Below, piece by piece: positions 1 through 64,000 of a stretch of 64,000 bases of DNA. The notes under the pieces are model-generated. The model was not told where the DNA came from and did not search any database. It saw only the letters and a program-made list of their open reading frames with translations. The stretch is taken from the IMG/VR virus record IMGVR_UViG_2924862757_000006, one strand, 5' to 3'. Both the position numbers and the translations under genes were made by a program. How positions within the stretch are numbered: position 1 is the stretch's first letter; every line of letters starts with the position of its first letter. This stretch comes from an uncultured virus (IMG/VR IMGVR_UViG_2924862757_000006) (taxonomy: Duplodnaviria; Heunggongvirae; Uroviricota; Caudoviricetes).

Positions 1-213
1 TTACACTTTAGTAATCTCCTCCACTACATATTGGTCTTTTACTTTCTTGCAGGTACATACGAAGAATTCCGGATGTTTCAGAGCTCCTTGTAAAGTATCA
101 GGAAGAATCATTTCTTTAGTACGACGGTCCATTGCAACCGTTGCATACAGGATACCTTCACTCTTGCATTTCTCTATTAATGCACTTTTTAGTTCTTCTA
201 CGCTATATTCCAT
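1..213 (-). CDS. Small hypothetical protein (MEYSVEELK...), possibly flanking host gene
   Basis: ATG at 213; -7 element TAACTTTG on the minus strand at 235-242. Confidence 0.6.
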   Translation of the reverse strand: MEYSVEELKSALIEKCKSEGILYATVAMDRRTKEMILPDTLQGALKHPEFFVCTCKKVKDQYVVEEITKV

Positions 214-285
214 TTGTGTGATCCTTTGTCGCTGCAAAGTTATGGAAAATATGTATATTTTGTGCAATTATATTCCTGTAATAAA

Positions 286-329
286 TAAAAAAATAGCTCC
301 CTAGTTCGTCCGCCGACGAGGGAGCTATT
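286..329 (-). terminator. Intrinsic terminator-like hairpin
   Basis: ATAGCTCCCT...AGGGAGCTAT stem with an A-run on its left (U-tract on the minus strand). Confidence 0.6.
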
Positions 330-525
330 AACACAAAAACTAAACTAGACACATTTTTGGAAATCTAGTTGTATATTCTGTATATCAATTATATAGTCCT
401 GCTTTTTTTTATGGTTCGACCATAATTCGACCATTTGATGTTTTATGTACTATCAAGATTTTTGAGTTTCATATTTTATATTACTTTAAATATTATATTT
501 GCGCATCACTAAAATTGATTATCGT

Positions 526-721
526 ATGTTCAAGAGAATAAAGCCTATTTCAAAAGCCTCCTTGGAAGGAATCGTTTATCAAATAAGATACCTTACAGGC
601 GAAAAAAAATGTTACTGATGAAGCACTTGTTTGGCATTTGCAAAGGATCTTATCCGAAAAAGGAATTCCTGTCGACTATATTTCTTCTCCCAAACCATGG
701 GAATGGAAGAAGAGAATATGA
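526..721 (+). pseudogene. Small ORF interrupted by a frameshift in an A8 run
   Basis: Promoter TATATTTG at 494-501, ATG at 526; removing one A from 602-609 restores a 64-aa ORF ending TGA at 719-721. Confidence 0.45.
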
Positions 722-759
722 TTACTTTTTTCCACATTTTCTTTGAACAGAACTGTATT

Positions 760-1278
760 TTAAGAAAGTAATGCAGCCTTGCTTAAATTATATATGTTTA
801 TAACTATATCCTTCATGGACCATATAGAATATAATAGAAGGTAAAGTAACAAGAATGATGCTGTATTATTAACATAATCGCTATATAAAAATTGGATGTT
901 TAGACTATGTATATATTTAAATATAATACTAAAAAAAATACCAATAAACATAATAATCATACATACTACAAATGAGGAATTTAGTCCAGAGAGTAGTTTT
1001 ATTCCTTCATCATCTTTTAAATCATTTAGTAGATTAGAGCAATATATAGATAATAAAATGGCATATGCAGCTAATACGAGTGAGACAATGGTAGGGATAA
1101 TTCCAATACATAAGTCTATGATTGTACTTAATGACTGATATGATGGGATATCACTAAAGTTTCCTATAATAATCATCGAAATAGAGAGAAGTATTGGTAC
1201 TAAAGAATCTTTTAAAATATCTTTACTAGTATATACTTTAAAAATACTTCTCCATCCAAATTCATCTTTAGCATTCAT
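760..1278 (-). CDS. Multi-pass membrane protein, partner of the upstream gene (candidate defence)
   Basis: About four hydrophobic segments; 8 nt downstream of 1287..2156; very AT-rich. Confidence 0.75.
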   Translation of the reverse strand: MNAKDEFGWRSIFKVYTSKDILKDSLVPILLSISMIIIGNFSDIPSYQSLSTIIDLCIGIIPTIVSLVLAAYAILLSIYCSNLLNDLKDDEGIKLLSGLNSSFVVCMIIMFIGIFFSIIFKYIHSLNIQFLYSDYVNNTASFLLLYLLLYSIWSMKDIVINIYNLSKAALLS

Positions 1279-1286
1279 GATTCTAG

Positions 1287-2156
1287 TTATTGATTATGCC
1301 CAAATATACTACATAATTCTGTGTATATCTTATTAAAATAATTTTTTTCTGTATCTTTAATTTCTATTCTCATAGGATAATCTTTTGTATCAATCTTGAT
1401 CGGTTTTCCATTTTCTTTTTCTTGTACTCTAGCTATCATTGTACCGTTACTACGTGACATGTTGACTATTGCTTCGATTATTCCATCTTCTTCTTTTTTA
1501 AGAGGTTCTTCGTCTGTTCCTTCCATTTTGAATTTAACATTTCTTGGTCTTGCATCTTTTATTTTTTTGTCAAACTTTGCAATAAATCCTTCTGTAAAAT
1601 CTTTATTTGAAAAAGTTATATCTGCATCAATTAAAAATATTTTATGTGCGTTTAAAACTCTTGTGATGATATCTCTACTTTTCTCTATATTAATATCAAC
1701 AGCTCCATTACTAGCTGTTTCTGCAAAACTATGGGTAAGATATTTCATCACTTGATTTATACCGATTTTAGAGCTTATGCTGACTATTAATCGGTGCACT
1801 TTAGGGATAAAATATAGCTCTACCTCTTTTAGGTTAGCAACAATATCAGGATTAATGTCAATCTTTACCTGTGTTTTCGTTTTTTTATCATAAAAAGCAT
1901 CTGGATTAAGAATATCATATGAAATTAATTTGATTAATAGCATTCTTGGGGTACCGTCATCCTCTAAATATTCGCTTTTAAGAAGCTGTTTTATACTGAT
2001 ATATCTATTACTATGTAATAATATGAGGGGATCTTTAGCATATAGTTGCTCAAATAATTTAACATATTTTTGTGGCGTTTGTTCGTATCTAGACTTGATG
2101 TTTATAACATACATTTTTCCGCCAATGATTCTTTTACTTTCTTTTGTCTGCTCCAT
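1287..2156 (-). CDS. DUF4747-like protein (candidate defence/lysogenic cargo)
   Basis: 289 aa; YFIPKVHRL segment and pairing with a TM gene resemble DUF4747 loci (by eye). Confidence 0.55.
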   Translation of the reverse strand: MEQTKESKRIIGGKMYVINIKSRYEQTPQKYVKLFEQLYAKDPLILLHSNRYISIKQLLKSEYLEDDGTPRMLLIKLISYDILNPDAFYDKKTKTQVKIDINPDIVANLKEVELYFIPKVHRLIVSISSKIGINQVMKYLTHSFAETASNGAVDINIEKSRDIITRVLNAHKIFLIDADITFSNKDFTEGFIAKFDKKIKDARPRNVKFKMEGTDEEPLKKEEDGIIEAIVNMSRSNGTMIARVQEKENGKPIKIDTKDYPMRIEIKDTEKNYFNKIYTELCSIFGHNQ

Positions 2157-2291
2157 AATATTGATTATTTATATGTGATTATTCAGTGTTTTTAGAGTTC
2201 TAAAGGTATGCTAAGAACTGCTGTTTTTGATAATGATGAGGTTTATTTTATTAATTTACAATGCAAATGAAACTAATGTGATTTTCTTCAT

Positions 2292-2531
2292 TTAGTATTT
2301 ATTTCTTTTTCTTTTCCAGTGACCGTTTACATAGGTTCCATCCTTTTTTGTATATCCATCTACCCACTTATCCGGTCTGTCAGTTTGGCTTGAATCAGAC
2401 ATTATGTTATAGTATAGTGCAATAAGAATCAAGCTTATAATAACTGTTGTTATTGGATAGTTAAACAGTACTATAAAGTAAGTGATTACAAATGCTATTT
2501 TGAGTACTATAGTATAATATGTCCTTTTCAT
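2292..2531 (-). CDS. Small membrane protein with VxGYxKKDGTYVxGH tail
   Basis: Two TM helices then a motif common in immunity-region proteins; directly downstream of the repressor. Confidence 0.7.
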   Translation of the reverse strand: MKRTYYTIVLKIAFVITYFIVLFNYPITTVIISLILIALYYNIMSDSSQTDRPDKWVDGYTKKDGTYVNGHWKRKRNKY

Positions 2532-2534
2532 AGC

Positions 2535-2915
2535 TTATCCGATATTTCTTTCATTCTTCAACATAGCCAGTTCACCCTTTAATTTTTGGTTTTCTTCCAA
2601 AAGCCGTTGGGTAAGCACTGTCTTCTCATTGATTTCATCCTGCAAATTGGCTATGGTATATACAATACTTTTCAATTTGTCCATTCCTGGTTCTGTTTCT
2701 TCTTTTTGAAGAAGCATGGAGCCTTTTCCTCTTAACAGCCATTCTGCGGATATTTCTTCATTTGAGAATAATATAGCATTGACTGTAGTCAAACTAAGTT
2801 CTCTCATTCCATTTAATTGGTTGGAGAATGTGTTGTCTTTTAATCCACATTTCATTGCAAATGCTCTTGTACTAAGTCCGTAGTATGCAATAATGTCTTT
2901 AATTCTTGTAATCAT
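2535..2915 (-). CDS. CI-like XRE/HTH prophage repressor with C-terminal coiled coil
   Basis: HTH (LSTRAFAMKCGLKDNTFSNQLNG) and ISAEWLLRGKGSM motif; divergent from the lytic operon; start moved to ATG 2915 because the upstream part is operator/promoter DNA. Confidence 0.85.
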   Translation of the reverse strand: MITRIKDIIAYYGLSTRAFAMKCGLKDNTFSNQLNGMRELSLTTVNAILFSNEEISAEWLLRGKGSMLLQKEETEPGMDKLKSIVYTIANLQDEINEKTVLTQRLLEENQKLKGELAMLKNERNIG

Positions 2916-2935
2916 ATGCAGTTTGTAAAAGTTAA

Positions 2936-2955
2936 ATTCTCTCAAATGAGAGAAT
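2936..2955. promoter_or_regulatory. Operator O1 (palindrome)
   Basis: ATTCTCTC-AAAT-GAGAGAAT perfect inverted repeat. Confidence 0.75.
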
Positions 2956-2970
2956 AATTTAAGTTTTAAA

Positions 2971-3002
2971 TTTGCATATTCTCTCAAACGAGAATATATT
3001 TG
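2971..3002 (+). promoter_or_regulatory. Rightward lytic promoter with operator O2 in the spacer
   Basis: TTTG (2971-74), 20 nt, TATATTTG (2995-3002); palindrome ATATTCTC-N6-GAGAATAT at 2976-2997 shares ATTCTCTCAAAYGAGA with O1. Confidence 0.8.
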
Positions 3003-3024
3003 CATCATCAATCAATCAATACTC

Positions 3025-3055
3025 CAAAAGTATAAAAAATGATTGATAAAACAAA
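3025..3055 (-). promoter_or_regulatory. Leftward (repressor) promoter
   Basis: Minus strand TTTG (3052-55), 19 nt, TACTTTTG (3025-32). Confidence 0.65.
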
Positions 3056-3072
3056 TGTGAAACTCAATAAAT

Positions 3073-3390
3073 GTGACAGACATGAAAAGATTTGATTTAT
3101 CCGAAATAATGAGAAATGCTCATAGAACCTATAAATATTCAGGCAAGAAGCAGGGAAAAACTTTTGGAGAGGTTCTGAAAGCTACTTGGAGACTTGCTAA
3201 ACTTCAAGAAAATTTCTCACAGGAAGCCATGAAAGCAAGAACGGATAAATTCTTATCAGAAAGAAACGAGGTAATGAGTAAAGCGGCTAAAGCTACAAGG
3301 CATGAGGGGTACAATAATCTTAATATACCCGCTTCCGCTTACTACAACCCAAATAGTACTCATTACGGTGCACATTACGTCGGAGATTAA
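3073..3390 (+). CDS. First early gene, basic hypothetical protein (Cro/antiterminator position)
   Basis: First ORF after the lytic promoter; LSEIMRNAH...LKATW motif. Confidence 0.7.
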   Translation: MTDMKRFDLSEIMRNAHRTYKYSGKKQGKTFGEVLKATWRLAKLQENFSQEAMKARTDKFLSERNEVMSKAAKATRHEGYNNLNIPASAYYNPNSTHYGAHYVGD

Positions 3391-3405
3391 TCAAATTATA
3401 CAACA

Positions 3406-3642
3406 ATGGATAAAAGAACCGAACTAGAAATACAGCGAGACAAATATGAAGCTGTGATTGAAGAACGAGACGCGTTGATCAACTCTTTGAGAGGTGAAAA
3501 TGAAAAACTCAAACGAGATTTAGAATCAGAACGTGGATTTTATAGAGAGAAAGTTTCCCAATGTGATGATTTGAAGAAATTTATTGAATCGCAAAGAAAC
3601 TTAATGGATATAGTTTTGAAGAACAACCAAAGTATTCTCTAA
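3406..3642 (+). CDS. Coiled-coil hypothetical protein
   Basis: Heptad-rich ORF in the early operon. Confidence 0.7.
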   Translation: MDKRTELEIQRDKYEAVIEERDALINSLRGENEKLKRDLESERGFYREKVSQCDDLKKFIESQRNLMDIVLKNNQSIL

Positions 3643-3736
3643 CCCTCACTAAAGTCAAACCAAACCGCCGGTTATCCGGTACCCAGTCCGGTCTTTGAGC
3701 CTGCCCTTGAAGGGAGACTGGGAACAACAGAGAAGA

Positions 3737-3747
3737 GTTCTTTGACA
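3737..3747 (+). promoter_or_regulatory. boxA-like antitermination element
   Basis: GTTCTTTGACA resembles rrn/lambda boxA (GCTCTTTAACA); preceded by hairpins including CCCTTGAAGGG. Confidence 0.5.
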
Positions 3748-3771
3748 TATTGGTAAAATGGTGTTTTGGAA

Positions 3772-3886
3772 GCCGACACGTGCCGAAAGGGATTACTGAC
3801 GTAGGCGGGCTTCTCAACGATATAATGCTGTGGTTAATGGTCAAGCCGTATCGTTGTAAAACTAAATCAGTTAGACGTTTGTCGGC
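3772..3886 (+). ncRNA. Multi-stem structured non-coding element
   Basis: Closing stem GCCGACA/TGTCGGC, internal stem CAACGATA/TATCGTTG, GAAA tetraloop; no credible ORF. Confidence 0.5.
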
Positions 3887-3916
3887 AAATCGAGGTATTT
3901 GCTTTATGTATATAAA

Positions 3917-4050
3917 GGTGATGTAGCTCAGGCAGGTTAGAGCGCTGTGTGTGGTGGATGGTTGAGAGTTCGAGTCTCTCAAGAAATACTCTTAGCTTAA
4001 CGGAAGAGCACCACAAGCAGAGGTCGGCGGTTCGAATCCGCCCATCGCTT
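3917..4050 (+). ncRNA. tRNA-like element with a second, permuted T-arm/D-arm unit replacing the anticodon loop
   Basis: Acceptor GGTGATG/CATCGCT, D-arm GCTC..GAGC, T-arm GGCGG-TTCGAAT-CCGCC; insert has GAGAG-TTCGAGT-CTCTC then TAGCTTAACGGAAGAGC. Confidence 0.8.
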
Positions 4051-4077
4051 CAATGTTTAATTAAAGAATATAGAGTT

Positions 4078-4338
4078 ATGACAAGGTTTTTCCAGTTTGT
4101 AATAGTTGGGATAATATTAGGAGCGGTGCTTATGTTACTCGCTTCTATTGTTTCTTCGTGTTACTTTTTTATTACAACATTTACGTTGAGTGATTTTGAA
4201 GAAAGAACAGCTTCATTTGTTCTCGGTGCGGTAAGTGCTCTATTTACATACGGAATGTTCCGGATATTAATGAATGCCTTACAAGTATTTTCAGATAAGT
4301 TGGATGCAATAAAGAAGAGATATGAAAGCAATAATTGA
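4078..4338 (+). CDS. Two-TM membrane protein
   Basis: ATG at 4078 after an A-rich leader; the upstream extension in the ORF track overlaps the tRNA-like RNA. Confidence 0.65.
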   Translation: MTRFFQFVIVGIILGAVLMLLASIVSSCYFFITTFTLSDFEERTASFVLGAVSALFTYGMFRILMNALQVFSDKLDAIKKRYESNN

Positions 4339-4441
4339 AATGTAGGATACACTGTTTTCTATGGTCCTCAATTTTAATAACACATCCTAGATTGATAAGG
4401 ATGCGTTTACCGTTTTCGGTAATCTCAATAAATTTGTTCAT
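4244..4441 (-). CDS. Small reverse-oriented hypothetical protein with its own promoter
   Basis: A-rich leader AAAAATAAGAAAATG; -7 TATTTTTG at 4467-4474 (minus); 3' end overlaps the opposite gene. Confidence 0.45.
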   Translation of the reverse strand: MNKFIEITENGKRILINLGCVIKIEDHRKQCILHFNYCFHISSLLHPTYLKILVRHSLISGTFRM

Positions 4442-4558
4442 TTTCTTATTTTTTAAGTTGGTTCTACAAAAATAAGAAAATCCCCCGTTCCTTTTTTATT
4501 AGCGAATAATCTTGGAACGGGGGAAATTTATTAATCAATTAATATTAAGCGTATTATT

Positions 4559-4726
4559 ATGAAGAATTACATAACTCTAATTGTGATGTTCATCATCGGT
4601 CTATTTGTTGGAAATAGAATATTTAATCATGTAAATGCGTGGATAGGTGTGGGTGTAATCTTGTTCACGATATTTTTTGTCACATATAAATTAATAAAAG
4701 CACTGAAAAATGAGAAGAAAGATTGA
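4559..4726 (+). CDS. Small two-TM protein coupled to the SPFH gene
   Basis: 55-aa hydrophobic ORF (MKNYITLIVMF...), below the ORF-track cutoff, overlapping the start of 4710. Confidence 0.6.
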   Translation: MKNYITLIVMFIIGLFVGNRIFNHVNAWIGVGVILFTIFFVTYKLIKALKNEKKD

Positions 4727-5519
4727 TTGTCTGTTTTTGGCATTGATTGCCATTATTTTATTTGCATCGTGTGAAAGAGTTGCTCCTAATTATGCCGGTG
4801 TGCTCATGGAGAATTACGGTAAACAGGGGAAAGATGATTTTAAGGTAGTTTCGGGCAAAGTATCTACATGGGAATGGGGTACGGAGCTATTTCAAGTTCC
4901 TTTGTTTGACCAACGTGGAGAATTCGCAGAGCCAGTAACATTAAAGGCTGCTGACAATACGGAGTTTACAGCACGTCCGACTTATTCCTATAAGGTGATG
5001 AAGAATAGGGCTATTGATATTGTATTTGACAACAAGCATATTGATAAAGCCGATACTCCATCAGGAAAGGATGGCTTTATGCAATCGTTGGAAGATAATA
5101 TCTTGGAACCTCGTATTTATGACCTTATTAAGGAGGAAAGCCGAAAACATAAGACTGATAGCCTGATGGCGGATGGTGGTTCGTTAGTTTTTGAAAAGAG
5201 ACTGGAGCAAATAGTAGATAAAGAGTTTGATAAACGAGGATTACAATTACTTACTTTTTCTGCACAGTTGGAGTTTTCAAGAGCTGTTCGTGATAAGATT
5301 GATAGTCGCAATGAAGTAAATACCAATATATCTGTTCTCGATCAGAAAATTGAAGAGCAGAAGAAACAAAATGAATTGGAACGATTGAAAACGGAACAGG
5401 CTCTTATTACATCGAAAGGGTTGACTAAAGAAATCCTGTATAAGCAGTTTATTGATAAATGGGATGGAAAAACACCGCTCTATGGTATTGCTCCTGATTT
5501 TCTGAAAATAACTCAATAA
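4710..5519 (+). CDS. SPFH/band 7 (prohibitin-like) lipoprotein
   Basis: Lipobox LFASC, SPFH-like core, coiled coil and IDKWDGKTP tail. Confidence 0.85.
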   Translation: MRRKIDCLFLALIAIILFASCERVAPNYAGVLMENYGKQGKDDFKVVSGKVSTWEWGTELFQVPLFDQRGEFAEPVTLKAADNTEFTARPTYSYKVMKNRAIDIVFDNKHIDKADTPSGKDGFMQSLEDNILEPRIYDLIKEESRKHKTDSLMADGGSLVFEKRLEQIVDKEFDKRGLQLLTFSAQLEFSRAVRDKIDSRNEVNTNISVLDQKIEEQKKQNELERLKTEQALITSKGLTKEILYKQFIDKWDGKTPLYGIAPDFLKITQ

Positions 5520-5746
5520 TGAAATTACCCAAGTTTATCCGTAAATACTTAATCCGAATGATTAAGATGCGAGTTGTTAAGAAAATACAACCCGATGGAG
5601 ATTACCAAAAAGCAGTCTCTTTTGTAATTAACGCACCTTTGAAAGAGTGGCGCATCCGATTGTGGTGTGTCACCCATTTCAAAGATGAATGTGGGTCAGG
5701 CGATGAGTCTGATTGGGAACGGTTATTGGACTATCTTACTCATTGA
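5519..5746 (+). CDS. Hypothetical protein
   Basis: Translationally coupled (TAATG). Confidence 0.6.
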   Translation: MKLPKFIRKYLIRMIKMRVVKKIQPDGDYQKAVSFVINAPLKEWRIRLWCVTHFKDECGSGDESDWERLLDYLTH

Positions 5747-5774
5747 GTAGCCACATTAATTAATCAACATATTT

Positions 5775-5972
5775 ATGATTCAAGTAACAATTAAAAACGA
5801 TAGGAATGAGAATTTGGAAGATGCCACATTCTCATTAAGTGTAGAGAATATGCCGATAAAATCAGCTAAAGTAGTAGCCGAAAAGCTTCCTGCTATGATA
5901 CAGAAAGCTTTTCGGGATTATTCAGATTGTAAAGTCGGGTTTAATCGAGATAAAAAGAGAGATAATGAATGA
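5775..5972 (+). CDS. Hypothetical protein
   Basis: ORF with A-rich leader in the early operon. Confidence 0.55.
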   Translation: MIQVTIKNDRNENLEDATFSLSVENMPIKSAKVVAEKLPAMIQKAFRDYSDCKVGFNRDKKRDNE

Positions 5973-6294
5973 ATTTTTCTATGAGTGATTTGAGCTTGTT
6001 GCAATCATCATTGTAATAATGATCTAAAAAACCTGAATCAAATCGAGGTCGAGGTTCTGACATCATTTTTTTGTAAAATGGCATTTCTTGGTCAAAAGCA
6101 TGTACAAGATTGATGAAATCATCTTGTACTTCTTTGAATTTGCATGAATATACATCATTTGTTCCTGGAGTACTATCTTTATAGCTTTTGGGCGCTATCT
6201 TGTTAGAATCAACCAATTCTTTAAATGTTGCTCGTATGCTTTCAAGGTTAGAAAGTATATCTTCTGCATGTTTTTTGTAAAATTCAGCTCTCAT
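5941..6294 (-). CDS. Reverse-oriented moron-like hypothetical protein
   Basis: ATG at 6294; own -7 TAACTTTG at 6321-6328 (minus). Confidence 0.65.
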   Translation of the reverse strand: MRAEFYKKHAEDILSNLESIRATFKELVDSNKIAPKSYKDSTPGTNDVYSCKFKEVQDDFINLVHAFDQEMPFYKKMMSEPRPRFDSGFLDHYYNDDCNKLKSLIEKFIHYLSFYLD

Positions 6295-6404
6295 ATTACT
6301 TAATTTTTGATTATACACCCCAAAGTTAAGTAAATCCTCCGAATAAAGCGTGATGCTGCCGATCGAATTGGTTCGGGGGAGCTTTTATTTTAAAATTAAT
6401 CAGT

Positions 6405-6599
6405 ATGGAAAAAGAAAAGAGTATTATGTGCATTCTCCGTGAAATGGAGATTGATGACAAAAAAGACTTTCCCATTTCCAAAAGGGCGTATCTTTTGAAT
6501 CTGACTTCTTACAGGTTAAAGGAGAAGGAGCCTGATAAAAAATGGGGTATTAAGTCTGATAGGAACAGCGGTATTGTCACGGTCACGCGAGTTGAGTAA
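6405..6599 (+). CDS. Small putative DNA-binding protein
   Basis: Basic 64-aa ORF ending VTVTRVE. Confidence 0.65.
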   Translation: MEKEKSIMCILREMEIDDKKDFPISKRAYLLNLTSYRLKEKEPDKKWGIKSDRNSGIVTVTRVE

Positions 6600-6612
6600 G
6601 TAATTAAAGCTT

Positions 6613-6876
6613 ATGGAAACTATTAGAGGTGAAATGGCTGAAATATTGCTAGATAATATTCTCCGTCTGTTTTCTACAGAAACGTTTGGAAAAGATAAGT
6701 CTGCGTATTATGTGGGTGGGGAAAAGAAATTGATGAATCTTATAGAAACGGGTAAGATTGAAAGTGATAAGCCCACTAATGTCCAAAACGGCAAGTGGCA
6801 TTGTAATGCTGCTCAAGTATTACTTCATTGCCGATGTGCGGGAAGGAAAGTTAAATCTAAAAAACGGAAGAAATGA
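6613..6876 (+). CDS. Putative excisionase-like winged-helix protein
   Basis: SAYYVGGEKKLMNLIETGKI...GKWHC resembles Xis/MerR-type wHTH. Confidence 0.5.
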   Translation: METIRGEMAEILLDNILRLFSTETFGKDKSAYYVGGEKKLMNLIETGKIESDKPTNVQNGKWHCNAAQVLLHCRCAGRKVKSKKRKK

Positions 6877-7064
6877 AAAAGATTAAAGTGATACAGTATG
6901 CCATGATGTTCATTGCCTTATGGACAACACTGTATCTTGTAGATAGCATTGAAGTTAGCAAGAAAGAATTTATTGCTGCTTTTGTATTGGTGACTGTCGT
7001 ATCAGTGAATTATATCTGTTTTCGATACTACGAAGATAGGAAACAAAATAAAGATAGCCTGTGA
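6873..7064 (+). CDS. Small two-TM protein
   Basis: Hydrophobic 63-aa ORF with ATGA overlap. Confidence 0.6.
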   Translation: MKKIKVIQYAMMFIALWTTLYLVDSIEVSKKEFIAAFVLVTVVSVNYICFRYYEDRKQNKDSL

Positions 7065-7126
7065 AGGTCTGCATTGCTTAATTTTAGTATTTGTCATGTT
7101 TATTTAGCCCGGTTCGCCGGGCATCT

Positions 7127-7197
7127 GCCGGGATAGCTCAGTTGGTTAGAGCGCATGTTTCTACATGAGGTCAGCGGTTCGAATCCGTTTCCCGGCT
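7127..7197 (+). ncRNA. tRNA-like element with a 4-nt anticodon loop
   Basis: Acceptor GCCGGGA/TCCCGGC, D-arm, T-arm AGCGG-TTCGAAT-CCGTT; anticodon arm CATGT-TTCT-ACATG. Confidence 0.85.
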
Positions 7198-7293
7198 CAA
7201 CTCAATCAGAGTTAAGTAACCCGTGAGGGGGAAAATTATGTTTGTATCAATAACAATTCAATCAATGTAGCCGGAAGCGTCTGGCTACGACCT

Positions 7294-7391
7294 GAAGGAA
7301 TGGCGGAATTGGTAGACGCAAGTATGCAGATAGATTGAAGAAAGTCATACATAGGTAATCTGTCATCCCGGTTCGAGTCCGGGTTCCTTCA
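7294..7391 (+). ncRNA. tRNA-Leu-like element with an oversized anticodon loop
   Basis: Acceptor GAAGGAA/TTCCTTC, Leu-type D-arm GGCGGAATTGGTAGACGC, T-arm CCCGG-TTCGAGT-CCGGG; GTATG/CATAC stem closes a 19-nt loop. Confidence 0.8.
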
Positions 7392-7618
7392 CAGAGAATT
7401 TTTCTTTTTATGTTTAACTAATGTTGCCAGCGAAAAGGACGCTGTAGGGTTAAAGCCCCTGTTATTTGAGTTTTAATTGTTCTATACTATTCCGGTGTGC
7501 TTTGAACGGCTATCCGGAAGCAAGAAGCTCGTGAGAGTGCTATTTAATAGTTAATGTCGTGTTTTATTTTGTGTTTGTGTTCTAGGTGAATGGTTCGTGA
7601 GAATAGTTCACTTAAAAC

Positions 7619-7685
7619 GGATGGCTGGTGTAATTGGCAGCATACGCAGATATGCGTGATGTGGGTTCGATCCCCACGCCATTCA
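7619..7685 (+). ncRNA. tRNA-like element with a 4-nt anticodon loop
   Basis: Acceptor GGATGGC/GCCATTC, T-arm GTGGG-TTCGATC-CCCAC; anticodon arm ACGCA-GATA-TGCGT. Confidence 0.8.
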
Positions 7686-7786
7686 CCCTTCTGATCCTAA
7701 TTAAATTATAGTAGTTCATGAGTTTTGTTTTGTGTTTGTGATTGGGGTGTATGGTCTGTGAAGATAGTGCACCTTTTTAATTAATC

Positions 7787-7869
7787 GGGCGGATATGTAT
7801 ATCGTTGGTTGAAACTGCGGTGATGTGCACCAATATTCCGTGAGACCGGTTCGACTCCGGTTCCGTCCA
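7787..7869 (+). ncRNA. tRNA-like element with degenerate D and anticodon arms
   Basis: Acceptor GGGCGGA/TCCGTCC, T-arm ACCGG-TTCGACT-CCGGT. Confidence 0.7.
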
Positions 7870-7963
7870 CTAGCATTTACATTATGTATAAATCAGGGAG
7901 CCGTACACCCTTCAAGCGTAGCCGTTCCATAAGGTACATTGGATTATTCATTTTCTTATTTTT

Positions 7964-7994
7964 CTGCCTGTACAATACCGTACAGGCAGTTTTT
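7964..7994 (+). terminator. Intrinsic terminator closing the RNA array
   Basis: CTGCCTGTAC-AATACC-GTACAGGCAG followed by TTTTT. Confidence 0.75.
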
Positions 7995-8003
7995 AACTAC
8001 CTG

Positions 8004-8095
8004 AAAATGGCGTTAAAATGGCGAAGTTTCTGTTTGCTAAACTTGTCAATAACGATTACCTTTACTGATGTAATAAACTAAAAGTCAAACCATTA
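8004..8095 (+). promoter_or_regulatory. Repeated phage middle-promoter/leader, copy 1
   Basis: AAAATGGCG x2, TTTG-N20-TACCTTTA, AAAGTCAAACCA leader; recurs at 15324, 20218, 23152. Confidence 0.8.
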
Positions 8096-8105
8096 ATTCA
8101 GAATT

Positions 8106-8702
8106 ATGAAAGAATTAGTAACCATTCAGCAAAAGCTGAAAGCCCCGAAAGGGCAATTTAATAAGTTCGGTAGTTACAAATACCGTAGTTGTGAGGATAT
8201 TCTTGAGTCAGTGAAACCTATTCTGACTGAAACAAAGTGTTCGTTAACTCTCAGTGATGAGATGGTGCCAGTAGGCAATAGAATTTATGTAAAAGCAACT
8301 GCCACTTTAACCAACGAAAAAGGGGAAAAAGAAATAGTGACTGCTTTTGCGAGAGAAGAGGAAACAAAGAAGGGAATGGATGGCAGCCAAATTACCGGAG
8401 CCTCATCTTCTTATGCAAGAAAGTATGCTCTTAACGGTCTATTTTGCATTGATGATACAAAAGACAGTGATGCAACTAACACTCACGATAAAGAAGACGC
8501 ACAACAGCCTGCAAAAACACCGGCTAGTATGAAGAATCCAGTTTATACTGGTGCCCAACTGAAAAAGGCTATTGCTGACATGCTTGCTGTCAAAAGCAGA
8601 GCTGAACTTGAAAAAGTATGGTATGCTAATCCGGCTATGCAAAATGATAAAGAGTTTGTAAATGCTTGTATGGAAATGGGCAAAATTTATCCTGCATCAT
8701 GA
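8106..8702 (+). CDS. ERF-family single-strand annealing protein
   Basis: LKAPKGQFNKFGSYKYRSCEDI and QITGASSSYARKYAL signatures. Confidence 0.9.
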   Translation: MKELVTIQQKLKAPKGQFNKFGSYKYRSCEDILESVKPILTETKCSLTLSDEMVPVGNRIYVKATATLTNEKGEKEIVTAFAREEETKKGMDGSQITGASSSYARKYALNGLFCIDDTKDSDATNTHDKEDAQQPAKTPASMKNPVYTGAQLKKAIADMLAVKSRAELEKVWYANPAMQNDKEFVNACMEMGKIYPAS

Positions 8703-9607
8703 TAGAGTTGGTTAAATCGAGTGTGGTTTTCTCAGAAGAGAACCACACATATTTTCTTGGTGAAAAGCAACTGAAAGGTATTACCGGAATGATAAGCCGG
8801 CAACTATTTCCCAATAAGTATAGGGATATTCCAGAATACATATTGAAAAAAGCTGCTGAAAAAGGCAGTCGTATTCATGGACAATGCCAGTTTGCTGATG
8901 TTACAGGATTACCACCCGAGAGTATTGAAGCTATTAATTATATCAGGGAAAGAGTAAATGCCGGATATAAGGCTTTTGCCAATGAGTACACTGTTTCAGA
9001 CAATGAATATTTTGCATCGAATATTGATTGTGTTTGGGAAAAGGACGAAAAAATCAGTCTTGGCGACATCAAGACTACTGCAAGCCTTGACCGTGAGTAT
9101 TTGAGTTGGCAGCTATCAATCTATGCCTATTTGTTTGAACTTCAAAATCCACTAATTAAAGTTGATAAACTGTTTGGCATTTGGTTACGTGGAAATAAGT
9201 CGGAATTAGTCGAGATTGAGCGTAAGCCGGATGCAGAGGTTAAGAGATTACTGGAGTGTGAGATTAAAGGTGAACAGTTCTTACCTAATGCTCCTGTTCC
9301 AGCCGATGAGAAGCAGCTTATTCCTATGCAATTAGTAAATACTATTATTGATATAGAGGAACAGGCGAGTTATATCGCTGAAGTGCAGAAAGGTTATAAG
9401 GAACAGCTTAAAAGTGCCATGCGTGAGAACGGTGTTAAATCATGGGACGCCGGTCGGTTGCGTGTTAGCTATACTCCCTCTTCAACGGGTAAGAGTTTTG
9501 ATGCAAAGAAGTTTCAGGAAGATCACCCGGAACTATATTCTCAATATTTAAAAACATCAACTAAAGCGGATAGTATTCGTGTAACTATAAGGGAGGAAGG
9601 AAAATGA
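8699..9607 (+). CDS. PD-(D/E)XK exonuclease-like protein
   Basis: ASNID...DIKT...QLSIY motifs; follows ERF. Confidence 0.8.
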   Translation: MIELVKSSVVFSEENHTYFLGEKQLKGITGMISRQLFPNKYRDIPEYILKKAAEKGSRIHGQCQFADVTGLPPESIEAINYIRERVNAGYKAFANEYTVSDNEYFASNIDCVWEKDEKISLGDIKTTASLDREYLSWQLSIYAYLFELQNPLIKVDKLFGIWLRGNKSELVEIERKPDAEVKRLLECEIKGEQFLPNAPVPADEKQLIPMQLVNTIIDIEEQASYIAEVQKGYKEQLKSAMRENGVKSWDAGRLRVSYTPSSTGKSFDAKKFQEDHPELYSQYLKTSTKADSIRVTIREEGK

Positions 9608-10077
9608 GTGTTAATAAAGTAATTCTTATAGGGCGTGCCGGTAAAGACCCGGATGTGAGAACATTGGACGGTGGAGCGAAAGTAGCTTCTTTATCTTTTG
9701 CTACAACAGATAAGGCGTACACCTTACAAAATGGAACCCAGGTGCCGGAACGTACAGAATGGCATAATCTTATTTTTTGGAATAAGACTGCTGAAATAGT
9801 TGAGAAGTACGTCCATAAAGGAGATAAGTTGTATATAGAAGGTAAGTTACGCACTCGTAACTATGACGATAGCAAAGGAGTTAAACGTTACATAACTGAA
9901 GTCTTTGTTGATAGTATCGAGATGCTTACACCGAAAGTTCAACAACAGGCTGCTCCTGTACCACCACCGTTACCAACGCAACAGCCTACACAGAGACAGC
10001 AACAACAAGTACAGCAGCCTGCATATCAGCAACAGCCATATCAACAGGTATCACCGCCTGATGATTTACCATTCTAA
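9604..10077 (+). CDS. ssb: Single-stranded DNA-binding protein
   Basis: SVNKVILIG start, TEWH, YIEGKLRTR, acidic DDLPF tail. Confidence 0.95.
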   Translation: MSVNKVILIGRAGKDPDVRTLDGGAKVASLSFATTDKAYTLQNGTQVPERTEWHNLIFWNKTAEIVEKYVHKGDKLYIEGKLRTRNYDDSKGVKRYITEVFVDSIEMLTPKVQQQAAPVPPPLPTQQPTQRQQQQVQQPAYQQQPYQQVSPPDDLPF

Positions 10078-10079
10078 AT

Positions 10080-10499
10080 ATGGCAGAAGCTATTCTAACA
10101 AAACAAAATGGGGTAGTCACAATGGATAAGTCGTTTGACTACCTCTGTTCCACGCTCAAGAATGGAACTTACACTGTAAGCATCAAGAGAAAGGTAGAAC
10201 CACGTACCCTGTCGCAGAACGCGCTCATGTGGCTGTGGTTTGCCTGTATTGAGAGGGAGACAGGCACGGATAAGTTGGATGTACATGATTACTATTGCCG
10301 GAAGTTTCTTCCACGGCAAATATGTATGAATGGAAATATTGTTTCGGTTGTTGGAAGTACTTCTAAATTGAATACGATCCAAATGAAAACTTTCATGGAT
10401 AAGGTTCAGGCTGATGCTGCCACCGAATTAGGAATCAATTTGCCATTGCCTGTTGACCAGTACTATAAAGATTTTATTAATGAATACCTGCATAGGTAA
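10080..10499 (+). CDS. NinB/Orf-like recombination protein
   Basis: RTLSQNALMW and STSKLNT motifs. Confidence 0.75.
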   Translation: MAEAILTKQNGVVTMDKSFDYLCSTLKNGTYTVSIKRKVEPRTLSQNALMWLWFACIERETGTDKLDVHDYYCRKFLPRQICMNGNIVSVVGSTSKLNTIQMKTFMDKVQADAATELGINLPLPVDQYYKDFINEYLHR

Positions 10500-10523
10500 G
10501 TATTAACTCAAAGTTTAATTAAA

Positions 10524-11132
10524 ATGGATTTGAATATTTCAAAAGCAAAATTGACCAAAAAGGGATGTCTTGAAGTGGTCTATGCAGACAAGGAAGGAAA
10601 CGATATTGTTTTCAAGGGGATTAATCCTGTTCATCCGGATTTGAAGGATTCGCTAAACAAGCTCATACCCTACATTGTCGATATTACAGAACAGAAAGAA
10701 TCCCAGTACATTAATTGGGAACGTCCAGAGTCATGTCTTGAAGATGAGTTCTTCAAAAAGTTCAATGTAACCGGCGTTAGCATTGGTGGTGATTCTTCTT
10801 TTGAGGTTTGTGTGTTGACAGGTAAGCGAACCCTTATGACGAGCAAAGTCCTTAATCTTTGTTCTCCTGGTATCGGTTTCGATCCGGACAATGAATCGTA
10901 TGTGCATTGTGAGGAGTTTCGTGATGCGGTTTATAATTTCTTGTATGAAGCAGAGCTTTATGTTACAGAGAATAAATGTTCGGAGATTCAAAGGGAATTT
11001 GAATTTAAAGATGGTGAGGATCCGTTTGACAAGGTTGATGAAGCTGCTGATGCAATGAATGAAGATGGTGAAGATAACGGGATATGTTCAACAGTTGAAC
11101 ATCATGAATTAGTATTAGAACCTGCTTCATGA
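10524..11132 (+). CDS. Hypothetical protein, acidic tail
   Basis: ORF in the recombination operon. Confidence 0.7.
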   Translation: MDLNISKAKLTKKGCLEVVYADKEGNDIVFKGINPVHPDLKDSLNKLIPYIVDITEQKESQYINWERPESCLEDEFFKKFNVTGVSIGGDSSFEVCVLTGKRTLMTSKVLNLCSPGIGFDPDNESYVHCEEFRDAVYNFLYEAELYVTENKCSEIQREFEFKDGEDPFDKVDEAADAMNEDGEDNGICSTVEHHELVLEPAS

Positions 11133-12865
11133 AACCAATTTATGTGACTAAGACGCCCAATCTGTACCGGATTCAGTTCGAGTATCACCCAAAGTTGGTC
11201 GAGGTCATAAAGATGATACCAAGTAAGCCACGCTATGACGGAACAGACCGGGCGTGGCTTGTTAGTATCAATGATACGCGTTATCCTATTGGACGTGATG
11301 CGAATTGGTATGTGAGAGCTTTTGCGCAATGGGCTGTTCAGATGCGTTATTGTTCTACTGTCAAGGAACGTGAGGTAACTGAAGATATTAATTATGATAT
11401 TCCTCCGATGAAACCTTTTGTCGGTGAACACTATATGTTACTTCAACCTTACGAGTATCAACTTGAAGGAGTACAGTATGCAATAGAGCACAAACGCTGT
11501 TTTTTCGGTGACCAGCCCGGATTAGGTAAAACATTGCAAGCCATATGTGCAGTTGTTAAAGCACATAAGGAAGCGCCCATTTATGGTGAGTCTTTTCCAG
11601 TACTTGTAATTTGCCCTGCTGCGTTGAAAGTAAACTGGCAGCGTGAGTTTAAGAAGTTCGCAGGTATGAATTCGATTATCCTTGATGACAGAAACCGACA
11701 GTCCTGGCAATCATTTTATGAGTGTAAAAAGTCTGATGGCAACCCACTTTGTGAGGTGTTCATTACTAATTATGAATCGCTTAATAAATTTTTTGTAAAA
11801 GCTGTAAATAAGGAATCCAAGCTTACAATGAAAAGTATTGCTTTCGATCAGCGTGTCTCTCTGTTTAGGTCTGTTATCATTGACGAATCTCATAAATGCA
11901 AATCAAGTAAAACTCAACAGAGCAAATATGTTGAAGGTATCTGCAAAGGTAAACGTTATATATTCGCATTGACCGGTACTCCTGTTGTTAACAATAATAC
12001 AGACTTGCTACAACAGCTAAAAATATTAGGTCGATTAGAGGACTTTGGAGGTTATAGCCGGTATGTTGAAAGATATTGTGATGGTCCCAAACAGGCATCC
12101 AACGTTAAAGAGCTGAATTGGCGACTATGGAATACTTGCTTCTTTCGTCGTGAGAAGTCAAAGGTGCTTACACAACTTCCGGACAAGACTCGTCAATACT
12201 TGACAGTTGATATCACTACCACCAAAGAGTATAAGGCTGCCGAGGCTGATATGGTAAAATACTTGAAGAAGTACAAGAACGCTTCGGATGAACAAGTGCA
12301 GAAATCAATGAATGGTGCCGTTATGGTGCAGATGCAGCTTTTAAAGCAGATATCTGCCAGAGGTAAAATCAAGGCTGTTTGTGAATTTGTCCATGATGTT
12401 ATCGACGGTGGTGAGAAGCTGATACTTTTCGGTTACTTGAAAGAAGTTGTAGCAGAACTGAAAAAGGAATTTCCTAAAGCTGTTACTGTAACGGGTTCCG
12501 ATAGTGTCAACCAAAAGCAATATGCCGTTGACTCTTTCCAAAATAATCCGGATTGTAAACTGATTATTCTGAATTTCAAATCGGGCGGTACCGGGCTTAC
12601 TTTGACTGCTGCCAGTCGTGTTGCTTTTATAGAGTTCCCTTGGACTTTCAGTGATTGCGAACAGGCAGAAGATAGAGCACACCGTAACGGTCAAAAGAAC
12701 AACGTTAACTGCTATTACTTCTTAGGTAAGGATACTATTGACAAGTATATGTATGATGTGATTCAAACAAAGAAGAACATTGCTAACGGTGTAACCGGAA
12801 CGGATGACCAAGTAGAAGAGAATATGGTGAATCTTGCAATGGACTTGTTTAGGGATAAATTATGA
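11129..12865 (+). CDS. SNF2-family helicase (HARP/SMARCAL1-like)
   Basis: DQPGLGKT, DESH, LTGTP, GTGLTLTAAS, QAEDRAHRNGQ motifs. Confidence 0.92.
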   Translation: MKPIYVTKTPNLYRIQFEYHPKLVEVIKMIPSKPRYDGTDRAWLVSINDTRYPIGRDANWYVRAFAQWAVQMRYCSTVKEREVTEDINYDIPPMKPFVGEHYMLLQPYEYQLEGVQYAIEHKRCFFGDQPGLGKTLQAICAVVKAHKEAPIYGESFPVLVICPAALKVNWQREFKKFAGMNSIILDDRNRQSWQSFYECKKSDGNPLCEVFITNYESLNKFFVKAVNKESKLTMKSIAFDQRVSLFRSVIIDESHKCKSSKTQQSKYVEGICKGKRYIFALTGTPVVNNNTDLLQQLKILGRLEDFGGYSRYVERYCDGPKQASNVKELNWRLWNTCFFRREKSKVLTQLPDKTRQYLTVDITTTKEYKAAEADMVKYLKKYKNASDEQVQKSMNGAVMVQMQLLKQISARGKIKAVCEFVHDVIDGGEKLILFGYLKEVVAELKKEFPKAVTVTGSDSVNQKQYAVDSFQNNPDCKLIILNFKSGGTGLTLTAASRVAFIEFPWTFSDCEQAEDRAHRNGQKNNVNCYYFLGKDTIDKYMYDVIQTKKNIANGVTGTDDQVEENMVNLAMDLFRDKL

Positions 12866-13050
12866 AGCCATTTAGATTAGTTATAATTGGGCAGAGAACT
12901 CATATTCAGGAATACAAGAAAGAAATGTTGTTCGGTCCTGAATGGGAAACCATAATATCCTTTGTCGGTTGCAGGAACAGGTGTAAACAAATCGTTGACC
13001 TTCTAAATGAATGTGCTACGATTTCAAAAAACAAGCAGAAAAATGACTGA
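12862..13050 (+). CDS. Hypothetical protein
   Basis: Overlap-coupled ORF. Confidence 0.55.
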   Translation: MKPFRLVIIGQRTHIQEYKKEMLFGPEWETIISFVGCRNRCKQIVDLLNECATISKNKQKND

Positions 13051-13492
13051 AGAAGATATTCGTAAATTGGAGGTGAAATATTCTGAAACCAAGATACAAC
13101 ACATTTGTGTAACTTGGTTCAGAGAAACGTTTCCCAATGTCGGCCCTCTACTCTTTGCTATACCAAACGGCGGCGTCAGGACAAAGAAAAGCGGTGCTAT
13201 GCGTAAATATGAAGGTGCCATCGCTGGTGTTGCTGACTTGATTCTGCTTTTTCCTCGCGGTGGTAAGAGCAGTCTTTGCATAGAGATGAAAACTCCACAT
13301 GTAAAAGGTAAACGTGCCGGAACGCAGTCTGATGAGCAAAAAGAATGGCAGGCATTAGTTGAGAAATATGGCAGTGTATATGTCGTTTGTCATGGGTTGA
13401 TTGAGTTCATTAATAGCGTTTGCTATTATCTGAAAGCTGACCCTCAACCTTATATAAACAATGTCTTACGGAATTATTATAAATTGATATGA
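13043..13492 (+). CDS. VRR-NUC family nuclease
   Basis: FAIPNGG, GVADL, IEMK, QSDEQKEW. Confidence 0.88.
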   Translation: MTEEDIRKLEVKYSETKIQHICVTWFRETFPNVGPLLFAIPNGGVRTKKSGAMRKYEGAIAGVADLILLFPRGGKSSLCIEMKTPHVKGKRAGTQSDEQKEWQALVEKYGSVYVVCHGLIEFINSVCYYLKADPQPYINNVLRNYYKLI

Positions 13493-14346
13493 CTTATATT
13501 GAACTTATCAATAGGTTTTGGGAACTTGACGAAAGCTGGCAATTTTCCTGCTGTGAAACGAGGCTTTATTTTTACTTGCTAAAAATTGCGAATCGTTTAG
13601 GCTGGGAGGATAACTGGACACGTAGTGATACAAAGGTGTCATCTGACGTGGGAGTGTCTGTAAAAGTATTCAAGTCCGCCCGAAATAGATTAGTTCAAGC
13701 AGGTCTTATTGAATGTAAACAAGGCAATGGAAGAGGCAATAAATCAACGTATTCTATAAAAGGTGTACAAAAAGGTATGCAAAATATACCACCTTTACGG
13801 CATCCTTTAGGGACACCTTTAGGGTACCCTTTAGGGACACCTTTTCAAGAAAGCTCCCCCATACCCCCTAAAGAAGAATATAAGACAGAGACAAAGAAAG
13901 AACCCCCTAAAGGGGGTAAGAAAGAAAGTAGCTCTGGCGAGCTTTTCCCACTCTCTAAACCGGAGAAACCTAAAAGAGTCGCAAAAGAATTTATAGCTCC
14001 TACGCTTGATGAGGTTATTCAACACTTCATCAAGCAAAATGCTCCGGAACGGTTAGATGACTGGCAAGAGCAAGCAGAAATATTCTTCAATCACTTTGAC
14101 TCGATAGGGTGGAAGAATGCCAATGGAGTGAAAATAGAGCGGTGGGATTCCAAAGCAAACCTTTGGATACTGGATCGTATTCGTGAAAATCGAAAAAATG
14201 AATTAGACCATGACGGAAGAGGAAAAGAATTTATCAAGCAAACTTCAAAATTTGATGGAGAAGGAAGCCGGCAAGCGCAAGCTGACGCTCCAACAGATAG
14301 AGAATCTGATACAAAGGCACAAAGAAAGTATTCAGAACGTTTCTGA
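13489..14346 (+). CDS. Phage replication initiator
   Basis: N-terminal wHTH (ARNRLVQAGLI), internal iterons, FIAPTLDEV...FFNHFDSIGW C-terminal domain. Confidence 0.8.
   Translation: MTYIELINRFWELDESWQFSCCETRLYFYLLKIANRLGWEDNWTRSDTKVSSDVGVSVKVFKSARNRLVQAGLIECKQGNGRGNKSTYSIKGVQKGMQNIPPLRHPLGTPLGYPLGTPFQESSPIPPKEEYKTETKKEPPKGGKKESSSGELFPLSKPEKPKRVAKEFIAPTLDEVIQHFIKQNAPERLDDWQEQAEIFFNHFDSIGWKNANGVKIERWDSKANLWILDRIRENRKNELDHDGRGKEFIKQTSKFDGEGSRQAQADAPTDRESDTKAQRKYSERF
13758..13917. repeat. Iteron cluster (probable origin of replication)
   Basis: 12-bp period CCTTTAGGG repeats at 13790-13844, with inverted copies upstream (AAAGGTG) and downstream (CCCCTAAAG). Confidence 0.75.
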
Positions 14347-14998
14347 ATATGACTTAACTGATACGCAAGAGTATTACAGTCATTGGAATTTAATTTCTAA
14401 CCTTGGTACGGATTATACGGAACGGGAGTTTAGAAAATTTGATGTTGATGATAACAACTCTAAACTAATTCAGTTTCTTCTGTACTACTTCAACGGATGT
14501 CGGTATGCTCAAAATGTGTTTCCGGAAGAGAATTACAAGGTTCATAAGAATCTTTTGCTTGTTGGTGAACCTGGTACCGGAAAAACAATGTTGATGCAGA
14601 TTTTTGCAGATTATTTGAAACTCACTTGTAACCCCAATGCTTTTGAAAACTTGTCTGTTACTCAAATGATGAATTATTATAAAATTCACGGGCATATTGA
14701 CTTGTACACTTACAATGAGAATCAATCCAAAGGATTTAAACCAAATCCCTTTAATATCTGCTTGAATGATATCGGTCTGGAAACGGAAAATCAAAAATCG
14801 TATGGTACCAGTCTCGATTCAGTTATTGATGAATTTCTTTATGCCCGGTATGAGATTTTTCAGCAATATGGCAAGAAGTATCATATAACATCGAATCTTG
14901 GCATAGCCGAATTTAAGAAACGTTTTGGCCCAAGATTAGTGGATCGTTTTAAAACGTTTAATGTTCTCCCCCTGTGTGGCGAGAGTCGTAGAATATAG
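14210..14998 (+). CDS. DnaC/IstB-like AAA+ ATPase (helicase loader)
   Basis: Walker A GEPGTGKT, NDIG, HITSNL, RLVDRF, GESRR end. Confidence 0.85.
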   Translation: MTEEEKNLSSKLQNLMEKEAGKRKLTLQQIENLIQRHKESIQNVSEYDLTDTQEYYSHWNLISNLGTDYTEREFRKFDVDDNNSKLIQFLLYYFNGCRYAQNVFPEENYKVHKNLLLVGEPGTGKTMLMQIFADYLKLTCNPNAFENLSVTQMMNYYKIHGHIDLYTYNENQSKGFKPNPFNICLNDIGLETENQKSYGTSLDSVIDEFLYARYEIFQQYGKKYHITSNLGIAEFKKRFGPRLVDRFKTFNVLPLCGESRRI

Positions 14999-15003
14999 CT
15001 ACT

Positions 15004-15192
15004 ATGAAAGTTACAATTTACTGGGTTACTAAAGATTCGGATAAAATTGCTCGTATCAGAGAGCGTTTCGGTATTGGAACGTATCGAAGTGTGAACGGTG
15101 AAACGCCTGCTGAAATACGAGAAGAAGATATGGAACTTCTTCGGGAAACTGAAAGAAGAGGATTTATTCAAATACGTAATAAGCCCACATGA
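15004..15192 (+). CDS. Hypothetical protein
   Basis: 62-aa ORF following the loader. Confidence 0.65.
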   Translation: MKVTIYWVTKDSDKIARIRERFGIGTYRSVNGETPAEIREEDMELLRETERRGFIQIRNKPT

Positions 15193-15223
15193 AAATGGCG
15201 TTAAAATGGCGAAGTTTCTGTTT

Positions 15224-15323
15224 NNNNNNNNNNNNNNNNNNNNNNNNNNNNNNNNNNNNNNNNNNNNNNNNNNNNNNNNNNNNNNNNNNNNNNNNNNNNN
15301 NNNNNNNNNNNNNNNNNNNNNNN
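15224..15323. other. Assembly gap (100 N) flanked by identical 32-nt repeat copies
   Basis: 15192-15223 is identical to 15324-15355. Confidence 0.98.
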
Positions 15324-15415
15324 AAAATGGCGTTAAAATGGCGAAGTTTCTGTTTGCATAACTTGTCATTTTACGATAACTTTACTGATGTAATGAATTA
15401 AAAGTCAAACCAATA
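15324..15415 (+). promoter_or_regulatory. Repeated middle-promoter/leader, copy 2
   Basis: AAAATGGCG x2, TTTG-N20-TAACTTTA, AAAGTCAAACCAA. Confidence 0.8.
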
Positions 15416-15425
15416 TAATTAAATT

Positions 15426-17141
15426 ATGGAAGTACAAAACATTAGAATTGACCTTATTAGTCCTTCTCCTTTGAATCCGAGAAAGACTTTTGATGAAGCA
15501 GCTCTTGAAGAGCTCGCAAGCAACATTGAAAAGCAAGGCTTATTGCAGCCTATCACCGTCAGGGTAGCCAAATCCGAAGATTTTACTGACTTAGAGACTG
15601 GCGGTGTTACGACAATTCCCTGTTCGTATGAAATTGTTTGCGGTGAGCGTCGTTTTCGGGCTGTGTCACTTTTGAAAGCAAAGGAAGATGAAGCGAATGT
15701 TGCAAAAATCAAAGCCCATCGAAAAAAGTCGGAGAAATTTCAGACAATATCCTGCATTGTCAGAGAAATGACAGACGATGAGGCTTTTGAAGCGATGATT
15801 ACCGAGAATCTTCAAAGAAAAGATGTTGATCCCATCGAAGAAGCTTTTGCCTTTGCGCAGTTGGCTGAGAAAGGACGGACTTTGGAAGATATTGCTCTTA
15901 AATTTGGAAAGTCTACTCGTTTTGTCTTTGACCGTATAAAGCTAAACGGTCTTATCCCGGAACTGAAAGAACGTGTAAGAAATGGAGACATACCATTATC
16001 CGGTGCTATGATTCTTTCAAAACTTGACGAAGAAACTCAAAAGGAGTTCAATGAGGAAGAAGATGAACAATGCACGACATCTATGATACGTGACTATGTT
16101 AGTAATTCCTTTTTAGAACTGGATAAAGCGGATTGGATTAAAGAAGACGCAGACAATTGGGAAAATGGCGAATTTAAGCAGTGCTCTCAATGTGAATCTA
16201 ATACCTGTAATCATGGTTGTTTGTTCTATGAGATGAATAATAAGAATGCTCGCTGTATCAATGCTGCCTGTTTTTATAGAAAGCGGATTGCATATGTAAT
16301 CCGAAAGATTCTGCTTGAGAGTGAGAATCTTGTTAAAGTAGGTGAACCTTTTTCATTCGGAAAAACTGTTATTGTAGCAAAAGCAGAATATTATTGGAGT
16401 GATGAAAGAAAAGCACAATATGAAAGTGCTTTAGAAGCCGTAAAGCAACTTGGATTTGAAGTAGTTAATCCAGATGAGGTGTTTAGGAGTTTATGTTATT
16501 ATAGTGCTGATGATGAACGGACACTAAAAATGCTTGATGAAGGTGAAATTTATCGCTGTATCTCATTCTTTGGTAATTATAATCCAGAATTTAATGTAAA
16601 ATTCTATTACACAAAGAAAGAACTGGTTTCTAGTACTGCCGCTGTTGCCGATCTAAAAGAGATAGAAAGGGAAAAAATAAACGCCCAATTAAAAAGAGCG
16701 AAGGATATAGTCAAGGAGAAGTCTGCTGAAGAAATGCGTAAGTGGGCGCAAGAGAAAACATATTATCAGAGAACAAAAGAATTCTCTGAAAATGAACAAC
16801 TTGTTTTTGATGTGCTGGTTCTTAGCGGTTGTAGCAGTACTTATCTTGAAAAACTGAATTTGAAAAAATGGAATGGTGAGAGTGATTTTGTAAATTATGT
16901 CAAAAACAACCAAGCTGACCGACACCAATGGTATAGAGCCTTTATTGCTGAATGCTTATCATCGAATAATGTGAATTTCTACTCCTATTTGCAAAAGTGT
17001 CAGAAAATCCTTTTTGCAGAACAATATCCGGATGATTTCAAAGCGCTCTCTAAGAAACTTGCGGATTCATATGATAAGAAAGAAAAGAAGCTCAAAGAAA
17101 GACTGAAAGAGCTAAATAACGATAACACAGAGGAAGCCTAG
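15426..17141 (+). CDS. ParB/RepB/Spo0J-family protein
   Basis: NPRKTFD, GLLQPITVR, CGERRFRA, ENLQRKD, HTH. Confidence 0.9.
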   Translation: MEVQNIRIDLISPSPLNPRKTFDEAALEELASNIEKQGLLQPITVRVAKSEDFTDLETGGVTTIPCSYEIVCGERRFRAVSLLKAKEDEANVAKIKAHRKKSEKFQTISCIVREMTDDEAFEAMITENLQRKDVDPIEEAFAFAQLAEKGRTLEDIALKFGKSTRFVFDRIKLNGLIPELKERVRNGDIPLSGAMILSKLDEETQKEFNEEEDEQCTTSMIRDYVSNSFLELDKADWIKEDADNWENGEFKQCSQCESNTCNHGCLFYEMNNKNARCINAACFYRKRIAYVIRKILLESENLVKVGEPFSFGKTVIVAKAEYYWSDERKAQYESALEAVKQLGFEVVNPDEVFRSLCYYSADDERTLKMLDEGEIYRCISFFGNYNPEFNVKFYYTKKELVSSTAAVADLKEIEREKINAQLKRAKDIVKEKSAEEMRKWAQEKTYYQRTKEFSENEQLVFDVLVLSGCSSTYLEKLNLKKWNGESDFVNYVKNNQADRHQWYRAFIAECLSSNNVNFYSYLQKCQKILFAEQYPDDFKALSKKLADSYDKKEKKLKERLKELNNDNTEEA

Positions 17142-17168
17142 TGGTTTCCTCTCTTTATTGACGCACTT

Positions 17169-17933
17169 ATGAAAACGTGGACTGGCGAACAACTTGCTAT
17201 ACTTGACAGTGAGTACCCGACTGCTGATTTAAAAGAACTTGCTAGGCGTCTTGATAAAACACTTAGTGCTGTTAAAACAAAGGCCTTGATTCGAAAACTT
17301 AGGCGCTCTCCGAGAATCTCGTTTTGGAATAGTGAGAGACTTGATAAATTGAAAAAGTTGTATCCCAATCATACTAATGAGGAAATAGCACAGATATTAG
17401 GTACCACTTATTCTGCTGTAAATGGAGTTGCATTTAAATTACGGCTCTTTAAATCTAAAGAATTTAAATTTCAATGCGCTTCTAAAAGCTTCTTTCCCAA
17501 AGGCCACCAACCGATGAACAAGGGACGTAAGCAAACGGAATATATGTCAGAGGAACAATTAGCAAAAACGAAAGCTACCCGATTTAAGAAAGGACATGTC
17601 CCCAAAAATCATAAACCAGTCGGTTATGAACGCATAACTCGTGACGGTTACATTGAAGTGAAAACTGCCGAACCGAATGTCTTTGAACTTAAACATCGGC
17701 TTGTATGGATTGAGCATAATGGAGAAATCCCCCCTGGTTATAATATTCAGTTTAAAGATGGCAACAGGCAAAACGTTTCCATTGAGAACCTTTACATGAT
17801 TAGTCGTTCTGAACAATTAAAAAAAGAGAATTCTTTGTATGCCCGATATCCGGAAGATGTTCAGTACCTAATCAAACTAAAAGGAGCTTTGAATAGACAA
17901 ATTAATAAAGCAACAAAAAAGAATGAATCATGA
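17169..17933 (+). CDS. HNH endonuclease with repeated N-terminal domains
   Basis: KHRLVW...FKDGNRQNVSIENL; FKKGHVPKN repeats. Confidence 0.8.
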   Translation: MKTWTGEQLAILDSEYPTADLKELARRLDKTLSAVKTKALIRKLRRSPRISFWNSERLDKLKKLYPNHTNEEIAQILGTTYSAVNGVAFKLRLFKSKEFKFQCASKSFFPKGHQPMNKGRKQTEYMSEEQLAKTKATRFKKGHVPKNHKPVGYERITRDGYIEVKTAEPNVFELKHRLVWIEHNGEIPPGYNIQFKDGNRQNVSIENLYMISRSEQLKKENSLYARYPEDVQYLIKLKGALNRQINKATKKNES

Positions 17934-18367
17934 CTGATGGAGCAATAGATAGATTGAAAGAAATGGTTAATAAACCATTCCTTTATCAGAATGAAGAAGT
18001 TGTAATTCTCAATTACTGTGACGGTACCGGTGATGATGGTACCGAAGTTGAGATATACTTGAATAATGGCAAAGTATTGGTATTTAGTATGTTTGATTTG
18101 GCTTCCAAATTGAATCGTTTTCGGCCAATAACAAACACAGTTGTCGTGTTGGCTAATGAACGGTTGAATAAGGTGTCTACAGTGAACCCTACCATTTTAC
18201 AAGATTTGAGAAATTTGGTTCTTCAACAAATAAAGGATGTGAAAGAAGATCCTAGTAAAGTGAGCCAAGCAAAACAAGTTTTCCAAGGGGTTAATACCGT
18301 AATCAATCTTGCTAAGACAGAATTAGAGTACAGGAAATATTTAGATACAACAGACCCCTCAAAATAA
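17930..18367 (+). CDS. Hypothetical protein
   Basis: Coupled to the HNH gene. Confidence 0.7.
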   Translation: MTDGAIDRLKEMVNKPFLYQNEEVVILNYCDGTGDDGTEVEIYLNNGKVLVFSMFDLASKLNRFRPITNTVVVLANERLNKVSTVNPTILQDLRNLVLQQIKDVKEDPSKVSQAKQVFQGVNTVINLAKTELEYRKYLDTTDPSK

Positions 18368-18477
18368 ATAATTAGTATGCTGATAGATAAAGAATATGTT
18401 CATTGGTTTCGCATCAGAGACCAACCTAATAGAATCGTGTGAGATTATTCATAGTCTAACAATTTAACCCGATCGAT

Positions 18478-18771
18478 ATGATAACATTGAATAGGTTTGC
18501 CCAGAGATGCTTGAATATCATGAGGAAGCGCTTTAAGATGAATGAGCATAGCTCAAGAAAAGCGTTTAGCATAAGAATTGAAGCCGTTTGGAGAAAATTC
18601 GATATTGCTTCTAAATATAGGAGTGATAATCTTCCTAAATATTCGGAAGATGAAGAATTGGCAGCCGAGATGATAATTTACCTTGTTGCCTATTTAAAAA
18701 GATTTGGTTGTGAGGACATTGAACAGCTTATCAAAGATAAGATAGAGTTCGATGATAGAAAAAATGATTAG
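18478..18771 (+). CDS. Hypothetical protein (MazG-like helical motif)
   Basis: EEELAAE-type motif (DEELAAEMIIYL). Confidence 0.55.
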   Translation: MITLNRFAQRCLNIMRKRFKMNEHSSRKAFSIRIEAVWRKFDIASKYRSDNLPKYSEDEELAAEMIIYLVAYLKRFGCEDIEQLIKDKIEFDDRKND

Positions 18772-18831
18772 GTGTTGTTACTGACTGTTTGTGTTGTTGA
18801 TTTTGTGTTGTTGATTTTAATATAGTTAGTT

Positions 18832-19488
18832 ATGACAGAGATTATTCAAGTCTGCCTACTTGATTTTAATAAGGGGCAGCTCACGGGATTGCCGAAAAAT
18901 CCACGTTTTTTTCGTGATTACCGCTTTGAAGCGATGAAGAAAAGCATTCAGGATTCGCCAGAGATGCTTGAGCTTCGAGAACTTATAGTTTTTCCCTACA
19001 ATGATGGCAGATATATTGTTGTTTGTGGTAATTTACGTTTGCGAGCTTGCAAGGAGTTAGGTTATAAAGAACTGCCTTGTAAAATTCTGGCACCTGATAC
19101 CCCCGTTAAGAAGTTGAGGGAATATGCCACTAAAGATAATGTCAATTTTGGTGAGAATGATTTGGACGTTATGGAAAACGAGTGGAATAAGGCGGAACTC
19201 CAAGATTGGGGCATCGAATTTGCCCCGGAGAAGAAAGAGGATGAATTTAAAGAGCGCTTCGATGCCATCACGGATGATACAGCCATTTATCCTCTCATTC
19301 CAAAGTATGACGAAAAACATGAGTTGTTTATCATCACCTCAAGTAATGAGGTAGATAGCAACTGGCTTCGTGAAAGGCTGGACATGCAGCACATGAAGTC
19401 GTACAAAACCGGGAAAATAAGTAAATCCAATGTAATTGATATAAAAGACGTTCGCCATGCCCTGCAAGATAGTAATACCAAGTCATAA
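18832..19488 (+). CDS. ParB/Srx N-terminal domain protein
   Basis: KNPR, VVCGNLRLRACKELG, KDN motifs. Confidence 0.82.
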   Translation: MTEIIQVCLLDFNKGQLTGLPKNPRFFRDYRFEAMKKSIQDSPEMLELRELIVFPYNDGRYIVVCGNLRLRACKELGYKELPCKILAPDTPVKKLREYATKDNVNFGENDLDVMENEWNKAELQDWGIEFAPEKKEDEFKERFDAITDDTAIYPLIPKYDEKHELFIITSSNEVDSNWLRERLDMQHMKSYKTGKISKSNVIDIKDVRHALQDSNTKS

Positions 19489-20209
19489 ACGCCATGACCG
19501 GGTGTTCGCTAAAAAGTTGGTGAACGATCCTATCATTTGCGTTGCTGAAAGTCAAGCTGACTTATATCAACAATTTAACCCGGAATGTGAAATTGTTACT
19601 CATCCTGACGACGTTATGGGCCTCATCCCGAAACGTAACTGGATGGCAAAGCATTTTGGAGAACTTTTCATGCTTGATGATGATGTCCATGCCTGCAAAC
19701 CTATTTATGTGGAAAAAGGAGAACCTAGCCGGATAAAGGATAAAGATAAGATAACCAATATCATTCAGTCATTATTTGAGATGGCCAGTATGATGGATGT
19801 ACATCTGTTTGGCTTCACCGCTCGGATATCGCCGGTAATGTATGATGAATCCGCTTTTCTTTCTCTTTCGAAAATGATAACCGGTTGCAGTTATGGAGTA
19901 ATCTATAACAAAAACACTTGGTGGAATGAGGAAATACGTTTGAAGGAAGATTTTTGGATTTCTTGTTACATGAAGTACAAAGAACGTAAGGTTTTAACCG
20001 ATTTGCGGTATAATTTTGAGCAAAAGAACACTTTTGTAAACGCTGGTGGGCTTGCTTCTATAAGGAATCAGGAAGAGGAACGTAAATCTATCCTCTTTAT
20101 CAAAAAGAATTTTGGTGATAGTATTTTGCTAAAGAGTGCAACCACTAATGGGAAAGACAAAACAAAGCAGCTCGTTCAATATAATATATCATGCAAATTC
20201 AAATTCTAA
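19457..20209 (+). CDS. GT-A glycosyltransferase, TAGT/GREB1-like
   Basis: IVIPSHKR, KRNW, MLDDD, KEDF, NAGG motifs; coupled to a ParB gene. Confidence 0.7.
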   Translation: MPCKIVIPSHKRHDRVFAKKLVNDPIICVAESQADLYQQFNPECEIVTHPDDVMGLIPKRNWMAKHFGELFMLDDDVHACKPIYVEKGEPSRIKDKDKITNIIQSLFEMASMMDVHLFGFTARISPVMYDESAFLSLSKMITGCSYGVIYNKNTWWNEEIRLKEDFWISCYMKYKERKVLTDLRYNFEQKNTFVNAGGLASIRNQEEERKSILFIKKNFGDSILLKSATTNGKDKTKQLVQYNISCKFKF

Positions 20210-20217
20210 TAGTCTGT

Positions 20218-20310
20218 AAAAAAGGCGTTTAAATGGCGTCCATTCTGTTTGTCATATTCGCCTTTTTTAGCTAATTTTACAGATGTAATAAACTAAAAGT
20301 CAAACCATTA
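20218..20310 (+). promoter_or_regulatory. Repeated middle-promoter/leader, copy 3 (diverged)
   Basis: AAAAGGCG/AAATGGCG, TTTG-N20-TAATTTTA, AAAGTCAAACCA. Confidence 0.75.
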
Positions 20311-20320
20311 AATTAGAATT

Positions 20321-20896
20321 ATGATTATAAGAACAGTTTGCGGATATGATTTCTTTGAGGTGAGTTCTGCAATGCAGAAAGCCATTAGGCGAGCCGACAC
20401 CGGGGTAGCCGGCTTTTTTGCATTGGAACTTTGGGCGAGTGGGTACCGCGATTATGTGTGGAAGCGTCTGTTTACCATTAGTGCTGAAGATTGCTATGGA
20501 ATCATTACTAAAGAGATAGAAGCATTGTGGCAGGGGCATGAGCTGGTAAACAAGACTGCTACTGAACCCAAAGGGAGGATATTTGTCAGTAAAGCTGTTA
20601 TTCTCCTTTGTGAATGTAGAAAGAATCGTGATGCGGATCATTTGCAAAACTTCATCTATGATAGAAAGGATATTGATATAGAAAAGTGGATAAATGATGT
20701 CAGGCGTTACCCTATTCCTATTCCAGATTACACTTTCGATGTACATACACGAAAGGGTAAAAAACATGGGAGAACCAAAGAAGAATTCTTTCAGGAAGAA
20801 TACAAGGCGTTACAACCTCGTGCTCCTGGTTTATTCGATGATTTGGTTCAACCCAGTCAACCAAAGTTATTTAATGATGAAACCACGGCTAAGTAG
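20321..20896 (+). CDS. MgsA/RarA C-terminal-like protein lacking the ATPase domain
   Basis: SAMQKAIRRAD...RLFTISAED...IPDYTFDVHT; no Walker A. Confidence 0.7.
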   Translation: MIIRTVCGYDFFEVSSAMQKAIRRADTGVAGFFALELWASGYRDYVWKRLFTISAEDCYGIITKEIEALWQGHELVNKTATEPKGRIFVSKAVILLCECRKNRDADHLQNFIYDRKDIDIEKWINDVRRYPIPIPDYTFDVHTRKGKKHGRTKEEFFQEEYKALQPRAPGLFDDLVQPSQPKLFNDETTAK

Positions 20897-20945
20897 CTGT
20901 GGTTTCATCATTTTTCATATAAGTCAAACCAATTTAATTAAAAAA

Positions 20946-21593
20946 ATGAACACGTATTACAAATTTGCGCCAAATGTATTTTTGGCAAAGTGTGATGAGA
21001 AGCACGAAAAAGGTGAAACTATTGAAGTTACCACCAAGTATGGAAAAGAAAATGAATGTATTGTTTTCAACCTCATTTACGAACGTGATGGATTCTATTA
21101 CTACTCAATCGTACGGGCTGATGGCTTTAATGTGCAAGAGTGGGCCAAACAAAGAGCTGAACGTCGTCATGAATGGGCTACATCTGCTGTACAGAAAAGC
21201 TGTGAATATTACAACAAGTCCAATAAAGATAAGGATTTTCTTTCTCTAGGTGAGCCTATCAAAGTGGGACATCATAGCGAGAAGCGACACAGAAAAGCGA
21301 TAGATGATGCGTGGAACAATATGGGGAAAAGCGTTGAGTTTAGCGATAAGGCTGCCGAACATGAAAGAGTTGCGAAGTATTGGGAAAAAAGGGCTAATAC
21401 GATAAACTTGTCCATGCCGGAAAGTATAGATTTCTACGAACATAAGTTGGAACAAGCAAAAGAATATCACGAAGGATTGAAGTCCGGTAAGTACCGACGC
21501 GAGCATACATACGCTATGGCTTATGCCAATAAAGCAGTAAAAGAGGCTAAAAAAAATTATGACCTTGCAGTAAAGCTGTGGGGCGATGTTTAA
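20946..21593 (+). CDS. DUF3560-like protein
   Basis: GEPIKVGHHSEKRHR motif. Confidence 0.75.
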   Translation: MNTYYKFAPNVFLAKCDEKHEKGETIEVTTKYGKENECIVFNLIYERDGFYYYSIVRADGFNVQEWAKQRAERRHEWATSAVQKSCEYYNKSNKDKDFLSLGEPIKVGHHSEKRHRKAIDDAWNNMGKSVEFSDKAAEHERVAKYWEKRANTINLSMPESIDFYEHKLEQAKEYHEGLKSGKYRREHTYAMAYANKAVKEAKKNYDLAVKLWGDV

Positions 21594-21621
21594 TAATTTG
21601 TAGTATCTCAAATAATTTACT

Positions 21622-22086
21622 ATGAGAGAATTATCAAAAGAAACCTCATTACAAAGGGTAATGAGGGCTTCAGGTCGTGTACCTGTACAATGCTCATGCA
21701 GTGTTTGTAAACAACAATGTCATACGCCATGTTTAGGTACTCCTGATGATATTGAACGAATTATTGATGCAGGTTATGCCGACAGGTTAGCGCTGACGAA
21801 CTGGGCTGCTGGTATATTCTTAGGGGTTATTAATATTGCTATTCCGATGATTCAGCCCGTTGCTGGTAAGGAGTATTGTGCTTTTTTCGAGAATGGACTG
21901 TGTATCTTACATGATAAGGGTTTGAAGCCCACTGAAGGACGTTTGTCTCATCACACAGTCAGGAAGGATAACTTCAATCCTGCTATGAGTATTGCTTGGA
22001 ACGTTGCAAAAGAATGGCTGATGCCGGAGAATGAGGATGTACTTTCTCGTGTAGTAAATAAATTCTTGAATGCGAGGAAGCCATGA
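21622..22086 (+). CDS. Cys-rich metal-binding protein (YkgJ-like)
   Basis: CxCxxCxxxC...CAFFENGLCILH..KP. Confidence 0.65.
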   Translation: MRELSKETSLQRVMRASGRVPVQCSCSVCKQQCHTPCLGTPDDIERIIDAGYADRLALTNWAAGIFLGVINIAIPMIQPVAGKEYCAFFENGLCILHDKGLKPTEGRLSHHTVRKDNFNPAMSIAWNVAKEWLMPENEDVLSRVVNKFLNARKP

Positions 22087-22409
22087 ATGTGTGTCAATCA
22101 ATACCTCGTAGAGATTGTAAAGTGTTTGCTAAATGTGGAGCAAAATCCTTATCACATTGCCGGCGGCACCGCGAAACTGATGAGAAGTGTAAAAGTTGTA
22201 CTCTAATTCATCGTAAGCCGCGTAATCGGATTATAGATGATTCAGGACGTGAAATGAAAAGATGTACCCATTGCGGAAATTACTTCTACTTGAACCGGTT
22301 CTACAATCGTATAGTGGTGAGAAAAGGTAAGGAATATCATTTGTTGACTTCCTGGTGCCGTATGTGTATGTCACAGATTAATAATCAGAGGGCAAAGAAG
22401 AAAAAGTGA
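22083..22409 (+). CDS. Cys-rich zinc-finger protein
   Basis: Several CxxC pairs. Confidence 0.6.
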   Translation: MNVCQSIPRRDCKVFAKCGAKSLSHCRRHRETDEKCKSCTLIHRKPRNRIIDDSGREMKRCTHCGNYFYLNRFYNRIVVRKGKEYHLLTSWCRMCMSQINNQRAKKKK

Positions 22410-22430
22410 CTTGTCTATTAAATTTTTTGT

Positions 22431-23153
22431 ATGAAATATTATGCTTCAGTCAGCTTTGGAAAGGATTCCTTGGCAATGCTTTTCATGCTAATAGATAAAG
22501 GATATCAGTTGGATGAAGTCGTTTTCTATGATACAGGTATGGAATTTCAGGCAATCTATAACACTCGTGATGCTGTTCTTCCAATTCTTAAAAAACTTGG
22601 CATTAAATATACAGAACTGCATCCGGAGCAACCTTTTCTTTGGACAATGTTTGAAAGGCCGGTTAAGAAAAGAGGGACCAATATTATCCATAAAAAAGGA
22701 TATAGTTGGTGTGGGGGAACATGCCGATGGGGAACGAGTGAAAAACTTCGTGCGTTGAAAGCTCACACAAAAGATGGAATTGATTATGTCGGTATTGCTG
22801 CCGATGAGATGCATCGCTTTGAAAAAGAAAATCGGGCTAATCGGGTTTTACCACTTCGTGACTGGGGGGTTACAGAAGCAGATGCACTCCAGTACTGTTA
22901 TACAAAAGGCTTTGTTTGGTGTGAGGATGGAGTAAGGCTATATGAACTACTTGATCGTGTGAGTTGCTGGTGTTGTGGAAATAAGAATTTGAAGGAGTTG
23001 AAGAATATGTATTTGTACCTTCCATGGTATTGGAAAAAGCTGAAAGAACTTCAGTTAAATACCGATAGGCCCTATCGTCGTAATAGTGGAGAAACCATTT
23101 TTGATTTAGAGGAAAGATTTAGACGTGAATTGTTGAAGAAAAAAACTGATTAA
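22431..23153 (+). CDS. PAPS reductase-family (PP-loop) protein
   Basis: SFGKDS, DTGMEF, GIAADE, RVSCWCC. Confidence 0.88.
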   Translation: MKYYASVSFGKDSLAMLFMLIDKGYQLDEVVFYDTGMEFQAIYNTRDAVLPILKKLGIKYTELHPEQPFLWTMFERPVKKRGTNIIHKKGYSWCGGTCRWGTSEKLRALKAHTKDGIDYVGIAADEMHRFEKENRANRVLPLRDWGVTEADALQYCYTKGFVWCEDGVRLYELLDRVSCWCCGNKNLKELKNMYLYLPWYWKKLKELQLNTDRPYRRNSGETIFDLEERFRRELLKKKTD

Positions 23154-23241
23154 AATGGCGTTAAAATGGCGAAGTTTCTGTTTGCTAAACTTGTCAATAA
23201 CGATTACCTTTATAGACGTAAAGCATTAAAAGTCAATCAAT
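23152..23241 (+). promoter_or_regulatory. Repeated middle-promoter/leader, copy 4
   Basis: Matches copy 1 from AAAATGGCG through TACCTTTA. Confidence 0.8.
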
Positions 23242-23487
23242 ATGAAGAGGAATGAAAAAATAGAAAAATTAGAAAGACTGGGTATTTTCAATCAATGGAA
23301 ATATAATACAGAAAGAGCAAATGAGACATTTAATATTGAGTGTCCTGACTTCTCAATGACAAATGAAGAACGGATGAACAATTTGTTAGATGTTGATTGC
23401 TGTTTTCATCGGTTTCTAGCTATTTCATTCCCTTTTTATAATACTCCTGAAGGTGCTGTTTTTTGGGAGAATATTGCAAAAAAATAA
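23242..23487 (+). CDS. Hypothetical protein
   Basis: First ORF after promoter copy 4. Confidence 0.65.
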   Translation: MKRNEKIEKLERLGIFNQWKYNTERANETFNIECPDFSMTNEERMNNLLDVDCCFHRFLAISFPFYNTPEGAVFWENIAKK

Positions 23488-23510
23488 TCGAACTTAATTG
23501 AATTGAAATT

Positions 23511-24017
23511 ATGAGTAAAAAAGATTTAATAGAGCAGAACATCACAAGAGTTCAAGAATATGTGAGGGAACTTATTGAAGATGCAAAGTGGAATAATGGT
23601 GTTTCGGAAACTCTTGAATCTACTTCAATAATTGTAGGTAATAGTGATGATATCTATGATTTTGCAATTTTATTTGCTTCTAATAGTGAATGTGTTTATT
23701 GTGAATTCATAAATGGTAAAATAGAGTACATTGATTGTGAACTAGATTGTGAAATATGCCAATTTGAAGGAAGACTAATTTTTCAATATATAAACGGAAG
23801 TTTTCATAATCCTACTGGTCAAATTATCGAACTATCAAAATTGCTGATGAGAGGCGAATTAAAAGACACAAAAAGTATCTTTTGTTCTATGGTACTTCGA
23901 TTAATGGATACTGAAGAATACAGTAACAATTATTGCAAATCTTTGGATTTAGTTCTGAGGCTGTTTCCTGAAATAGATGGAGAATTATTAGAAAAGGAAT
24001 TGGATAGATATATTTAA
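23511..24017 (+). CDS. Hypothetical protein
   Basis: ORF in the accessory operon. Confidence 0.65.
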   Translation: MSKKDLIEQNITRVQEYVRELIEDAKWNNGVSETLESTSIIVGNSDDIYDFAILFASNSECVYCEFINGKIEYIDCELDCEICQFEGRLIFQYINGSFHNPTGQIIELSKLLMRGELKDTKSIFCSMVLRLMDTEEYSNNYCKSLDLVLRLFPEIDGELLEKELDRYI

Positions 24018-24028
24018 GCATTACAAGG

Positions 24029-24637
24029 ATGAGTAAAATGAAATTAAATGAATTAAGAGACAAAGCATATAGAACTGCCTGCGGGCACGGGTTTCACGAT
24101 CAGGAATTGAGTAATGAACATTTTCTTTGTCTTGTAATATCTGAACTTATGGAAGCTGTGGAAGCAGATAGAAGGGGAAAGCGTGCTAATGTTGATTGGT
24201 TCGAGAAGAAAATCTCAACCAGTCGTATTTGTCAAGGGTTAGACCCTGACATTCCCAAAGAGCGCGGTTACGAAGTCGCATATAACGAAACCATTAAAGG
24301 TTCAATCGAAGAAGAGTTAGCCGATGCTGTAATCCGCTTGCTTGACCTGGCAGGGCTTCGAGGAATAAGCCTTGAACTTGCCAACGGAGATATTGAGGAC
24401 TGTATTGAAGATATGGCAGAAGCCTGTAAAGACGAAACTTTCACCGAATCAATCTATTCCATCTCTACACTTCCTGTTAGGTATGACGGAATATTTGATT
24501 TTCCTACAGCCGTGAATGATATGATACTATCAATCTTCGGGCTTGCCAAGCACTTAGAAATAAACCTGCTTTGGCACATCGAACAGAAAATGAAATATAA
24601 TGAACTCCGTGAAAAAATGCATGGGAAAAAGTATTAA
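24029..24637 (+). CDS. MazG-like nucleotide pyrophosphohydrolase
   Basis: ISELMEAVEA...EEELADAVIRLLD...KMKYN.R..MHGKKY. Confidence 0.78.
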   Translation: MSKMKLNELRDKAYRTACGHGFHDQELSNEHFLCLVISELMEAVEADRRGKRANVDWFEKKISTSRICQGLDPDIPKERGYEVAYNETIKGSIEEELADAVIRLLDLAGLRGISLELANGDIEDCIEDMAEACKDETFTESIYSISTLPVRYDGIFDFPTAVNDMILSIFGLAKHLEINLLWHIEQKMKYNELREKMHGKKY

Positions 24638-24654
24638 CTCTCAAATCAGAAAAA

Positions 24655-25761
24655 ATGGATGATAAACGAAAACAGATATTAGTAGATTATATATCATACT
24701 TGTATACAACAGGTAAAAGCTACGATTTTATAGGGAAATATATCAAGTATGTTAATGATTTCCTTGAAGATGCTATCTGTATAAACCGTCGCGGATATCT
24801 TGCATACAAGCAGAAAAATGTGGAAATAATGGTTCGCCATCCACTTATGTGTAATGCTATACTTGATTTGTTATCATTTTTAGGTATTGGCTATAAACGT
24901 AAAGAGAAAGTTGTAAAACCGTTAGAAAAGTTAAGTGCCATTTCTGAAAAAAATAAGGCCTTAATCAGTGAGTTTATAGTTCATCTGACAGATAGTAATG
25001 ATTATTCTCCTCATACAGTTGACATCTATTATACTTCTCTAAAGAAGTATTTTGAGTACGCAAATGAAGTAAACATGGATAATTGTAAGAGGTTCGTAAA
25101 AATGCTTGAAGAGAACTCTTTTTCACCTCAAACAATTCGTCTACGAATTACTGCATTAGAGAAGTTCTCAAAATGGATAAAGAAACCTATCGAATTAAAG
25201 AGACCTAAAATGAAACGGAAATTAGATGTCTCTAATGTCCCTACAGAAGATGAGTATAACAGATTACTGGAATATCTTAAAACCAAATCAAATAAAGACT
25301 ATTACTTTTTTATTAAGGTTTTAGGTACTACTGGTGCACGCCTTTCTGAATTTTTGCAATTTACCTGGGAGGATATAGTCGCCGGTGAAGTGACTTTGAA
25401 AGGTAAAGGAAATAAGTACAGGCGTTTTTTCTTTCAAAAACAGTTACAACGAGAGGTGAAGATTTATGTGGCGGAGAATAATAAGACTGGGTTGTTTGCG
25501 GTAGGTAGATATGGTCCAATTACTCAACGTGGGCTAGCACAGTCTATGAAGGTGTGGGGGAGCCATTGTGGCATTGATTCTAAAAAAATGCACCCGCATG
25601 CCTTCCGGCACTTCTTTGCTAAAATGTTCCTGAAGAAAACCAAAGATGTAATTCAATTAGCAGACCTTCTTGGTCATGGTAGTGTAGATACAACAAGAAT
25701 TTATTTACAAAAAAGTTATGATGAACAACAAAGAGACTTTAATAAAAACGTTACGTGGTAG
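24655..25761 (+). CDS. Tyrosine recombinase/integrase family protein
   Basis: TGARLSE, KGNK, HPHAFRH, LGH, TTRIY catalytic residues. Confidence 0.92.
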   Translation: MDDKRKQILVDYISYLYTTGKSYDFIGKYIKYVNDFLEDAICINRRGYLAYKQKNVEIMVRHPLMCNAILDLLSFLGIGYKRKEKVVKPLEKLSAISEKNKALISEFIVHLTDSNDYSPHTVDIYYTSLKKYFEYANEVNMDNCKRFVKMLEENSFSPQTIRLRITALEKFSKWIKKPIELKRPKMKRKLDVSNVPTEDEYNRLLEYLKTKSNKDYYFFIKVLGTTGARLSEFLQFTWEDIVAGEVTLKGKGNKYRRFFFQKQLQREVKIYVAENNKTGLFAVGRYGPITQRGLAQSMKVWGSHCGIDSKKMHPHAFRHFFAKMFLKKTKDVIQLADLLGHGSVDTTRIYLQKSYDEQQRDFNKNVTW

Positions 25762-26710
25762 TGTAGCCCAGCTCAATGAATTGTCGGATATGACTGAAGG
25801 CATAGATGTTTATGACGCTGCCGGATATGTTGATACTGAATTTCTTATGGAAGCGCTTTCCTGTGTTAATACTTTTATGGATGCGAGTAATATGGTTATT
25901 ACGAAAATATCCTCACTGTTAGCGCCGGACGCTCCGGTTGATGAAAGGAAGAAACAGGCTGACGAAGGTAAAAAATGGAATGTGGAAGAAATACTGAAGC
26001 ATTGTACTCTTGAGGATAGTGTTCTTAAACTTCCGAAAGTACAATTCAATAAGAAATCCTATGCTGAAGCAAAGAAATGGATAGAAGAAGCTGGCGGCTC
26101 ATGGCAGGGAGGTAAGATACAGGGATTCACATTTCCTTTTAATCCGGAACGTGTGTTCTCCATCTTGAAAGAAGGTAAGCGATGCGATTTGCAAAAAGAT
26201 TTTCAGTTCTTTGAAACACCTGCTGATATTGCAGACTGGCTGATAATGCTTGCCGGTGGAATTCACGAAACAGATACCGTACTTGAACCAAGTGCCGGAC
26301 GCGGTGCTCTGATAAAAGCGATTCATCGGTCGTGCCCGTCAGTAACAGTTGAATGCTATGAATTGATGCCGGAAAACAGGGAGTTCCTTCATACACTTGA
26401 TAACGTAATATTGCTTGATGAAGATTTTACGAGAGACAGTGTAGGGCATTACACTAAGATTATTGCTAATCCTCCATTTTCCGGTAATCAGGATATTGAC
26501 CATGTAAGACTTATGTATGAACGCTTGGAAGAAGGTGGAATTCTTGCAGCTATTACCAGTCAGCATTGGAAATTCGCGTCTGAAAAGAAATGTGTTGACT
26601 TCCGGGAATGGTTGGAAGAAGTTCATGGAGAAGTTTTTGAAATCGGAGCCGGTGAATTCAAGGAAAGTGGAACAACTGTTAGTACTATGGCAGTTGTAAT
26701 AAAAAAGTAA
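25718..26710 (+). CDS. SAM-dependent amino-methyltransferase (probable N6-adenine DNA MTase)
   Basis: QFFETP, VLEPSAGRG, IIANPPF. Confidence 0.85.
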   Translation: MMNNKETLIKTLRGSVAQLNELSDMTEGIDVYDAAGYVDTEFLMEALSCVNTFMDASNMVITKISSLLAPDAPVDERKKQADEGKKWNVEEILKHCTLEDSVLKLPKVQFNKKSYAEAKKWIEEAGGSWQGGKIQGFTFPFNPERVFSILKEGKRCDLQKDFQFFETPADIADWLIMLAGGIHETDTVLEPSAGRGALIKAIHRSCPSVTVECYELMPENREFLHTLDNVILLDEDFTRDSVGHYTKIIANPPFSGNQDIDHVRLMYERLEEGGILAAITSQHWKFASEKKCVDFREWLEEVHGEVFEIGAGEFKESGTTVSTMAVVIKK

Positions 26711-26728
26711 TTCAAAACAAGAACAGAT

Positions 26729-27133
26729 ATGAATTTTAAATCATTGGTAGCTCAATTAGCAAATCGCATCAATCAGCCGCATGTGATTGAAATATATATG
26801 CGTAAAGTTTTTGCATCTGGTGTTGAGTGGCAGAAAAAGCAATCTCCATGGATAAGAGTAGAAGAACGATTACCAGATGAAGAGCAGCGTGTTTTAGTCG
26901 GATTTTTATATTACTATAAATACGATGATAGAGAAGCTGAATCACGTAAGCATATAGATGTATTCACGTATGAAAATGGTATATGGACTACTGATAGTGA
27001 TATATCATATTTAGGAAAAAGTGTCGAAAAGGATGATATTAAGGTTATATGTTGGATGCCTATTCTGTCTTTCGATGAAATATTGGAAGCCAACAGAGAT
27101 GTACTAGAACGGATTAAAAAGAAAGGAGACTGA
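26729..27133 (+). CDS. DUF551-like phage protein
   Basis: WIRVEERLP...VICWMPI. Confidence 0.75.
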   Translation: MNFKSLVAQLANRINQPHVIEIYMRKVFASGVEWQKKQSPWIRVEERLPDEEQRVLVGFLYYYKYDDREAESRKHIDVFTYENGIWTTDSDISYLGKSVEKDDIKVICWMPILSFDEILEANRDVLERIKKKGD

Positions 27134-27549
27134 TGATGACAGCAAAAGAATTAAGTAAGTTAATCACTACTGGCAGAAAACTGAAAAAGTTTATTAAAGA
27201 AACTCTCCCTAAAATCAGAGAAGAGTTTCAAAGCCATAGCAATAGTGGAATAGATAAGCATACAGATGGATTTGGCAGAAGGGAGAGTATTCAGAGTATG
27301 AATATAAGTAATCTTTGTTATTCTTCTTTTTCTGGCAGTTATGGAAGTGGAGACACATATTCGGATATAGCAAATATGGATACTGATTTGATGCAGGAAT
27401 ACTTTATCAAATATCTGAATAGGCATAAGGATGAAATAATGGAGGGAGTAGCAGATTTAATGATAAATGATGCAAAATCAGGTCAAGAAGATGCTATTAA
27501 GGAAATAGACGAGTATAAAAAATCACTGCTAAAACTATTGGAGGAATAA
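27133..27549 (+). CDS. Hypothetical protein
   Basis: Coupled ORF. Confidence 0.65.
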   Translation: MMTAKELSKLITTGRKLKKFIKETLPKIREEFQSHSNSGIDKHTDGFGRRESIQSMNISNLCYSSFSGSYGSGDTYSDIANMDTDLMQEYFIKYLNRHKDEIMEGVADLMINDAKSGQEDAIKEIDEYKKSLLKLLEE

Positions 27550-27558
27550 AGAATAGAA

Positions 27559-27960
27559 ATGAAAGCAATAACAATAAAACAACCGTGGGCTTCTTTGATA
27601 GTCCACGGTATTAAAAACATTGAGAACCGTACTTGGTCGTGTCCTAAGAAATACTTAGGACAGAGGGTACTGATTCATTCAAGCGGTAAACCTTTGAATT
27701 ACGATAATTTCTATGATTCAATACTTACCAATGAGCAGTTATTGGCATTACCGGAAAACAAAGAGTGGAAAGATTTTAGTTTTTGTACAGGCTCCATTAT
27801 CGGTAGCATTGAGATAGTGGATTGTGTACAGAATCATTCTTCCATCTGGGCTGAAAAAGAAGTTTATAACTGGGTATTAGCTAATCCAATACTTTTTGAA
27901 AGTCCTATTGAGAATGTAAAAGGTAGACTTTCTTTTTGGGATTATCTTGGTATCAAATAA
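27559..27960 (+). CDS. ASCH domain protein
   Basis: MKAITIKQPWASLIVHGIKNIENRTW. Confidence 0.9.
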   Translation: MKAITIKQPWASLIVHGIKNIENRTWSCPKKYLGQRVLIHSSGKPLNYDNFYDSILTNEQLLALPENKEWKDFSFCTGSIIGSIEIVDCVQNHSSIWAEKEVYNWVLANPILFESPIENVKGRLSFWDYLGIK

Positions 27961-28074
27961 GTAGAAATTGAACGTTCTGAATGCGGAAGTATAGAGAAAA
28001 CTGTTGAATAATACAACCACTCTTTTCCCTATATTCTTGTACAGTTACAATAAATATAATAATTGGGTATATAA

Positions 28075-29088
28075 TCATTTGTTTGTAGAATCAGCTATAA
28101 ATTCATGAAAAAGAGAGTTAATAGTCTGAATTACGATTTCTTTTTCTGTATCATATCCAGATATAGGAAGTTCGAGGGCAATAATGTTATTGAATATATC
28201 AAATTTCTTTAATAAAGAAATTGTTTTGAGAGTTGATTGCGAGCTCATTGAATTGAATAGTATGACTGTTAACTCATCTGAGGATAATTGTGCTCTAAAT
28301 ATTTTAGAATAGTCATTGGGGTATTTAAAATTTTGGATTGAATCCAACAGATAATATATGTTTCTATGGTATTGCCCTAAATATTGTCCATATTGCCCAT
28401 ATAAATAATCTCCGACATTTCTTATGAACTTATAGAGCTGTTGGTATCTTTTTTCTATACAAATCCTATTACAGATTGATGCAACAATTATACGATACAT
28501 TTCATGAATTTTGCTTGACATTATTATGCCTTTTATTTCGTATATAGTATCGTAATAATATTTGGGATCCCTACTTTTTAATAATACATTTAATTCTGTA
28601 GTTGAATGAACTCCAAACTTAGTATAAATCTCCAGAAATGCTTGCTCGTCTAACTTACTGACTTGTGTTAATTCTGATGGAAATTTTTCTCCATCTTTTA
28701 TAAAATGATATATTACATAAGCATAGAATAATGAACGCGCTTCATGTGCGTATGCTTTGAATGCTTCAATTCCTGTTTTCTCAATTTGGTGTTCAGTATA
28801 TTTGTTGGTGTCGACTTGATGCTGATATAATCCCAACAAATTATAAAATGTTGACCTTTCATTATCAATTTGTCTATTTATTTGTGAGTCTTTTATTGTA
28901 TAAAGTACTCCAATGAAAGCAAGTAATCCTGTAATTGAACCTAAATAACTGCCGAAATCAGCAAAATCATTATGATTATAGGACAGTCCGTGATGAAATC
29001 TATATACATATACTAATATTAATATTAGAGTAAATATGGCTGTTGCAATTAATGCGTATTTGATTATATCTATTTGCGGTCTTTTCAT
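28075..29088 (-). CDS. Putative phage abortive-infection (AbiC-like) membrane protein
   Basis: N-terminal TMs with FGSYLG; C-terminal YSKIFRAQLSSDELTVILFN; own -7 TACATTTG at 29118-29125 (minus); AT-rich and reverse-oriented. Confidence 0.72.
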   Translation of the reverse strand: MKRPQIDIIKYALIATAIFTLILILVYVYRFHHGLSYNHNDFADFGSYLGSITGLLAFIGVLYTIKDSQINRQIDNERSTFYNLLGLYQHQVDTNKYTEHQIEKTGIEAFKAYAHEARSLFYAYVIYHFIKDGEKFPSELTQVSKLDEQAFLEIYTKFGVHSTTELNVLLKSRDPKYYYDTIYEIKGIIMSSKIHEMYRIIVASICNRICIEKRYQQLYKFIRNVGDYLYGQYGQYLGQYHRNIYYLLDSIQNFKYPNDYSKIFRAQLSSDELTVILFNSMSSQSTLKTISLLKKFDIFNNIIALELPISGYDTEKEIVIQTINSLFHEFIADSTNK

Positions 29089-29221
29089 TTTATTTGATTT
29101 TATATTTTATACAGCTACAAATGTAGTGTATTCTATTTTGAAGTTAATGTTTTTTTGAGTTTTTTACTAACAATATGTTGAATTTGGATATACGAGAGTT
29201 TGATATATCCTTTATTTTTTT

Positions 29222-30016
29222 GTGATGATGAGAAGAATGATTGTAACCGGCAGTGAGGGGTTTATAGGAAAAGCCCTTTGCCGAGAATTAGTAAAAAGAG
29301 GTATTGAAGTCATAGGACTTGACCGAAAGTGCGGTACTGAAGCTACGAAAGTATGCGAGTATCTAAAGAATGAGGATATTGATTGTGTGTTCCATTTAGC
29401 GGCACAAACAAGCGTTTTTAATGGAAACCTGGAACAAATCAGGAAGGATAACATTGATACTTTCATGCGAGTAGCTAATGCTTGCAATCAAAATCATGTG
29501 AAGTTAGTATATGCTAGTTCGTCAACAGCGAATCCGGAGAATACCACTTCTATGTATGGAATAAGCAAGTATTTCGATGAACAGTATGCATCTATCTATT
29601 GTAAGGCTGCGACCGGGTGCCGGCTGCATAATGTATATGGACCTAATCCGCGAAAAAGAACTCTTCTCTGGTTCCTGATGGAAAAGGAAAACGTGTCATT
29701 ATACAACTGTGGTCAGAATATCCGGTGCTTCACTTACATAGATGATGTCATTGAGGGGCTTATCTATTCGGTGGGTTGTAACCGGCAACTTATCAATATT
29801 TGTAACGTCCAACCTGTGACTACTATGTATTTTGCTTCTTTAGTAAAATACTACAAACCGTTTGAAATTGAGCTAATTAATGAAAAACGGGATTTTGACA
29901 ATTTAGAGCAGTCGGTGAACCGGGATATCTATTTAGTACCTTTGTCTTACACATCTGTCGAGGACGGAGTAAAGAAGATCTTTGATGAAAGGAAAGGGAA
30001 AGATATGTCGTATTGA
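29222..30016 (+). CDS. NAD-dependent epimerase/dehydratase
   Basis: TGSEGFIG, HLAA, ASSS, YGISK, RLHNVYGP. Confidence 0.92.
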   Translation: MMMRRMIVTGSEGFIGKALCRELVKRGIEVIGLDRKCGTEATKVCEYLKNEDIDCVFHLAAQTSVFNGNLEQIRKDNIDTFMRVANACNQNHVKLVYASSSTANPENTTSMYGISKYFDEQYASIYCKAATGCRLHNVYGPNPRKRTLLWFLMEKENVSLYNCGQNIRCFTYIDDVIEGLIYSVGCNRQLINICNVQPVTTMYFASLVKYYKPFEIELINEKRDFDNLEQSVNRDIYLVPLSYTSVEDGVKKIFDERKGKDMSY

Positions 30017-30548
30017 TGACTGGGATAAGCCGGAAGCGGTGAAATATAAGAGCTGGTCTCATCAGGAACGGTTATGTGATCTGAAAGAAAAGGTATCACT
30101 TCATAAAAAGGGTGATATCTATTACATCTCCCAGTTCACCCGTTCCAAGACTGGTACCAGCTTTTCAGAAATTAAACAGTCGGAGGAACTTGCATCATTC
30201 TTTGCAGAGAGAGCGTGTGAGTTTCTCCACCGCTTCATAGTAGGGGGATATGAAGGATGGTGTATAGTCACCACACCGCGACGGAGACACAACGAGGGCT
30301 TTCATTTTTCAACCTCTATCTGTACGAAAATTGCGGGGGCGGTGAAAATACCATTCTATGAGAATGCAATCCAGTGCCTAACTAAAGATAGATTGAATCC
30401 AGAATTCTTTCTTCTTCGTCCGATAAAGGAAAAGAAAATAATAGTGTATGATGACATATTAACAACTGGCAGCACACTGCTTGCCACCTATGAGCTTTTA
30501 AAGGATAGAGAGCAGCTTCTTTTTCTCGTAGGAATAAATAACAAATGA
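29982..30548 (+). CDS. Phosphoribosyltransferase-fold protein
   Basis: IIVYDDILTTGSTL PRPP-binding motif. Confidence 0.85.
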   Translation: MMKGKGKICRIDDWDKPEAVKYKSWSHQERLCDLKEKVSLHKKGDIYYISQFTRSKTGTSFSEIKQSEELASFFAERACEFLHRFIVGGYEGWCIVTTPRRRHNEGFHFSTSICTKIAGAVKIPFYENAIQCLTKDRLNPEFFLLRPIKEKKIIVYDDILTTGSTLLATYELLKDREQLLFLVGINNK

Positions 30549-30549
30549 T

Positions 30550-31095
30550 ATGGGAAAGCAAGAGAAACCATTAACATTCAAGCAAGAGAAATTCTGTAAA
30601 TACTACGTTGATACAGAAGGTAATGCTAGTGAAGCATATAGGATGTCTTATGATGCGTCAAAGATGAAACCTGAAACGATTTGGAGTGCTGCTAGCAGAT
30701 TGTTAGCCAATAGCAAGGTTAGTGCAAGGATAAGTGAGATTAAGCAACAGAGGGCGAAAGAGACTGAAGTAGAGAGGAAAACGGTCGAGAAGGTATTAAT
30801 GGATATTGTACTCGCTGATCCCGATGATTTACATTATGTAGACCCTGTTACCGGGAAAACAAAGATGAGAAGTCCGTCCCAACTTCCAAAGCGCGCCCGT
30901 AATGCGTTGAAGAAGATTCAGAATAATAGAGGAGTGGTTAATTATGAGTTCAACGGCAAGACAGAAGCCGCCCGGATTCTTGGTGCCTGGAATGGATGGG
31001 AAGCCGATAAGAATGTCAACATCAAAGGTGGAGACGGAAATAAAGTCGGTGAACTTCGTATCGGATTTGAAGATAATGAGAATTCGGAAGAATAG
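30550..31095 (+). CDS. Terminase small subunit
   Basis: LTFKQEKFC...NASEAYR...ASRLL; precedes the large subunit. Confidence 0.9.
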   Translation: MGKQEKPLTFKQEKFCKYYVDTEGNASEAYRMSYDASKMKPETIWSAASRLLANSKVSARISEIKQQRAKETEVERKTVEKVLMDIVLADPDDLHYVDPVTGKTKMRSPSQLPKRARNALKKIQNNRGVVNYEFNGKTEAARILGAWNGWEADKNVNIKGGDGNKVGELRIGFEDNENSEE

Positions 31096-31156
31096 AACAA
31101 TTTGAACTGCAAAATCCGGTATTCATCCTACGGAGAAACCTTACTTTTAGAACAAT

Positions 31157-33172
31157 ATGGTTATAAATTATAAGAAGCTAAATCCTAACGGATTCTATCT
31201 ATTGAAGTACTTGAATGATGAGACTATCCGTTTTATCATTCTCTATGGAGGTTCATCTTCCGGTAAGTCGTATAGTGTGGCACAAACAATACTGATACAG
31301 ACATTACAGGATGGTGAGAACACTCTTGTCATGCGTAAGGTAGGAGCTTCTATTCTCAAAACCATTTATGAAGATTATAAGGTCGCTGCGATCGGTCTTG
31401 GCATCTCCCATTTGTTCAAATTTCAACAGAATACTATTAAATGTCTGGTAAATGGTGCGAAGATAGATTTCTCCGGTCTTGACGATCCGGAGAAGATAAA
31501 AGGTATCTCTAACTATAAGCGAGTTCAGTTAGAGGAATGGTCAGAGTTCGAGCATCCGGATTTCAAGCAGCTACGTAAACGTTTGCGTGGTAAGAAAGGG
31601 CAGCAGATTATTTGTACCTTTAACCCGATCAGTGAAAGCCATTGGATAAAGAAAGAGTTTATTGATAAAGATAAATGGCATGATGTACCGATGACGGTTA
31701 CCATTGCCGGCAAAGAGTTGCCGAAAGAACTTACCAAGGTCAAATCCGTAAAGAAGAATGCACCCAGGCAAATACTTAATCTTCGTACTAAGCAAATCGA
31801 GGAACAGGCACCTAATACAGTTATTATCCAATCTACCTATCTGAATAATTTTTGGGTAGTTGGTAGTCCTGATGGCACATACGGTTTTTATGATGAGCAA
31901 TGTGTTGCCGACTTTGAATATGATAGAGTTCACGACCCGGATTATTATAATGTGTACGCATTGGGAGAATGGGGTGTCATTCGTACCGGTAGTGAGTTCT
32001 TCGGTTCCTTCAATCGTGGCAAACATTCCGGTGAGCATAAGTATGTTCCGGACTTACCTATTCATATCTCTGTCGATAACAACGTGCTTCCGTATATCAG
32101 CGTATCATATTGGCAGGTTGATTTCACAACTGGTACCAAGGTTTGGCAATTCCATGAAACGTGCGCTGAAAGCCCCAACAATACTGTAAAGAAAGCTTCC
32201 AAACTTGTTGCAAAGTATCTGAAATCTATCCAATATTCTGATAGGTTATATGTACATGGTGATGCTTCAACGAAAGCGGCAAACAGCATTGACGATGAGA
32301 AGCGTTCCTGGATGGACTTATTCATAGACACATTACAGAAAGAAGGGTTTGAGATTGAGGATAAGGTAGGCAACAAGAATCCGAGTGTTGCAATGACCGG
32401 TGAGTTTATTAATGCCATTTTTGATTGTACTGTTCCCGGTATAGAGATATACATTGACGAATCATGTTCGGTATCTATTGAGGACTACATGAGCGTACAG
32501 AAAGATGCTAACGGTGCCATTCTTAAAACTAAGGTCAAGAATAAAACTACCTTGCAGACTTATGAGGAGCACGGGCACCTGTCTGATACGTTCCGATATG
32601 TCGTTGTGGATTTGTGTAGTGAGCAGTATATAGAGTTTAGTAACCGGCGAAAAAGAAACTTGTATGCTTGTAATGGCACTATTAATTTCTTCAATCCAGA
32701 TACCGAATGTAAATACACTAAGAAGATTCTATATGTGATGCCGAATGTTAATGGGAAATTTGTCCTTATACAAGCGTTTAGATGTGGAAATAAATGGCAT
32801 GTTGTTGATGTCGTATTTATGGATACTACTTCAACAGAAGATATACGTTCTTCTATTTTGTCCCATGAATCTGATTCATGTGTAATTGAATGTACAGATG
32901 CTTATTTCCCTTTTATCCGGGAACTCCGTTCTAGTACAAACAAGGAGATTCGTGTAATGAAAGAGTTTCCAGATGTAGACAAGCGTATTGCTGCAACATC
33001 TGATTATGTGAAAAATAGTATTCTTTTTTCTGCATCAAAAGTAGAATCTGATACGGAATATGTTGCCTTCATGAATAACCTGATGGACTATAATAAAGAT
33101 AGTGAAACAAAAGAGGCCAGTGCTGTTTTGAGTGGGCTAGTACAGTTCGTTGTAAAATTAGGTTTGAATTGA
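31157..33172 (+). CDS. Terminase large subunit (PBSX-type) with C-terminal extension
   Basis: GGSSSGKS, GLDDPEKIK, LEE, TFNP, HLSDTFRY. Confidence 0.93.
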   Translation: MVINYKKLNPNGFYLLKYLNDETIRFIILYGGSSSGKSYSVAQTILIQTLQDGENTLVMRKVGASILKTIYEDYKVAAIGLGISHLFKFQQNTIKCLVNGAKIDFSGLDDPEKIKGISNYKRVQLEEWSEFEHPDFKQLRKRLRGKKGQQIICTFNPISESHWIKKEFIDKDKWHDVPMTVTIAGKELPKELTKVKSVKKNAPRQILNLRTKQIEEQAPNTVIIQSTYLNNFWVVGSPDGTYGFYDEQCVADFEYDRVHDPDYYNVYALGEWGVIRTGSEFFGSFNRGKHSGEHKYVPDLPIHISVDNNVLPYISVSYWQVDFTTGTKVWQFHETCAESPNNTVKKASKLVAKYLKSIQYSDRLYVHGDASTKAANSIDDEKRSWMDLFIDTLQKEGFEIEDKVGNKNPSVAMTGEFINAIFDCTVPGIEIYIDESCSVSIEDYMSVQKDANGAILKTKVKNKTTLQTYEEHGHLSDTFRYVVVDLCSEQYIEFSNRRKRNLYACNGTINFFNPDTECKYTKKILYVMPNVNGKFVLIQAFRCGNKWHVVDVVFMDTTSTEDIRSSILSHESDSCVIECTDAYFPFIRELRSSTNKEIRVMKEFPDVDKRIAATSDYVKNSILFSASKVESDTEYVAFMNNLMDYNKDSETKEASAVLSGLVQFVVKLGLN

Positions 33173-33231
33173 ATTACGTTATATGTGATTGAAAATAAGG
33201 ATGTTATATTGTTGGTATTATGTTTTCGTAA

Positions 33232-33282
33232 TTTCAAGATTTTAGTGTTTTGGAAAACGGTTTTCCTTTTTACTTAGTTTTG
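33232..33282 (+). promoter_or_regulatory. Late-promoter motif upstream of portal
   Basis: TTTCAAGATTTT box, GGAAAAC, -7 TAGTTTTG 35 nt after CAAGA. Confidence 0.65.
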
Positions 33283-33298
33283 CTCAAAAAGGAACCCA

Positions 33299-34744
33299 AT
33301 GAATATTTTTTTTGATAATCTATTTGGAAAGAAATCTAAGACTAAAGGTGAAGTTGAAATAGTTACTTCATCTGAAAATAAGGATATAGATACTCAAAGT
33401 GGCAAGGCTGAAAAATGGTCAGTTGCATACATTGAGGACCTTACTAGTCCTATTGTAGCGGGCAGTAACTATCTAACGCTATTCAGTACGATACCTGAAG
33501 TCTTTTTCCCGATCGATTATATTGCATCGCGAATTGCAGGTGCTAATTTTCAATTGAAGAAAACTAAGGATGACAGTATAGTATGGGCGAATAAACGAAT
33601 GAATGGCATACTTAGTCGTCCTAATTGTTTGATGCGTTGGAAAGAATTGATTTATCAGCACCATATTTATAAATTGTGTACAGGGAATAGCTTTATTCGT
33701 GCCGCTATGCCTGATGTCTTTTCTACAGCTGAAAAATGGAGATATTGCGATAATTATTGGGTGCTACCTTCTGATAAGACTATTGTAGAACCTGTTTATG
33801 GGAATATGCCATTGTTTGGTATTGCCCAAACAGAAGATATTATTCGTAGCTATCGTTTGGAGTATGGTTGGAATGGTAGTTTGGAAATTCCTCCATACCA
33901 AATATGGCATGATAGAGACGGAAGTGCAGAGTTCTATTCAGGGGCTATGTTCTTGAAGTCCAAAAGTCGTCTTGCTTCCCAAAATAAGCCAATGTCAAAT
34001 CTAATAGCTGTATATGAAGCTAGAAATGTGATTTATGTAAAGCGGGGTGGATTGGGCTTTATTGTAAGTAAGAAAACTGATGCTACCGGTTCAATAGCGT
34101 TGACTGACGATGAAAAGGAACAGCTTTTGAAGCAAAATTTTGAGAAGTATGGTGTAAGGAAGGGCCAGGTACCTTATGGTATTTCAGATGCAGACATTGA
34201 CTTTGTTCGTACTAATCTTTCTATTGCAGAGTTACAGCCGTTTGAAGAGACTTTGGCTGATGCAATAAATATTGCAGGGGCATACGGCATCCCTGCCGTT
34301 CTTGTTCCGCGAAAAGACCAGTCCACATTTAGCAATCAGGCTACTGCTGAAAAGAGCGTATATTGTTCAACTGTTATTCCTATGGCCAAACAATTCTGCA
34401 AGGATTTTACAGCTTTCCTTGGTCTTGAAGGAGGGGGATATTATTTGGATTGTGATTTCTCTGATGTTGATTGTTTGCAGGAAGGATTGAAAGAATCCGA
34501 GGACGTAAAGACAAATATAAATAAACGTTGTCGTGAACAATTCTCATGTGGGCTTATAACACTCAATGACTGGCGTGCCCAAATAGGCGAAAGTATGATA
34601 GAAAATCCCTTGTTTGACAAATTGAAATTTGATATGTCAGATGAGGAACTGGATAAAGTAAATCGAGTTTTTAACACTAAAAGTGGAGATGAAAAAGATG
34701 GAAGAGAAAATCAAAAGCCTTCAGTACAAGACAAAGGCAAATGA
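33299..34744 (+). CDS. Portal protein (HK97 family)
   Basis: PN...GNSF, IAGAYGIP, TFSNQ, ITLNDWR motifs; position. Confidence 0.9.
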   Translation: MNIFFDNLFGKKSKTKGEVEIVTSSENKDIDTQSGKAEKWSVAYIEDLTSPIVAGSNYLTLFSTIPEVFFPIDYIASRIAGANFQLKKTKDDSIVWANKRMNGILSRPNCLMRWKELIYQHHIYKLCTGNSFIRAAMPDVFSTAEKWRYCDNYWVLPSDKTIVEPVYGNMPLFGIAQTEDIIRSYRLEYGWNGSLEIPPYQIWHDRDGSAEFYSGAMFLKSKSRLASQNKPMSNLIAVYEARNVIYVKRGGLGFIVSKKTDATGSIALTDDEKEQLLKQNFEKYGVRKGQVPYGISDADIDFVRTNLSIAELQPFEETLADAINIAGAYGIPAVLVPRKDQSTFSNQATAEKSVYCSTVIPMAKQFCKDFTAFLGLEGGGYYLDCDFSDVDCLQEGLKESEDVKTNINKRCREQFSCGLITLNDWRAQIGESMIENPLFDKLKFDMSDEELDKVNRVFNTKSGDEKDGRENQKPSVQDKGK

Positions 34745-35759
34745 TGTTGATGAGAAGGGTATCGTTACCGTTGCGGTGAACGGTATCGGTGTGAAGGACT
34801 CACAAAATGACATATCTATGCCCGGCTCATTCAATAAAACATTGAAGGAAAATATTGGTCGGATGCGTTGGTTCCTGAATCATCGTACAGACCAGTTGTT
34901 AGGTGTTCCGTTGAGTGGTAAGGAAACAGAAGGTAATTTGGTTATGGTCGGTCAGTTAAATCTTGAAAAACAGATTGGCCGTGATACGTTAGCTGATTAT
35001 AAACTGTTTGCAGAGAATGGCAGAACGCTTGAACATTCTATTGGGGTCAAGGCCATTAAAAGAGATTCTGTTGATCCCTGTAAAGTGCTTGAATGGCGTA
35101 TGATGGAATATTCAACATTGACAAGTTGGGGGAGTAATCCCCAGACTTTCCTTGTGAATATTAAGTCTGCTACTGCCGACCAGGTAAAGGAGGCTGTTGA
35201 TTTCGTTCGTAAAGCGCTCTTGCAGCATGGATATAGTGATGAACGTTTAAAAGGATACGATATGGAATTAAGTTTATTACTGAAGAGCCTCAACGGTGGT
35301 GCCGTTGTCTCATGTCCTCATTGTGGTCATCAATTTGATTATGATGCAGAAACGGAGCATACCTTTGCCCAGCAGGTATTGGACTATGCTGCTGATTATC
35401 AGAGATGGATAACACAGGACATTGTAAGGGAAGAAATGGAGAAGCTCACTCCGGAGATTAGAACCCAAGTAATTTCTCTTATTGATTCTGTCAAATCAGA
35501 AAAGAAAGAATTTACTCAAAAGGGTCTACAAGACCTTATGAATTATGTAAGATGTCCCCACTGTTGGGGAAAAGTATATCGTTCGAATGCTATTCTGCAA
35601 AACACTTCTGAAGATACCACCGGAAAAAATGAGCCGTCTGTTGACACTCAAGAAAAGAATGACGGGGAAAATGGGAACGATGAAGTAACGATTAAAGCCG
35701 CTGATAATGGCACTTTACTCGATTTCAAGAGTTTGAATAGCTGTTTCGAGAATAAATAA
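34698..35759 (+). CDS. Prohead protease with C-terminal Cys-rich extension
   Basis: DSQNDI..GSF, LNH, HSIG, EYS...GSNP; two CPHC motifs. Confidence 0.88.
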   Translation: MEEKIKSLQYKTKANDVDEKGIVTVAVNGIGVKDSQNDISMPGSFNKTLKENIGRMRWFLNHRTDQLLGVPLSGKETEGNLVMVGQLNLEKQIGRDTLADYKLFAENGRTLEHSIGVKAIKRDSVDPCKVLEWRMMEYSTLTSWGSNPQTFLVNIKSATADQVKEAVDFVRKALLQHGYSDERLKGYDMELSLLLKSLNGGAVVSCPHCGHQFDYDAETEHTFAQQVLDYAADYQRWITQDIVREEMEKLTPEIRTQVISLIDSVKSEKKEFTQKGLQDLMNYVRCPHCWGKVYRSNAILQNTSEDTTGKNEPSVDTQEKNDGENGNDEVTIKAADNGTLLDFKSLNSCFENK

Positions 35760-35776
35760 CTTAAAATTTAAATTTT

Positions 35777-37351
35777 ATGCCTAAAAAATTTACAGTATCA
35801 GATTTTAATCTGAAAACAGACGGTCTGCCGGCAGAACAGAAAACTTTCATGGAAAACATCGTCGGTATGATGTGTGAAGTAGTTAACAAGTCACTTGAAG
35901 GATTTGCCTCACCGGAGGAGGTAACGAGACAGTTTGGTGACATCAATAATCTATTGAAAGCCTATGATGGAGAAAAGTTCCAGCAATTGGTAAAGGACAA
36001 CGAGCAACTTGTAGAACAAGTTAAAACTCTTGGTGAAAGTATCGAGAAAATGAAGCAGAAAGGTCTTTCTATGGATACTATCAACAAGTTCGACGAGAAA
36101 TTGAACGAGATGCTTGATTCTGAAAAATTCAGAGATTTCGCAGAAGGAAAAACACGTAAATCAGGAGAATTTGACGGCTTCTCCTTGAAAGATGTCGTTT
36201 CCATGACTGACAATTACACCGGTGATTTGTTGATTACTCAACAACAGAAACGTGTTGTGACTCAGGTTGCCAACAAAAAGTTGCATATGCGTGATGTATT
36301 AACGACGCTGACAGCTGATCCTGCATATCCTCAACTCGCCTATGCGCAAGTATATGCTTTCAACCGCAATGCCCGTTTTGTAACAGAGAACGGTCGTTTA
36401 CCGGAATCAAGTATCAAGGTAAAAGAGATACAGACAGGAACTAAGCGCCTTGGTACTCATATTCGTATCTCAAAACGTATGTTGAAATCAAGAGTGTACA
36501 TTCGTTCCTACATCTTGAACATGCTTCCTGAAGCTGTTTGGATGGCAGAAGACTGGAACATTTTGTTTGGTGACGGTAATGGTGAGAATTTGCTTGGTAT
36601 TATTAATAATACTGGGGTGACTTCTGTAGAGAAGATTATCAGTACAGCCATTGTTACAGGTGCCGCCGGTGCTGTAAAAGCTATTACCGGATATAACGGT
36701 GATAAGGATGTGATTGTAGAGTTTGCAGAACCACAGGATTTGATTCTTGATGGAATGAGTATCACGTTCGCTGGTGCCGCTGTTCTTACAGAACTGAACA
36801 AAACACACGCTCTTGTGAAAATGGAAGATGGTCGTATCCTTATTCCTGGTGTCGCGTTCTCCGGTGCTGAAACGGCTACGGATAAAATGACATTCAGTGT
36901 TCATGAGGCCGGCTTTAAGAACATTGAGGAACCCAACTCTGAAGATGTAGTGAAAACAGCTTTCGCCGCAATGACATATGCCCAGTATTTTCCGAATGCT
37001 ATTATTCTTAATCCAATGACTGTTAACGGTATGGAATCAGAGAAAGATACGACAGGACGTAATCTTGGTATCGTTAAAATGGTTGATGGGGTGAAATATA
37101 TTGCCGGTCGTCCGATTATCGAGTATGGTGGTATTCTTCCAGGTAAGTATCTTTTGGGTGACTTCAACCAAGCCGCAAATTTGGTTGATTATACCACTTT
37201 GACACTTGAATGGGCTGAAGATGTGGAGACCAAGCTTTGCAACGAGGTTGTATTGATGGCACAAGAAGAAGTTATCTTCCCGATTTATATGCCGTGGGCT
37301 TTCGCTTATGGGGATTTGGCCGCATTGAAGACTGCAATAACTAAAGCGTAG
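35777..37351 (+). CDS. Major capsid protein (HK97 fold)
   Basis: Delta-like N-terminus, ILFGDG, ILNP, GRPII, LLGDF. Confidence 0.9.
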   Translation: MPKKFTVSDFNLKTDGLPAEQKTFMENIVGMMCEVVNKSLEGFASPEEVTRQFGDINNLLKAYDGEKFQQLVKDNEQLVEQVKTLGESIEKMKQKGLSMDTINKFDEKLNEMLDSEKFRDFAEGKTRKSGEFDGFSLKDVVSMTDNYTGDLLITQQQKRVVTQVANKKLHMRDVLTTLTADPAYPQLAYAQVYAFNRNARFVTENGRLPESSIKVKEIQTGTKRLGTHIRISKRMLKSRVYIRSYILNMLPEAVWMAEDWNILFGDGNGENLLGIINNTGVTSVEKIISTAIVTGAAGAVKAITGYNGDKDVIVEFAEPQDLILDGMSITFAGAAVLTELNKTHALVKMEDGRILIPGVAFSGAETATDKMTFSVHEAGFKNIEEPNSEDVVKTAFAAMTYAQYFPNAIILNPMTVNGMESEKDTTGRNLGIVKMVDGVKYIAGRPIIEYGGILPGKYLLGDFNQAANLVDYTTLTLEWAEDVETKLCNEVVLMAQEEVIFPIYMPWAFAYGDLAALKTAITKA

Positions 37352-37355
37352 GATT

Positions 37356-37778
37356 ATGGATTACATACTTAGAGGTAACGATAAGGATGTAACCAATGTG
37401 CTTAAAGAGCAACGCATTCGGATTAATAGAGGGATGATTCAACTCATCCCTATTTCCGAATGTGGTCTTGTTACAGAAGAAGATGCCCGAAAGACATTGG
37501 AATGTATGCTTGCAGAGAAAAATGAAGAGATTGGCAGGCTTACTGCATCCATTGCAGAGAAAGATAAGACAATTGTTGAACTGACAGAAGAGCGTGAAAC
37601 AATGAAAGCTCGCATTGCAGAACTTGAAGTACAGGTGCCTTCTGATGAAAAGAATCTTCCGGTTGCCGATTCAAAAGATTTGCAAGAGGAAGATGCCAAG
37701 GAGGTAACTGTTACAGATGATAAAGCCGTTTCCGTGGAAGATGAAAAGAAAACCGGGAAAGGCAAGACTTCTAAATAA
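37356..37778 (+). CDS. Head-region coiled-coil protein
   Basis: Follows the capsid gene. Confidence 0.65.
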   Translation: MDYILRGNDKDVTNVLKEQRIRINRGMIQLIPISECGLVTEEDARKTLECMLAEKNEEIGRLTASIAEKDKTIVELTEERETMKARIAELEVQVPSDEKNLPVADSKDLQEEDAKEVTVTDDKAVSVEDEKKTGKGKTSK

Positions 37779-37786
37779 CTATCGCT

Positions 37787-38329
37787 ATGTTGATTGATGT
37801 TTCATATTTTATGTCAGGTCCCAGGCATATTGAGAATGTTTCGGTCGTTGAAATGCCTTCGCCCCAATCTCTTGCTGTGAATGAGGTGATAAATGGGTAT
37901 ATTAAGGCATTTCAGCCCGAATTTCTCCGGAATGTTGTTGGTGTGACTCTTTCCCAAGCTATCACAGATTATTTGGAGCTTATTGAACGAGAAAAGGAAG
38001 ATTCTTCAGATGAAGTTGATATTTCAGAAGAGAAGGAAGCCCCCCAGTCCGGATATGCAGTATTATGCGAGAAGCTGTGTGAACCGTTCGCTGACTATGT
38101 CTTTTATCATATTCTTCGTGACGCAAACACCCAGGCTACAATAACCGGGCTTGTTCGTTTGAAATGTGCTAATGAATATGTAGCTCCTTTGAAGAGACAA
38201 GTAAGCACATGGAATAGCATGGTAGAGAAGAATAAACAGTTTGTTGAATGGGCTATGTCGAATGATTGTCCTTTCGATGTGAAAATAACCAAGAATCTTT
38301 TGACCCCAATTAATGCTTTCAATTTATGA
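37787..38329 (+). CDS. Putative head-tail adaptor
   Basis: Position and size only. Confidence 0.5.
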   Translation: MLIDVSYFMSGPRHIENVSVVEMPSPQSLAVNEVINGYIKAFQPEFLRNVVGVTLSQAITDYLELIEREKEDSSDEVDISEEKEAPQSGYAVLCEKLCEPFADYVFYHILRDANTQATITGLVRLKCANEYVAPLKRQVSTWNSMVEKNKQFVEWAMSNDCPFDVKITKNLLTPINAFNL

Positions 38330-38898
38330 TAGATTTAGATATAACAGAACTGTTTGAGGAGATTGTAAAGGAACTTCCAGAAGGGCTTGAAATCCTCTAT
38401 CCAAATGGGAAAGGGGGAACTAAAGTTGTGAAATCCCCAAGGTTGAATTACATCTTCGGTAGCAGTCAATATATCAAAGATATTTTAGATGAATACAGTA
38501 AGTCTTCTGCCCAGTCTGAAAGGAAGTTTCCATTGGTTGCACTATTCACTCCAATTAGTGAGGATAGAGGTGACGCGGATTATTTTTCAAAAGCAAAGGT
38601 TTCGTTAATTATAGCATGTTCTTCTTGTAAAGAGTGGAGCAATGAGATGCGCAGAACCACATCTTTTAAAAATATCCTTCGGCCAATCTATAAACGTTTA
38701 TTGGAAGTATTATATGAAGATTCTCGGTTCGACTGCGACTATGACGAAAAAGTGAAACATAGTTATTCAGAAAACTATTCATATGGCAGATACGGAGCCT
38801 ATACAGATTCCGGTGAGGCTGTGAGCGAGCCGATTGATGCCATAAATATACGCTCGATGGAAATAAAAATTAATAATCTTAATTGTAGAAGAAAATGA
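38326..38898 (+). CDS. Putative neck/tail completion protein
   Basis: Position; FPLVAL motif. Confidence 0.5.
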   Translation: MIDLDITELFEEIVKELPEGLEILYPNGKGGTKVVKSPRLNYIFGSSQYIKDILDEYSKSSAQSERKFPLVALFTPISEDRGDADYFSKAKVSLIIACSSCKEWSNEMRRTTSFKNILRPIYKRLLEVLYEDSRFDCDYDEKVKHSYSENYSYGRYGAYTDSGEAVSEPIDAINIRSMEIKINNLNCRRK

Positions 38899-39734
38899 GA
38901 AAGATTAGAACGTGTAAGGGTTCCCGGATGAACACTGGTAGTTCTGCTTGTAGCATTGACTGGAAAAAAGTCAAAGGTGCTATCTTGACAGAACATGGTG
39001 TCAAACTCCCTGCTGATATAACAGGTGAGAAGTTGCTCGAATTGTGCCATGCAGACCGTCCCGGGCGTATTTACCCTATTTTGCCATTTCTGGAGTATGC
39101 CAAGAATGGTGGAGAGCCCCAAGTTAATCCTGTAGGGTACGGTGCAAGTGAATACAACGGGCTTAGCGCTCAAACAGACACCTTCACTTTGAAGAAATTT
39201 GATGAGGTTTTGAATGCCCAGCTTCTGAAATGTGCCAATAAAGGATGGGACGTTTACTTTTGGAATCAGGATAATATGTTGATCGGTTATAATGATGACA
39301 CTGATATCCTTGCCGGTATTCCGATGTCTACTGTTTACCCGACCGTGACACAGTACCCGACCAGTAGTGCTAAGTCTGCGATGACTGTTAGTTTTTCACA
39401 TGAAGATGTGGAAGACAGCCAATTGCACTTTGACTACGTGCAGTTAGACTTCAATCCCAAGAATTTCGTTAAAGGCTTGGTTGATGTTGTGTTTCAAAAG
39501 TTGGAGGCCGAAAATACTTACAAAATAGTTGAAGTTGTTGGTGGTTATGACCGTACAGAAGAATTTGGCAGTCTTATTGCTGATGGTGCTGCTGAAGTTA
39601 TGAATAACGTAACTTCTGCTACATATTCGGATGGTATCATTACCATTGTTCCTAAAGCCGGGGCGGTTCCTTCGTTGAAAGCTCCTTCTGTATTGTATGA
39701 AAAAGGAATCAGAGGTATCGAGCAGGTGTCATGA
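38895..39734 (+). CDS. Putative major tail (tube) protein
   Basis: Position, size and beta-rich composition. Confidence 0.55.
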   Translation: MRKIRTCKGSRMNTGSSACSIDWKKVKGAILTEHGVKLPADITGEKLLELCHADRPGRIYPILPFLEYAKNGGEPQVNPVGYGASEYNGLSAQTDTFTLKKFDEVLNAQLLKCANKGWDVYFWNQDNMLIGYNDDTDILAGIPMSTVYPTVTQYPTSSAKSAMTVSFSHEDVEDSQLHFDYVQLDFNPKNFVKGLVDVVFQKLEAENTYKIVEVVGGYDRTEEFGSLIADGAAEVMNNVTSATYSDGIITIVPKAGAVPSLKAPSVLYEKGIRGIEQVS

Positions 39735-39886
39735 AGGTAGATAATGTTACGTTCGTCGAGGTTGCTGTGAAGGGCATGACGAAGGAAGAGTTTATTAATG
39801 CGCACATTAAAGTCGTGTGGCAGGAACTGAAGGAAGCTGACCGCAAGAAGAAGCTCTCGGAAGTGTACGATGCGATAACTAAGTAA
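39731..39886 (+). CDS. Small tail-region protein (51 aa)
   Basis: ATGA overlap; followed by a hairpin at 39891-39920. Confidence 0.6.
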   Translation: MKVDNVTFVEVAVKGMTKEEFINAHIKVVWQELKEADRKKKLSEVYDAITK

Positions 39887-39935
39887 CCGACGGGCTGGGG
39901 TGTGATTACAGCCCGGCCCGTTATATTTTTACTGT

Positions 39936-40457
39936 ATGGCAGATTTTGATGAATTACATAGAGTTATTCATTCCATTGCATCCGGGTTTGAAGAGGAATG
40001 TATTAGGTGTATGGAAGAACATAAGAATGTACTCGTTGATTGCATTCAGGAACAATTATATTCCGGTCTGGACGGTACTGAACATCTATTGAATCCTGAT
40101 TATGATACTGACACCTATTTTAACGAGCCCGGTCCTTGGCAGAACCGTGCGGAACAATATAAACGATGGAAGGAGAGGATAACTCCACCTCTTAGAAGTG
40201 AGATGCTTTATTTGCCACCGCGTCCGGTTGAGGTACCTAACCTCTTTATTACTGGTACTTTCTATGATAGCATAACTGCCGATAGAATTGATTCCGGGCT
40301 TCGATTCTCAACGAAAGGATTTACGGACGGTAGTTCTATTGAGAAGAAATACGGTGAGCAGATTTTAGGCATTGGTGATACAGCTAAAGAGTACTTTAAT
40401 ATTATGTATCTCCGTCCCTGGATGGAACGTTTCTTTTCAGAATGTGGATATCGGTAG
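39936..40457 (+). CDS. Putative neck/tail protein
   Basis: NLFITGTFYDSI motif resembling HK97 gp10-type proteins. Confidence 0.55.
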   Translation: MADFDELHRVIHSIASGFEEECIRCMEEHKNVLVDCIQEQLYSGLDGTEHLLNPDYDTDTYFNEPGPWQNRAEQYKRWKERITPPLRSEMLYLPPRPVEVPNLFITGTFYDSITADRIDSGLRFSTKGFTDGSSIEKKYGEQILGIGDTAKEYFNIMYLRPWMERFFSECGYR

Positions 40458-40460
40458 AAA

Positions 40461-40649
40461 ATGGCTTGTAGTTGCGAAATAAAAAAGATGCAGAGTGAAC
40501 TGGAACGTATCAGTGATCTTGCAAAGAAAGCAGCTGTCTTGGATGGTTGCATGTATGTCGTTTATCAGAAAGAAGATGGTACCTATGCTTTTGATAAACT
40601 AGGAGTTGAGATAAAAGGAAAGATTGTTGAATATAGACATTACCTGTAA
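40461..40649 (+). CDS. Hypothetical protein
   Basis: Short ORF directly before the tape measure gene. Confidence 0.6.
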   Translation: MACSCEIKKMQSELERISDLAKKAAVLDGCMYVVYQKEDGTYAFDKLGVEIKGKIVEYRHYL

Positions 40650-40651
40650 TT

Positions 40652-43600
40652 ATGGCAGATTTAAAATTAAAAGATTTCGTTGAAGATAGTGAGATTCAAA
40701 AGTTGATTGAACTTGATAATACTATTGGTAAAGTAAGGGAAACTTATAAAAATGCAGCTATTGAGCTTGCAAAAGGTCTAAAGATAAATGTGGACGGCAT
40801 CGCTGACTTGGAGAAGTTAGGTAACATTTATAAAACTCAAGTTAAAGTTGCAGGTTCTGCATCTAACGAATTAACAGAGGCTCTTAGAAAACAGTCTGAA
40901 ATAACCCAAGCCGTAAGCAAGAGGATAGAGGAAAAGTTAAATGTAGAAAAACTGTCTTCTGCTGAATTAAAGAAACTCACTAAGGCTAATCAAGATAATG
41001 CTGTGTCCTTGGAAAAAGCAGCTAAAGCGGAAGCTAACTTGACAAAAGCGCAGAATGTCGGTAATACTACTCGTAAGAAAGCTGTTCTATCTGAAGAAGA
41101 ACGTTTAAAGATTATCCGGTCGGCAATAATACTAACTAATCAGGAAGTACACAGTCGTTCCCAGGCAAAGGAAATGAATAAGCAGCTTCAAAAGGCTGTT
41201 GATTTACTGAAAGATACTGATGAGAATTATATTCGTACGCTTGCCCGTCTTAATTCTACAATCGGAATCAATACCGATTACATAAAGCGAAATTCCGATC
41301 GATATAGTCAACAGAAAATGACCATCGGTGCATATCGGGAAGAAGTAAAGGCGGCATGGATTGAAATACAGAACGGTAATAAGTCCATGCAGAATATGGG
41401 TATTATTGCCCAGAATGCAGGAAGGATGCTTAAAACGGAGATGGCTCCTGGATTAAGTAAAGTTAGTGCCGGATTGAAAGGATGGGCTGCTGGATATATA
41501 GGTGCGCAAGCTGTTGTAAGTGGTGTCGTTGCTCTTTTCACTAAACTTCGTGAGGGTGTAGGTAGTGTTGTTGAATTTGAATTTGCTAATAGCCGGCTTG
41601 CTGCAATACTCGGTACCACATCAGACCAAATAAAAGAATTAACTCTTGATGCTAAAAGGTTGGGAGCTACAACTAAATATACAGCTTCTGAAGCTACCGA
41701 ATTGCAGATTGAATTAGCGAAATTAGGTTTTACAAGAAAAGAAATATTAGATGCAACAGAATCTGTTTTACGTTTTGCTCAAGCTACCGGTGCAGAGTTG
41801 GGAGAGGCTGCTTCGTTGACAGGAGCTGCATTAAGAATGTTTAATGCTGATACCCGTGAGACTGAACGCTATGTATCTGCAATGGCTGTTGCGACAACAA
41901 AGAGTGCATTGTCTTTTTCATATCTTGCTACTGCACTTCCAATCGTGGGGCCAGTAGCTAAAGCGTTTAATTTCTCTATTGAAGATACTTTAGCATTGGT
42001 TGGTAAGTTGGCAGATGCAGGATTTGATGCTTCAATGTCTGCTACTGCTACTCGTAATATTCTTCTAAATTTAGCCGATACAAACGGGGTACTTGCCAAG
42101 TCGTTAGGTGGTCCGGTGAGAACATTACCTGAATTGGTCGCTGGATTGCAAAAATTGAAAGAGCAGGGAGTAGATTTGAATAGTACTCTTGAAATGACAG
42201 ATAAACGAAGTGTCGCTGCTTTCAACGCTTTTTTAACTGCTGCCGATAAAATAGTTCCTTTGCGTGACCAGATTACAGGTGTTGAGAGTGAATTAGGGAA
42301 CATGGCTCATACTATGGAAGATAATGCAAAGGGAGCAATTGCCAGTTTAAGTTCTGCTTGGGAAGCTCTCATGATTTCTTTGGGAAAGAATACTGGCGTT
42401 TTATCTGGAATTATAAATGAATTTACTGAACTTGTTCGTTCTATGCGTGCTGTTATTGCTACTGCTGAAGAGCTTGGTGAAGAAAGATTAGCCAATGCAG
42501 CTCGTAACGGTCAAGAAGCTGCTAAATTGGATAAGGAATGGGTTAAATCTAAGGAGGAAAGTATTGATAGGGTCGCTTTGAAATATAGAAAAGAGGGAGT
42601 TGACGGTGCAGAAGCTTTTGAGAAAGCTAGAGGAGAACAACTTAAAATATTGGAAAGAACTTTATCACAAGAAGAAGCTAGATTGCAACTTTATACTAAA
42701 CGAAACCAAAAGCAGTGGAGTGAGTATAATAATCGTAGTTTATTGAAACAAGGCCTAGGGCTTCAAAAAACTACTAATCAGATGAAAAAAGACATAGATG
42801 AGTCTTTCAAGCTTGTTGAAGAGCAAACTGCATATGTTGCTGGGTTGAAAGAAAAAATGGAGCAAATCAAAGGTATTACCAATGATTATCAAGAGGAAAA
42901 TATGGGAAGTACATTTAACAAACCTCTCACAGATAAAGAAAAACGTGAACTGGAGAAAGCTGCTAAGGAAAAACAAAAGATTAAAGAAACTTATCAAGAA
43001 TCTGAACTCGCCCTCATGGATGAAGGCTTAGAAAAGGAACTTGCTAAAATTGGTTTAGCGTACTCAAAGAAGATTGCTGCTGTTAAGGGTTATAGTAAAG
43101 AAGAAATTGCTATTCGTCAGAATTTGGCGAAAGAAATGCAGGATAAATTAGATGAATTCTCTATTAAGTATAATTCTGACCGTGAAAAGAAAGATGTTGA
43201 GAACGCTCTTGCTGTTGTAAAAAAGGGGTCCCAAGAAGAACTTGATTTGAAATTGCACCAGTTGGAGTTGCAACGTGAAGCAGAAATTGATGCAGCGGAG
43301 AAAACAGGTGAAGATGTTTTTCTCATTGACGAAAAATATGCAAAAAAGAAACAAGAACTTAACGAAAGACATGCATCCGATCAGGTGCAGTTAATTGCAG
43401 AGAATGCAGCGCATGAGCAGGAAATCCGGGATGCTGCATATGTTATGGATACGCTTGCTCTTAAAAAACAGTTAGCTTCTAAGGAAATAACCCAGCAGGA
43501 GTATGCAGAACTTGAATATCAGCTAAAATTAAACTATGCACGTAAAACTGCTGAAGCAGCTATTGATGCTTTGGAGTCCGAACTTGCTACTGCCAATTTG

Positions 43601-44578
43601 AGTACGGATAAAAGGGAGAAACTAGAGGAGAAACTTGCTAAATTGAAAGCAGACCTTGCCCAAAAAGAAGCAGAAGCGGAGATTGAGGCTATCAATAAGG
43701 TTACTAAAGCGGATGAGAAAGCTCAGAAAGAGCGTCAGAAAAACTTGAAAAAGTGGCTTCAAACTGCATCTCAAGCTGTGGGGACCATTGGAAACTTAGT
43801 CTCTTCTATTTATGATGGACAGATTCAGAAAATAGAGGAAGAACGGGAAGCCAATGAGGAAAAGTATGATGAGGATATTGAACGAATAGAGAACTTAGCA
43901 GAATCGGGGGCCATATCTGAAGAGGAAGCAGAAGCACGTAAACGTGCAGCAAAGGATCAGACTGAAGCCAAGAATAAAGAGCTGGAAAGGCAAAAGCAAG
44001 AGATTGCGCATAAGCAAGCTGTTTGGAACAAAGGGGTACAAGTAGCAGAAACGGGAATTGCGACGGCTCGTGGTATTATGGAGGCTTTCCAGTTAGGTCC
44101 GATTGCCGGTGCTGTTATGGCTGCTGTTATCGGGGCAATGGGGGCTATGCAAGTAGCAACAATTCTTGCAACTCCTATTCCTTCCTATGCAGACGGTACT
44201 AAAGGTAATGATAGGCATCCCGGCGGTACCGCTTTAGTTGGTGATGCCGGTAAACATGAAGTTATCATGTATTCCGGAAAAGCATGGATTACTCCTGATG
44301 CTCCAACTTTAGTTGATATTCCTAAAGGTGCACAAGTCTTTCCTGATGTTGATAAGGTAGATATCTCTAATTTTGATATGCCGGATTGGGACTTTCCTAC
44401 ATTTTCACCGACATATTTTGCATCTTCTTCCGGTGACACCATTGTTTTCAATGATTATTCCCGATTAGAAAAAAGGGTTGATAGAACAAATTTTCTTTTG
44501 ATGAAGAGTCTTAAAATGCAGCGTCAGGATGCTTCTAACCGTGAATTTGAACTGTATAAGTTATCTAAACTGAAATAG
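40652..44578 (+). CDS. Tail tape measure protein (TP901-type core)
   Basis: AKRLGATTKYTASEA...LAKLGF core, long coiled coils, VGDAGKHEVI near the C-terminus. Confidence 0.93.
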   Translation: MADLKLKDFVEDSEIQKLIELDNTIGKVRETYKNAAIELAKGLKINVDGIADLEKLGNIYKTQVKVAGSASNELTEALRKQSEITQAVSKRIEEKLNVEKLSSAELKKLTKANQDNAVSLEKAAKAEANLTKAQNVGNTTRKKAVLSEEERLKIIRSAIILTNQEVHSRSQAKEMNKQLQKAVDLLKDTDENYIRTLARLNSTIGINTDYIKRNSDRYSQQKMTIGAYREEVKAAWIEIQNGNKSMQNMGIIAQNAGRMLKTEMAPGLSKVSAGLKGWAAGYIGAQAVVSGVVALFTKLREGVGSVVEFEFANSRLAAILGTTSDQIKELTLDAKRLGATTKYTASEATELQIELAKLGFTRKEILDATESVLRFAQATGAELGEAASLTGAALRMFNADTRETERYVSAMAVATTKSALSFSYLATALPIVGPVAKAFNFSIEDTLALVGKLADAGFDASMSATATRNILLNLADTNGVLAKSLGGPVRTLPELVAGLQKLKEQGVDLNSTLEMTDKRSVAAFNAFLTAADKIVPLRDQITGVESELGNMAHTMEDNAKGAIASLSSAWEALMISLGKNTGVLSGIINEFTELVRSMRAVIATAEELGEERLANAARNGQEAAKLDKEWVKSKEESIDRVALKYRKEGVDGAEAFEKARGEQLKILERTLSQEEARLQLYTKRNQKQWSEYNNRSLLKQGLGLQKTTNQMKKDIDESFKLVEEQTAYVAGLKEKMEQIKGITNDYQEENMGSTFNKPLTDKEKRELEKAAKEKQKIKETYQESELALMDEGLEKELAKIGLAYSKKIAAVKGYSKEEIAIRQNLAKEMQDKLDEFSIKYNSDREKKDVENALAVVKKGSQEELDLKLHQLELQREAEIDAAEKTGEDVFLIDEKYAKKKQELNERHASDQVQLIAENAAHEQEIRDAAYVMDTLALKKQLASKEITQQEYAELEYQLKLNYARKTAEAAIDALESELATANLSTDKREKLEEKLAKLKADLAQKEAEAEIEAINKVTKADEKAQKERQKNLKKWLQTASQAVGTIGNLVSSIYDGQIQKIEEEREANEEKYDEDIERIENLAESGAISEEEAEARKRAAKDQTEAKNKELERQKQEIAHKQAVWNKGVQVAETGIATARGIMEAFQLGPIAGAVMAAVIGAMGAMQVATILATPIPSYADGTKGNDRHPGGTALVGDAGKHEVIMYSGKAWITPDAPTLVDIPKGAQVFPDVDKVDISNFDMPDWDFPTFSPTYFASSSGDTIVFNDYSRLEKRVDRTNFLLMKSLKMQRQDASNREFELYKLSKLK

Positions 44579-44580
44579 TC

Positions 44581-45162
44581 ATGATTGAAAGATTAAATCA
44601 GATAACATTGAATGATTTCATTGAGCTTTCATGCGGAAACTATGCTTGTTTGCTTTCGGGTCGCGAATTTGTGTCAGAGAGCACGCTTAAAGAGATAGCA
44701 TCTAAATTGCTCATTGAATACAGAAGTATTGTTAATCCTTCAAATATGAAGGCTATGGTAATGGACAAAGAGGATATGCTGAAAGAACGTGCCAAACTAT
44801 TGAGTCTTCGTATTTGTCAGGCTCTTGTTTCTCTTGGCTTTTATGATGATGTTCGTCAGGTATTGGGTCAACTAAATGTAGATACCCGAAATATGAGTGA
44901 TGAGCAAGTTATATCGAAGCTTGATTATTTACTTCATTCTGCAATTTTTGAGCAAAAACGGAATGAGGAGAGACGCAGTGAGGAACATAAAGGAAGTAAG
45001 GCTACTCCTGAACAAATTCGTTCTTCTTTTGATGCAGAGATTGCTTTTCTAATGACATTCTTTAAAATGAGTATTGATTCCCGTGTAATTAATGCTGCTG
45101 TCTATGCGAATATCGTTCATCAAGCTGATGTTGAAATATCGATCAGAAAAAGAAGCACATGA
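44581..45162 (+). CDS. Hypothetical tail-region protein
   Basis: Coupled to the tape measure gene. Confidence 0.65.
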   Translation: MIERLNQITLNDFIELSCGNYACLLSGREFVSESTLKEIASKLLIEYRSIVNPSNMKAMVMDKEDMLKERAKLLSLRICQALVSLGFYDDVRQVLGQLNVDTRNMSDEQVISKLDYLLHSAIFEQKRNEERRSEEHKGSKATPEQIRSSFDAEIAFLMTFFKMSIDSRVINAAVYANIVHQADVEISIRKRST

Positions 45163-45269
45163 TAATATTGGTATTACATATATGCTGTAATTCGATTAAT
45201 TTTTAATTAAAGCGAATTATTTCATACAGTCGTTTGTACATCTCCTTTAGAATCACAAACGACTTTTTT

Positions 45270-45557
45270 ATGAATAAAAAAAACAGCATCCATTGTATAA
45301 ATAGGCATTTATACAATGTTTTATTGTCAGAATTACGTACATTAGAGACGAAGTGTAATCGGATAACAGCAGAAGTGTCCGAGGTAAAAAAAATGATTGC
45401 CTTATTGCCCCCCGATATAGGCACTCTTATTAGTTCAATCGAGCGTTCTGCTAAGGAAATGCACGAACAAAGTATCATGCACCGGAAATATGTGGAAAGG
45501 TGCATTAATGGCGAACCGAAGATACACCTAATAAGGAGGGCTGACAATGGACTTTGA
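45270..45557 (+). CDS. Coiled-coil hypothetical protein
   Basis: ATG at 45270; overlaps the sigma gene. Confidence 0.6.
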   Translation: MNKKNSIHCINRHLYNVLLSELRTLETKCNRITAEVSEVKKMIALLPPDIGTLISSIERSAKEMHEQSIMHRKYVERCINGEPKIHLIRRADNGL

Positions 45558-46020
45558 AAAGGAATTATCAGAAATATATCCTTGGATATTAAAGGTGGCA
45601 AGAAAATTCTGCTGTTCCATGCAAGATGCTGAAGACTTAGCCGGTGATACAGTTTATAAGCTACTTGTGAATCGTGATAAATTTGATTGTTCTAAACCGC
45701 TTCAACCGTGGTGCCTTATTATAATGAGGAATACTTATATAATAAGATACAATAGAAATTCCCTTATACATTTTACAGGGCTTGATATGGTAGACGGAAG
45801 TGCCATTTCTAACTGTACAGCTCATTCAATACTGTTTGATGATTTGGTTTCCATAATACAACGGTGTGCTAAAAAATCCCGTTGTATTGATAGTGTGATG
45901 TATTATGCTAGTGGGTATTCTTATGATGAGATAAGTGAAATCCTGAACATTCCTGTTGGAACTGTAAGAAGTCGTATTTCTTCCGGTCGGAAGTTTCTGC
46001 TTCATGAAATTGGATATTGA
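45547..46020 (+). CDS. ECF-type sigma-70 factor
   Basis: DAEDL region 2, W..IMRN, GYSYDEISEILNIPVGTVRSRI region 4. Confidence 0.9.
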   Translation: MDFEKELSEIYPWILKVARKFCCSMQDAEDLAGDTVYKLLVNRDKFDCSKPLQPWCLIIMRNTYIIRYNRNSLIHFTGLDMVDGSAISNCTAHSILFDDLVSIIQRCAKKSRCIDSVMYYASGYSYDEISEILNIPVGTVRSRISSGRKFLLHEIGY

Positions 46021-46060
46021 TGATCGATTAAAAGTGTATGGAAATAACTTTTTTCATAAA

Positions 46061-46116
46061 TATAGCAAAATAGTTATATTTTTATTTGGTGGTTTATAGC
46101 AAAAACGCTATATTTG
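46061..46116 (+). promoter_or_regulatory. hicAB promoter with two operator palindromes
   Basis: TATAGC-N6-GTTATA (46061-78) and TATAGC-N6-GCTATA (46095-112); TTTG-N20-TATATTTG. Confidence 0.7.
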
Positions 46117-46146
46117 TATCGTCTTAAATAAACGGTCTTTTACATT

Positions 46147-46332
46147 ATGAAGTACAATCAGTTTTTTGCGGAACTTACCGCAGCAGGTTGTTACGTTCTT
46201 AGGCATGGGGCTAATCATGATATTTGGTACAGCCCCAAGACAGGAAACAAATTTGCCCTGTCAAGGCATGGCAAACAGGAAGTGCCTACCGGAATGGAAC
46301 GTAAAGCAAGAAAGGTTCTTTTGGGGGAGTAA
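46147..46332 (+). CDS. hicA: HicA toxin
   Basis: RHGANHDIW...RHGKQEVPTG. Confidence 0.9.
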   Translation: MKYNQFFAELTAAGCYVLRHGANHDIWYSPKTGNKFALSRHGKQEVPTGMERKARKVLLGE

Positions 46333-46423
46333 TCCCCCTACCTTTTGCGCTTTATTATCTAAAGGACTGTAAATGTTGAGACAATGGGGTACGGTATATT
46401 GCCGTACTCCTATTTTTAAAGCA

Positions 46424-46825
46424 ATGGATATGAAAGTAACTGTAATCATGGAAAAGGCGAGCGATGGGTATTACTCATGCTTTGTCGAGGAAGATTTACC
46501 CGGCTTTGGTTTGGCAGGGTATGGAGATACGGCGGAAGCCGCGAAAGAGGATATGATGAAAGCATATGAGGAAATAAAGGAGATGCAGGCAGAAGAAGGC
46601 AAGGAAATGCCGGAATTGGAGTTTATCTACAAATATGATATGCAGTCTTTCTTCAACTATTTCTCATTCCTGAATGTTACTAAGGTTGCAGAGTTGGCAG
46701 GTATCAATGCTTCATTGATGAGACAATATACTTCCGGTGTGACAGTAGCCGGACAAAAACAATATGATAAGATACGGGTAGCGGTGGAACGTATATCTAA
46801 AGAACTTTCCGCAGCCACTTTCTAA
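46424..46825 (+). CDS. hicB: HicB antitoxin with C-terminal HTH
   Basis: YSC...LPG..GYGDTAEAAKED; VAELAGINASLMRQY. Confidence 0.88.
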   Translation: MDMKVTVIMEKASDGYYSCFVEEDLPGFGLAGYGDTAEAAKEDMMKAYEEIKEMQAEEGKEMPELEFIYKYDMQSFFNYFSFLNVTKVAELAGINASLMRQYTSGVTVAGQKQYDKIRVAVERISKELSAATF

Positions 46826-47016
46826 AGATAGTGTACCGCTGTGAAGCGAGACCGTTTTAAGACAAAGGCAGGCTCCGTTCCTTTATATATGGGTTCGGAG
46901 CTTTTTTATGAAAGTATTAATTTGTAAATTGAGAATGCAGAAAGTCATAATTATTTTATGTTTTATCTATTGCGTTGAAAAATAAATAGTTATGTCTTGC
47001 TTTTGCAAAATGCAAT

Positions 47017-47067
47017 TTTCAAGAATTTAGCCAATCGGGAAACCGGTTGGCTTTTTCTATATATTTG
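47017..47067 (+). promoter_or_regulatory. Late-promoter motif upstream of the tail-tip operon
   Basis: TTTCAAGAATTT box, GGGAAAC, -7 TATATTTG 35 nt after CAAGA. Confidence 0.65.
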
Positions 47068-47093
47068 CTCGTGAACGTTCAAAACGAGTTAAA

Positions 47094-49085
47094 ATGCTTT
47101 GTAAATATGTACTTACAGTTGATAGTATTTCCTATGATATTCCCAAATCTTGTATTCAGAATTGGGATGAAATAAAGTTTTCCCGTAAACGCTCCGGACT
47201 TGAAGGAATAACTAGAACCTTTACTTCAAAATTCCAGTTTGTGGGAGAAGCCTATGATCTCATATTGGAGGAGTATTTGAGCAAATACCTGGCTTCTAAT
47301 GCTAGTATCACTGTTTATACTATAACTAATTCTCATACTTATGAAGAATTCTTCAGTTGCCGACTGGATTTCGGTTCATTGACCTATGATGGAAATGCTG
47401 TTTCTATTAATTCGATAGATGATAGTGTCGCTAATATCATAAAGGCTAACAAAGGAACGCAGTACGAATATTCGGTAGATGAGATAAAAGATGTATATCA
47501 GCTTTATTATGATTCTGTAAGTATGAATTATAGTCAACCGCATACATTAGGTGGTAATACTGTAGAAAATGATGCTTCTTTGCAATATATTGTAATTGAC
47601 AAAGGAATATATGTAGAAGCTATAACATATTCGCTTCCCTTATATATTTCTGGTGGTGAACTTCCGTCACGGGATTCACCTCTTGAGTTTTATGATGCAC
47701 CACAAGAATCGAAAGATGATCCAAATGTATTTGTTAAAGCCTTGTCCGACATTGATATAGTATTGAATTTTAGTTTTGAATACTATATCAGTTATAGTGA
47801 TGCGTATACAACTAAAGCTGAAATTGTTCTAGGTGGGCGTTACGAAGATGGTCGTTTAGTCGAGTTGAAAAGATGGGGGTATAATAAGGGGGATGTTACT
47901 CCAAGTAATCTGAATGAATCCATCAAGATTCATCTGACTAAAGGGCAGGCTTTATTTTTTGATTTGAAGGTAACATTTAACAGAGTTAATGCTTCTACTG
48001 GCAATATTTATTTTCGTAATTTCAAATTTGAGACACGCTTTACTTCTCGAGCTAACCCTATCTATGTGGATGCAATAAGACCTATTGATGTGTTAAACCG
48101 ATTGCTTAAAAGCATGAATGGTGGAAATGAAGGTATCTATGGTGAAATAGCTTCAGGTGTTGATGAAAGGTTAGATAATTGCGTGATATTAGCTGCTGAA
48201 AGTATCCGTGGAATCCCCCAAGCTAAGCTATATACTTCTTATACAAAGTTTAAAAACTGGATGGAAACAGTTTTTGGCTTTGTGCCTGTGATCAATGGTG
48301 TCACTGTTTTTTTTAAACACCGGGACAAATTGTTTAGTGATAACAATGTAAAGGATTTAAATAGCAGCTTTTCTAGTTTTGAGTATAAGGTTGATTCATC
48401 AAGAATATATTCTTTGGTTAGGGTAGGATATGATAAACAGGACTATGAAAGTATGAATGGTCGTGACGAATTCCGATTTACTACTGAATATACTACTGGC
48501 ATTGATATAACTGATAATGTATTAGAGTTGATTAGCCCTTACCGTGCTGATGTTTATGGAATTGAATTCTTATCGCAAAAGAGAGGCCAAGATACAACGG
48601 ATAGTGAAAGTGACAATGATGTGTTTTTTGTTTGTGCCAGTACTACATTACATGATAATGGCGGAGTACAAACATATAAAGAGTATAGGCTTATAAGGAG
48701 CGGTTGGGAAATAAGTGGTGTACTTGATCCTGAAACGATGTTTAATACCATGTATTGGCAAGGAGGCATATTGCAAGCAAATGCCGGCTATATTGGTATG
48801 TTCACTAAAAAACTATCTTATTCTTCTTCTGACGGTAATAGTGATGTTGTTGTCAATGGTATAGGAATGAAAGATGATTTTAACGTTGAAAGTGGTATTA
48901 TAACTTGTGGAGATGTTTCATTCACAACTTATAATGAAGATATTCCACCAACAGATGATGAAACGATTAAAATCTTAAAAGATGATCTAGTTTACGAGGG
49001 CTACATCAAAGAGGTGAGTAGTACAGTTGAGAGAAACGAGGGAGTGAAGTATGATTTATTTGTCCGTTCAATAACAAAAGCCTAG
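47094..49085 (+). CDS. Putative tail tip/baseplate hub protein
   Basis: Large beta-rich ORF in the tail module. Confidence 0.6.
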   Translation: MLCKYVLTVDSISYDIPKSCIQNWDEIKFSRKRSGLEGITRTFTSKFQFVGEAYDLILEEYLSKYLASNASITVYTITNSHTYEEFFSCRLDFGSLTYDGNAVSINSIDDSVANIIKANKGTQYEYSVDEIKDVYQLYYDSVSMNYSQPHTLGGNTVENDASLQYIVIDKGIYVEAITYSLPLYISGGELPSRDSPLEFYDAPQESKDDPNVFVKALSDIDIVLNFSFEYYISYSDAYTTKAEIVLGGRYEDGRLVELKRWGYNKGDVTPSNLNESIKIHLTKGQALFFDLKVTFNRVNASTGNIYFRNFKFETRFTSRANPIYVDAIRPIDVLNRLLKSMNGGNEGIYGEIASGVDERLDNCVILAAESIRGIPQAKLYTSYTKFKNWMETVFGFVPVINGVTVFFKHRDKLFSDNNVKDLNSSFSSFEYKVDSSRIYSLVRVGYDKQDYESMNGRDEFRFTTEYTTGIDITDNVLELISPYRADVYGIEFLSQKRGQDTTDSESDNDVFFVCASTTLHDNGGVQTYKEYRLIRSGWEISGVLDPETMFNTMYWQGGILQANAGYIGMFTKKLSYSSSDGNSDVVVNGIGMKDDFNVESGIITCGDVSFTTYNEDIPPTDDETIKILKDDLVYEGYIKEVSSTVERNEGVKYDLFVRSITKA

Positions 49086-49089
49086 AAAT

Positions 49090-50403
49090 ATGATTATAAG
49101 CCCGTTTACCCCACTGTTTTTTTCTCCGTCTACCGATAAATTTGGAGCGAAGAGTAAATATGTGCAATTATTCGCACGTACAGACAGGATTTTTGTTGAA
49201 TTGATTTTGACAGCCAAAGAGCAGGAGCCTATAGTTTACATTAATAATCTTTTAAGTAATATATCTACACCTGTATCATTAAGCTCATGGAAGATGAATG
49301 ATGATAAGATTCTTTATTTCTATAACATTTCATTGCTTCCATGTGGATACTATACTGTAACAGTTAATGGGAATACGAGTGAGATTTTTAAAGTTACGGA
49401 CGATGAATGTGAGTTATCAGAAACCAGCCTTATTCAGTATTCAATGAAAGATAATAAGCAGCGTCTTGATGCTGTCTGGTGGATAGATGGGATGCAATAC
49501 TTTTTTGATTTTCGCGTTCCTGGTGGTTTCAAAGATAACGGATGGACGTTCGGTGTGGATAATGAGCAGTTCGTGACCTCTGATGAGGATATTGTTGAGC
49601 TATTCAGCCACGAATATACAACAGTATTATTCACGCTTGGAAATGGGATGGGATGCCCTGTGTGGTTTGCTGAATTATTGAATCGTGTCTTATGCTGTAA
49701 TTACGTCTACTTTGATGGTGTTCGATATACCAGAAAGGAAAGTAATGTTCCAGAACTTAACCAGCAAATAGAGGGATTGAAGAGTTTTGTGTTCAATCAA
49801 ATGTTACAGAAGGTAAGAACGATGAATCCAGTTTTGGAATGGAATAACCAGCTTGCTATGAGGTGTGTACAAAGCGGGGCTTATAGGATAGCAGATGATG
49901 AAGGAATACGTAGTATCAAGTATGGTTCAGAAAGTGAGGTTGCAGAGGTCGGAGCATATATCAATATGACTAAGGCTATTCCTAATACTGGAGTTTCTAT
50001 TAATAGTGATACTATGGTTACTGTCAACAGTATTCATCACCCAGGTGTTGATGAAAATTCATATTGGGATTTGATTGCAATCAAGACGACTGACATAGAT
50101 AACAAGTATATTGGTAGAAGAGGTTACGGTAAACTTACAGTTAATGGACTGGATAGACTAAAGAACGATTTGGACAACGGTTCGATAAATTTGCGTGCTG
50201 TACTATATAAAGGAGATTCGTATACTAACCTCATTGAAGGGAGTGTAATCAGTAGGGATGGTGTATGTGTCTTGAAAGGTATTAACGGTGGAGATATTGG
50301 TGCTCTGAAGGAGTTCCAACTTTATCTTGATAATGTCTATGATTGCGACATAGATAATCTTGGTATGACCATTGAGCTTGTATGGGTATATGAAAATGAT
50401 TAA
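49090..50403 (+). CDS. Putative minor tail protein
   Basis: Position and composition. Confidence 0.6.
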   Translation: MIISPFTPLFFSPSTDKFGAKSKYVQLFARTDRIFVELILTAKEQEPIVYINNLLSNISTPVSLSSWKMNDDKILYFYNISLLPCGYYTVTVNGNTSEIFKVTDDECELSETSLIQYSMKDNKQRLDAVWWIDGMQYFFDFRVPGGFKDNGWTFGVDNEQFVTSDEDIVELFSHEYTTVLFTLGNGMGCPVWFAELLNRVLCCNYVYFDGVRYTRKESNVPELNQQIEGLKSFVFNQMLQKVRTMNPVLEWNNQLAMRCVQSGAYRIADDEGIRSIKYGSESEVAEVGAYINMTKAIPNTGVSINSDTMVTVNSIHHPGVDENSYWDLIAIKTTDIDNKYIGRRGYGKLTVNGLDRLKNDLDNGSINLRAVLYKGDSYTNLIEGSVISRDGVCVLKGINGGDIGALKEFQLYLDNVYDCDIDNLGMTIELVWVYEND

Positions 50404-50414
50404 AAAAGAGAATT

Positions 50415-53400
50415 ATGACAGAAACAGAAAAACAACAGATTATTAGCCTTGTGTTACAAGCGTTGAAGACAAACAGTCTTACAATAGAGCAACTGACTGA
50501 TACAACAGAGCTATCCAAAGATATGTACGTTGAAGTTAGTGGCGGTCGGAAAATATCTATTGATTTACTTTCAAGTACCATTGCTAAAATGGTGAATGGG
50601 GATTTTGATGCATTAGTGGAGAATGTCAATAAGATTGCAAAAGATTTATCGGATGGAGACGCCGAGTTATTGAAACGTATAACAGGAGTGTCTGATAAAT
50701 CCAATCCTTTGACTGACCCATTTAAAAGTATTGGCTCTTTTACTACTATTGGTAGCTTTAAAGATAAATTAAAAACGATGTATTCCGGGGATTCTTCTAT
50801 TGGGAATTATCGGTGTATTTTGTCTGTTGATTTGTCTAAGATTCCTGTAAATATACAAATTGAACGGTTGGAGCTTGATAAGGTTTGTCAATCATTCACT
50901 TCGTGTATACAACTGGCTACCATGTCAGACAATGCCGAAGGTGTATATTTAGGTACAGTTTGTACAATCTCACGAATAGGTATTGTTTCCAATGAGAGTG
51001 TTACATGGGGCAAATGGACCTCTGTAATAAATGACTTTGAGGAAAGGATAGGAAAAGCGAACGGTATCGCTCCTTTGAACGAAGAAAGTAAAGTTCCTTC
51101 TGAATGTCTGCCTGAACCGTTGTCTCTTGGGGAAGGTGAAGAAGAAGCTTTCCCCGGCAACCGTGGAAAGTCTTTGGAAGATACAATGAAAAATATCCCT
51201 TCCGATATAATCAAACCGGGTTCTTTCTCCGTCCTGTCTGACGCTTCCTATCTCAATGTGTATTTTAAGAAAGTGTCCAAAACAACCGGTAAAGAAACGG
51301 ACGACAGCTTCCGTCTGCCTTCTGCTACCCTTGAACAAGCCGGCCTTTTGTCCGCCGAGGATAAGCAAGCCCTTGAGGATATGAAGAGCGGCACGCCCGC
51401 CGACGATGTAACACACCCCATCGTCATTGTTGATGAGATCCGCCCTCTGAAAGATGGCCACTATACCCTTGAAACCGCTATTGCCGCCATTGTCTCCTAT
51501 CAACAGGAATCTGGCGTCAAATATGAGCGAACGGGTCTCATCATTACTTACAAAACAGGCGAGTATGAAATGGAAACCCGGCAGTTCCAGGGTGCTGTGT
51601 CCGATTTTGCGACCCCTTCTCTTTGGAAACCCTTCGGGAATGGTGGTGGCGGTTCCGTTGTTGAAACTTCCGATGAACCGGCAGAAGGGGGAAAGGATGC
51701 CTTTTCAACTGGTGGCGCCTATGCCTATGTTCCGGCCAACCTCGACGTAAACGTGGAAACAGAAGGCATCGTAAAACTTCAGATGAAGAACGCTGCTGGT
51801 GAAACCCTTGGTGATGAAGTGCAGTTCGCTATCGGCACGGGTGGCGGCGGTCAAACTGGCGGTACCATTGTTGCCATTGCTTTCCAGTCGACACCTGTCT
51901 ATGGCTCTTACGGCTCCACGCTACGAACCTTTGCCGCCATTCGTTCCGTGACCTCGAACGGTGTCGAATCCTCTGACAACCTGATTGAGAAACTGGAACT
52001 CGTAGACCGTGAAAGCGGGCTTACCGTCTGGACTGAAACCGTCAACAAAGCATCTTCCGGTGACATGAAGGACTTCTCCTTTGAACTGGACTTCACCGCA
52101 TACTTTACGGCTGCCGGTACTCGGAAATTCAAGCTGATAGCCACTGACGAAAGCGGCAATACCGGTTCCAAGAATGTCAATGTAACAGCTGTTGATATTA
52201 CCTGTACCTGTGTGCAGGTGCTCAACTATACCCCTGAAACTCTGCTTACTCCGACAACTGAAAGTTTCAGCCTTCCACTCTATAAGTTCGGAAACAACAC
52301 CTCTGATAAAGGTATCAGTGCCCAGGTTGACATCAAGATTAATGGTGAATGGCAATCCCTGTCTACCACCGTTGTAAATGACAACTACTCGCACTCCGTT
52401 GTAATCCGCCCTGCTTCCCTCGGCCTAGAACACGGTACCTATCCCTTGCGCATCCAAGGAATGGATGTCGCATCCGGAGTGAAAGGAAATGTCATCTACA
52501 CGGCTGTCATGGTAATTGACCCGAATAGTTCCACACCTCTTGTCGCCTTGAGATACGATGATAAAAACGGTGGAGTAGTCCGACTGTACGAAACCGTAGA
52601 ACTTGATGTTGCCTGTTATGACCCGTTGGAAATGACTTCACCCGTCAGCGTGAAAGCCAATAACGTGCAGGTAACACAAATTGCTGCCAGTCGTAACAAA
52701 ACCTATCAGGTCAAACAGCAACTGCAGGGCTACAAGGCTGACGGCACCGATACGGTCAACTATACTGCCGTATGCAAGGACGTGACTAGCGAACCTGTCC
52801 GGGTGACAGTTAGCGGTTCCGCCATTGACGCCGCCATAAAAGAAGGCGCCATCTATAACTTTGACTTCTCATCCCGTACCAATCAGGAAACTGACCATAG
52901 CATTGTCAGCGGTAATTATGAAATGAAAGTGGACGGTGCCAACTGGACTACCAACGGTTTTGGCACATTCTTGGGTGAGAACTGCCTTCGCGTAGCCGAG
53001 AATGTGGGCGTGTCATTAAACCATGCCCCGTTTGCCGGCTCGTCCATCGAATCCAACGGTGCCGCCATCCAGTTCGCTTTCGCTTCCAAGAACGTGACCG
53101 ATGATGATGCCCTGCTCCTTAGCTGCTATGACGAAACGTCCGGTGCCGGCTTCTATGTCACCGGCCGGGTGGTCGGCATCTTCTGTAACAATGGCGTTTC
53201 CCGTCGTGAAGAACGCGCCTATCGACAGGGTGAAAAGATAACCGTAGCCGTGGTTGTTGAACCTGCAAGCAACTACGTTGAACGTGACGGTACACGATAT
53301 TCTATGATGAAACTCTTCCTCAACGGTGAGGAAGTCGCCTGCCTTGGTTATGTTCCGGGCGGCGGCTCCCTGATTCAGACCAAATATATAACGATGGACG

Positions 53401-56400
53401 GCAGGCTGGGTGATTTGTACCTTTATTACATGATGGCCTGGAACTCTTATATGGAATGGGCACAGGCGTTCAAGAACTACCTTGTCCGTCTGACCGATAC
53501 GGAGGTAATGGTGAAGGAATACGCCTTTGAGGACGTCCTTAAAAGCCAGACAGCCGAGGGTAGTACCCAAAGCCGCCCGTCGGCTGCCGAAATCTATTCA
53601 CGCGGTATGCCTTACATTGTCGAATGCCCCTATGAAGGCTCCGATATAGAAGCACTGGACGGCACCACTTCCACCAGTACGAAGATATACATCACGCTCT
53701 ATTACTTTGACCCCGAACGCCCGTGGCGTAACTTCAAGGCCATGAGTGTCCAAACCCGCAACCAGGGAACCACCTCTGCCAAACGCCCGGTAAAGAATAA
53801 ACGCTACTACCTCGCCAAGAGCAAAGGCAAAAACAAGGACACTCGAATCATACTACTTAATCCGGACGATACGACGGAGGAAGGACGCCGTGCAATAGCC
53901 TTGGCTGCCATCAACAAAGTACAGGTCGGTGATAATACAATCCCGGTCGATGTCATTACCGTAAAAGTCGATTACTCCGATTCCGGTAATGCGAACGACT
54001 GCGGCGCCTGTGAAATGATGAACGTTACATACCGTGCCTTAGGTGGTAACTATATGACACCTGTCCAACGTGCATTTGACGGAACATTTGACAGCGGTGA
54101 CTTGCATATCGAAGACTTGCAGATGAACCACTCTACCGCCAATCACCCGGTAGCCACCTATCGGTGTAAGGATGACAGCCTGCAAAACGTCTATTTCCAT
54201 GCCAAAGGCAACTGGAAAGAAGACAAAGGGGAACAGTTCGCCCTCGGCTTCAAAGATACCCCCGGCTATAACAAAGGTTGCCTGAATTATGGTGACTTCA
54301 TAGAGTTCTTCGGTACTCCTGACGAAACTTTAGACGCAATTGAGATACGCTTCAAACAGACTGACGGACTCGATACGGACAGCGTGTACCTGCTTTCCCT
54401 GTATTGCGGTAGTTCGTACCGGATAATGAGGTATCAGGACAGCTCATGGAAAAAGCAGTCCGGTTCCATGAAGTATGAAAACGGCAAATGGAATGTCACC
54501 GGTGACGTCCTGAATCCGGTTGAAGGTTTCGAACTTCTTAACTACCAAGGTATGGACTGGTTTCAGGGCGTCGGTTCTGTTCAGGATATGATGGCCATGA
54601 AAACGGACAAGTCCTCATGGGTTCAAAAACTCGTGGATAACGGAACTATCTCTGCTGATACCTTCCCGGCATGGACTTACTACTTTGAATCGCTTGTCGA
54701 TGATGACCAGCTCGCCATTGATTACGCTTTGGGTAAGAAAGTGCCCTATAACCTCTACCGATGGTTGCGCTTCTGTGATTCCTGCGATTACTCCAAAGGC
54801 GGGAACTGGCAAAGAACATGGAAGGAAAACCTGTATAAATACGCCTGCCCAGAAAGTGTCTTGAGTTATGACATCTTCACCGACTACCTTGCCGCCACTG
54901 ACCAACGCGCCAAGAATATGCAGCCGATGTGGTTCTTGGAAGAGTATGCTTCCGTAACAGACGGTGTGTACAGCTCCGAGGATGCCATGCGCATGTACCT
55001 GAATAAAATCTATGACTGCGATACGCTCAATAGCAAGGACAACGACGGTGGTTGCACGGTTGATGCCGAGGTGGACCCCAACCGGACGAGCGATGAAACA
55101 TTCACTAACCCTTATGCTGGCTACGGCTCCGTTCTGTTTAATAACATCTATCTCCAGCAAGTAGTGTGGACTGACTCATCCGGTACGGAACTCTCCCTGC
55201 GTACCGTTGCCGCCGCCATGCGTAACGTTCAGGCGACCATTGACGGCGTCACCCTGCACCCGTTCTCACCCGAAGGAGCTACGCATTTCTTCATTGACAA
55301 ACGGCTCAAAAAATGGCAGAAACTGGTTAGTTCTTACGATGGTGAACGGAAATACATCTCCTATACAGCCACTTCTGACGCTATCTACTTTTATGCCCTG
55401 CAAGGTCTTGGACTTACTGCCCTTCCGTCCTTCATTGAAAGACGTTGGCGTATTCGTGACGGCTATTTCCAAACCGGTGATTTCTTCAGCGGTGTAATTT
55501 CCGGGCGCGTATCTTCCAAATCAAACGCCACCATCCGGATTGTCGCTGCTAAAAACGGTTACTTCGGTGTCGGCAATGACGCTAGCGGCAACCTTTCCGA
55601 AAGCTGCTTCCTTGAAGCGGGCGAAGAATATGTATTCACCAACTTCTCACATGAGGAAGGCGCCTTGCTGTATATCTATCAGGCTGACCGCATGAAGCTG
55701 CTCGACCTGTCTGAAATCTCCCTGTCAAGTACGGTGAGCTTCTCCGCCATGCAACTTGTGGAAACCCTTATCTTGGGCTCTGACACCCATACAGAACAAT
55801 CCATCGGTTCTTACGCACCGCTTACCTCGCTGAACTGCGGCGAAATGCCCTTCCTCGTATCACTCGATATCCGGAACACACAAATCGCTACGCTCGTTAC
55901 CGACAAATGCCCACGTATCGCCCATATCAATGCGTCCGGTAGCAAACTGGAGAACATCACTCTTGCAGAGACTTCTCCGATTAATGACATCTCTCTTCCA
56001 GCAACAATGACAAGCCTCCGTTTTGTCGGTCTTCCTGAACTGACCTATACCGGTCTTTCCGCCCCGTCCGGCCTGCAAATAGAATCCATGCCGAACGTCC
56101 AACGCCTGCGTCTTGAAACGTCGCCTCAACTTGACGCCATTCAGATGCTCCGTGACGTCCTCGCTTCACAAGCGGCATCCCGTAAACTTTCCATGCTCCG
56201 TATCTCGAACATGACCCTGAAGGCTGACGGCTCCGAGCTTCTTGCCATTCTCGAATATGGAGTTGCCGGAATGGATGAGGACGGCAACAGACAGGATAAA
56301 CCGGTAGTCAACGGCACGTATGAACTGACAGTTATCCGTGAAACGGATGAAATCGAATCTCTTGAATCCGGTATCGACGGCCTTGTCATCCTTACCGTCA

Positions 56401-56588
56401 TAGATGCCTACATCGACCTGATCAACTGGTTCAATAATGAGTCTTATGGCGGGGAACCGTACTACGATAACGTAACGCTGGACAACATCAATGAAGTCCT
56501 TGAATATTATAACGGCGAAACCTACGAAGAATATCTCGAACGCTTCGCTGAAGACAATATGGATATTAATGATTTAATCAACAAGTAA
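50415..56588 (+). CDS. Giant tail fibre/adhesin (Ig-like, LamG-like, CotH-kinase-like and LRR-like segments)
   Basis: 2057 aa; GIAPLN..KVP and ATxxxAGLLSAEDK fibre motifs; QGTTS..RPVKN, DQRAKN, YDCDT; LDIRNTQI-type repeats. Confidence 0.75.
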   Translation: MTETEKQQIISLVLQALKTNSLTIEQLTDTTELSKDMYVEVSGGRKISIDLLSSTIAKMVNGDFDALVENVNKIAKDLSDGDAELLKRITGVSDKSNPLTDPFKSIGSFTTIGSFKDKLKTMYSGDSSIGNYRCILSVDLSKIPVNIQIERLELDKVCQSFTSCIQLATMSDNAEGVYLGTVCTISRIGIVSNESVTWGKWTSVINDFEERIGKANGIAPLNEESKVPSECLPEPLSLGEGEEEAFPGNRGKSLEDTMKNIPSDIIKPGSFSVLSDASYLNVYFKKVSKTTGKETDDSFRLPSATLEQAGLLSAEDKQALEDMKSGTPADDVTHPIVIVDEIRPLKDGHYTLETAIAAIVSYQQESGVKYERTGLIITYKTGEYEMETRQFQGAVSDFATPSLWKPFGNGGGGSVVETSDEPAEGGKDAFSTGGAYAYVPANLDVNVETEGIVKLQMKNAAGETLGDEVQFAIGTGGGGQTGGTIVAIAFQSTPVYGSYGSTLRTFAAIRSVTSNGVESSDNLIEKLELVDRESGLTVWTETVNKASSGDMKDFSFELDFTAYFTAAGTRKFKLIATDESGNTGSKNVNVTAVDITCTCVQVLNYTPETLLTPTTESFSLPLYKFGNNTSDKGISAQVDIKINGEWQSLSTTVVNDNYSHSVVIRPASLGLEHGTYPLRIQGMDVASGVKGNVIYTAVMVIDPNSSTPLVALRYDDKNGGVVRLYETVELDVACYDPLEMTSPVSVKANNVQVTQIAASRNKTYQVKQQLQGYKADGTDTVNYTAVCKDVTSEPVRVTVSGSAIDAAIKEGAIYNFDFSSRTNQETDHSIVSGNYEMKVDGANWTTNGFGTFLGENCLRVAENVGVSLNHAPFAGSSIESNGAAIQFAFASKNVTDDDALLLSCYDETSGAGFYVTGRVVGIFCNNGVSRREERAYRQGEKITVAVVVEPASNYVERDGTRYSMMKLFLNGEEVACLGYVPGGGSLIQTKYITMDGRLGDLYLYYMMAWNSYMEWAQAFKNYLVRLTDTEVMVKEYAFEDVLKSQTAEGSTQSRPSAAEIYSRGMPYIVECPYEGSDIEALDGTTSTSTKIYITLYYFDPERPWRNFKAMSVQTRNQGTTSAKRPVKNKRYYLAKSKGKNKDTRIILLNPDDTTEEGRRAIALAAINKVQVGDNTIPVDVITVKVDYSDSGNANDCGACEMMNVTYRALGGNYMTPVQRAFDGTFDSGDLHIEDLQMNHSTANHPVATYRCKDDSLQNVYFHAKGNWKEDKGEQFALGFKDTPGYNKGCLNYGDFIEFFGTPDETLDAIEIRFKQTDGLDTDSVYLLSLYCGSSYRIMRYQDSSWKKQSGSMKYENGKWNVTGDVLNPVEGFELLNYQGMDWFQGVGSVQDMMAMKTDKSSWVQKLVDNGTISADTFPAWTYYFESLVDDDQLAIDYALGKKVPYNLYRWLRFCDSCDYSKGGNWQRTWKENLYKYACPESVLSYDIFTDYLAATDQRAKNMQPMWFLEEYASVTDGVYSSEDAMRMYLNKIYDCDTLNSKDNDGGCTVDAEVDPNRTSDETFTNPYAGYGSVLFNNIYLQQVVWTDSSGTELSLRTVAAAMRNVQATIDGVTLHPFSPEGATHFFIDKRLKKWQKLVSSYDGERKYISYTATSDAIYFYALQGLGLTALPSFIERRWRIRDGYFQTGDFFSGVISGRVSSKSNATIRIVAAKNGYFGVGNDASGNLSESCFLEAGEEYVFTNFSHEEGALLYIYQADRMKLLDLSEISLSSTVSFSAMQLVETLILGSDTHTEQSIGSYAPLTSLNCGEMPFLVSLDIRNTQIATLVTDKCPRIAHINASGSKLENITLAETSPINDISLPATMTSLRFVGLPELTYTGLSAPSGLQIESMPNVQRLRLETSPQLDAIQMLRDVLASQAASRKLSMLRISNMTLKADGSELLAILEYGVAGMDEDGNRQDKPVVNGTYELTVIRETDEIESLESGIDGLVILTVIDAYIDLINWFNNESYGGEPYYDNVTLDNINEVLEYYNGETYEEYLERFAEDNMDINDLINK

Positions 56589-56590
56589 CT

Positions 56591-57379
56591 ATGACGAATG
56601 AACAAAGCGCAACGCTGCTTCGCTTGAATAAACAGGCACAAGTAGCAGCACTGAACGCCGTTGGATTCTCGGATATCACCGAGAATTCCCGCGCATCTGA
56701 ATTTGGACAACGTATCAAGTGGGCTGCCGGCCTGCTTGATTTGAATCTTGCCTGTAACCGCATCTCGGATAACTCCAAATGGTATTTCACCCGTGAGGAA
56801 TGGGATTCCCTCACGGTTACCAACAAACAGTTGTTTATCAAACGCGGTCTTCGTATCCGGGCACATGGACACTCCTTCGTAATTTCCGCCCAGGAGTGCT
56901 ATAATGCCGACATGACTACCACCTTCTACTGGGGCGGTCAGGGCAAAGCCATAGATGGCCTGAATCAAAAAGGACTGGGCGCCATGTATGGCTGCTTCAC
57001 GGGTGAGGAAGATACTGACCTCATTATCGCAACTCTGAAAGACCAAAATAATAGTGGTGTGATCGGTGCGCCAGCTGCCGAAGCCGCCCGTGCATACCGT
57101 GCCTACACTTTGGAAAGTGACGGTATCGAGGATGAATCTAACTGGTTCCTTCCTTCATCCGGCCAAATGCTTCTGATGTACCGCTATCGCGATAAAATCA
57201 ATGAGATGATGCGTACCTTTTGGAGTAGTGACAGTATGCTGATGACTGATAAATACTACTGGTCATCAACAATTTGGGATACTAACTCCGCCTGGGCGTT
57301 CGAACTGAATACCGGGCGTATTACGAATCAAAACAAAAATTCAAATCTTCTCCATGTGAGAGCTGTTGCTTCTGAATAG
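56591..57379 (+). CDS. C-type-lectin-fold tail protein, non-diversified paralog of the DGR target
   Basis: Aligns end to end with 57405..58214 (GAPAAEAARAY, TLESDGIED, WxLP, YWSST). Confidence 0.82.
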   Translation: MTNEQSATLLRLNKQAQVAALNAVGFSDITENSRASEFGQRIKWAAGLLDLNLACNRISDNSKWYFTREEWDSLTVTNKQLFIKRGLRIRAHGHSFVISAQECYNADMTTTFYWGGQGKAIDGLNQKGLGAMYGCFTGEEDTDLIIATLKDQNNSGVIGAPAAEAARAYRAYTLESDGIEDESNWFLPSSGQMLLMYRYRDKINEMMRTFWSSDSMLMTDKYYWSSTIWDTNSAWAFELNTGRITNQNKNSNLLHVRAVASE

Positions 57380-57404
57380 TATTAACCTAAAATTATATAA
57401 TAAA

Positions 57405-58214
57405 ATGGATAAAAATATCGCTAACGCAATGCTTATGCGCCTGAATAAACAAGACCAAGTTGCAGCTTTGCAATCAATCGGTTTTACAACCGTCAATGAA
57501 AATACCCCGGCGAGTGACATCGCCAAGTATATGCAATGGGCAGGTACGCTTCTTGACCTTTCTTTGGCTACTCTCCGAATTGAAGACGGTGAACAAGTCT
57601 TTTTCACGGCTTCCGAATGGAACTCCATGAGCGCAAATAACCGCTCCAAGTATATCCGTATTGGCATCCGACTTCGTGCCGAATGCCACCAGTTCATTAT
57701 CGCCAAAAGTGACTGCGTTGACGCAGGCGGCAACAAAACGTTCAAATGGGGTGGCTACGGAACCGACTTACGCGGCCTGAAAAACTACGGTAGTGGTAAC
57801 CAAGGACTCTATGATACCTTCGACGGCAAGGAAAATACCGATGTTATAATAGAAACCCTTGCAGGCGTCAAGGACACCCAGGGAACTGTCGGCGCCCCTG
57901 CCGCCGAAGCTGCCAGAGCCTATAAAGCCTGTACGCTTGAATCTGACGGAATTGAAGATACAACCGTGTGGAACCTGCCCGCATTGGGAGAACTTATGCT
58001 TATGGCCAAGTATAAAACCGAAATCAATGAGCTCATAACTTCTATGTTTGGTAATCAAAATATGTTTACAAACGATTGGTATTGGTCTAGTACCGAATAT
58101 GACGCTTCCAGCAGTTGGGCCGTGGGCTTCCTCGGCGGCAGCGTCAACACGTACGGCCGCCAGGGCGCGTACCGGGTTCGTCCCCTCGCCGCAATAAACA
58201 CTTTATCCCTTTAA
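57405..58214 (+). CDS. DGR target protein (CLec-fold receptor-binding protein)
   Basis: YWSSTE...W.V.F...RVRP C-terminus encoded by the VR; start moved to ATG 57405. Confidence 0.92.
   Translation: MDKNIANAMLMRLNKQDQVAALQSIGFTTVNENTPASDIAKYMQWAGTLLDLSLATLRIEDGEQVFFTASEWNSMSANNRSKYIRIGIRLRAECHQFIIAKSDCVDAGGNKTFKWGGYGTDLRGLKNYGSGNQGLYDTFDGKENTDVIIETLAGVKDTQGTVGAPAAEAARAYKACTLESDGIEDTTVWNLPALGELMLMAKYKTEINELITSMFGNQNMFTNDWYWSSTEYDASSSWAVGFLGGSVNTYGRQGAYRVRPLAAINTLSL
58104..58194 (+). repeat. DGR variable repeat (VR)
   Basis: 91-nt match to the TR with 15 mismatches, all opposite TR adenines. Confidence 0.97.
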
Positions 58215-58243
58215 TTCTTTATCCCTTAGAGAGTTAGCTAAAT

Positions 58244-58265
58244 AAAAGCCCCGACAGGGGCTTTT
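58244..58265 (+). promoter_or_regulatory. DGR target-recognition hairpin
   Basis: AAAAGCCCC-GACA-GGGGCTTTT; GRNA-type loop 50 nt downstream of the VR. Confidence 0.8.
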
Positions 58266-58360
58266 CAGTTTCACTTTTTTGAGCTAAAATTGTGTTAATT
58301 GCTTTACAGTTATTAACTTTGCGCCCTCTAATACATACATTAAAATATTAAAAAATTAAC

Positions 58361-58768
58361 ATGGCACTTACACAAGACCTTCCTATATCAAATTCGATGT
58401 ATAAGCTTCTGAACCTTATCATTGATGCCCGGCAACAATTCCCCAAGGCGTTCCGGTATGAATTTGGTACGGAGTTGATGATGCTTGCCGTCCATTGTTG
58501 CGAATATATCCGTTATGCAAATACAGATATGAACCTTGAGCACCGTGCAGATTATCTGATGAAGTTTTTGTGTGAGTTTGATGCATTGAAATTACTGCTA
58601 AGAGTGTGTGAAGAACGACATTTGACCAGCCTGACTCAAACTGCCGAAATCTGTCTGCTTGCAGAGAGCATCGGTAAGCAAAGTACCGGTTGGTACAAAA
58701 AAACGGTTGCAGATCTCCAACGGCAAAAAGCTAACGGATCGCAACAAGTCGCAAAGCCGGAGTCATAA
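58361..58768 (+). CDS. avd: DGR accessory variability determinant (four-helix bundle)
   Basis: LPI...FPKAFRYEFG...IGKQSTGW; lies between VR and TR/RT. Confidence 0.88.
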   Translation: MALTQDLPISNSMYKLLNLIIDARQQFPKAFRYEFGTELMMLAVHCCEYIRYANTDMNLEHRADYLMKFLCEFDALKLLLRVCEERHLTSLTQTAEICLLAESIGKQSTGWYKKTVADLQRQKANGSQQVAKPES

Positions 58769-58782
58769 TCGCCAAGGGGATT

Positions 58783-60204
58783 ATGAGTGAGCAATTAGAA
58801 TTATTTATTGGGCATCCCCCCGGTGATGAGCCGGGAAAGACTAAGATAGCGGATGCAACGGCTTCCAGCAGTTGGAACGTGAACTTCAACAACGGCAACG
58901 TCAACACGAACAACCGCCAGAACGCGAACCGGGTTCGTCCCCTCGCCGCAACAGGTAATATAATCTATGACATACTTCTTAGCAGTATTTTCGAAGCATC
59001 CGAAGATTGTGCCAGGCAGAAAAGAACGAGTACGGATTGTGTTGAGTTCTATAATGATTATCAGTCCGCATTGGTGCGGCTATGGTATTCTATTATTTAC
59101 GGTGAATATGTACCGGACTTTTCAAAAGTATTCATACGGACTTACCCGGTATATCGGGAGGTTTTTGCCGCCGCTTTCATTGATCGTGTTGTCCATCACT
59201 GGATCGCTCTTCGTATCGAGCCGATCTTAGAGGAACGCTTCCGGGAACAAGGAAACGTCTCCAAGAACTGCCGGAAAGGTGAGGGATGCTTGTCTGCCGT
59301 GCACTATCTGAATAACATGATAGTCGAGGTCAGTGAGAATTATACTGCCGATGCGTACATTTTCAAAGATGACCTGTTCAGTTTCTTCATGTCTATCTCG
59401 AAATCGTTGGTATGGGAAATGCTGAACATATTCGTAAGGGACAATTATAAAGGCGATGATATTGAATGTTTGCTTTACCTTCTAGCCGTTACTATCTTTC
59501 ATTGTCCACAAAATAAGTGTATCAGACGCTCTCCCGTCTCCATGTGGGACAAACTTCCCAGTAATAAAAGTCTGTTTCATAATGACCCTGACAGGGGAGT
59601 GGCTATCGGGAACCTGCCGTCACAACTCATAGCTAACTTCTTGGCGTCTGTTTTCGATTATTATGTAATGGTGATGTTAGGATTCAGGCATTATGTACGC
59701 TTTGTTGATGACTTTTGTATTGTGGTGAAATCTCCGGAAGAAATATTGTCCAAAGTCCATCTTCTTGATGGTTTCCTGAAAGAACAACTCCTTTTACGGT
59801 TGCATCCACGCAAACTGTATCTTCAGCATTATAAAAAAGGAGTCTTGTTTGTAGGGGCGTTCATTTTGCCTGGTAGAATTTATGTATCTAACAGGGTGGT
59901 TGGTAACACATATAACGCTGTCAGGAAATTTAATAAAATAGCTGAAAATGGATTTGCAGAAGCGTATGTTGAGAAATTTGTGAGTACAATGAATTCTTAT
60001 TATGGCTTGATGAAACACTTTGCAACGTACAATATCCGCCGTAGAATTGCAGCGATGTTACTTCCTGAATGGTGGGAATATGTTTATATCGAAGGACATT
60101 TTGAAAAGTTTGTATTGAAGAATAAATATAACCATAGAAAACAACTAATTAAACATATCAAAAAACATGGATCAAAAAAATATCTTACCGCGTGGGATTG
60201 CTAA
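58783..60204 (+). CDS. DGR reverse transcriptase
   Basis: REVFAA.FIDRVVHH, IGNLPSQ (DGR-type SQ), YVRFVDDF, FVG. Confidence 0.96.
   Translation: MSEQLELFIGHPPGDEPGKTKIADATASSSWNVNFNNGNVNTNNRQNANRVRPLAATGNIIYDILLSSIFEASEDCARQKRTSTDCVEFYNDYQSALVRLWYSIIYGEYVPDFSKVFIRTYPVYREVFAAAFIDRVVHHWIALRIEPILEERFREQGNVSKNCRKGEGCLSAVHYLNNMIVEVSENYTADAYIFKDDLFSFFMSISKSLVWEMLNIFVRDNYKGDDIECLLYLLAVTIFHCPQNKCIRRSPVSMWDKLPSNKSLFHNDPDRGVAIGNLPSQLIANFLASVFDYYVMVMLGFRHYVRFVDDFCIVVKSPEEILSKVHLLDGFLKEQLLLRLHPRKLYLQHYKKGVLFVGAFILPGRIYVSNRVVGNTYNAVRKFNKIAENGFAEAYVEKFVSTMNSYYGLMKHFATYNIRRRIAAMLLPEWWEYVYIEGHFEKFVLKNKYNHRKQLIKHIKKHGSKKYLTAWDC
58861..58951 (+). ncRNA. DGR template repeat (TR)
   Basis: Ten AAC codons; otherwise identical to the VR. 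Confidence 0.97.
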
Positions 60205-60445
60205 GCCTATCGAGCAACAGTCGGACGGAACCTGGATTGTGCGTCATCACTTCCGGGTGGTTGGTACCAGTGAGAATGGTGAGGAACTGGTAACTTTTGC
60301 CAGTTCGGAATATCCCGAGAAACCTACCTTGCAACAGATTCAAAGAAGTATTGACCGTTATCGGGTGTGTCTTACAATGTATGGAGATACGATTTCAGAC
60401 GAAATAGAAAAGGTTGATCTTTCCGTGTATATGTTTACGGATTAA
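60167..60445 (+). CDS. Hypothetical protein downstream of RT
   Basis: Overlaps the RT stop; followed by a terminator. Confidence 0.65.
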   Translation: MDQKNILPRGIAKPIEQQSDGTWIVRHHFRVVGTSENGEELVTFASSEYPEKPTLQQIQRSIDRYRVCLTMYGDTISDEIEKVDLSVYMFTD

Positions 60446-60469
60446 TAGTTCAATCTGTTGGTTGTTTTA

Positions 60470-60496
60470 GGGGTGCTTTTCAAGCATCCCTTTTTT
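60470..60496 (+). terminator. Intrinsic terminator after the DGR operon
   Basis: GGGGTGCTT-TTC-AAGCATCCC followed by a T-run. Confidence 0.7.
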
Positions 60497-60557
60497 ATTT
60501 ATGGAAAAAGTGAAAATTATAATGTCTTGTTTTATAGATATTTATCATAGAATTGAT

Positions 60558-60608
60558 TTCCAAGATTTTCCATTTTTGTAAAACTCGTTATTATACTCAA
60601 TACATTTG
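60558..60608 (+). promoter_or_regulatory. Late-promoter motif upstream of the lysis cassette
   Basis: TTCCAAGATTTT box, GTAAAAC, -7 TACATTTG 35 nt after CAAGA. Confidence 0.62.
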
Positions 60609-60643
60609 TTCCATACAGAATATTTTATTAATAATTAAACGCT

Positions 60644-60937
60644 ATGAGTATGGGTATAAAAGTATTGTATGATTGGATTTTGCAATCTAACCGACCGGCA
60701 CACGTCAAAGCCGGGATGTTCGTCTTTGTTGTAATGCTTGCCTTCTGTTTCCTTCTATTAGGCATTGATTTCTGTGAATCTGCTATTGTTTCTTTAACGA
60801 CAACCGCCATTGCCGCAATAGTGGTTGAGTACATTCAGAAAAAGTGCGGGTTCATCTTTGATTGGCTTGACGCATTAGCTACTGTTTTGCTTCCTGGGCT
60901 GATTACTGTGTTTTCAATATTGGTAGTAACTTTATGA
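60644..60937 (+). CDS. Small membrane protein of the lysis cassette
   Basis: Three hydrophobic segments; FDWLD motif. Confidence 0.7.
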   Translation: MSMGIKVLYDWILQSNRPAHVKAGMFVFVVMLAFCFLLLGIDFCESAIVSLTTTAIAAIVVEYIQKKCGFIFDWLDALATVLLPGLITVFSILVVTL

Positions 60938-61461
60938 TTAATATTATGAGATGGTTATATGAGCTATTTAATGTAGACCAGATACGAATTATTTTCGTTT
61001 CGATGTTCAGTTCTCTTCTTGCTTATTTAACGCCGACTAAAGGTTTTCTTATAGCATTAGTTGTAATGTTTGGATTTAATATTTGGTGCGGAATGAGGGC
61101 TGATGGTGTTTCAATTATACGTTGTAAAAACTTTAAGTGGGATAAGTTTAAAAATGCCTTGGTTGAACTTCTTCTCTATCTTATAATCATTGAGGTAGTC
61201 TTCTCCTTTATGAGCTTGATAGGAGACGGTGAGAACTCATTGTTAGTTATTAAGACTATTACGTATGTATTTTCTTATGTATATCTTCAGAACGCATTTA
61301 AGAATCTGATTATTGCTTATCCTAGAAACAAAGGGTTTCGTATAATTTACCATGTAATACGTTTTGAATTTAAGCGGGCTACGCCTACACATGTACAAGG
61401 AATTATTGATAGAATCGAAAACGAACTAGATAAAGAGGAAAGATATGAAAATATTGATTGA
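60934..61461 (+). CDS. Putative holin
   Basis: Multi-TM protein directly upstream of the endolysin. Confidence 0.65.
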   Translation: MINIMRWLYELFNVDQIRIIFVSMFSSLLAYLTPTKGFLIALVVMFGFNIWCGMRADGVSIIRCKNFKWDKFKNALVELLLYLIIIEVVFSFMSLIGDGENSLLVIKTITYVFSYVYLQNAFKNLIIAYPRNKGFRIIYHVIRFEFKRATPTHVQGIIDRIENELDKEERYENID

Positions 61462-62023
61462 TAACGGTCACGGTAGCAATACTCCGGGTAAGTGTTCTCC
61501 AGATGGCAGGTTAAGGGAATACTCCTATACCCGTGAAATTGCTGGGCGTGTAGTATTTGAATTGCGTAAATTAGGTATTGATGCGGAACTGGTTGTGAAA
61601 GAGGAAATAGATGTTCCTTTGTCAGAACGTTGTAGGCGAGTGAATGAATATAAGACTTCTGAAGCAATTCTTATTTCTATCCATTGCAATGCAGCCGGTA
61701 ATGGTTTAAATTGGATGCAAGCACGTGGTTGGGAAGCATGGACCAGTGTGGGACAGACAAAAGCCGATAAGCTGGCTGACTGTCTGTATGCTACTGCTGA
61801 AGAATGTTTGTTTGGAATGAAAATACGGAAGGATATGGCAGACGGTGATCCAGATAAGGAGAGTAGTTTTTATATCTTGAAACATACGAAGTGTCCGGCT
61901 GTTCTGACGGAGAATCTGTTTCAGGATAACAAAGAAGATGTGGATTTCCTGCTGTCAGAGGAGGGGAAACGGACTATTGTTTCTCTTCATGTGAAAGGAA
62001 TTTGTAAATATCTGAAAGTATGA
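61445..62023 (+). CDS. Endolysin, N-acetylmuramoyl-L-alanine amidase (Amidase_3)
   Basis: IDNGHG, LRE, ISIHCNA, PAVLTEN. Confidence 0.93.
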   Translation: MKILIDNGHGSNTPGKCSPDGRLREYSYTREIAGRVVFELRKLGIDAELVVKEEIDVPLSERCRRVNEYKTSEAILISIHCNAAGNGLNWMQARGWEAWTSVGQTKADKLADCLYATAEECLFGMKIRKDMADGDPDKESSFYILKHTKCPAVLTENLFQDNKEDVDFLLSEEGKRTIVSLHVKGICKYLKV

Positions 62024-62529
62024 AAATGCTAATCTATATAACCATGTTCTTAACATTAGGAATATGGTTTGCTTCATGTAAGACTTCTCGCAATATTGGA
62101 ATGCAAAAACAGGTGGATTATAGGGGAGAATTTCAGTTCCTTCGAAATGCTGTTGAGTCGCTAAGAACTGATGTAAGTAAACAAACGAAGATTACGACTG
62201 ACAAATTGAGTGATTTGAAGATTGAAAATACAACAGTTTATTTTTCTTCTCCTGATTCAATCGGGAAACAATATCCTATAAAAGAAAGTACTACTACTGC
62301 ATCTAAGAGAGAGCAAGAACGAATGGAAATAGATGAAACATTATCTTTAGCTTTGAAACAGTTTTCTAATAGGTTGGATTCGTTAAATGGTAAAGTTGAT
62401 GTTATGTTGAATCTGAAAGAGAAGATAGTAGAGATTTCTTGGTGGGATATATATAAAGGTAAATTGTATTGTGCTATTGTTGGCTTATTAATAATTATTT
62501 TTCTGCATTATGGTTATAGAAACAAGTAA
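62020..62529 (+). CDS. Putative unimolecular spanin
   Basis: N-terminal lipobox FASC plus C-terminal TM helix, after the endolysin. Confidence 0.65.
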   Translation: MKMLIYITMFLTLGIWFASCKTSRNIGMQKQVDYRGEFQFLRNAVESLRTDVSKQTKITTDKLSDLKIENTTVYFSSPDSIGKQYPIKESTTTASKREQERMEIDETLSLALKQFSNRLDSLNGKVDVMLNLKEKIVEISWWDIYKGKLYCAIVGLLIIIFLHYGYRNK

Positions 62530-62642
62530 TGCACTTGTTGTATAGAGATTTACTTGTATAGAGTGTCTTGCAAAAAAGTCACTAATATTAAATATAGAAT
62601 AAATATTTTACTATATTTGCGTTTGAGTAACTGTATTATGCA

Positions 62643-63272
62643 TTGAAAAAGAATATGAATAAAAGAAACATTATAATTGTAACCATCTCTATTGCAACAA
62701 ATATAGCGTGTATTGCTTTAACATTTTGGGGAAATATTAAAAATAATGGTACTATAACAACTGATGCTTTCATTGGTATTATAGCCTCATTAATTGGAAT
62801 CTGTGTAACGATTGTTGTTGGTTTCCAAATCGCTAACTTCCTTGAGTTACGTGAAGTAAGAAAGCAAGTGGAGCAGGTAGAAAAACAACGCGCGGAGCTT
62901 GAGGCATACAAACAATCTGTTACTGGTAATCTTCATACAGCAAGAGTTGGAGTAGCAAATGCTTTTGGTATTTTATCTGTAGTAGAAAGAGGAACATTGC
63001 TTGGATTTGCGGCACGAGTAAGTTCAATTGTATGTGATAATCTATATTCAACACCTGGAGATATTTTGCTTGCGAGATATCAGCAGTTATATTCAGAAAT
63101 GTCTCATTTTCTACAAACTGATGACTGTATTGAAATGATATACCCTATCATTAATAATCTTAAATATATTGATATACCTAAAGATAAGGAGCAATATAAT
63201 GAAATAATGAAGTTGCATTTTGAAATTATTTCTGTAGTAGATAATGCAAAACAGAAAGCTGATAATAAATAG
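62643..63272 (+). CDS. Membrane protein, moron-like cargo
   Basis: Two N-terminal TMs and a coiled coil; own -7 TATATTTG at 62612-19; terminator at 63288-63315. Confidence 0.7.
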   Translation: MKKNMNKRNIIIVTISIATNIACIALTFWGNIKNNGTITTDAFIGIIASLIGICVTIVVGFQIANFLELREVRKQVEQVEKQRAELEAYKQSVTGNLHTARVGVANAFGILSVVERGTLLGFAARVSSIVCDNLYSTPGDILLARYQQLYSEMSHFLQTDDCIEMIYPIINNLKYIDIPKDKEQYNEIMKLHFEIISVVDNAKQKADNK

Positions 63273-63413
63273 AAATAATGATATGAGTAAGAGGTAGCCG
63301 AATAGCTACCTCTTTGTTTTGTAGCCCTCCCTATCAACAGCACACAATCAAACTCCTTGGAAGGGTTACATAAGATAGTACTAATATATAATTGAAAAGT
63401 TCGGTAAGGATAT

Positions 63414-63487
63414 AAAAAAAGTGAGGGGAACCACCCCCTCACCAAAGTCAAACCAAAATAATCCGAATTATGTCCGTATTATCTTGA
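63414..63487 (-). ncRNA. Predicted ~75-nt trans-acting sRNA
   Basis: -7 TATCTTTG (63493-500, minus), 5' hairpin, single-stranded seed TTTGGTTTGACTTTG, 8-bp GC terminator and U7. Confidence 0.68.
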
Positions 63488-63571
63488 TGTTGCAAAGATA
63501 CTACTATTTTTTGATAAAGCAATAAAAATCCCTGCATCGGCTCAAATGCAGGGATGGTGTCAAATAAGAGC

Positions 63572-63985
63572 TTAACTGATTTTTAATGATGTCTGATGAA
63601 TCATTTCGCTAACATCGTTCAAAGCGTTCAGGAACGTTTTGAGTTCATTGTCAGTAAAGCGAGCCTTTTTCCCGTTGACCATATTCCCGTTAATACGCTG
63701 ATATAGCCAGTTTCTACTTTTACCAAAATATTTCTTTGCAATATAACTGAATGAGATTGCTTCGGGCAATTCTCCAAGTTTATCACGTAATATGGCTTCT
63801 TCCGCTCTTTCTATATAATCATTGCAGGCGTTTACCGTTGCTTTTAGCCCAGTTTCAGATGCTTTTTTGTAGGCTTCCTTTTGGGCTTCCGGTAGTTTAT
63901 TATATTTATCCTGCATTTCCTTTTTGAAAGCTTCTTTTTCTTCTGTGGTTTTTAGTTCTTTGAATCTTTCAAAGTCAGCCTGCAT
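63572..63985 (-). CDS. DUF5053-like HTH protein; start may lie beyond the window
   Basis: ISFSYIAKKYFGKSRNWLYQRING...FT. Confidence 0.8.
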   Translation of the reverse strand: MQADFERFKELKTTEEKEAFKKEMQDKYNKLPEAQKEAYKKASETGLKATVNACNDYIERAEEAILRDKLGELPEAISFSYIAKKYFGKSRNWLYQRINGNMVNGKKARFTDNELKTFLNALNDVSEMIHQTSLKIS

Positions 63986-64000
63986 TTCTTTTGTTGGCAG

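What the first reader, a model, noticed from the sequence alone, without database searches (positions are those of the whole stretch)
3643..3664. 22-nt complement of the sRNA in the early lytic transcript: candidate sponge or attenuation switch
Seen: CCCTCACTAAAGTCAAACCAAA matches 63436-63457 at 21/22 positions, and the single difference is a G:U pair in the RNA duplex. It is not upstream of an ATG. It starts right after the stop of 3406..3642, ahead of the boxA-like element, and pairs into the sRNA terminator stem. Inference: once CI repression is lifted the early RNA titrates the sRNA (a toggle), or the sRNA attenuates the early transcript here.
Basis: partly seen in the sequence, partly recalled or inferred. 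Interest (0 to 1): 0.78.

Follow-up and report, generated by a model that had tools for sequence, protein, structure and literature searches.

The report
Phage early-transcript trap for small RNA
A common gut-Bacteroides prophage family keeps, in its first lytic transcript, a stretch that mirrors its own predicted silencing RNA and changes in step with it across related phages, so switching on the lytic genes may also mop up the RNA that holds them down; neither RNA has been shown at the bench.

Summary
The 21/22 match is real. It joins the first repressor-controlled transcript of a Salyersviridae-type Bacteroides prophage to a predicted 75-nt sRNA gene (minus strand, ~63414-63488, own promoter and terminator). 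The sRNA has two seeds that mirror the leaders and start codons of four phage genes (ERF, ParB-like, two more), a motif not enriched in the host. The 3643 site is a different kind of partner: it runs into the sRNA terminator stem (13 of 14 early sites against 3 of 54 leader sites in relatives) and co-varies with the sRNA in five linker forms, with G:U-compatible substitutions. In three clades the same extended site sits before the second early gene's AUG instead, so there it is also a translation target. No terminator or refolding appears downstream, so a structural attenuator is unsupported. Best reading: a chbBC/ChiX-like trap that titrates and destabilises the sRNA once repression lifts (0.5); main rival: the sRNA silences leaky early RNA (0.3). 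Selected RNA-RNA pairing itself ~0.9. No transcript or duplex shown; no matching paper in five searches.

The parts
3643..3664 (+). Extended sRNA-complementary site (seed plus 7-8 nt into the sRNA terminator stem), directly after the stop of ORF 3406-3642
   Evidence: present in 74 of 74 repressor-picked loci that hold the boxA-like motif
63414..63488 (-). Predicted ~75-nt sRNA: hairpin 1 with loop CAUAAUU (anti-start-codon), linker UUGGUUUGACUUU (anti-leader seed), intrinsic terminator; ends are estimates
   Evidence: no Rfam family at gathering score
63493..63500 (-). TAnnTTTG -7 promoter box of the sRNA gene
   Evidence: consensus from PMC7366714 passage; a TAnnTTTG-like box precedes the variants
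63420..63443 (-). sRNA terminator stem-loop; its 5' arm is what the 3643 site invades
63530..63553 (-). Hairpin ending the upstream DUF5053 transcript; separates it from the sRNA promoter
   Evidence: DUF5053 hit on 63572-63985
3667..3722 (+). Two conserved hairpins after the site
3737..3748 (+). boxA-like 12-mer, identical to one in a host rRNA leader; the name boxA is recalled
2936..3002 (+). Early promoter region: two related palindromes (likely repressor operators) and a TATATTTG -7 box at 2995-3002
   Evidence: operator role is inferred
2535..2915 (-). Repressor-like gene, divergent from the early operon
   Evidence: phrog_2328 transcriptional repressor, E 9e-8
3406..3642 (+). Second early ORF (78 aa, coiled-coil-like); five divergent sequence groups in relatives all end at the site
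8081..8109 (+). Leader target before the ERF ssDNA-annealing gene (seed + AATTATG), in a repeated promoter cassette
15401..15429 (+). Leader target before the ParB-like gene, in the cassette
20296..20324 (+). Leader target before ORF 20321-20896, in the cassette
20921..20948 (+). Leader target before an ORF starting at 20946, outside the cassette
330..350 (-). Salyersviridae att core (21 of 21), the real prophage end
   Evidence: motif from PMC8354205

Best explanation
The site is a terminator-invading trap for the phage's own silencing sRNA. In the lysogen a housekeeping promoter beside the integrase module makes the sRNA (inferred), which blocks translation of replication and recombination genes transcribed from internal promoter cassettes by pairing over their leader motif and AUG (pairing computed, co-variation shown). 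The early promoter is held off by the repressor (inferred). When repression lifts, or on fresh infection, the first early transcript exposes the 22-nt site right after a stop codon; it binds the same seed, goes on into the terminator stem and opens it (computed), which should expose the sRNA 3' end to decay and use it up (inferred from ChiX and FnrS). The internal leaders are then freed. Because both RNAs are consumed, the pair should also absorb leaky early transcription and give a threshold. Shown: sequence, conservation, co-variation, two classes of partner. Not shown: either transcript as a discrete RNA, the duplex, decay, direction of the effect.
For: Two classes of partner: 13 of 14 early sites pair at least 4 nt without gaps into the terminator arm, against 3 of 54 leader sites (with the G163 site refiled as early; Fisher p 2e-10, kin not independent). 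Five linker forms co-vary between sRNA and early site in the same record: A (CAC-Y-AAAG), D (one A less: G165, G170, G225), C (one A more: G154, G205, G231), H (five-base insert: G198), G (AAACA: G163); each site hybridises best with its own linker class in 6 of 6 rows, and in 5 of 6 when opening costs are counted. No A/D cross pair in 21 A/B/D records that hold both elements. Substitutions in such pairs are G:U-compatible in the predicted orientation (T/C at 8; G176 A/G; G163 C/T). Perfect 22-mers against the sRNA 5' part would bind at -20 to -27 kcal/mol and leave the terminator intact, whereas those that straddle the linker and stem like the natural site bind at -16 to -21: the costlier direction was kept. 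In clades A, B, D there is no start codon to block. Precedent: chbBC spacer and AsxR destabilise ChiX and FnrS through the terminator stem (PMC4104026, passages).
Against: In clades C, H, G the extended site overlaps the start region of the second early gene (11 of 12 full-length loci, plus G163), which is what a plain target looks like; in H it enters the stem by only 4 nt. G185 and G186 carry a one-base bulge against their sRNA; L304 has the seed without the extension. Computed binding of the site (-17 to -20) is not clearly stronger than that of the best leader (-18 to -19). A terminating ribosome would cover part of the site. RNA data were contigs only and cannot show a discrete sRNA, its strand or level. 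Only three D/D records and one each of H and G.
Confidence: 0.5

Rival explanations
1. The early transcript is the target, not the regulator: the sRNA silences leaky early RNA in the lysogen, by blocking the second gene's start (clades C, H, G) or by a 21-22 bp duplex that is cut by RNase III or invites polarity upstream of the boxA-like element (clades A, B, D). This is the P1 c4 / P4 CI logic.
For: Site overlaps an ATG region in three clades; it lies in the first operon, ahead of a likely antitermination element; c4, sar and CI RNA act this way (PMC12197685 and PMC4825925, passages). The BV01 prophage is tightly repressed and not induced by DNA damage (PMC8354205, passages).
Against: Does not explain why early sites, and almost no leader sites, extend into the terminator when the cheaper 5' direction is open. 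No + strand terminator at 3660-3760; downstream fold unchanged in 6 of 7 cofolds. It is not exclusive of the best explanation: co-decay does both.
Confidence: 0.3
2. sRNA-guided processing signal: pairing just after the stop codon directs a cut that separates the two early ORFs from the hairpin-boxA-tRNA-like RNA downstream, as GadY does for gadX-gadW (recalled).
For: Fixed position at the stop codon in five ORF groups; a structured non-coding tract follows.
Against: Needs the sRNA to be abundant during lytic growth; in C, H, G the site lies a whole gene upstream of the hairpins and the duplex is only 17-19 bp.
Confidence: 0.08
3. AAAGTCAAACC is a binding site for a phage protein on DNA or RNA; the copies share it and co-vary with the protein, without RNA-RNA pairing.
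For: All copies are on one strand and follow promoters; a protein site would also co-vary.
Against: Does not explain the anti-AUG loop kept in 8 of 8 aligned variants while the stem changes, the second-seed co-variation in G198 and G154, the matching linker indels reaching into a terminator arm, or the G:U bias.
Confidence: 0.07
4. Neutral relic: an old duplication, an att-like end repeat, or copies homogenised by recombination.
For: The copies are direct repeats near the two ends of a prophage; the phage has an ERF annealing protein.
Against: The true att is at 330-350 and the integrase lies outside the second copy. The site is unchanged while the repressor falls to 46% identity, the upstream ORF is replaced and, in G176, the downstream hairpins too. 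The T/C difference persists next to the shared deletion in D phages, which conversion would erase.
Confidence: 0.05

Closest known systems
chbBC intercistronic trap for ChiX (MicM), Salmonella/E. coli (as described in PMC4104026, passage)
   Same: Site in the spacer of an inducible polycistronic RNA; complementary to a multi-use sRNA and to its terminator stem; expected to destabilise it.
   Different: Here both partners and all predicted targets are in one phage genome, the inducing signal would be loss of repression, and the host is a Bacteroides; no sequence likeness; no experiment.
AsxR and AgvB anti-sRNAs of EHEC prophages (PMC4104026, passages)
   Same: Phage-encoded RNA that neutralises an sRNA, AsxR through the terminator.
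   Different: Those are separate small RNAs aimed at host sRNAs; this is a segment of the early mRNA aimed at the phage's own sRNA.
P1/P7 c4 RNA, P22 sar RNA, P4 CI RNA (PMC12197685, PMC4825925; passages)
   Same: ~70-80 nt phage RNA that pairs in trans with phage transcripts to hold lysogeny; seed in a loop; sequence variants could give heteroimmunity.
   Different: No Rfam match; targets here are several replication/recombination leaders, not an antirepressor or the RNA's own leader; own promoter; no decoy site is described for them in the passages read.
GibS and FopS sRNAs of Bacteroides thetaiotaomicron (PMC11697453 section 8 and passages; PMC7366714 passages)
   Same: Trans-acting Bacteroides sRNAs that cover start-codon regions in a host without Shine-Dalgarno sequences.
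   Different: FopS is a single-stranded 5' stretch plus terminator in 12-15 copies aimed at host genes; this RNA has two hairpins, one copy, and a phage-specific seed.

Membership tests
Trap-mRNA sponge (chbBC/ChiX type) | Site in an untranslated spacer of a polycistronic RNA | tested here: met
   Follows an in-frame stop in 23 of 24 distinct contexts, the 24th an unrelated GC-rich hit
Trap-mRNA sponge (chbBC/ChiX type) | Covers the sRNA seed and extends into the terminator stem | tested here: met
   (computed pairing, co-variation)
Trap-mRNA sponge (chbBC/ChiX type) | Inducing the RNA lowers sRNA level and frees its targets | not testable with these tools
   Only contigs of RNA runs were on offer
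Trap-mRNA sponge (chbBC/ChiX type) | Site is not itself a translation start | tested here: inconclusive
   Met in clades A, B, D; not met in C, H, G
c4 / CI / sar phage immunity RNAs | Match to the family's covariance model | tested here: not met
   No hit at gathering score in the window; three weak unrelated hits at E up to 5
c4 / CI / sar phage immunity RNAs | Trans pairing through exposed seeds with the phage's own lytic-side RNAs | tested here: met
   Computed and co-varying; functional likeness only
c4 / CI / sar phage immunity RNAs | Target is an antirepressor mRNA, or premature termination in the RNA's own operon | tested here: not met
   Targets are ERF, ParB-like and unknown ORFs; no terminator after the site; two target ORFs have no assigned function
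FopS sRNAs | Single-stranded 5' part plus terminator, 12-15 copies per genome | tested here: not met
   Two hairpins; one sRNA copy in G001; GTTTGAC absent from six supplement files of PMC11697453 (weak test)
attL/attR direct repeat | Repeat flanks the whole prophage, integrase inside | tested here: not met
   att core at 330-350; repressor outside the first copy and integrase outside the second
Salyersviridae (host prophage) | 21-nt att core | tested here: met
   21 of 21
Salyersviridae (host prophage) | Whole-proteome clustering with BV01 | not tested
   BV01 sequence was not compared
Intrinsic-terminator attenuator | Binding creates or frees a U-tailed hairpin downstream | tested here: not met

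The most novel reading that the evidence does not exclude
Salyersviridae prophages run an all-RNA second layer of their lysis-lysogeny switch: one sRNA silences a regulon of internal lytic leaders, and the first repressor-controlled transcript carries a co-evolving decoy that opens the sRNA terminator and destroys it, making a threshold or latch. Linker variants would define RNA-level immunity groups, and orphan sRNA genes left in prophage remnants (G085) could protect hosts against related phages.
Probability: 0.4. Interest if true: 0.85.

Novelty: new variant of a known kind. Interest (0 to 1): 0.72.

Why it matters
How temperate phages of gut Bacteroides choose and leave lysogeny is open: BV01, the model of this family, is tightly repressed and was not induced by DNA damage or antibiotics (PMC8354205, passage). 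This gives a concrete, small, mutable candidate for a post-transcriptional layer, with natural compensatory variants as ready-made controls. A phage sRNA paired with its own decoy inside the early transcript was not found in my searches; known sponges of phage origin act on host sRNAs.

Tried and rejected
att-site reading: rejected. Generic Bacteroides leader motif: rejected; AAGTCAAACC occurs 15 times in G001, 6 in the 61-kb prophage and 9 elsewhere (reversed control 22), and those 9 do not show the leader-plus-AATTATG layout. Fold-switch attenuator: an early cofold paired the sRNA 5' end with hairpin 2, but with the full hairpin present this vanished. My first reading that clades C and H lack the site was wrong: the pattern missed a shifted form, found by the unbiased cofold scan. 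Apparent site-only or sRNA-only records: G085 is a remnant without early region; G214, G213, G212, G215, G180, G182 end before the sRNA; G239 lacks the right arm; G122 and G027 have the sRNA on short contigs and no site found; G235-G238, G240, G241, G243, G244 (site only) and G232, G233 (sRNA only) were not opened. Leader sets bind their own sRNA best only for G198 and G163 of 10 sets; other sRNAs (F, E) often bind better. Structure covariation in 8 aligned sRNAs is modest: 3 pairs changed on both sides (2 of 500 shuffles), covariation score not above shuffles. RNA runs (4 of 20 laid, all contigs): three cover the sRNA place in one contig with its flanks, one stops at its start; two do not cover the early site; in X1 a contig ends at the site's 5' edge with a 109-nt hole over site, hairpins and boxA; none of this is evidence. 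Named phage collection: only a first-ORF homologue in BS-TP3 and a similar terminator in BT-TP2, neither with the seed system. ESM Atlas gave no named family for ORF 3082-3390. Look-ups of earlier findings by sequence and by place found nothing.

Full report
Observation. The 22-mer is at 3643-3664 and, with one T/C difference, at 63436-63457, both on the + strand; 0 of 100 shuffles give two matches. The window is a prophage: repressor-like gene at 2535-2915, ERF, helicase, ParB-like, terminase, portal, capsid, tape measure, a DGR, lysin and DUF5053. It carries the 21-nt att core of the Salyersviridae at 330-350 (motif from PMC8354205), so the repeat is not the att site; in relatives the integrase lies beyond the second copy.

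The partner. The right-hand copy lies in a stand-alone unit on the minus strand: hairpin ending the DUF5053 transcript (63530-63553), TATCTTTG box (63500-63493), about 75 nt folding into two hairpins (z -5.2), U tail. It is a predicted sRNA; Rfam has no family for it. Its linker is the complement of AAGTCAAACCA in four leaders (8081, 15401, 20296, 20921), three of them in a repeated 109-nt promoter cassette, and its apical loop CAUAAUU is the complement of the AATTATG start context of three. In a cofold scan of 4254 windows, six of the seven best non-self windows are the 3643 site and these leaders; the other is 12511 inside the helicase gene. The motif is phage-specific: 6 of 15 copies in genome G001 lie in the prophage. 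The loop and linker are invariant in 8 of 8 aligned variants while the stem changes (structure covariation modest). In G198 and in the C clade the second seed changes together with the leaders, and in G163 the first seed does.

Conservation of the site. Among 151 genomes of the genus, 11 match the 21-mer at up to 2 mismatches, all exactly; 8 hold both elements, 3 the sRNA only, none the site only. Of 80 viral loci picked by the repressor protein (46-100% identity), 74 hold the boxA-like motif and all 74 have the site; 2 more are cut short but have it; 4 show neither. Of 105 loci picked by the boxA-like motif, 74 have the site after the stop, 14 belong to another phage group, and 17 do not have it there; of those 17, 11 have an extended site about 310 nt upstream, 5 are too short to tell and 1 has the seed only. 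The site follows an in-frame stop of five divergent ORF groups and is kept in G176, whose hairpins differ entirely.

Co-variation. In records that hold both elements the linker form agrees: 15 A/A, 3 D/D with one A less in both (G165, G170, G225), G176 with a U:G change, and G185 and G186 with a one-base bulge, 21 in all, no A/D cross pair (four of the genomes have the two on separate contigs). Five further records show C (G154, G205, G231), H (G198) and G (G163) forms, each mirrored by its early site. Each site hybridises best with its own linker class in 6 of 6 rows, 5 of 6 with opening costs. I put selected RNA-RNA pairing at about 0.9.

Two classes of partner. Leader sites pair with linker and loop and leave the terminator intact; early sites pair with linker and the terminator's 5' arm and break it. 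Counted over 14 phages: 13 of 14 early sites against 3 of 54 leader sites enter the stem by 4 nt or more (one search gave 12 of 13 and 4 of 55; the G163 site was refiled as early once one search showed it directly after the first early ORF's stop). The three leader exceptions are one homologous G:U-rich site. A 22-mer against the 5' part would bind more strongly without touching the terminator, so the direction looks selected.

What differs between clades. In A, B and D the site follows the second ORF and has no start codon. In C, H and G it lies between the first ORF's stop and the second ORF's ATG, so it is also a translation target there. Which is older was not tested.

Mechanism. Best reading (0.5): a trap like the chbBC spacer for ChiX or AsxR for FnrS, both described as destabilising an sRNA through its terminator stem (PMC4104026, passages). 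The repressor-controlled early RNA would use up the sRNA and free the internal leaders. Main rival (0.3): the sRNA silences leaky early RNA, as c4, sar and CI RNA do (PMC12197685, PMC4825925; passages). The two overlap if both RNAs decay together. A fold-switch attenuator has no support. Processing signal 0.08, protein site 0.07, relic 0.05. Promoter activity, repression, transcripts and decay are all inferred; four RNA runs were contigs only and settle nothing.

Literature. Searches: Bacteroides + prophage + small RNA + lysogen + antisense (17 papers, listing only, none on this), phage-encoded sRNA + sponge terms (listing), Bacteroides + RNase III + sponge + sRNA (listing), Salyersviridae + small RNA, prophage induction + target mimic terms. 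The BV01 paper has no occurrence of small RNA, sRNA, noncoding or intergenic in its main text (passages read, supplements not opened; its Figure S1 coverage may bear on expression). FopS paper: section 8, passages and a supplement term search. The library lacks most subscription papers and bioRxiv supplements were closed. GadY, the name boxA and the absence of Hfq in Bacteroides are recalled. Earlier AI notes describe analogous multi-target phage sRNAs in other genomes, none with a decoy site in the lines shown; I did not test them.

Verdict. Real, conserved and co-evolving; a new variant of known sRNA-plus-trap logic inside a phage; direction of action open. Interest 0.72.

Noticed in passing
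G085 (L395:19277-19360): A complete genome keeps an intact sRNA gene with promoter in a prophage remnant that has lost the early region and all leader targets; a possible domesticated defence against related phages.
   Followed up: partly
window 12538-12572 (+): A second complement of the sRNA (hairpin 1 arm and loop, with G:U pairs, about -15 kcal/mol) inside the helicase ORF; not among the top hits in five relatives, so probably chance.
   Followed up: partly
window 8004, 15324, 20219, 23152 (+): Repeated 109-nt promoter cassette with doubled AAATGGCG, a TAnnTTTA box instead of TAnnTTTG; the copy at 23152 has a degenerate seed. May need a phage activator or sigma factor.
   Followed up: partly
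window 15224-15323: Run of N between two starts of the cassette; an assembly gap, so a fifth cassette at 15187 may be an artefact.
   Followed up: no
window 3917-4050, 7127-7197, 7294-7391 (+): Three tRNA-like genes; the first has a ~60-nt insert in place of the anticodon arm and the second an odd anticodon loop.
   Followed up: no
L544:4598-4852, L491:3886-4143, G163 early region: In clades C, H, G the first early protein is a very acidic ~85-aa protein, DNA-mimic-like by composition; possible anti-defence protein.
   Followed up: no
window 57366-60204 (+): DGR: Lcl C-terminal target with variable repeat 58104-58194, Avd, reverse transcriptase; the template repeat (58861-58951) lies inside the 5' end of the RT ORF as called.
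   Followed up: no
L297, L313, L337 and 11 more: A group of larger gut phage contigs carries the same boxA-like motif directly after a tRNA gene, without the site.
   Followed up: no
window 28075-29088 (-) and 760-2156 (-): Cargo genes: putAbiC-domain protein, and DUF4747 with a membrane-protein neighbour; possible defence functions.
   Followed up: no
L110:17937-17983 (phage BT-TP2): Intergenic unit with a similar terminator loop and a promoter box but another upstream sequence; perhaps an analogous sRNA.
   Followed up: no

What the first reader, a model, noticed from the sequence alone, without database searches (positions are those of the whole stretch)
3917..4050. Double-elbow tRNA: a permuted tRNA domain fused into the anticodon stem
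Seen: the anticodon stem of an otherwise normal cloverleaf extends to about 12 bp (CTGTGTGTGGTG/CACCACAAGCAG). It ends in a T-arm (3964-3980), a tiny hairpin and a D-arm-like TAGCTTAACGGAAGAGC (3993-4009), in the order T then D. Established: this permuted order with a closed acceptor hairpin is how YrlA-type Y RNA tRNA-like domains are built. Inference: an RNA with two elbows back to back that could bind or bridge elbow-recognising proteins. An alternative CTCTT/AAGAG pairing competes with the inner D-arm, and no Ro60 gene was seen in the window.
Basis: partly seen in the sequence, partly recalled or inferred. Interest (0 to 1): 0.76.

Follow-up and report, generated by a model that had tools for sequence, protein, structure and literature searches.

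The report
Two-cornered phage tRNA look-alike lacking anticodon
A virus of gut bacteria carries a small RNA gene shaped like two transfer RNAs joined where their code-reading loops should be, so it cannot read the genetic code and most likely imitates tRNA to occupy host proteins; the same design recurs in unrelated phages, but its target is unknown.

Summary
Confirmed. 3917-4050 is a 134-nt tRNA shell whose anticodon loop is replaced by a circularly permuted, YrlA-like tRNA body (T arm, vestigial closed acceptor, D arm). Two 5-position anticodon stems meet end to end. It lies in the early region of a Bacteroides-type prophage. A close family (38 sequences, 153 loci) covaries in the outer stems and keeps both inner arms (69 of 70 in a sample not chosen by them). 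About 15 distant versions (48-69% identical) covary in the inner T stem and central helix, and the 15:48 pairs follow the two-body fold. It is not a Y RNA: no Ro60 motif, and no TROVE gene in the window or in 6 carrier genomes. New here: all 51 other tRNA shells in these prophage loci also lack an anticodon arm (host control 25 of 25 normal), and one site swaps cargoes of 19-110 nt. These phages seem to use tRNA as a scaffold. Most likely role: an uncleavable two-elbow decoy for host tRNA-binding or tRNA-attacking proteins (inferred, about 40%). Folding energy favours another inner fold; expression is unproven. This scan noted the same design before on other DNA; I found no paper describing it.

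The parts
3917..4050 (+). Whole two-elbow RNA gene, 134 nt, no encoded CCA
   Evidence: Rfam tRNA 41 bits; model R1 128 bits (the sequence is in the model's seed)
3917..3923 (+). Outer acceptor stem, 5' strand (pairs with 4043-4049)
   Evidence: 7 of 7 pairs change on both sides in 30 family rows, 99% of cells paired
3924..3943 (+). Outer U8-A9 and D arm; G15 at 3931, G18-G19 at 3935-3936
   Evidence: sequence; 100% paired
3945..3954 (+). Central helix, 5' strand: outer anticodon stem (3945-3949) followed directly by the 3' strand of the inner anticodon stem (3950-3954)
   Evidence: pair probabilities 0.88-1.0; 5 of 10 pairs change on both sides in 8 versions, 90% paired
3955..3963 (+). Inner variable region, 9 nt, ending in U48 (3963), partner of inner A15
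   Evidence: A15:U48 in 38 of 38 family sequences
3964..3980 (+). Inner T arm (5 bp, 7-nt T loop)
   Evidence: intact in 70 of 70 helix-anchored matches; 4 of 5 pairs change on both sides in 18 versions
3981..3992 (+). Closed, vestigial inner acceptor (12-nt linker, 3 bp at best); a 4-6 bp capped hairpin in most distant versions
3993..4009 (+). Inner U8-A9 and D arm; A15 at 4000, G18-G19 at 4002-4003
   Evidence: intact in 69 of 70; 100% paired in 18 versions, 3 of 4 pairs invariant; ViennaRNA gives it probability 0.0
4011..4020 (+). Central helix, 3' strand; its last bases continue into a 29-nt stretch 97% identical to the 3' half of host-type tRNA-Val(UAC), including part of that anticodon loop
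4021..4050 (+). Outer variable loop (C48 at 4025), T arm (4026-4042), acceptor 3' strand (4043-4049), discriminator U (4050)
   Evidence: 3 of 5 T-stem pairs change on both sides
3736..3748 (+). boxA-like 13-mer in the non-coding leader, about 170 nt upstream
   Evidence: same 13-mer lies about 290 nt before a 16S rRNA gene in G001; a core of it lies 177-179 nt upstream in 49 of 49 full-flank loci of this subtype but in none of several other subtypes; the name boxA is recalled
7127..7198 (+). Sister shell: tRNA body with a 4-nt loop in place of the anticodon loop
7294..7391 (+). Sister shell with a 47-nt cargo between D and T arms
7619..7686 (+). Sister shell with a short arm closed by a 4-nt loop
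   Evidence: Rfam tRNA 39.1 bits
7787..7870 (+). Divergent sister shell with a 31-nt middle
   Evidence: R1 21.1 bits

Best explanation
A phage non-coding RNA made on a natural tRNA scaffold. SHOWN by sequence comparison: an intact tRNA shell (7-bp acceptor, D and T arms) whose anticodon loop is replaced by a second, circularly permuted tRNA body, giving two elbows at the ends of one 10-position helix, one open acceptor end, one sealed end and no anticodon. SHOWN: it is one of several interchangeable cargoes in anticodon-less shells of the prophage early region. INFERRED from tRNA biology: it is transcribed with the early operon, cut out by RNase P and 3' trimming, possibly given CCA, and accumulates as a stable RNA. 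INFERRED, least sure: it serves as a two-site, uncleavable decoy that occupies host proteins gripping the tRNA elbow or T arm, most plausibly tRNA-attacking anti-phage effectors, during lytic growth. About 0.85 for the fold, about 0.4 for the decoy role.
For: Fold: 99.8% of 1020 cells paired in 30 family rows, outer acceptor 7 of 7 covarying; 96.8% of 536 cells in 18 versions, inner T stem 4 of 5 covarying; central helix 5 of 10 covarying in 8 versions. 15:48 pair: two-body assignment fits 33 of 38 (outer) and 38 of 38 (inner) family sequences, the tandem assignment 6 and 1 of 38; six distant versions whose two pairs differ also fit it (L131, L193, L322, L546, L600, L625). Selection: inner T 70 of 70 and inner D 69 of 70 intact in a sample found by the central helix alone. 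Recurrence: about 15 versions at 48-69% identity, including records titled Kitasatospora, Planctomycetales and Phycisphaerae; the flanks with Pfam hits are phage-like. Context: 0 of 51 other shells in 162 family loci have a normal anticodon arm, against 25 of 25 in host tRNA loci. Precedent for elbow or T-arm contacts by a defence nuclease: Cas12a3 grips the T arm and acceptor (PMC12851939, passages); OLD severs anticodon stems (PMC13648713, passages).
Against: No binding partner, phenotype or expression is shown. RNA-library contigs of 4 studies cover the element but cannot show transcription, ends or level. ViennaRNA prefers another inner fold by 5.9 kcal/mol here and by a median 3.9 (0.6-9.0) over 38 family sequences, and the family's few inner changes do not break it; the same program gives a real host tRNA-Val D arm only 0.18. 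The inner arms of the close family are nearly invariant, so they give no covariation and could reflect recent spread. Two distant versions fail one 15:48 pair (L158, L294), and 5 of 38 family sequences have A15 with C48 outside. The phage-tRNA counter-defence I read about needs a decoding tRNA: changing the anticodon or stem-loops abolished rescue from retron-Eco7 (PMC11555353, passages). Many family loci are near-identical gut phage records, not independent.
Confidence: 0.4

Rival explanations
1. Processing signal: the shell is an RNase P / 3'-trimming site that punctuates and stabilises the early polycistronic transcript; the inner body is stable filler.
For: Five shells lie between early genes in this window; cargo at one site varies from 19 to 110 nt; acceptor, D and T arms, which processing enzymes read (established knowledge), are what is kept; a boxA-like site lies upstream.
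Against: A second elbow with a matched 15:48 pair, kept in 69 of 70 copies and recurring in unrelated phages, is more than a cut site needs.
Confidence: 0.2
2. Adaptor: the two elbows bind two different tRNA-recognising machines and hold them at a fixed distance.
For: A 10-position helix is kept in W, L099, L155, L193, L625 and, with one bulge, L322 and L600; in YrlA the tRNA-like module is described as the effector-binding end of a tether (10.1101/312249).
Against: Other versions have shorter or interrupted helices (L106, L123, L131, L158, L519); no partner gene is linked: the nearby SPFH-like gene is found in 7 of 132 loci with 900 nt or more downstream.
Confidence: 0.15
3. Relic: a duplicated, decayed tRNA pair without function, spread by hitch-hiking in a successful prophage.
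For: Tandem tRNA-Asn arrays with damaged acceptor stems pass the same parser (L343, L349, L353); several versions have near-identical halves (L106, L519, L584), so duplication is a likely origin; one copy has lost the inner D arm.
Against: Compensatory changes in all 7 acceptor pairs and the T stems; cross pairing (7 of 7) beats tandem pairing (3 and 1 of 7) in this sequence; it sits in many different flanks.
Confidence: 0.08
4. A Y RNA (YrlA) or b7a-tRNA variant that works with host Ro60, RtcB or a Band-7 protein in RNA repair.
For: Same permuted domain; related permuted units lie next to Band_7 genes in 16 of 18 chromosomal loci examined, with RtcB in 8; RtcB in 4 of 6 carrier genomes; an SPFH-like gene lies 660 nt downstream here.
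Against: No GNCGAAN0-1G motif in the RNA; TROVE in 0 of 6 carrier genomes (5 of 151 in the genus), 0 of 68 window ORFs, 0 of 5 phage records with distant versions; SPFH gene not linked.
Confidence: 0.07
5. Two-state RNA: in this family the inner domain flips between the elbow and the long hairpin 3962-3971/3990-3999, acting as a switch.
For: The hairpin is the computed minimum.
Against: Only 71.5% of cells pair across 18 versions against 100% for the inner T and D stems.
Confidence: 0.06
6. Intron or permuted tRNA gene: the insert is removed, or the inner body is recut, to give a working tRNA.
For: The insert sits at the anticodon, and a tRNA-Val loop remnant is present.
Against: No intron family matches. 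By the sequence, removal after position 33 leaves G33, C37 and a G31.A39 mismatch; the other register lacks position 26. The inner acceptor is at most 3-4 bp, and only a 7-bp YrlA acceptor was an RNase P substrate (PMC4201824). No joint in contigs of 4 RNA runs (contigs drop rare forms).
Confidence: 0.04

Closest known systems
YrlA (Y RNA-like A; Rfam RF02553; PMC4201824; structure in 10.1101/312249)
   Same: Circularly permuted tRNA body in the order variable region, T arm, closed acceptor, D arm; no anticodon loop; 15:48 pair kept; the anticodon stem runs on into a long helix; occurs in some phages.
   Different: The long helix ends in a second, open tRNA body, not in a Ro60-binding stem; no GNCGAAN0-1G motif; no Ro60 gene nearby or in carrier genomes; 21.7 bits against a gathering score of 69; inner acceptor vestigial.
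Canonical tRNA (Rfam RF00005), nearest host type tRNA-Val(UAC)
   Same: Outer 7-bp acceptor, U8, D and T arms with invariant elbow bases; 3' half 97% identical over 29 nt to host tRNA-Val.
   Different: No anticodon loop; 134 nt; U at the discriminator position; second elbow.
b7a-tRNA (band 7-associated tRNA; Burroughs and Aravind 2016, seen only as cited in 10.1101/312249)
   Same: tRNA-like ncRNA; my pattern also retrieved chains of permuted units before Band_7 genes in RtcB/RtcR operons.
   Different: Those are chromosomal RNA-repair operons; this element is in a prophage early region with no RtcB or TROVE gene and is not tied to its SPFH-like neighbour. I could not read the defining paper.
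Phage tRNAs that counter tRNA-cleaving defences (retron-Eco7, PrrC, PARIS, OLD)
   Same: Phage-encoded tRNA-shaped RNA, plausibly aimed at the same conflict.
   Different: Those act by replacing a decoding tRNA (PMC11555353); this RNA cannot decode.
Engineered tRNA scaffolds (cargo placed in the anticodon stem; recalled, not read here)
   Same: tRNA shell with cargo in place of the anticodon loop.
   Different: Here natural, with many cargoes, one of them a second tRNA body.
Circularly permuted tRNA genes of algae and archaea (passage in PMC10085705)
   Same: 3' half precedes 5' half.
   Different: Those are reprocessed to a standard tRNA; here neither body could yield one.

Membership tests
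YrlA / Y RNA | Permuted tRNA-like domain (T arm, closed acceptor, D arm) with 15:48 pair | tested here: met
YrlA / Y RNA | Rfam RF02553 gathering score (69 bits) | tested here: not met
   21.7 bits
YrlA / Y RNA | GNCGAAN0-1G motif near the 5' end, in a terminal Ro60-binding stem | tested here: not met
   only match in 3601-4120 is at 3782, 135 nt upstream of the RNA; the termini form a tRNA acceptor stem
YrlA / Y RNA | Encoded within about 4 kb of a Ro60 (TROVE) gene | tested here: not met
   none in 68 window ORFs, 87 ORFs of 10 loci, G001/G002, 6 carrier genomes, 5 phage records, 4 of them incomplete
YrlA / Y RNA | Bound by Ro60 in vivo; pseudouridine and dihydrouridine in the elbow | not testable with these tools
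   needs experiment
Decoding tRNA | 7-bp acceptor stem, D arm, T arm | tested here: met
Decoding tRNA | 5-bp anticodon stem with a 7-nt loop, U33 and purine 37 | tested here: not met
   no loop; ARAGORN does not call it
Intron-containing or reprocessed permuted tRNA | Known intron family, or a splice product with a normal anticodon loop | tested here: not met
   no Rfam intron match; no register gives a normal loop (sequence)
Intron-containing or reprocessed permuted tRNA | Ligated RNA product in cells | tested here: inconclusive
   no joint in contigs of 4 runs, which cannot show absence
b7a-tRNA | Encoded beside a Band-7 gene and RtcB | tested here: not met
   SPFH-like gene 660 nt downstream here but in 7 of 132 loci; no RtcB among window ORFs
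b7a-tRNA | Match to the published b7a alignment | not testable with these tools
   paper not held
Tandem pair of tRNA genes | Each body closes its own acceptor stem and 15:48 pair | tested here: not met
   3 and 1 of 7 pairs against 7 of 7 crosswise; 15:48 fits 6 and 1 of 38

The most novel reading that the evidence does not exclude
Phages carry an undescribed class of multivalent tRNA-elbow RNAs, built by fusing tRNA bodies at their anticodon stems and delivered on natural tRNA scaffolds with swappable cargo. They act as RNA-only inhibitors of host tRNA-targeting immunity, a counter-defence that needs neither a protein nor decoding.
Probability: 0.3. Interest if true: 0.9.

Novelty: new variant of a known kind. 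Interest (0 to 1): 0.72.

Why it matters
Why phages carry tRNA genes is a long-standing question, and current answers need a decoding tRNA. These prophages keep tRNA shells while losing every anticodon arm, which isolates a role for tRNA shape alone. The two-elbow RNA is a small, deletable test object in a common gut phage, with natural one-elbow alleles at the same site as controls. It also shows the YrlA domain in use without Ro60, and such genes are missed or called pseudo-tRNAs by standard annotation.

Tried and rejected
Own genome not held; G001 and G002 used as nearest carriers, and G002 lacks the element. BLASTN against 50,697 GenBank phages gave one 34-nt hit only. Rfam: no family at gathering level but tRNA. 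RNA evidence: only assembled contigs were offered; they span 3313-4036/4062 in 4 studies with no joint, which shows neither transcription nor absence of splicing. Model R1 also hits ordinary tandem tRNAs (up to 85 bits, in all 151 genomes), so only hits above 120 bits and 131-134 nt were counted. Rows dropped from the distant set: L343, L349, L353 (tandem tRNA-Asn; ARAGORN run on L343 and L349) and L274 (looks like a repair-operon chain, by eye). Of 103 helix-anchored matches, 33 lay outside any tRNA shell and were set aside; the six printed looked unrelated. A link to the SPFH-like gene was tested and rejected. Promoter scans were at chance level; a Bacteroides-type promoter pattern (recalled) at 2971-3002 is suggestive by position only. 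Ten paper searches found no description of a tRNA fused to a permuted tRNA or of anticodon-less shells in Bacteroides prophages; the library lacks most subscription papers, Burroughs and Aravind 2016 was not held, and I saw no supplements (those of PMC4201824 and PMC5737381 could list such RNAs). No protein folding or complex job was run, as no partner protein was identified.

Full report
Setting. The window is a temperate phage genome: repressor-like gene at 2535-3011 (PHROGs), then ERF, SSB, helicase, integrase, terminase, portal, capsid, tail and amidase genes (Pfam on 68 ORFs). The element lies in a non-coding stretch (3643-4077) of the rightward early region. The window's own assembly is not held. 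Near-identical copies occur in records titled Bacteroides (L225, L271, L309, L314, L318), so I call the host Bacteroides-type.

The observation. Rfam's tRNA model matches 3917-4050 at 41 bits with a 70-nt insert at the anticodon arm; ARAGORN skips it. The insert reads: 3' strand of an anticodon stem, 9-nt variable region, T arm (3964-3980), 12-nt linker, U8-A9 and D arm (3993-4009), 5' strand of an anticodon stem. The outer and inner anticodon stems join end to end into a 10-position helix with one G.A at the junction. A T arm followed by a D arm arises in 7 of 20,000 shuffles of the insert and nowhere else in the window. YrlA is the only full-model Rfam match over the insert, at 21.7 bits against a gathering score of 69.

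Close family. In 30 aligned rows 99.8% of 1020 cells pair; all 7 acceptor pairs, 3 of 5 outer T pairs and 1 of 9 helix pairs change on both sides, and the inner arms are almost invariant. Because those scans required the inner arms, I drew a second sample by the central helix alone: of 103 matches 70 lay in a tRNA shell, with the inner T arm intact in 70 and the inner D arm in 69. A covariance model found 7 full-length copies above 120 bits in 6 of 151 genomes of G001's genus, as expected for prophage DNA. The element sits in many different flanks.

Distant versions. Generic patterns with spacings too short for tandem tRNAs gave about 15 other versions, 48-69% identical to this one. The strict parser returned 14 rows, of which I dropped 4 (three tandem tRNA-Asn arrays and one repair-operon chain); the metagenome scan added 8 rows from 119 loci, two of them repeats. 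In 18 aligned versions (8 family, 10 distant) 96.8% of 536 cells pair, the inner T stem changes on both sides at 4 of 5 pairs, and the inner D stem is 100% paired. The central helix covaries at 5 of 10 positions in 8 versions. These counts are not corrected for phylogeny, and T and D arms are tRNA-derived in any case. The more telling test is the 15:48 tertiary pair: here it is G:C outside and A:U inside, whereas a tandem reading would give G:U and A:C. The two-body assignment fits 33 and 38 of 38 family sequences, the tandem one 6 and 1. Six distant versions with unequal pairs also fit; L158 and L294 each fail one pair. Most distant versions seal the inner acceptor with a 4-6 bp hairpin; in this family it is vestigial. 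No TROVE or RtcB hit was found in 87 ORFs around 10 loci (8 distant, 2 family), whose Pfam hits are mostly phage genes.

Against the fold. ViennaRNA puts the two-elbow state 5.9 kcal/mol above a long inner hairpin here, and a median 3.9 above the minimum over the family. The program also gives a real host tRNA-Val D arm only 0.18. A two-state RNA in this family is not excluded.

Context that changes the reading. The window has four more tRNA shells (7127, 7294, 7619, 7787), none with a normal anticodon loop. In 162 loci carrying the element my parser found 51 other distinct shells, none with a canonical anticodon arm; on 24 host tRNA loci it found 25 shells, all canonical. Their middles run from 8 to 116 nt. 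After one conserved upstream hairpin, different phages carry middles of 19, 20, 29, 43, 89, 108 or 110 nt, or the two-elbow body (L309; L052, L070, L086 with a variant hairpin). The two-elbow RNA is thus one cargo of a natural tRNA-scaffold system. Its 3' half matches host tRNA-Val(UAC) over 29 nt, loop remnant included. Versions with near-identical halves (L106, L519, L584) and decaying tandem arrays (L343, L349, L353) suggest origin by tRNA duplication and cross pairing, perhaps more than once (inference).

Expression. Twenty runs hold the stretch, 16 on record as RNA. Contigs from 4 runs of 4 studies cover it without a joint. Contigs cannot show transcription, ends or level, so expression is unproven.

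Mechanism. Shown: two tRNA bodies, no anticodon, selection on both. Inferred: release from the early transcript by RNase P and 3' trimming, since the outer acceptor is a full 7 bp; CCA addition is plausible because the host tRNA genes examined also lack an encoded CCA. The inner acceptor is too short for RNase P by the YrlA precedent (PMC4201824). What all shells keep is the elbow and acceptor arm, and what they all lose is the part cut by anticodon nucleases. I therefore favour an uncleavable decoy with two binding sites (0.4). Against it, the retron-Eco7 rescue needs a decoding tRNA (PMC11555353), and no target is known. Rivals: processing signal (0.2), adaptor (0.15), relic (0.08), Y RNA or b7a partner (0.07), switch (0.06), spliced tRNA (0.04).

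Comparison with known systems. It is built like YrlA in its inner half but is not a Y RNA: no GNCGAAN0-1G motif in the RNA and no TROVE gene in the window, in 6 carrier genomes (5 of 151 in the genus have one) or in 5 phage records. The same patterns retrieved chromosomal chains of permuted units beside Band_7 genes in 16 of 18 loci examined (61 of their 127 ORFs scanned), with RtcB in 8. These resemble the b7a-tRNA/YrlA repair operons cited in 10.1101/312249. The window's SPFH-like gene is present in only 7 of 132 family loci with enough downstream DNA.

Papers seen. PMC4201824: parts 1-3 of 5. 10.1101/312249: parts 1-2 of 4 and one passage. PMC10085705, PMC5737381, PMC13648713, PMC11555353, PMC12851939: search passages only. 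Others: listings only. Burroughs and Aravind 2016: not held. No supplements seen. The names boxA, Levitt-type numbering of this RNA and engineered tRNA scaffolds rest on my own knowledge. Ten searches found no description of this architecture. Earlier notes of this scan describe the same design or a fully permuted relative on other DNA; they are unchecked and not counted as support; I took the word 'dumbbell' from one for my working notes.

Verdict. A real, conserved, recurrent RNA architecture assembled from known parts, with no printed description that I could find and no shown function. New variant of the tRNA-mimic kind; interest 0.72.

Noticed in passing
window 7127-7198, 7294-7391, 7619-7686, 7787-7870 and family loci: A set of anticodon-less tRNA shells with cargoes of 8-116 nt between D and T arms: 51 distinct, none canonical. 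Worth a study of its own.
   Followed up: partly
L153 (103-nt cargo) and L309 (98-nt cargo): Other multi-elbow designs: one cargo looks like a tRNA nested in normal orientation through its acceptor stem, another holds two T-loop-like hairpins (by eye).
   Followed up: no
L144, L151, L175, L187, L188, L195, L120, L204 (viral contigs): Fully permuted two-unit RNAs (T, closed acceptor, D, T, closed acceptor, D) with the ends in an extended stem; like earlier notes e1-6219840 and e1-5689008.
   Followed up: partly
L205-L256 and other genome loci (Flavobacterium, Sphingobacterium, Acidovorax, clostridia, Treponema titles): Chains of permuted tRNA-like units and extra T arms next to Band_7/SPFH genes in 16 of 18 loci, with RtcB, RtcR, WYL, RlaP or TROVE nearby; no YrlA match at gathering level in 13 loci scanned.
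   Followed up: partly
window 3736-3748: boxA-like 13-mer also found about 290 nt upstream of a 16S rRNA gene in G001; suggests rRNA-type antitermination of the early operon. It is also the start of Rfam DUF2693 (weak hit).
   Followed up: partly
window 4710-5519: Phage lipoprotein (phrog_200) with SPFH/Band_7 look-alikes in the ESM Atlas (score 0.98; Band_7 on 39-57% of members) but no Pfam hit.
   Followed up: partly
L343, L349, L353: Abutting tRNA-Asn(GTT) repeats with damaged acceptor stems; a possible intermediate on the way to cross-paired two-body RNAs.
   Followed up: partly
window 56591-60204: Diversity-generating-retroelement-like set: bAvd and reverse transcriptase genes after two Lcl_C-domain genes.
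   Followed up: no
window 19457-20209, 22431-23153, 28075-29088, 29222-30548: TET-associated glycosyltransferase, PAPS-reductase-domain, putative AbiC, epimerase and phosphoribosyltransferase genes: possible DNA modification and superinfection defence.
   Followed up: no
window 2936-3055: Two similar palindromes (2936-2955 and within 2971-3002) and facing Bacteroides-type promoter patterns between the repressor and early genes; pattern counts are at chance level.
   Followed up: no
L162; one locus: Damaged family copies: one lacks 7 nt before the outer T arm, one lacks most of the inner D arm.
   Followed up: no

What the first reader, a model, noticed from the sequence alone, without database searches (positions are those of the whole stretch)
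7070..7994. Spacers between the tRNA-like units look like a cassette of antisense sRNAs
Seen: the spacers repeat a pattern of U/G-rich tract plus stable hairpin. Two share GTTTTnTTTTGTGTTTGTG (7561-7579, 7722-7740). Several tracts are reverse complements of A-rich start-codon contexts: TTTGTCATGTTTATTT (about 7090-7105), GTAGTTCATGAGTTTTGTTTTG (7711-7732) and TTCATTTTCTTATTTTT (7947-7963). The last is identical to 4437-4453, so it is complementary to the start region of the reverse ORF 4244..4441. Inference: tRNA-mimic processing releases several translation-blocking sRNAs aimed at host or cargo mRNAs, analogous to tRNA-spaced guide arrays. Low sequence complexity makes chance matches possible.
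Basis: inference. Interest (0 to 1): 0.75.

Follow-up and report, generated by a model that had tools for sequence, protein, structure and literature searches.

The report
Dead-tRNA-spaced phage antisense RNA array
A gut-bacterium prophage carries a string of tRNA look-alikes that cannot read codons, and the stretches between them look like small antisense RNAs, one of them matched to the message of the phage's own master repressor, which would be an undescribed RNA way of pushing the switch from dormancy to lysis.

Summary
Window 7057-7994 ends the early operon of a Bacteroides-type prophage: four anticodon-less tRNA-like units alternate with spacers of single-stranded tract plus hairpin. Tract 7233-7267 pairs with the 5' end of the phage's own cI-like repressor mRNA (best of 3423 prophage windows). 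Seven different sequence versions in 26 related loci pair with their own cI leader or start codon (19 of 21 pairs matched by at most 1 of 100 shuffles); G-U-compatible changes outnumber the reverse transitions 17 to 3. Tracts 7938-7963 and 7068-7088 match start regions of opposite-strand cargo genes. The shared U/G tracts are copies of the 3' half of the host's three Bacteroides-1 RNAs; relatives carry a FopS-like seed. Against: this window's tracts show no significant enrichment for 496 host starts, no host target was found, some related arrays lack an anti-cI spacer, and RNA data could not show processing. Best model: RNase P/Z cut out the dead tRNAs and release hairpin-capped sRNAs that silence lysogeny genes (about 55%). 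Not found in ten literature searches.

The parts
2535..2915 (-). cI-like repressor gene; predicted target of spacer 2
   Evidence: phrog_2328 transcriptional repressor, E 9e-8; equivalent start in relatives
3025..3055 (-). Predicted promoter of the repressor transcript (TTTG-N19-TAnnTTTG; consensus recalled)
   Evidence: One of 3 full matches in the window, where 1.6 are expected by chance, so not significant alone; position and spacing kept, with changed -7 letters, in relatives
2971..3002 (+). Predicted early (lytic) promoter, face to face with the repressor promoter; presumed source of the array transcript
   Evidence: inference
2994..3022 (-). 5' end of the predicted cI mRNA; site paired by tract 7233-7267
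   Evidence: -23.5 kcal/mol, best of 3423 windows; first 16 nt unpaired in the leader fold
3917..4052 (+). Separate tRNA-like unit with a T-arm/D-arm element nested in its anticodon arm
   Evidence: a true tRNA-Phe occupies this slot in four related loci
4244..4441 (-). Cargo gene 1 (65 aa, variable slot); its start region 4434-4453 is complementary to tract 7938-7963
   Evidence: no Pfam, PHROG or PADLOC family
5941..6294 (-). Cargo gene 2 (117 aa); its start region 6292-6308 is complementary to tract 7068-7088
   Evidence: (D4); no family found
7057..7126 (+). Spacer 1: GUGA-loop hairpin, tract 7068-7088 (anti cargo-2 start), tract 7084-7107 (anti-AUG core), hairpin 7107-7122
7127..7198 (+). 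tRNA-like unit 1, 4-nt loop in place of an anticodon loop
   Evidence: ARAGORN; Rfam tRNA 61 bits
7199..7293 (+). Spacer 2: two small hairpins, single-stranded tract 7233-7267 (anti-cI), hairpin 7267-7288
7294..7391 (+). tRNA-like unit 2, expanded middle arm
   Evidence: Rfam tRNA 36.5 bits
7393..7618 (+). Spacer 3: tracts 7397-7424 and 7461-7492 (no target found), conserved hairpin 7490-7520, GUGA hairpin, tract 7545-7582 plus hairpin 7586-7611 homologous to the 3' half of host Bacteroides-1 RNA
7619..7685 (+). tRNA-like unit 3, 4-nt loop in place of an anticodon loop
   Evidence: Rfam tRNA 39.1 bits
7687..7786 (+). Spacer 4: tract 7706-7744 plus GUGA hairpin 7746-7773 and U tail; second copy of the Bacteroides-1-like module
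   Evidence: (D1)
7787..7869 (+). tRNA-like unit 4 (degenerate D arm)
   Evidence: pattern search; not detected in the window by Rfam or default ARAGORN
7873..7963 (+). Spacer 5: conserved structured element 7895-7942 and tract 7938-7963 (anti cargo-1 start; FopS-like seed in this slot in some relatives)
7964..7994 (+). Intrinsic terminator closing the array
8004..8064 (+). Repeated promoter-like unit in front of the recombination and replication genes; outside the array
   Evidence: ERF and SSB genes follow

Best explanation
The array is a multiplex sRNA cassette at the 3' end of the prophage's early lytic transcript. The tRNA-like units keep the acceptor stem, D arm and T arm but have lost the anticodon, so host RNase P (5' side) and RNase Z/BN or exonucleases (3' side) should cut them out (inferred). 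Each released spacer ends in a stable hairpin that would protect it (anatomy shown, function inferred). Spacer 2 base-pairs with the 5' end, or in some relatives the start codon, of the cI repressor mRNA and most likely lowers repressor synthesis, reinforcing the lytic switch as an RNA counterpart of Cro or of an antirepressor (pairing conserved: shown by computation; sign of the effect: inferred). Because that leader is shared between immunity types, it could also act on co-resident relatives. Tracts 7068-7088 and 7938-7963 would silence opposite-strand cargo genes. Spacers 3 and 4 are borrowed host sRNA seeds that act on host mRNAs or host RNA-binding proteins (target unknown).
For: Tract 7233-7267: -23.5 kcal/mol on the cI 5' end, better than all 496 sampled host starts (best -15.8) and the other 78 ORF starts of the window; rank 1 of 3423 windows; binding gain -20.8 against -5.6 to -14.8 for the other four spacers. 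Seven sequence types in 26 loci with 18 distinct leaders: 19 of 21 own pairs matched by at most 1 of 100 shuffles, and pairing to the same-strand early leader is weaker in all 21. Unbiased reverse scan: the spacer ranks first of 534 windows in 8 of 20 chosen loci and second in 2. Differences from a perfect complement: 17 of 39 are C>T or A>G (G-U compatible), 3 are the reverse transitions. All 6 of 47 distinct rows whose cI start region carries GATTGATTTG also carry the start-codon-type spacer. Acceptor stems pair at 6-7 of 7 positions in 41 of 49 distinct units found without using the stem (shuffled partners average 3.6); only 10 of 77 middle arms fit a loose anticodon pattern. Hairpin 4-14 nt before most units. 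Five of 6 distinct cargo starts are matched by tract 7068-7088 or 7938-7963 so well that at most 12 of 496 host starts do as well. All 15 exact chromosomal copies of the shared tract in 5 genomes lie just 3' of a Bacteroides-1 RNA. A FopS-like spacer of a relative beats 299 of 300 shuffles on host starts, as host FopS beats 300 of 300; FopS represses translation at start codons (PMC11697453).
Against: No RNA evidence of processing or accumulation: raw reads came from host RNAs, and phage coverage came only from low-depth contigs without a valid silent control. In this window alone the cI site is only 0.8 kcal/mol better than the next site, and it was found after testing 9 tracts. Seven of 20 loci show no such spacer in their top three, and 2 of 21 pairs are not significant. 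For six of seven types, pairing to other phages' leaders is about as good as to their own, so strict co-variation is not shown; kin are not independent and no tree was built. Most types pair 80-100 nt upstream of the cI start codon, so repression is not obvious. The early transcript is already antisense in cis to both cargo genes. The window's U-rich tracts are not significantly tuned to host starts and no conserved host target emerged. Tract 7233-7267 contains a TAnnTTTG box. The hairpin plus U tail at 7746-7779 could terminate transcription.
Confidence: 0.55

Rival explanations
1. The pairing is real but the array works as one long, largely uncut RNA. The tRNA-like units are stabilising scaffolds or decoys with a job of their own (soaking up tRNA-directed nucleases or processing enzymes), and the tracts are displayed between or inside them.
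For: Relatives carry seed-like inserts inside the anticodon arm, which RNase P/Z cleavage would not free; inserts exceed 100 nt in several units; one RNA-library contig spans 7259-8109 unbroken (weak, since contigs show no ends).
Against: Intact acceptor stems, the T-loop consensus and C at position 74 in 73 of 77 units are what processing enzymes read (established knowledge, recalled; PMC2190699 passage on RNase P substrates). A hairpin sits just 5' of most units, as expected for protecting new 3' ends.
Confidence: 0.2
2. The tracts are protein-binding sites, not antisense seeds. The U/G tracts sponge RbpB or another RNA-binding protein, and the ATCAATCAA repeat is a DNA or RNA site for a phage regulator, or part of an internal promoter, that also occurs at the early promoter.
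For: RbpB binds single-stranded regions of FopS and many sRNAs (PMC11697453 section 7). The repeat also lies at the 5' end of the early transcript. A -7-like box lies inside tract 2 of this window. No host target was found.
Against: The -7 box has no -33 partner and is absent from the L290, L300, L303 and L050 spacer types. Substitutions favour G-U pairing with the opposite-strand RNA, 17 against 3. One spacer type matches the cI start codon region, which lies upstream of the early promoter. This rival may still hold for spacers 3 and 4.
Confidence: 0.15
3. A decaying tRNA cluster whose AT-rich spacers hold duplicated promoter and start-site fragments left by recombination; the matches are low-complexity coincidence or relics.
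For: True tRNA-Phe genes occupy the upstream slot in some relatives. Most tracts do not beat shuffles on host starts. The 17-mer is only at the 1% level.
Against: Acceptor stems stay paired through many different sequences while anticodons are lost. Modules are reshuffled yet keep the tract-hairpin-unit order. The anti-cI match persists in seven sequence types at the same slot. The whole array is 96-99% identical in 7 of 201 genomes of the genus.
Confidence: 0.1

Closest known systems
C4 antisense RNA of phages P1/P7 (and, recalled, P4 CI RNA)
   Same: Phage antisense RNA in the lysis-lysogeny circuit, matured by RNase P from a precursor that resembles pre-tRNA (PMC2190699 passage and reference).
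   Different: A single RNA whose own fold is the RNase P substrate; it represses an antirepressor and so favours lysogeny (recalled). Here separate dead tRNAs punctuate several RNAs and the predicted target is cI itself. No Rfam C4 match.
FopS / GibS sRNAs of Bacteroides (Rfam RF04319, RF04182)
   Same: U-rich single-stranded seed with an anti-AUG core before a terminator hairpin; represses translation at start codons (PMC11697453, PMC7366714 passages). Relatives' arrays carry an 18-nt match to the start of the host FopS copy.
   Different: FopS are stand-alone genes with their own promoters. The Rfam model does not hit this array or six related ones. The paper mentions one Caudovirales copy but no tRNA-like array in the passages read.
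Bacteroides-1 RNA (RF01694)
   Same: Tracts 7545-7582 and 7706-7744 with their GUGA-capped hairpins align to the sequence directly 3' of the Rfam-modelled part of the three host copies.
   Different: The modelled 5' domain is absent from the phage. No function or target was seen in the passages read (PMC2864571, table row only).
Lambdoid and P22 antisense RNAs OOP, aQ, sar; 24B_1; VpdS; PreS
   Same: Phage sRNAs that tune the lysis-lysogeny decision (PMC12197685 passages).
   Different: In the passages read none targets cI mRNA directly, and the review's main text has no occurrence of 'tRNA' or 'Bacteroid'. OOP, aQ and sar are cis-encoded. A cI-antisense lambda exists as a synthetic construct (PMC9680875 abstract).
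tRNA-spacer-derived RNAs and tRNA-punctuated precursors (E. coli 3'ETS-leuZ, MALAT1/mascRNA, synthetic tRNA-gRNA arrays)
   Same: tRNA-processing enzymes define the ends of a functional neighbouring RNA (recalled; PMC8457004 seen as a search listing only).
   Different: The natural cases have one by-product beside a real tRNA or a single mimic. The multiplex layout is, to my recall, known only as an engineered design.

Membership tests
tRNA genes | Cloverleaf with paired acceptor stem, D arm and T arm | tested here: met
   Rfam tRNA 61, 39 and 36.5 bits for three units; 41 of 49 distinct acceptor stems with 6-7 pairs
tRNA genes | 7-nt anticodon loop able to decode | tested here: not met
   4-nt loops in units 1 and 3, expanded arms in 2 and 4; 10 of 77 distinct middle arms fit a loose pattern, 4 of them true tRNA-Phe
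FopS (RF04319) | Match to the Rfam model at or above 56 bits | tested here: not met
   No hit at E<=5 in window 1-20000 or in six related arrays; a host copy scores 77.8
FopS (RF04319) | R1-type seed tuned to host start regions | tested here: inconclusive
   Met for a relative's spacer (1 of 300 shuffles as good), not for this window's four tracts (26-132 of 300)
FopS (RF04319) | RbpB binding and repression of susC translation | not testable with these tools
   needs CLIP, EMSA or a reporter
Bacteroides-1 RNA (RF01694) | 5' structured domain of the Rfam model | tested here: not met
   No hit in the window; only the downstream tract and hairpin are shared
C4 antisense RNA (RF01695) | Match to the Rfam model | tested here: not met
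   No hit at E<=5
C4 antisense RNA (RF01695) | Maturation by RNase P | not testable with these tools
   Reads laid held no usable phage ends
trans-acting antisense sRNA (functional class) | Accessible seed with conserved complementarity to a target mRNA 5' region | tested here: met
   Spacer 2 against cI; mean unpaired probability 0.69
trans-acting antisense sRNA (functional class) | Accumulates as a discrete RNA and changes target expression | tested here: inconclusive
   contigs of two RNA libraries cover most of 6625-8109 at depth 3.6-18; no ends, no strand, no valid silent control

The most novel reading that the evidence does not exclude
A natural multiplex guide array: Bacteroides temperate phages turned tRNA genes into anticodon-less cutting marks that release a programmable set of sRNAs, including an RNA antirepressor that works across immunity groups, silencers of their own cargo genes, and seeds taken from host sRNA families (Bacteroides-1 tail, FopS R1), some of them displayed inside the anticodon arm like a tRNA scaffold.
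Probability: 0.4. Interest if true: 0.92.

Novelty: new variant of a known kind. Interest (0 to 1): 0.8.

Why it matters
If true, common gut prophages control their lysis-lysogeny switch with an RNA antirepressor, a layer not seen in the lambda paradigm, and could trigger or outcompete co-resident relatives. It would give a function for degenerate tRNA clusters in phages that has nothing to do with decoding. It would show phages taking up host sRNA seeds, which bears on the open suggestion that phages spread FopS (PMC11697453). It also points to the unmodelled 3' tail as the likely seed of the orphan Bacteroides-1 RNA, and offers a native multiplex RNA expression design for Bacteroides. The central claim can be tested with one northern blot and one reporter pair.

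Tried and rejected
Host start enrichment: 496 starts called by me (first ATG, ORFs of 150 aa or more) in 40 x 20 kb of the nearest genome. By mean RNAduplex energy S1, S2 and S3b bound starts no better than coding windows; S3a, S3c, S4 and S5 were 0.3-1.0 kcal/mol better, host FopS 0.8. Shuffles did as well in 2-32 of 40 runs for the seven window tracts, 0 of 40 for FopS. The anti-AUG core does land on real starts more than on internal ATGs (150/64, 77/48, 79/62, 136/101 of 496; FopS 208/69), but core-fixed shuffles explain most of it. The stacking energies were entered from memory. Degenerate target patterns for tracts 7545-7582 and 7706-7744 in five genomes gave self copies and scattered hits, no conserved target; the listed hits were not annotated one by one. 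Strict one-to-one link of the 17-mer to the 4244-4441 gene: rejected, since most loci with the tract lack that gene and two with the gene start have another tract; the slot's start context is what is shared. Minus-strand peptides from the anti-AUG tracts: 24-35 aa ORFs exist, but the tracts differ in relatives; frame conservation was not tested formally. Tract 2 as a promoter: disfavoured. RNA reads: uninformative; the 16 reads of one raw run were host Bacteroides-1 RNA by their loose ends. Annotated phage records: 158 with only short matches, the 30 listed all to unit 1, none covering 80%. Genomes across the family: the promoter anchor was in 2 of 301. Ribozyme identity of 7895-7942: no Rfam hit; not pursued further. 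Cargo functions: no family; atlas scores under 0.9. Earlier findings: none for this sequence.

Full report
Setting. The window holds a temperate prophage: repressor-like gene at 2535-2915 (phrog_2328, E 9e-8), terminase and major head genes, ERF and SSB after the array. The Rfam hits to Bacteroides RNA families in the window and in the nearest genome place it in Bacteroides or a close genus; the records are unnamed. The window's own genome is not held, so comparisons use its nearest held genome (99% identical over the array), other genomes of the genus and viral contigs. The array is 96-99% identical over its length in 7 of 201 genomes searched, with diverged or partial versions in several more. 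It lies between a 63-aa gene and a terminator at 7964-7994. The only complete matches to the recalled Bacteroides promoter consensus in the early region are 2971-3002 (+) and 3055-3025 (-), face to face; 3 matches in the window is not above chance on its own, so transcription from 2971 through the array is an inference.

Observation. The shared tract extends to a 51-nt repeat with its hairpin. The 17-nt identity is reached by 0.6-1.5% of 1000 shuffles. The region folds better than all 20 shuffles (z -4.5).

The tRNA-like units. Three score as tRNA in Rfam; the fourth was found by pattern. Across phage loci I located units by D-arm and T-arm patterns alone: 41 of 49 distinct acceptor-stem pairs have 6-7 base pairs against 3.6 for shuffled partners, 73 of 77 have C at position 74, and only 10 of 77 middle arms fit a loose anticodon pattern, four being true tRNA-Phe genes in the upstream slot. 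Middle arms range from a 4-nt loop to inserts of over 100 nt. Selection thus keeps the parts read by RNase P and 3'-processing enzymes (recalled; a passage of PMC2190699 says RNase P contacts the T arm and acceptor stem) and drops decoding. A passage of PMC7366714 lists RNase P and Z homologues in B. thetaiotaomicron. The 40 nt before 41 distinct units fold at median -12.7 kcal/mol against -4.2 before 25 ordinary tRNA genes, so most spacers would end in a hairpin after a cut at unit position +1. The exceptions are mainly first or upstream units.

Host-like seeds. The tract at 7545-7581 matches three chromosomal sites of the nearest genome. A 19-nt core gave 22 matches with up to 2 mismatches in 5 genomes: 15 exact chromosomal copies, three per genome, 6 in prophage arrays and 1 stray. 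All 15 lie just 3' of a Bacteroides-1 RNA, and the following GUGA-capped hairpin also aligns. So spacers 3 and 4 are the 3' half of a host RNA. Relatives carry a FopS-like seed in spacers or inside an anticodon arm. FopS block translation at susC start codons and one Caudovirales copy is mentioned (PMC11697453, sections 7 and 8 whole plus passages; its Supplementary Fig. 5a was not seen and might show a related locus).

On 496 starts from 800 kb of the nearest genome, host FopS and a relative's FopS-like spacer were matched by 0 and 1 of 300 core-fixed shuffles, which validates the test. This window's tracts were matched by 26, 61, 79 and 132 of 300, and the host Bacteroides-1 tail by 22; one search agrees. 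Pattern searches found no conserved host target. The sample covers about 15% of one genome with crude start calls, so a few specific targets could be missed.

Targets inside the phage. Testing 9 tracts against 79 ORF start regions of the window, tract 7233-7267 paired at -23.5 kcal/mol with the region upstream of cI, beyond every host start. It is the best of 3423 windows on both strands, though only 0.8 ahead of the next. The site, 2994-3022, begins a few bases after the predicted repressor promoter, so it is the mRNA's 5' end, and it is largely unpaired in the leader fold. In 26 of 30 loci examined (4 lacked one of the two regions) there are 7 spacer sequences and 18 leaders; 19 of 21 own pairs were matched by at most 1 of 100 shuffles, the misses being 8 and 13 of 100. 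Six types pair at the 5' end; one pairs over the start codon (own mean -18.0, others -14.0). For the six, other phages' leaders bind about as well, because that leader is shared across immunity types. In a larger set (111 loci, 20 dropped for lacking the anchor or length, 47 distinct rows) a seed-prefiltered scan put the best site just after a tRNA-like unit in 39 rows. An unfiltered scan on 20 loci that I chose as type representatives ranked the spacer first of 534 windows in 8 and second in 2; 3 were start-codon types that the probe did not cover; 7 had no such spacer in the top three. Identity-based alignment of 13 versions to the perfect complement gave 39 differences, 17 G-U compatible and 3 reverse transitions; the versions are related, C>T is also favoured by mutation, and the other 19 are mostly at ends or in poorly aligned parts. 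The -7-like box in this window's tract has no -33 partner and is missing in four types.

Cargo genes. The gene at 4244-4441 sits in a slot whose occupant varies while the start context is kept; the commoner 148-aa occupant is also complementary to 7938-7963. Of 6 distinct opposite-strand cargo proteins, 5 have starts for which at most 12 of 496 host starts bind tract 7068-7088 or 7938-7963 as well; the sixth belongs to another array type. In the early transcript the cis-antisense copy at 4440-4453 is tied in a hairpin (I11), whereas the array copy is free. Co-occurrence is loose, genome-wide these sites are not the top hits (tied third for 7938-7963, outside the top five for 7068-7088), and the cargo functions are unknown.

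Expression. Fourteen RNA runs of six studies hold part of the stretch. Four runs were laid: two raw runs gave 16 and 33 reads, largely host tRNA and host Bacteroides-1 RNA by their loose ends; two contig sets cover most of 6625-8109 at low depth, with flanks that differ between strains, so there is no silent control. Processing is neither shown nor excluded.

Mechanism. Shown: anatomy, loss of anticodons with intact stems, homology to host sRNA halves, conserved complementarity to cI. Inferred: transcription from the early promoter, cutting by RNase P and Z, stability of the pieces, repression of cI (favoured by the start-codon type in the same slot and by the place in the lytic operon; 5'-end pairing could act through RNase III or refolding, or could even stabilise the mRNA). 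I put the cI pairing at about 0.7 and the whole model at 0.55.

Prior art. Ten full-text searches returned nothing describing such an array; the library lacks most subscription papers. Also consulted: PMC10994844, PMC2864571, PMC10194989, PMC12197685 (passages), PMC9680875 (abstract and outline), PMC13750123 (none of six terms present). No supplements were opened; Additional File 1 of PMC2864571 may say more on Bacteroides-1. It works like C4 or FopS but fails membership of both. Verdict: a real, selected RNA cassette; new variant of phage antisense control; interest 0.8.

Noticed in passing
window 3917-4052 (+): tRNA-like unit with a second T-arm/D-arm element (weak YrlA-like Rfam hit, 21.7 bits) nested in its anticodon arm; the same slot holds a true tRNA-Phe(GAA) in L300, L303, L337 and L397.
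   Followed up: partly
window 287-402 (-): BTnc049-like sRNA (50 bits, below the 81.9 cut-off) at the end of the repressor operon; also in L368 (66.7), L120 and L051. Candidate lysogeny-expressed sRNA.
   Followed up: partly
L125:3766-3882, L124:3734-3828, L024:819-930: U-rich, FopS-like seeds inserted inside the anticodon arm of tRNA-like units, like a natural tRNA scaffold.
   Followed up: partly
window 7895-7942 and 7490-7520 (+): Two conserved structured motifs without an Rfam match; the second has an inner stem that varies in sequence between phages. The first was not tested as a ribozyme.
   Followed up: partly
window 8004, 15192, 15324, 23152 (+): A promoter-like unit with a tandem 9-nt repeat upstream recurs four times in the prophage, probably sites of a phage activator.
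   Followed up: no
window 2971-3055: Face-to-face predicted promoters whose transcripts would overlap by about 15 nt; the overlap sequence is kept across many immunity types while operators change.
   Followed up: partly
L118:991-1977: In the host chromosome two tandem Bacteroides-1 RNAs lie about 600 nt from a FopS gene; the Rfam model of Bacteroides-1 stops before the conserved tract and terminator.
   Followed up: partly
window 760-2156 (-) and 28075-29088 (-): A DUF4747 gene with a small partner downstream of cI, and a gene with weak AbiC/AbiP similarity, E 2e-5: possible defence cargo.
   Followed up: no
L407, PR+2050 to PR+2400: A related two-unit array lacks an anti-cI spacer but has a tract in the same sense as the cI leader.
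   Followed up: no

What the first reader, a model, noticed from the sequence alone, without database searches (positions are those of the whole stretch)
63414..63500. Prophage sRNA whose seed is antisense to the leaders of several lytic genes
Seen: on the minus strand a -7 promoter element is followed by a 5' hairpin (one G:U pair forms only on this strand), an unpaired UUUGGUUUGACUUUG stretch and an intrinsic terminator. Its complement (A)AAGTCAAACCA occurs at 8081-8092, 15401-15412, 20296-20307 and 20921-20931. These sites end 13, 13, 13 and 14 nt before the ATGs of ERF, ParB, the MgsA-like gene and the DUF3560-like gene. A weaker copy lies at 23229-23240. Established: Bacteroidetes mostly initiate translation without Shine-Dalgarno pairing and rely on this A-rich upstream window. 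Inference: an RNA layer of lysogeny maintenance or immunity that silences the middle operons independently of CI.
Basis: partly seen in the sequence, partly recalled or inferred. Interest (0 to 1): 0.88.

Follow-up and report, generated by a model that had tools for sequence, protein, structure and literature searches.

The report
Prophage small RNA targeting many leaders
A roughly 75-base RNA gene beside the integrase of a family of gut-bacterial prophages is complementary to the start regions of many of the phage's own genes and changes in step with them, so it most likely switches those genes off by base-pairing.

Summary
Confirmed and extended. The minus-strand unit (about 63488-63414) has a Bacteroides promoter, a 5' hairpin, the seed UGGUUUGACUU and a terminator. 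It belongs to a family with no Rfam match: 47 non-redundant members in Bacteroidales prophages, just 3' of the integrase, with covarying stems.

In 24 prophages of this family the seed complement occurs 137 times outside the RNA gene (reversed control 2); 117 lie just before a start codon. Flanks covary with each phage's own RNA. In two separate sister pairs a seed base changes in the RNA and in 4 of 4 visible leaders. No relative with leaders but no RNA was found.

That match lies in the early transcript, has no start codon, and is predicted to unzip the RNA's terminator.

Best reading: a translational repressor of phage middle genes, probably in the lysogen, with the early site as sponge or attenuator. 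Transcription, direction and timing are untested. The scan noted analogous integrase-side RNAs on unrelated DNA.

The parts
63493..63522 (-). sigma-ABfr-type promoter of the RNA: TTG (-33), 19 nt, TATCTTTG (-7)
   Evidence: TAnnTTTG-like box in all 47 members (demanded by the extraction pattern); TTG 19-21 nt upstream in 43 of 47, not demanded
63414..63488 (-). predicted small RNA, about 75 nt (5' end inferred, plus or minus 2 nt)
   Evidence: conservation stops at the unit's edges
63452..63488 (-). 5' hairpin; sequence varies between phages; here carries the complement of the targets' start-codon context
63445..63455 (-). seed UGGUUUGACUU; the UUGACUU part is single-stranded
63414..63443 (-). 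intrinsic terminator with conserved GGGUGGUUCC apex; its 5' arm is complementary to the early site
3643..3664 (+). early non-coding site: 22-nt complement (one G:U) right after the stop codon of ORF 3406-3642; no start codon follows
3737..3752 (+). boxA-like element downstream of the early site
   Evidence: resembles a host rRNA leader element; the label boxA is recalled
2971..3002 (+). consensus early promoter facing away from the cI-like gene 2535-2912
8004..8108 (+). promoter-leader cassette with seed site 8082-8092 before the ERF gene
15324..15428 (+). cassette with seed site 15402-15412 before the ParB-like gene
20219..20323 (+). cassette with seed site 20297-20307 before the 191-aa gene
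20921..20948 (+). seed site outside the cassette, before the DUF3560 gene (ATG 20946)
23152..23240 (+). cassette with a degenerate seed site; predicted binding is weak
63528..63985 (-). DUF5053 gene and its terminator, lying between the integrase and the RNA in this lineage
   Evidence: integrase follows in the matching locus L027

Best explanation
A prophage-encoded, trans-acting small RNA made from its own host-type promoter next to the integrase. Its open UUGACUU nucleates on AAGUCAA in phage mRNAs. On translation leaders, pairing then spreads into the 5' hairpin and over the A-rich window and the AUG, blocking initiation of the first genes of the middle operons (ParB-like, single-strand-annealing, WYL_2 and others). 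On one early non-coding site pairing spreads the other way and unzips the RNA's terminator. SHOWN (computationally): the gene anatomy, the family, the positions of the sites, and covariation of RNA and sites. INFERRED: transcription, repression rather than activation, and activity in the lysogen to silence leaky middle promoters (about 0.55-0.6). The role of the early site is open: sponge that frees the middle genes on induction about 0.45, attenuation target about 0.4.
For: Stems: 91.8% of cells paired versus 77.0% in shuffles and 47-58% in slid controls; 123 two-sided changes versus 33. The 5' domain folds better on the RNA strand in 45 of 47 members. Sites: 137 exact 11-mers in 24 elements, 117 before a start codon, reversed control 2; spacing 12-17 nt in 120 of 131 leaders. 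Distance to the ATG is tighter than distance to the promoter (sd 1.9 vs 5.2, n=70), and 62 of 132 leaders had no cassette by my pattern. Early-site flank versus terminator arm: -33.7 vs -26.2 kcal/mol, 0 of 100,000 permutations. Without hand selection 0 of 100,000, and the cognate RNA beats the nearest relative's in 20 of 24. Leader 3' flank versus 5' hairpin: 0 of 20,000. Compensatory C:G to U:A seed change in two sister pairs, 4 of 4 visible leaders. The three best of 169 start regions in the window are the cassette leaders. Precedent: GibS and FopS repress Bacteroides mRNAs by pairing at the initiation region (passages of PMC7366714, PMC11697453, PMC13750123).
Against: No expression evidence: RNA-seq was held as contigs only and was inconclusive. 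Covariation was not significant among the 4 Prevotella-like elements (24,934 of 100,000), and cognate ranks were poor for G037, G055 and G009 leaders. The control flank also gave 0 of 20,000 with a small effect, so kinship and base composition inflate the permutation tests. 'Pairs with a two-sided change' (11) was reached by 43 of 500 shuffles. In G055 the variant seed is matched by 2 leaders but 3 other leaders differ from it. Some targets have full consensus promoters or lie in accessory regions, which fits lysogen silencing less simply. The compensatory cases rest on partial contigs, and for G026 the RNA gene and the leaders are on different contigs.
Confidence: 0.75

Rival explanations
1. 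The RNA is real and represses, but it times the lytic cycle (shuts middle genes off late) or acts only while lysogeny is being established together with integrase; it is not needed to keep the prophage silent.
For: It lies directly 3' of the integrase on the same strand, so it may be co-expressed with it. A cI-like repressor is present in the window and homologues were found in many relatives. Middle promoters have a non-consensus -7 box (TAnnTTTA in 64 of 70) and upstream repeats, so they may already be off in the lysogen.
Against: The RNA has its own consensus host promoter, kept even when a cargo module separates it from the integrase, which predicts constitutive synthesis.
Confidence: 0.3
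2. The main effect is P4 CI-like: pairing at the early site, upstream of a boxA-like element, causes premature termination of the early transcript; leader pairing is a back-up.
For: The early site is the longest, best covarying match and often has no start codon. A loose boxA-like match follows within 400 nt in 12 of 17 elements, one of them poor. P4 precedent: passage in PMC4825925.
Against: Loose boxA matches occur 3-11 times per element. Pairing unzips the RNA's own terminator wholly or partly in 13 of 17 cofolds, which is expected of an anti-sRNA rather than a target. Leader sites outnumber early sites 117 to 13.
Confidence: 0.3
3. The 11-mer is a DNA or mRNA site for a protein (operator or translation enhancer); the unit by the integrase is a relic or decoy copy kept similar by duplication or gene conversion.
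For: Four window sites sit in one duplicated cassette. On the + strand the locus mimics a leader, with an ATG 14 nt after the motif and a 5-codon ORF. The core and the terminator loop are almost invariant.
Against: Promoter, U-run and G:U pairs all point to the antisense strand. The motif tracks the ATG, not the promoter, and is in the mRNA sense on leftward genes too. It is not enriched in the host chromosome (3 hits outside the prophage vs 5 control). Flanks on both sides covary with different parts of the RNA.
Confidence: 0.1
4. The RNA activates translation of the leaders, for example as an adaptor through its conserved loop.
For: The GGGUGGUUCC apex was present in 64 of 64 units found without asking for it and is unexplained.
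Against: Predicted duplexes cover the AUG. Leaders are short and A/U-rich with little structure to open. No match with fewer than 2 mismatches to loop or seed in host 16S rRNA. Capsid and tail genes mostly lack the site.
Confidence: 0.07

Closest known systems
P1/P7 c4 antisense RNA (Rfam C4) and P4 CI RNA
   Same: Phage-encoded trans-acting RNA pairing with the phage's own lytic-side transcript; one variant blocks translation, the other causes termination (section 7 of PMC12197685; passage of PMC4825925).
   Different: No Rfam match. c4 and CI act on one operon, and CI is cut from the leader it controls. This RNA has its own promoter and terminator, lies by the integrase and has several targets spread over the genome (up to about ten per phage).
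Bacteroides GibS and FopS (Rfam RF04319) sRNAs
   Same: Seed plus terminator; pairing at initiation regions that lack a Shine-Dalgarno sequence; FopS uses sigma-ABfr promoters (passages of PMC7366714 and PMC11697453).
   Different: Host-encoded, FopS multicopy, metabolic targets, different seed. This one is single-copy, prophage-borne and folds its seed half into a 5' hairpin. No FopS match for the window unit.
Anti-sRNAs AsxR and AgvB of EHEC prophages (analogy for the early site)
   Same: AsxR destabilises FnrS by binding its terminator stem-loop; AgvB mimics targets (section 7 of PMC12197685).
   Different: Those are separate small RNAs acting on host sRNAs. Here the candidate sponge is a stretch of the phage's first lytic transcript acting on the phage's own RNA; untested.
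P22 sar and lambda OOP RNAs
   Same: Small phage antisense RNAs that tune lysis versus lysogeny (passages of PMC12197685).
   Different: Each has one main target in that review, encoded at the same locus (recalled for sar); this RNA acts at a distance by imperfect pairing on many targets.

Membership tests
C4 / P4 CI antisense RNA | Match to the Rfam C4 model | tested here: not met
   No hit at gathering score in the window, nor among matches up to E=10 in 63250-63600
C4 / P4 CI antisense RNA | Encoded in, or processed from, the leader of the operon it controls | tested here: not met
   Own promoter and terminator beside the integrase, opposite strand to and far from its targets
C4 / P4 CI antisense RNA | Complementary to sites in a lytic-side transcript, with covariation | tested here: met
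C4 / P4 CI antisense RNA | Causes premature termination or blocks antirepressor synthesis, giving immunity | not testable with these tools
   Needs bench work; no target was annotated as an antirepressor among the proteins scanned
FopS / GibS | Rfam RF04319 match and R1 seed | tested here: not met
FopS / GibS | Chromosomal and multicopy across Bacteroides | tested here: not met
   One copy in 8 of 73 genomes of the genus; the phage ParB marker was found in 6 of those 8
FopS / GibS | Pairs with the translation initiation region | tested here: met
   Predicted only; covariation supports it
FopS / GibS | Bound by RbpB | not testable with these tools
   Needs CLIP or EMSA
Type I toxin-antitoxin antitoxin RNA | Overlaps, in antisense, a conserved small toxin ORF | tested here: not met
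   The opposite strand holds a 5-codon ORF here and unrelated or no ORFs in relatives
AsxR-type anti-sRNA (early site) | Pairs into the partner's terminator stem | tested here: met
   Terminator opened wholly or partly in 13 of 17 cofolds; prediction only
AsxR-type anti-sRNA (early site) | Destabilises or titrates the partner RNA | not testable with these tools
   Needs half-life measurements

The most novel reading that the evidence does not exclude
A self-contained RNA switch shared by a whole family of Bacteroidales prophages. One constitutive small RNA holds a regulon of middle genes silent. The first lytic transcript carries a co-evolving anti-RNA that unzips its terminator and removes it, turning repressor inactivation into a sharp threshold. 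The family-wide seed would also let a lysogen silence incoming relatives whatever their repressor type.
Probability: 0.4. Interest if true: 0.92.

Novelty: new variant of a known kind. Interest (0 to 1): 0.82.

Why it matters
Phage small RNAs that govern lysis versus lysogeny are known from a few proteobacterial phages and mostly act on one target. This would be a multi-target, phage-internal RNA regulon in Bacteroidales, a main group of gut bacteria, where translation starts without Shine-Dalgarno pairing. The targets and natural compensatory alleles are already known, so mechanism and role can be tested directly with reporters and a deletion. It may help explain how these prophages stay silent, and offers a compact RNA repressor part for Bacteroides.

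Tried and rejected
(1) Expression: 24 runs listed, 4 laid, all contigs. Two isolate transcriptomes had a hole over the unit and two other runs covered it; contigs give no strand, ends or level, so no conclusion either way.
(2) Host-wide translation enhancer: rejected; G001 has 3 exact hits outside the prophage, none before a start codon, against 5 for the reversed control.
(3) Relatives with leaders but no RNA: I gave the model 25 of the 80 ParB loci (those on long contigs); 11 had the RNA. The 7 negative records rated at least 90% complete all lack the integrase end, one stopping about 80 nt short by alignment. The 7 less complete negatives were not examined. An order-wide search found the ParB marker in only 2 of 401 genomes, too few to add power.
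(4) Pairing with 16S rRNA: no match with fewer than 2 mismatches.
(5) An 18-nt boxA pattern found no rRNA-linked hit; the resemblance appeared only on reading the rRNA leader.
(6) The chromosomal G165 unit, first taken as a seed-swapped relative, is better read as FopS-like (30 bits, gathering score 56).
(7) Cultured relatives: none; best terminase identity 43% in the phage collection.
(8) The whole contig behind L642 was not held, so only its 10-kb flanks were seen.
(9) Literature: ten searches and the supplements of PMC7366714 (9 files searched, file 9 unreadable) showed no description of this RNA. Most subscription papers and bioRxiv supplements are not held, so a listing as an unnamed transcript cannot be excluded.

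Full report
1. Observation. The window is a Bacteroides-type prophage: cI-like gene 2535-2912, early and middle genes, terminase, tail, lysis genes. The unit described is present. On the minus strand, TTG-19 nt-TATCTTTG (63522-63493) is followed by a hairpin, UGGUUUGACUU (63455-63445) and a terminator (63443-63414). It lies between the terminator of the DUF5053 gene and the convergent terminator of gene 62643-63272. The four leader sites and their spacings are right. Three corrections matter. The sites at 8082, 15402, 20297 and 23230 are copies of one ~90-bp promoter-leader cassette. Only UUGACUU is unpaired. A sixth site, 3643-3664, is a 22-nt complement with one G:U, right after the stop codon of the second early ORF and with no start codon behind it.

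2. A family. Record titles name Bacteroides, Phocaeicola, Prevotellaceae, Muribaculaceae and other Bacteroidales. In the rows that I could see (the output was cut), the unit lies directly 3' of the integrase on the same strand, or behind a small cargo module. Both stems covary: 91.8% of cells paired against 77.0% in shuffles and 47-58% in slid controls, with 123 two-sided changes against 33; the count of pairs with such a change, 11, was reached by 43 of 500 shuffles. The 5' domain folds better on the RNA strand in 45 of 47, and a TTG lies 19-21 nt before the -7 box in 43 of 47. Seed and terminator apex were found independently of each other: 64 of 64 hairpin-bearing loci among 115 found without the loop had it, and 92 of 99 terminator-bearing loci among 112 found without the seed had the canonical seed. 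Rfam has no match. A covariance model found one copy in 8 of 73 genomes of the genus; the phage ParB marker was in 6 of the 73, all among those 8.

3. Targets. I read 24 elements of this phage family (window plus 23; terminase 58-85% identical to the window's). I left out G001 (near-identical), G005 and G026 (RNA gene not on the fetched stretch) and G040 (fragment). Outside the RNA gene they hold 137 exact 11-mers in 1.54 Mb: 117 before a start codon, 13 at early non-coding sites, 7 other; reversed control 2. In 23 elements (G018 dropped by my pattern) 120 of 131 leader sites lie 12-17 nt before the ATG. Three targets recur: ParB-like (21 sites), WYL_2 (21) and a single-strand-annealing-type cluster that includes ERF (20). 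The motif keeps its distance to the ATG better than to the promoter and is not enriched in the host chromosome.

4. Covariation between RNA and targets. (a) Early site against the terminator's 5' arm, 17 hand-picked sites: cognate rank 1 in 12 of 17; mean -33.7 against -26.2 kcal/mol, 0 of 100,000 permutations; 1 of 100,000 within 9 elements grouped by eye as Muribaculaceae-like; not significant within 4 Prevotella-like ones. Taking the best site without selection gives 0 of 100,000, and the cognate RNA beats that of the nearest relative in 20 of 24. (b) Leader 3' flank against the 5' hairpin: -24.4 against -20.7, 0 of 20,000, rank 1 in 11 of 23 but poor in three. The control flank also passed with a small effect, so these tests carry some kinship signal. 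(c) Seed: G182 and L642 have A in place of G in the RNA and U in place of C in 2 of 2 visible leaders each. Their closest partners among those compared are G034 (integrase 95%) and G026 (75%), which keep G:C at the orthologous leaders, while cross-pair identities are 64-69%. This points to two separate switches. G055 is mixed. (d) No relative with leaders but no RNA was found.

5. Mechanism. Cofolding gives two modes. On the four exact leaders the seed and 5' hairpin pair through the AUG and the terminator stays shut; ParB, ERF and 20321 rank first of 169 start regions (-18.6, -16.0, -14.5 kcal/mol; next -6.9). The 20946 start was not in that list and scored -12.5 separately. The seed site itself lies at -24 to -14, just upstream of A-12/A-13, which stimulate initiation in Flavobacterium (passages of PMC6847099); the 5' domain supplies the overlap. 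Repression by pairing at initiation regions is established for Bacteroides GibS and FopS. On the early site the terminator is opened wholly or partly in 13 of 17 elements. Strand exchange into a stable stem gains little energy, so selection for it suggests a purpose (inference). It could remove the RNA, as AsxR does to FnrS, or act on the nascent early transcript ahead of a boxA-like element, as P4 CI does. I put real pairing RNA at about 0.9, translational repression at 0.75, action in the lysogen at 0.55-0.6, sponge 0.45 versus attenuation 0.4. The conserved terminator apex is unexplained.

6. Expression. Public RNA-seq was available only as contigs and settles nothing.

7. Comparison and novelty. 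It works like c4/CI in purpose and like GibS/FopS in mechanism, but fails the membership tests of both. What I saw of each paper: PMC12197685, passages and section 7; PMC4825925, PMC7366714, PMC6847099, PMC11697453 and PMC13750123, passages found by term; supplements of PMC7366714 by term search; all others, search listings only. The 2025 phage-sRNA review has no occurrence of 'Bacteroid', and the 2026 commensal-sRNA review none of 'phage'. Ten searches found no description; subscription papers and bioRxiv supplements were out of reach. The scan's notes hold no look-alike DNA but list analogous integrase-side RNAs in other genomes, which I did not test. The labels boxA and middle promoter are recalled or inferred, not tool results.

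8. Verdict. A real, uncatalogued prophage small-RNA family with a multi-gene internal regulon and a second, non-coding partner site. New variant of a known kind; interest 0.82.

Noticed in passing
window 8004-8064, 15324-15384, 20219-20279, 23152-23212 (first 34 bp again at 15190-15223): Repeated middle-promoter cassette: tandem AAAATGGCG repeats, then TTTG, 19 nt, TAnnTTTA. Found across the phage family; the -7 box ends in A in 64 of 70 cases, suggesting an unidentified phage activator.
   Followed up: partly
L286:4067-4330 and similar ORFs in many Muribaculaceae-type loci: An 88-aa stand-alone RNA polymerase alpha-CTD-like ORF (PF03118, E=8e-10) directly after the RNA's terminator on the same strand.
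   Followed up: partly
L415:12231-12560 and homologues: A WYL_2 (Sm-like fold) gene is a core target, found in 22 of the 24 elements searched but not in the window; a candidate RNA-binding partner.
   Followed up: partly
window 3665-4050 and 7100-7870: Non-coding early region with stable hairpins, a boxA-like element and several tRNA-like sequences (Rfam tRNA hits 3917-4050, 7127-7197, 7294-7391; ARAGORN calls one with an odd anticodon loop).
   Followed up: partly
L514:1495-1600 (G165): Chromosomal FopS-like unit with the same terminator apex; 5 of 9 loose matches to its seed complement are starts of long host ORFs.
   Followed up: partly
L528 (G181): Unit with the same terminator apex but another seed in a different phage; an exact 14-nt match covers an ATG elsewhere in that contig.
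   Followed up: partly
G035, G053, G007 leftward genes; G053, G054, G056 genes after the lysis cassette: Accessory genes, including a YspA/SLOG-family gene, carry the seed site, some behind consensus host promoters. They could be transcribed but held silent until the RNA is titrated; speculative.
   Followed up: no
window 56591-60204: Diversity-generating retroelement-like module: two Lcl C-terminal domain genes, bAvd-like gene and reverse transcriptase.
   Followed up: no
L316 (G018): A family member sits in a MAG titled Lachnospiraceae; probably a binning error, as the other titled members seen are Bacteroidales.
   Followed up: no
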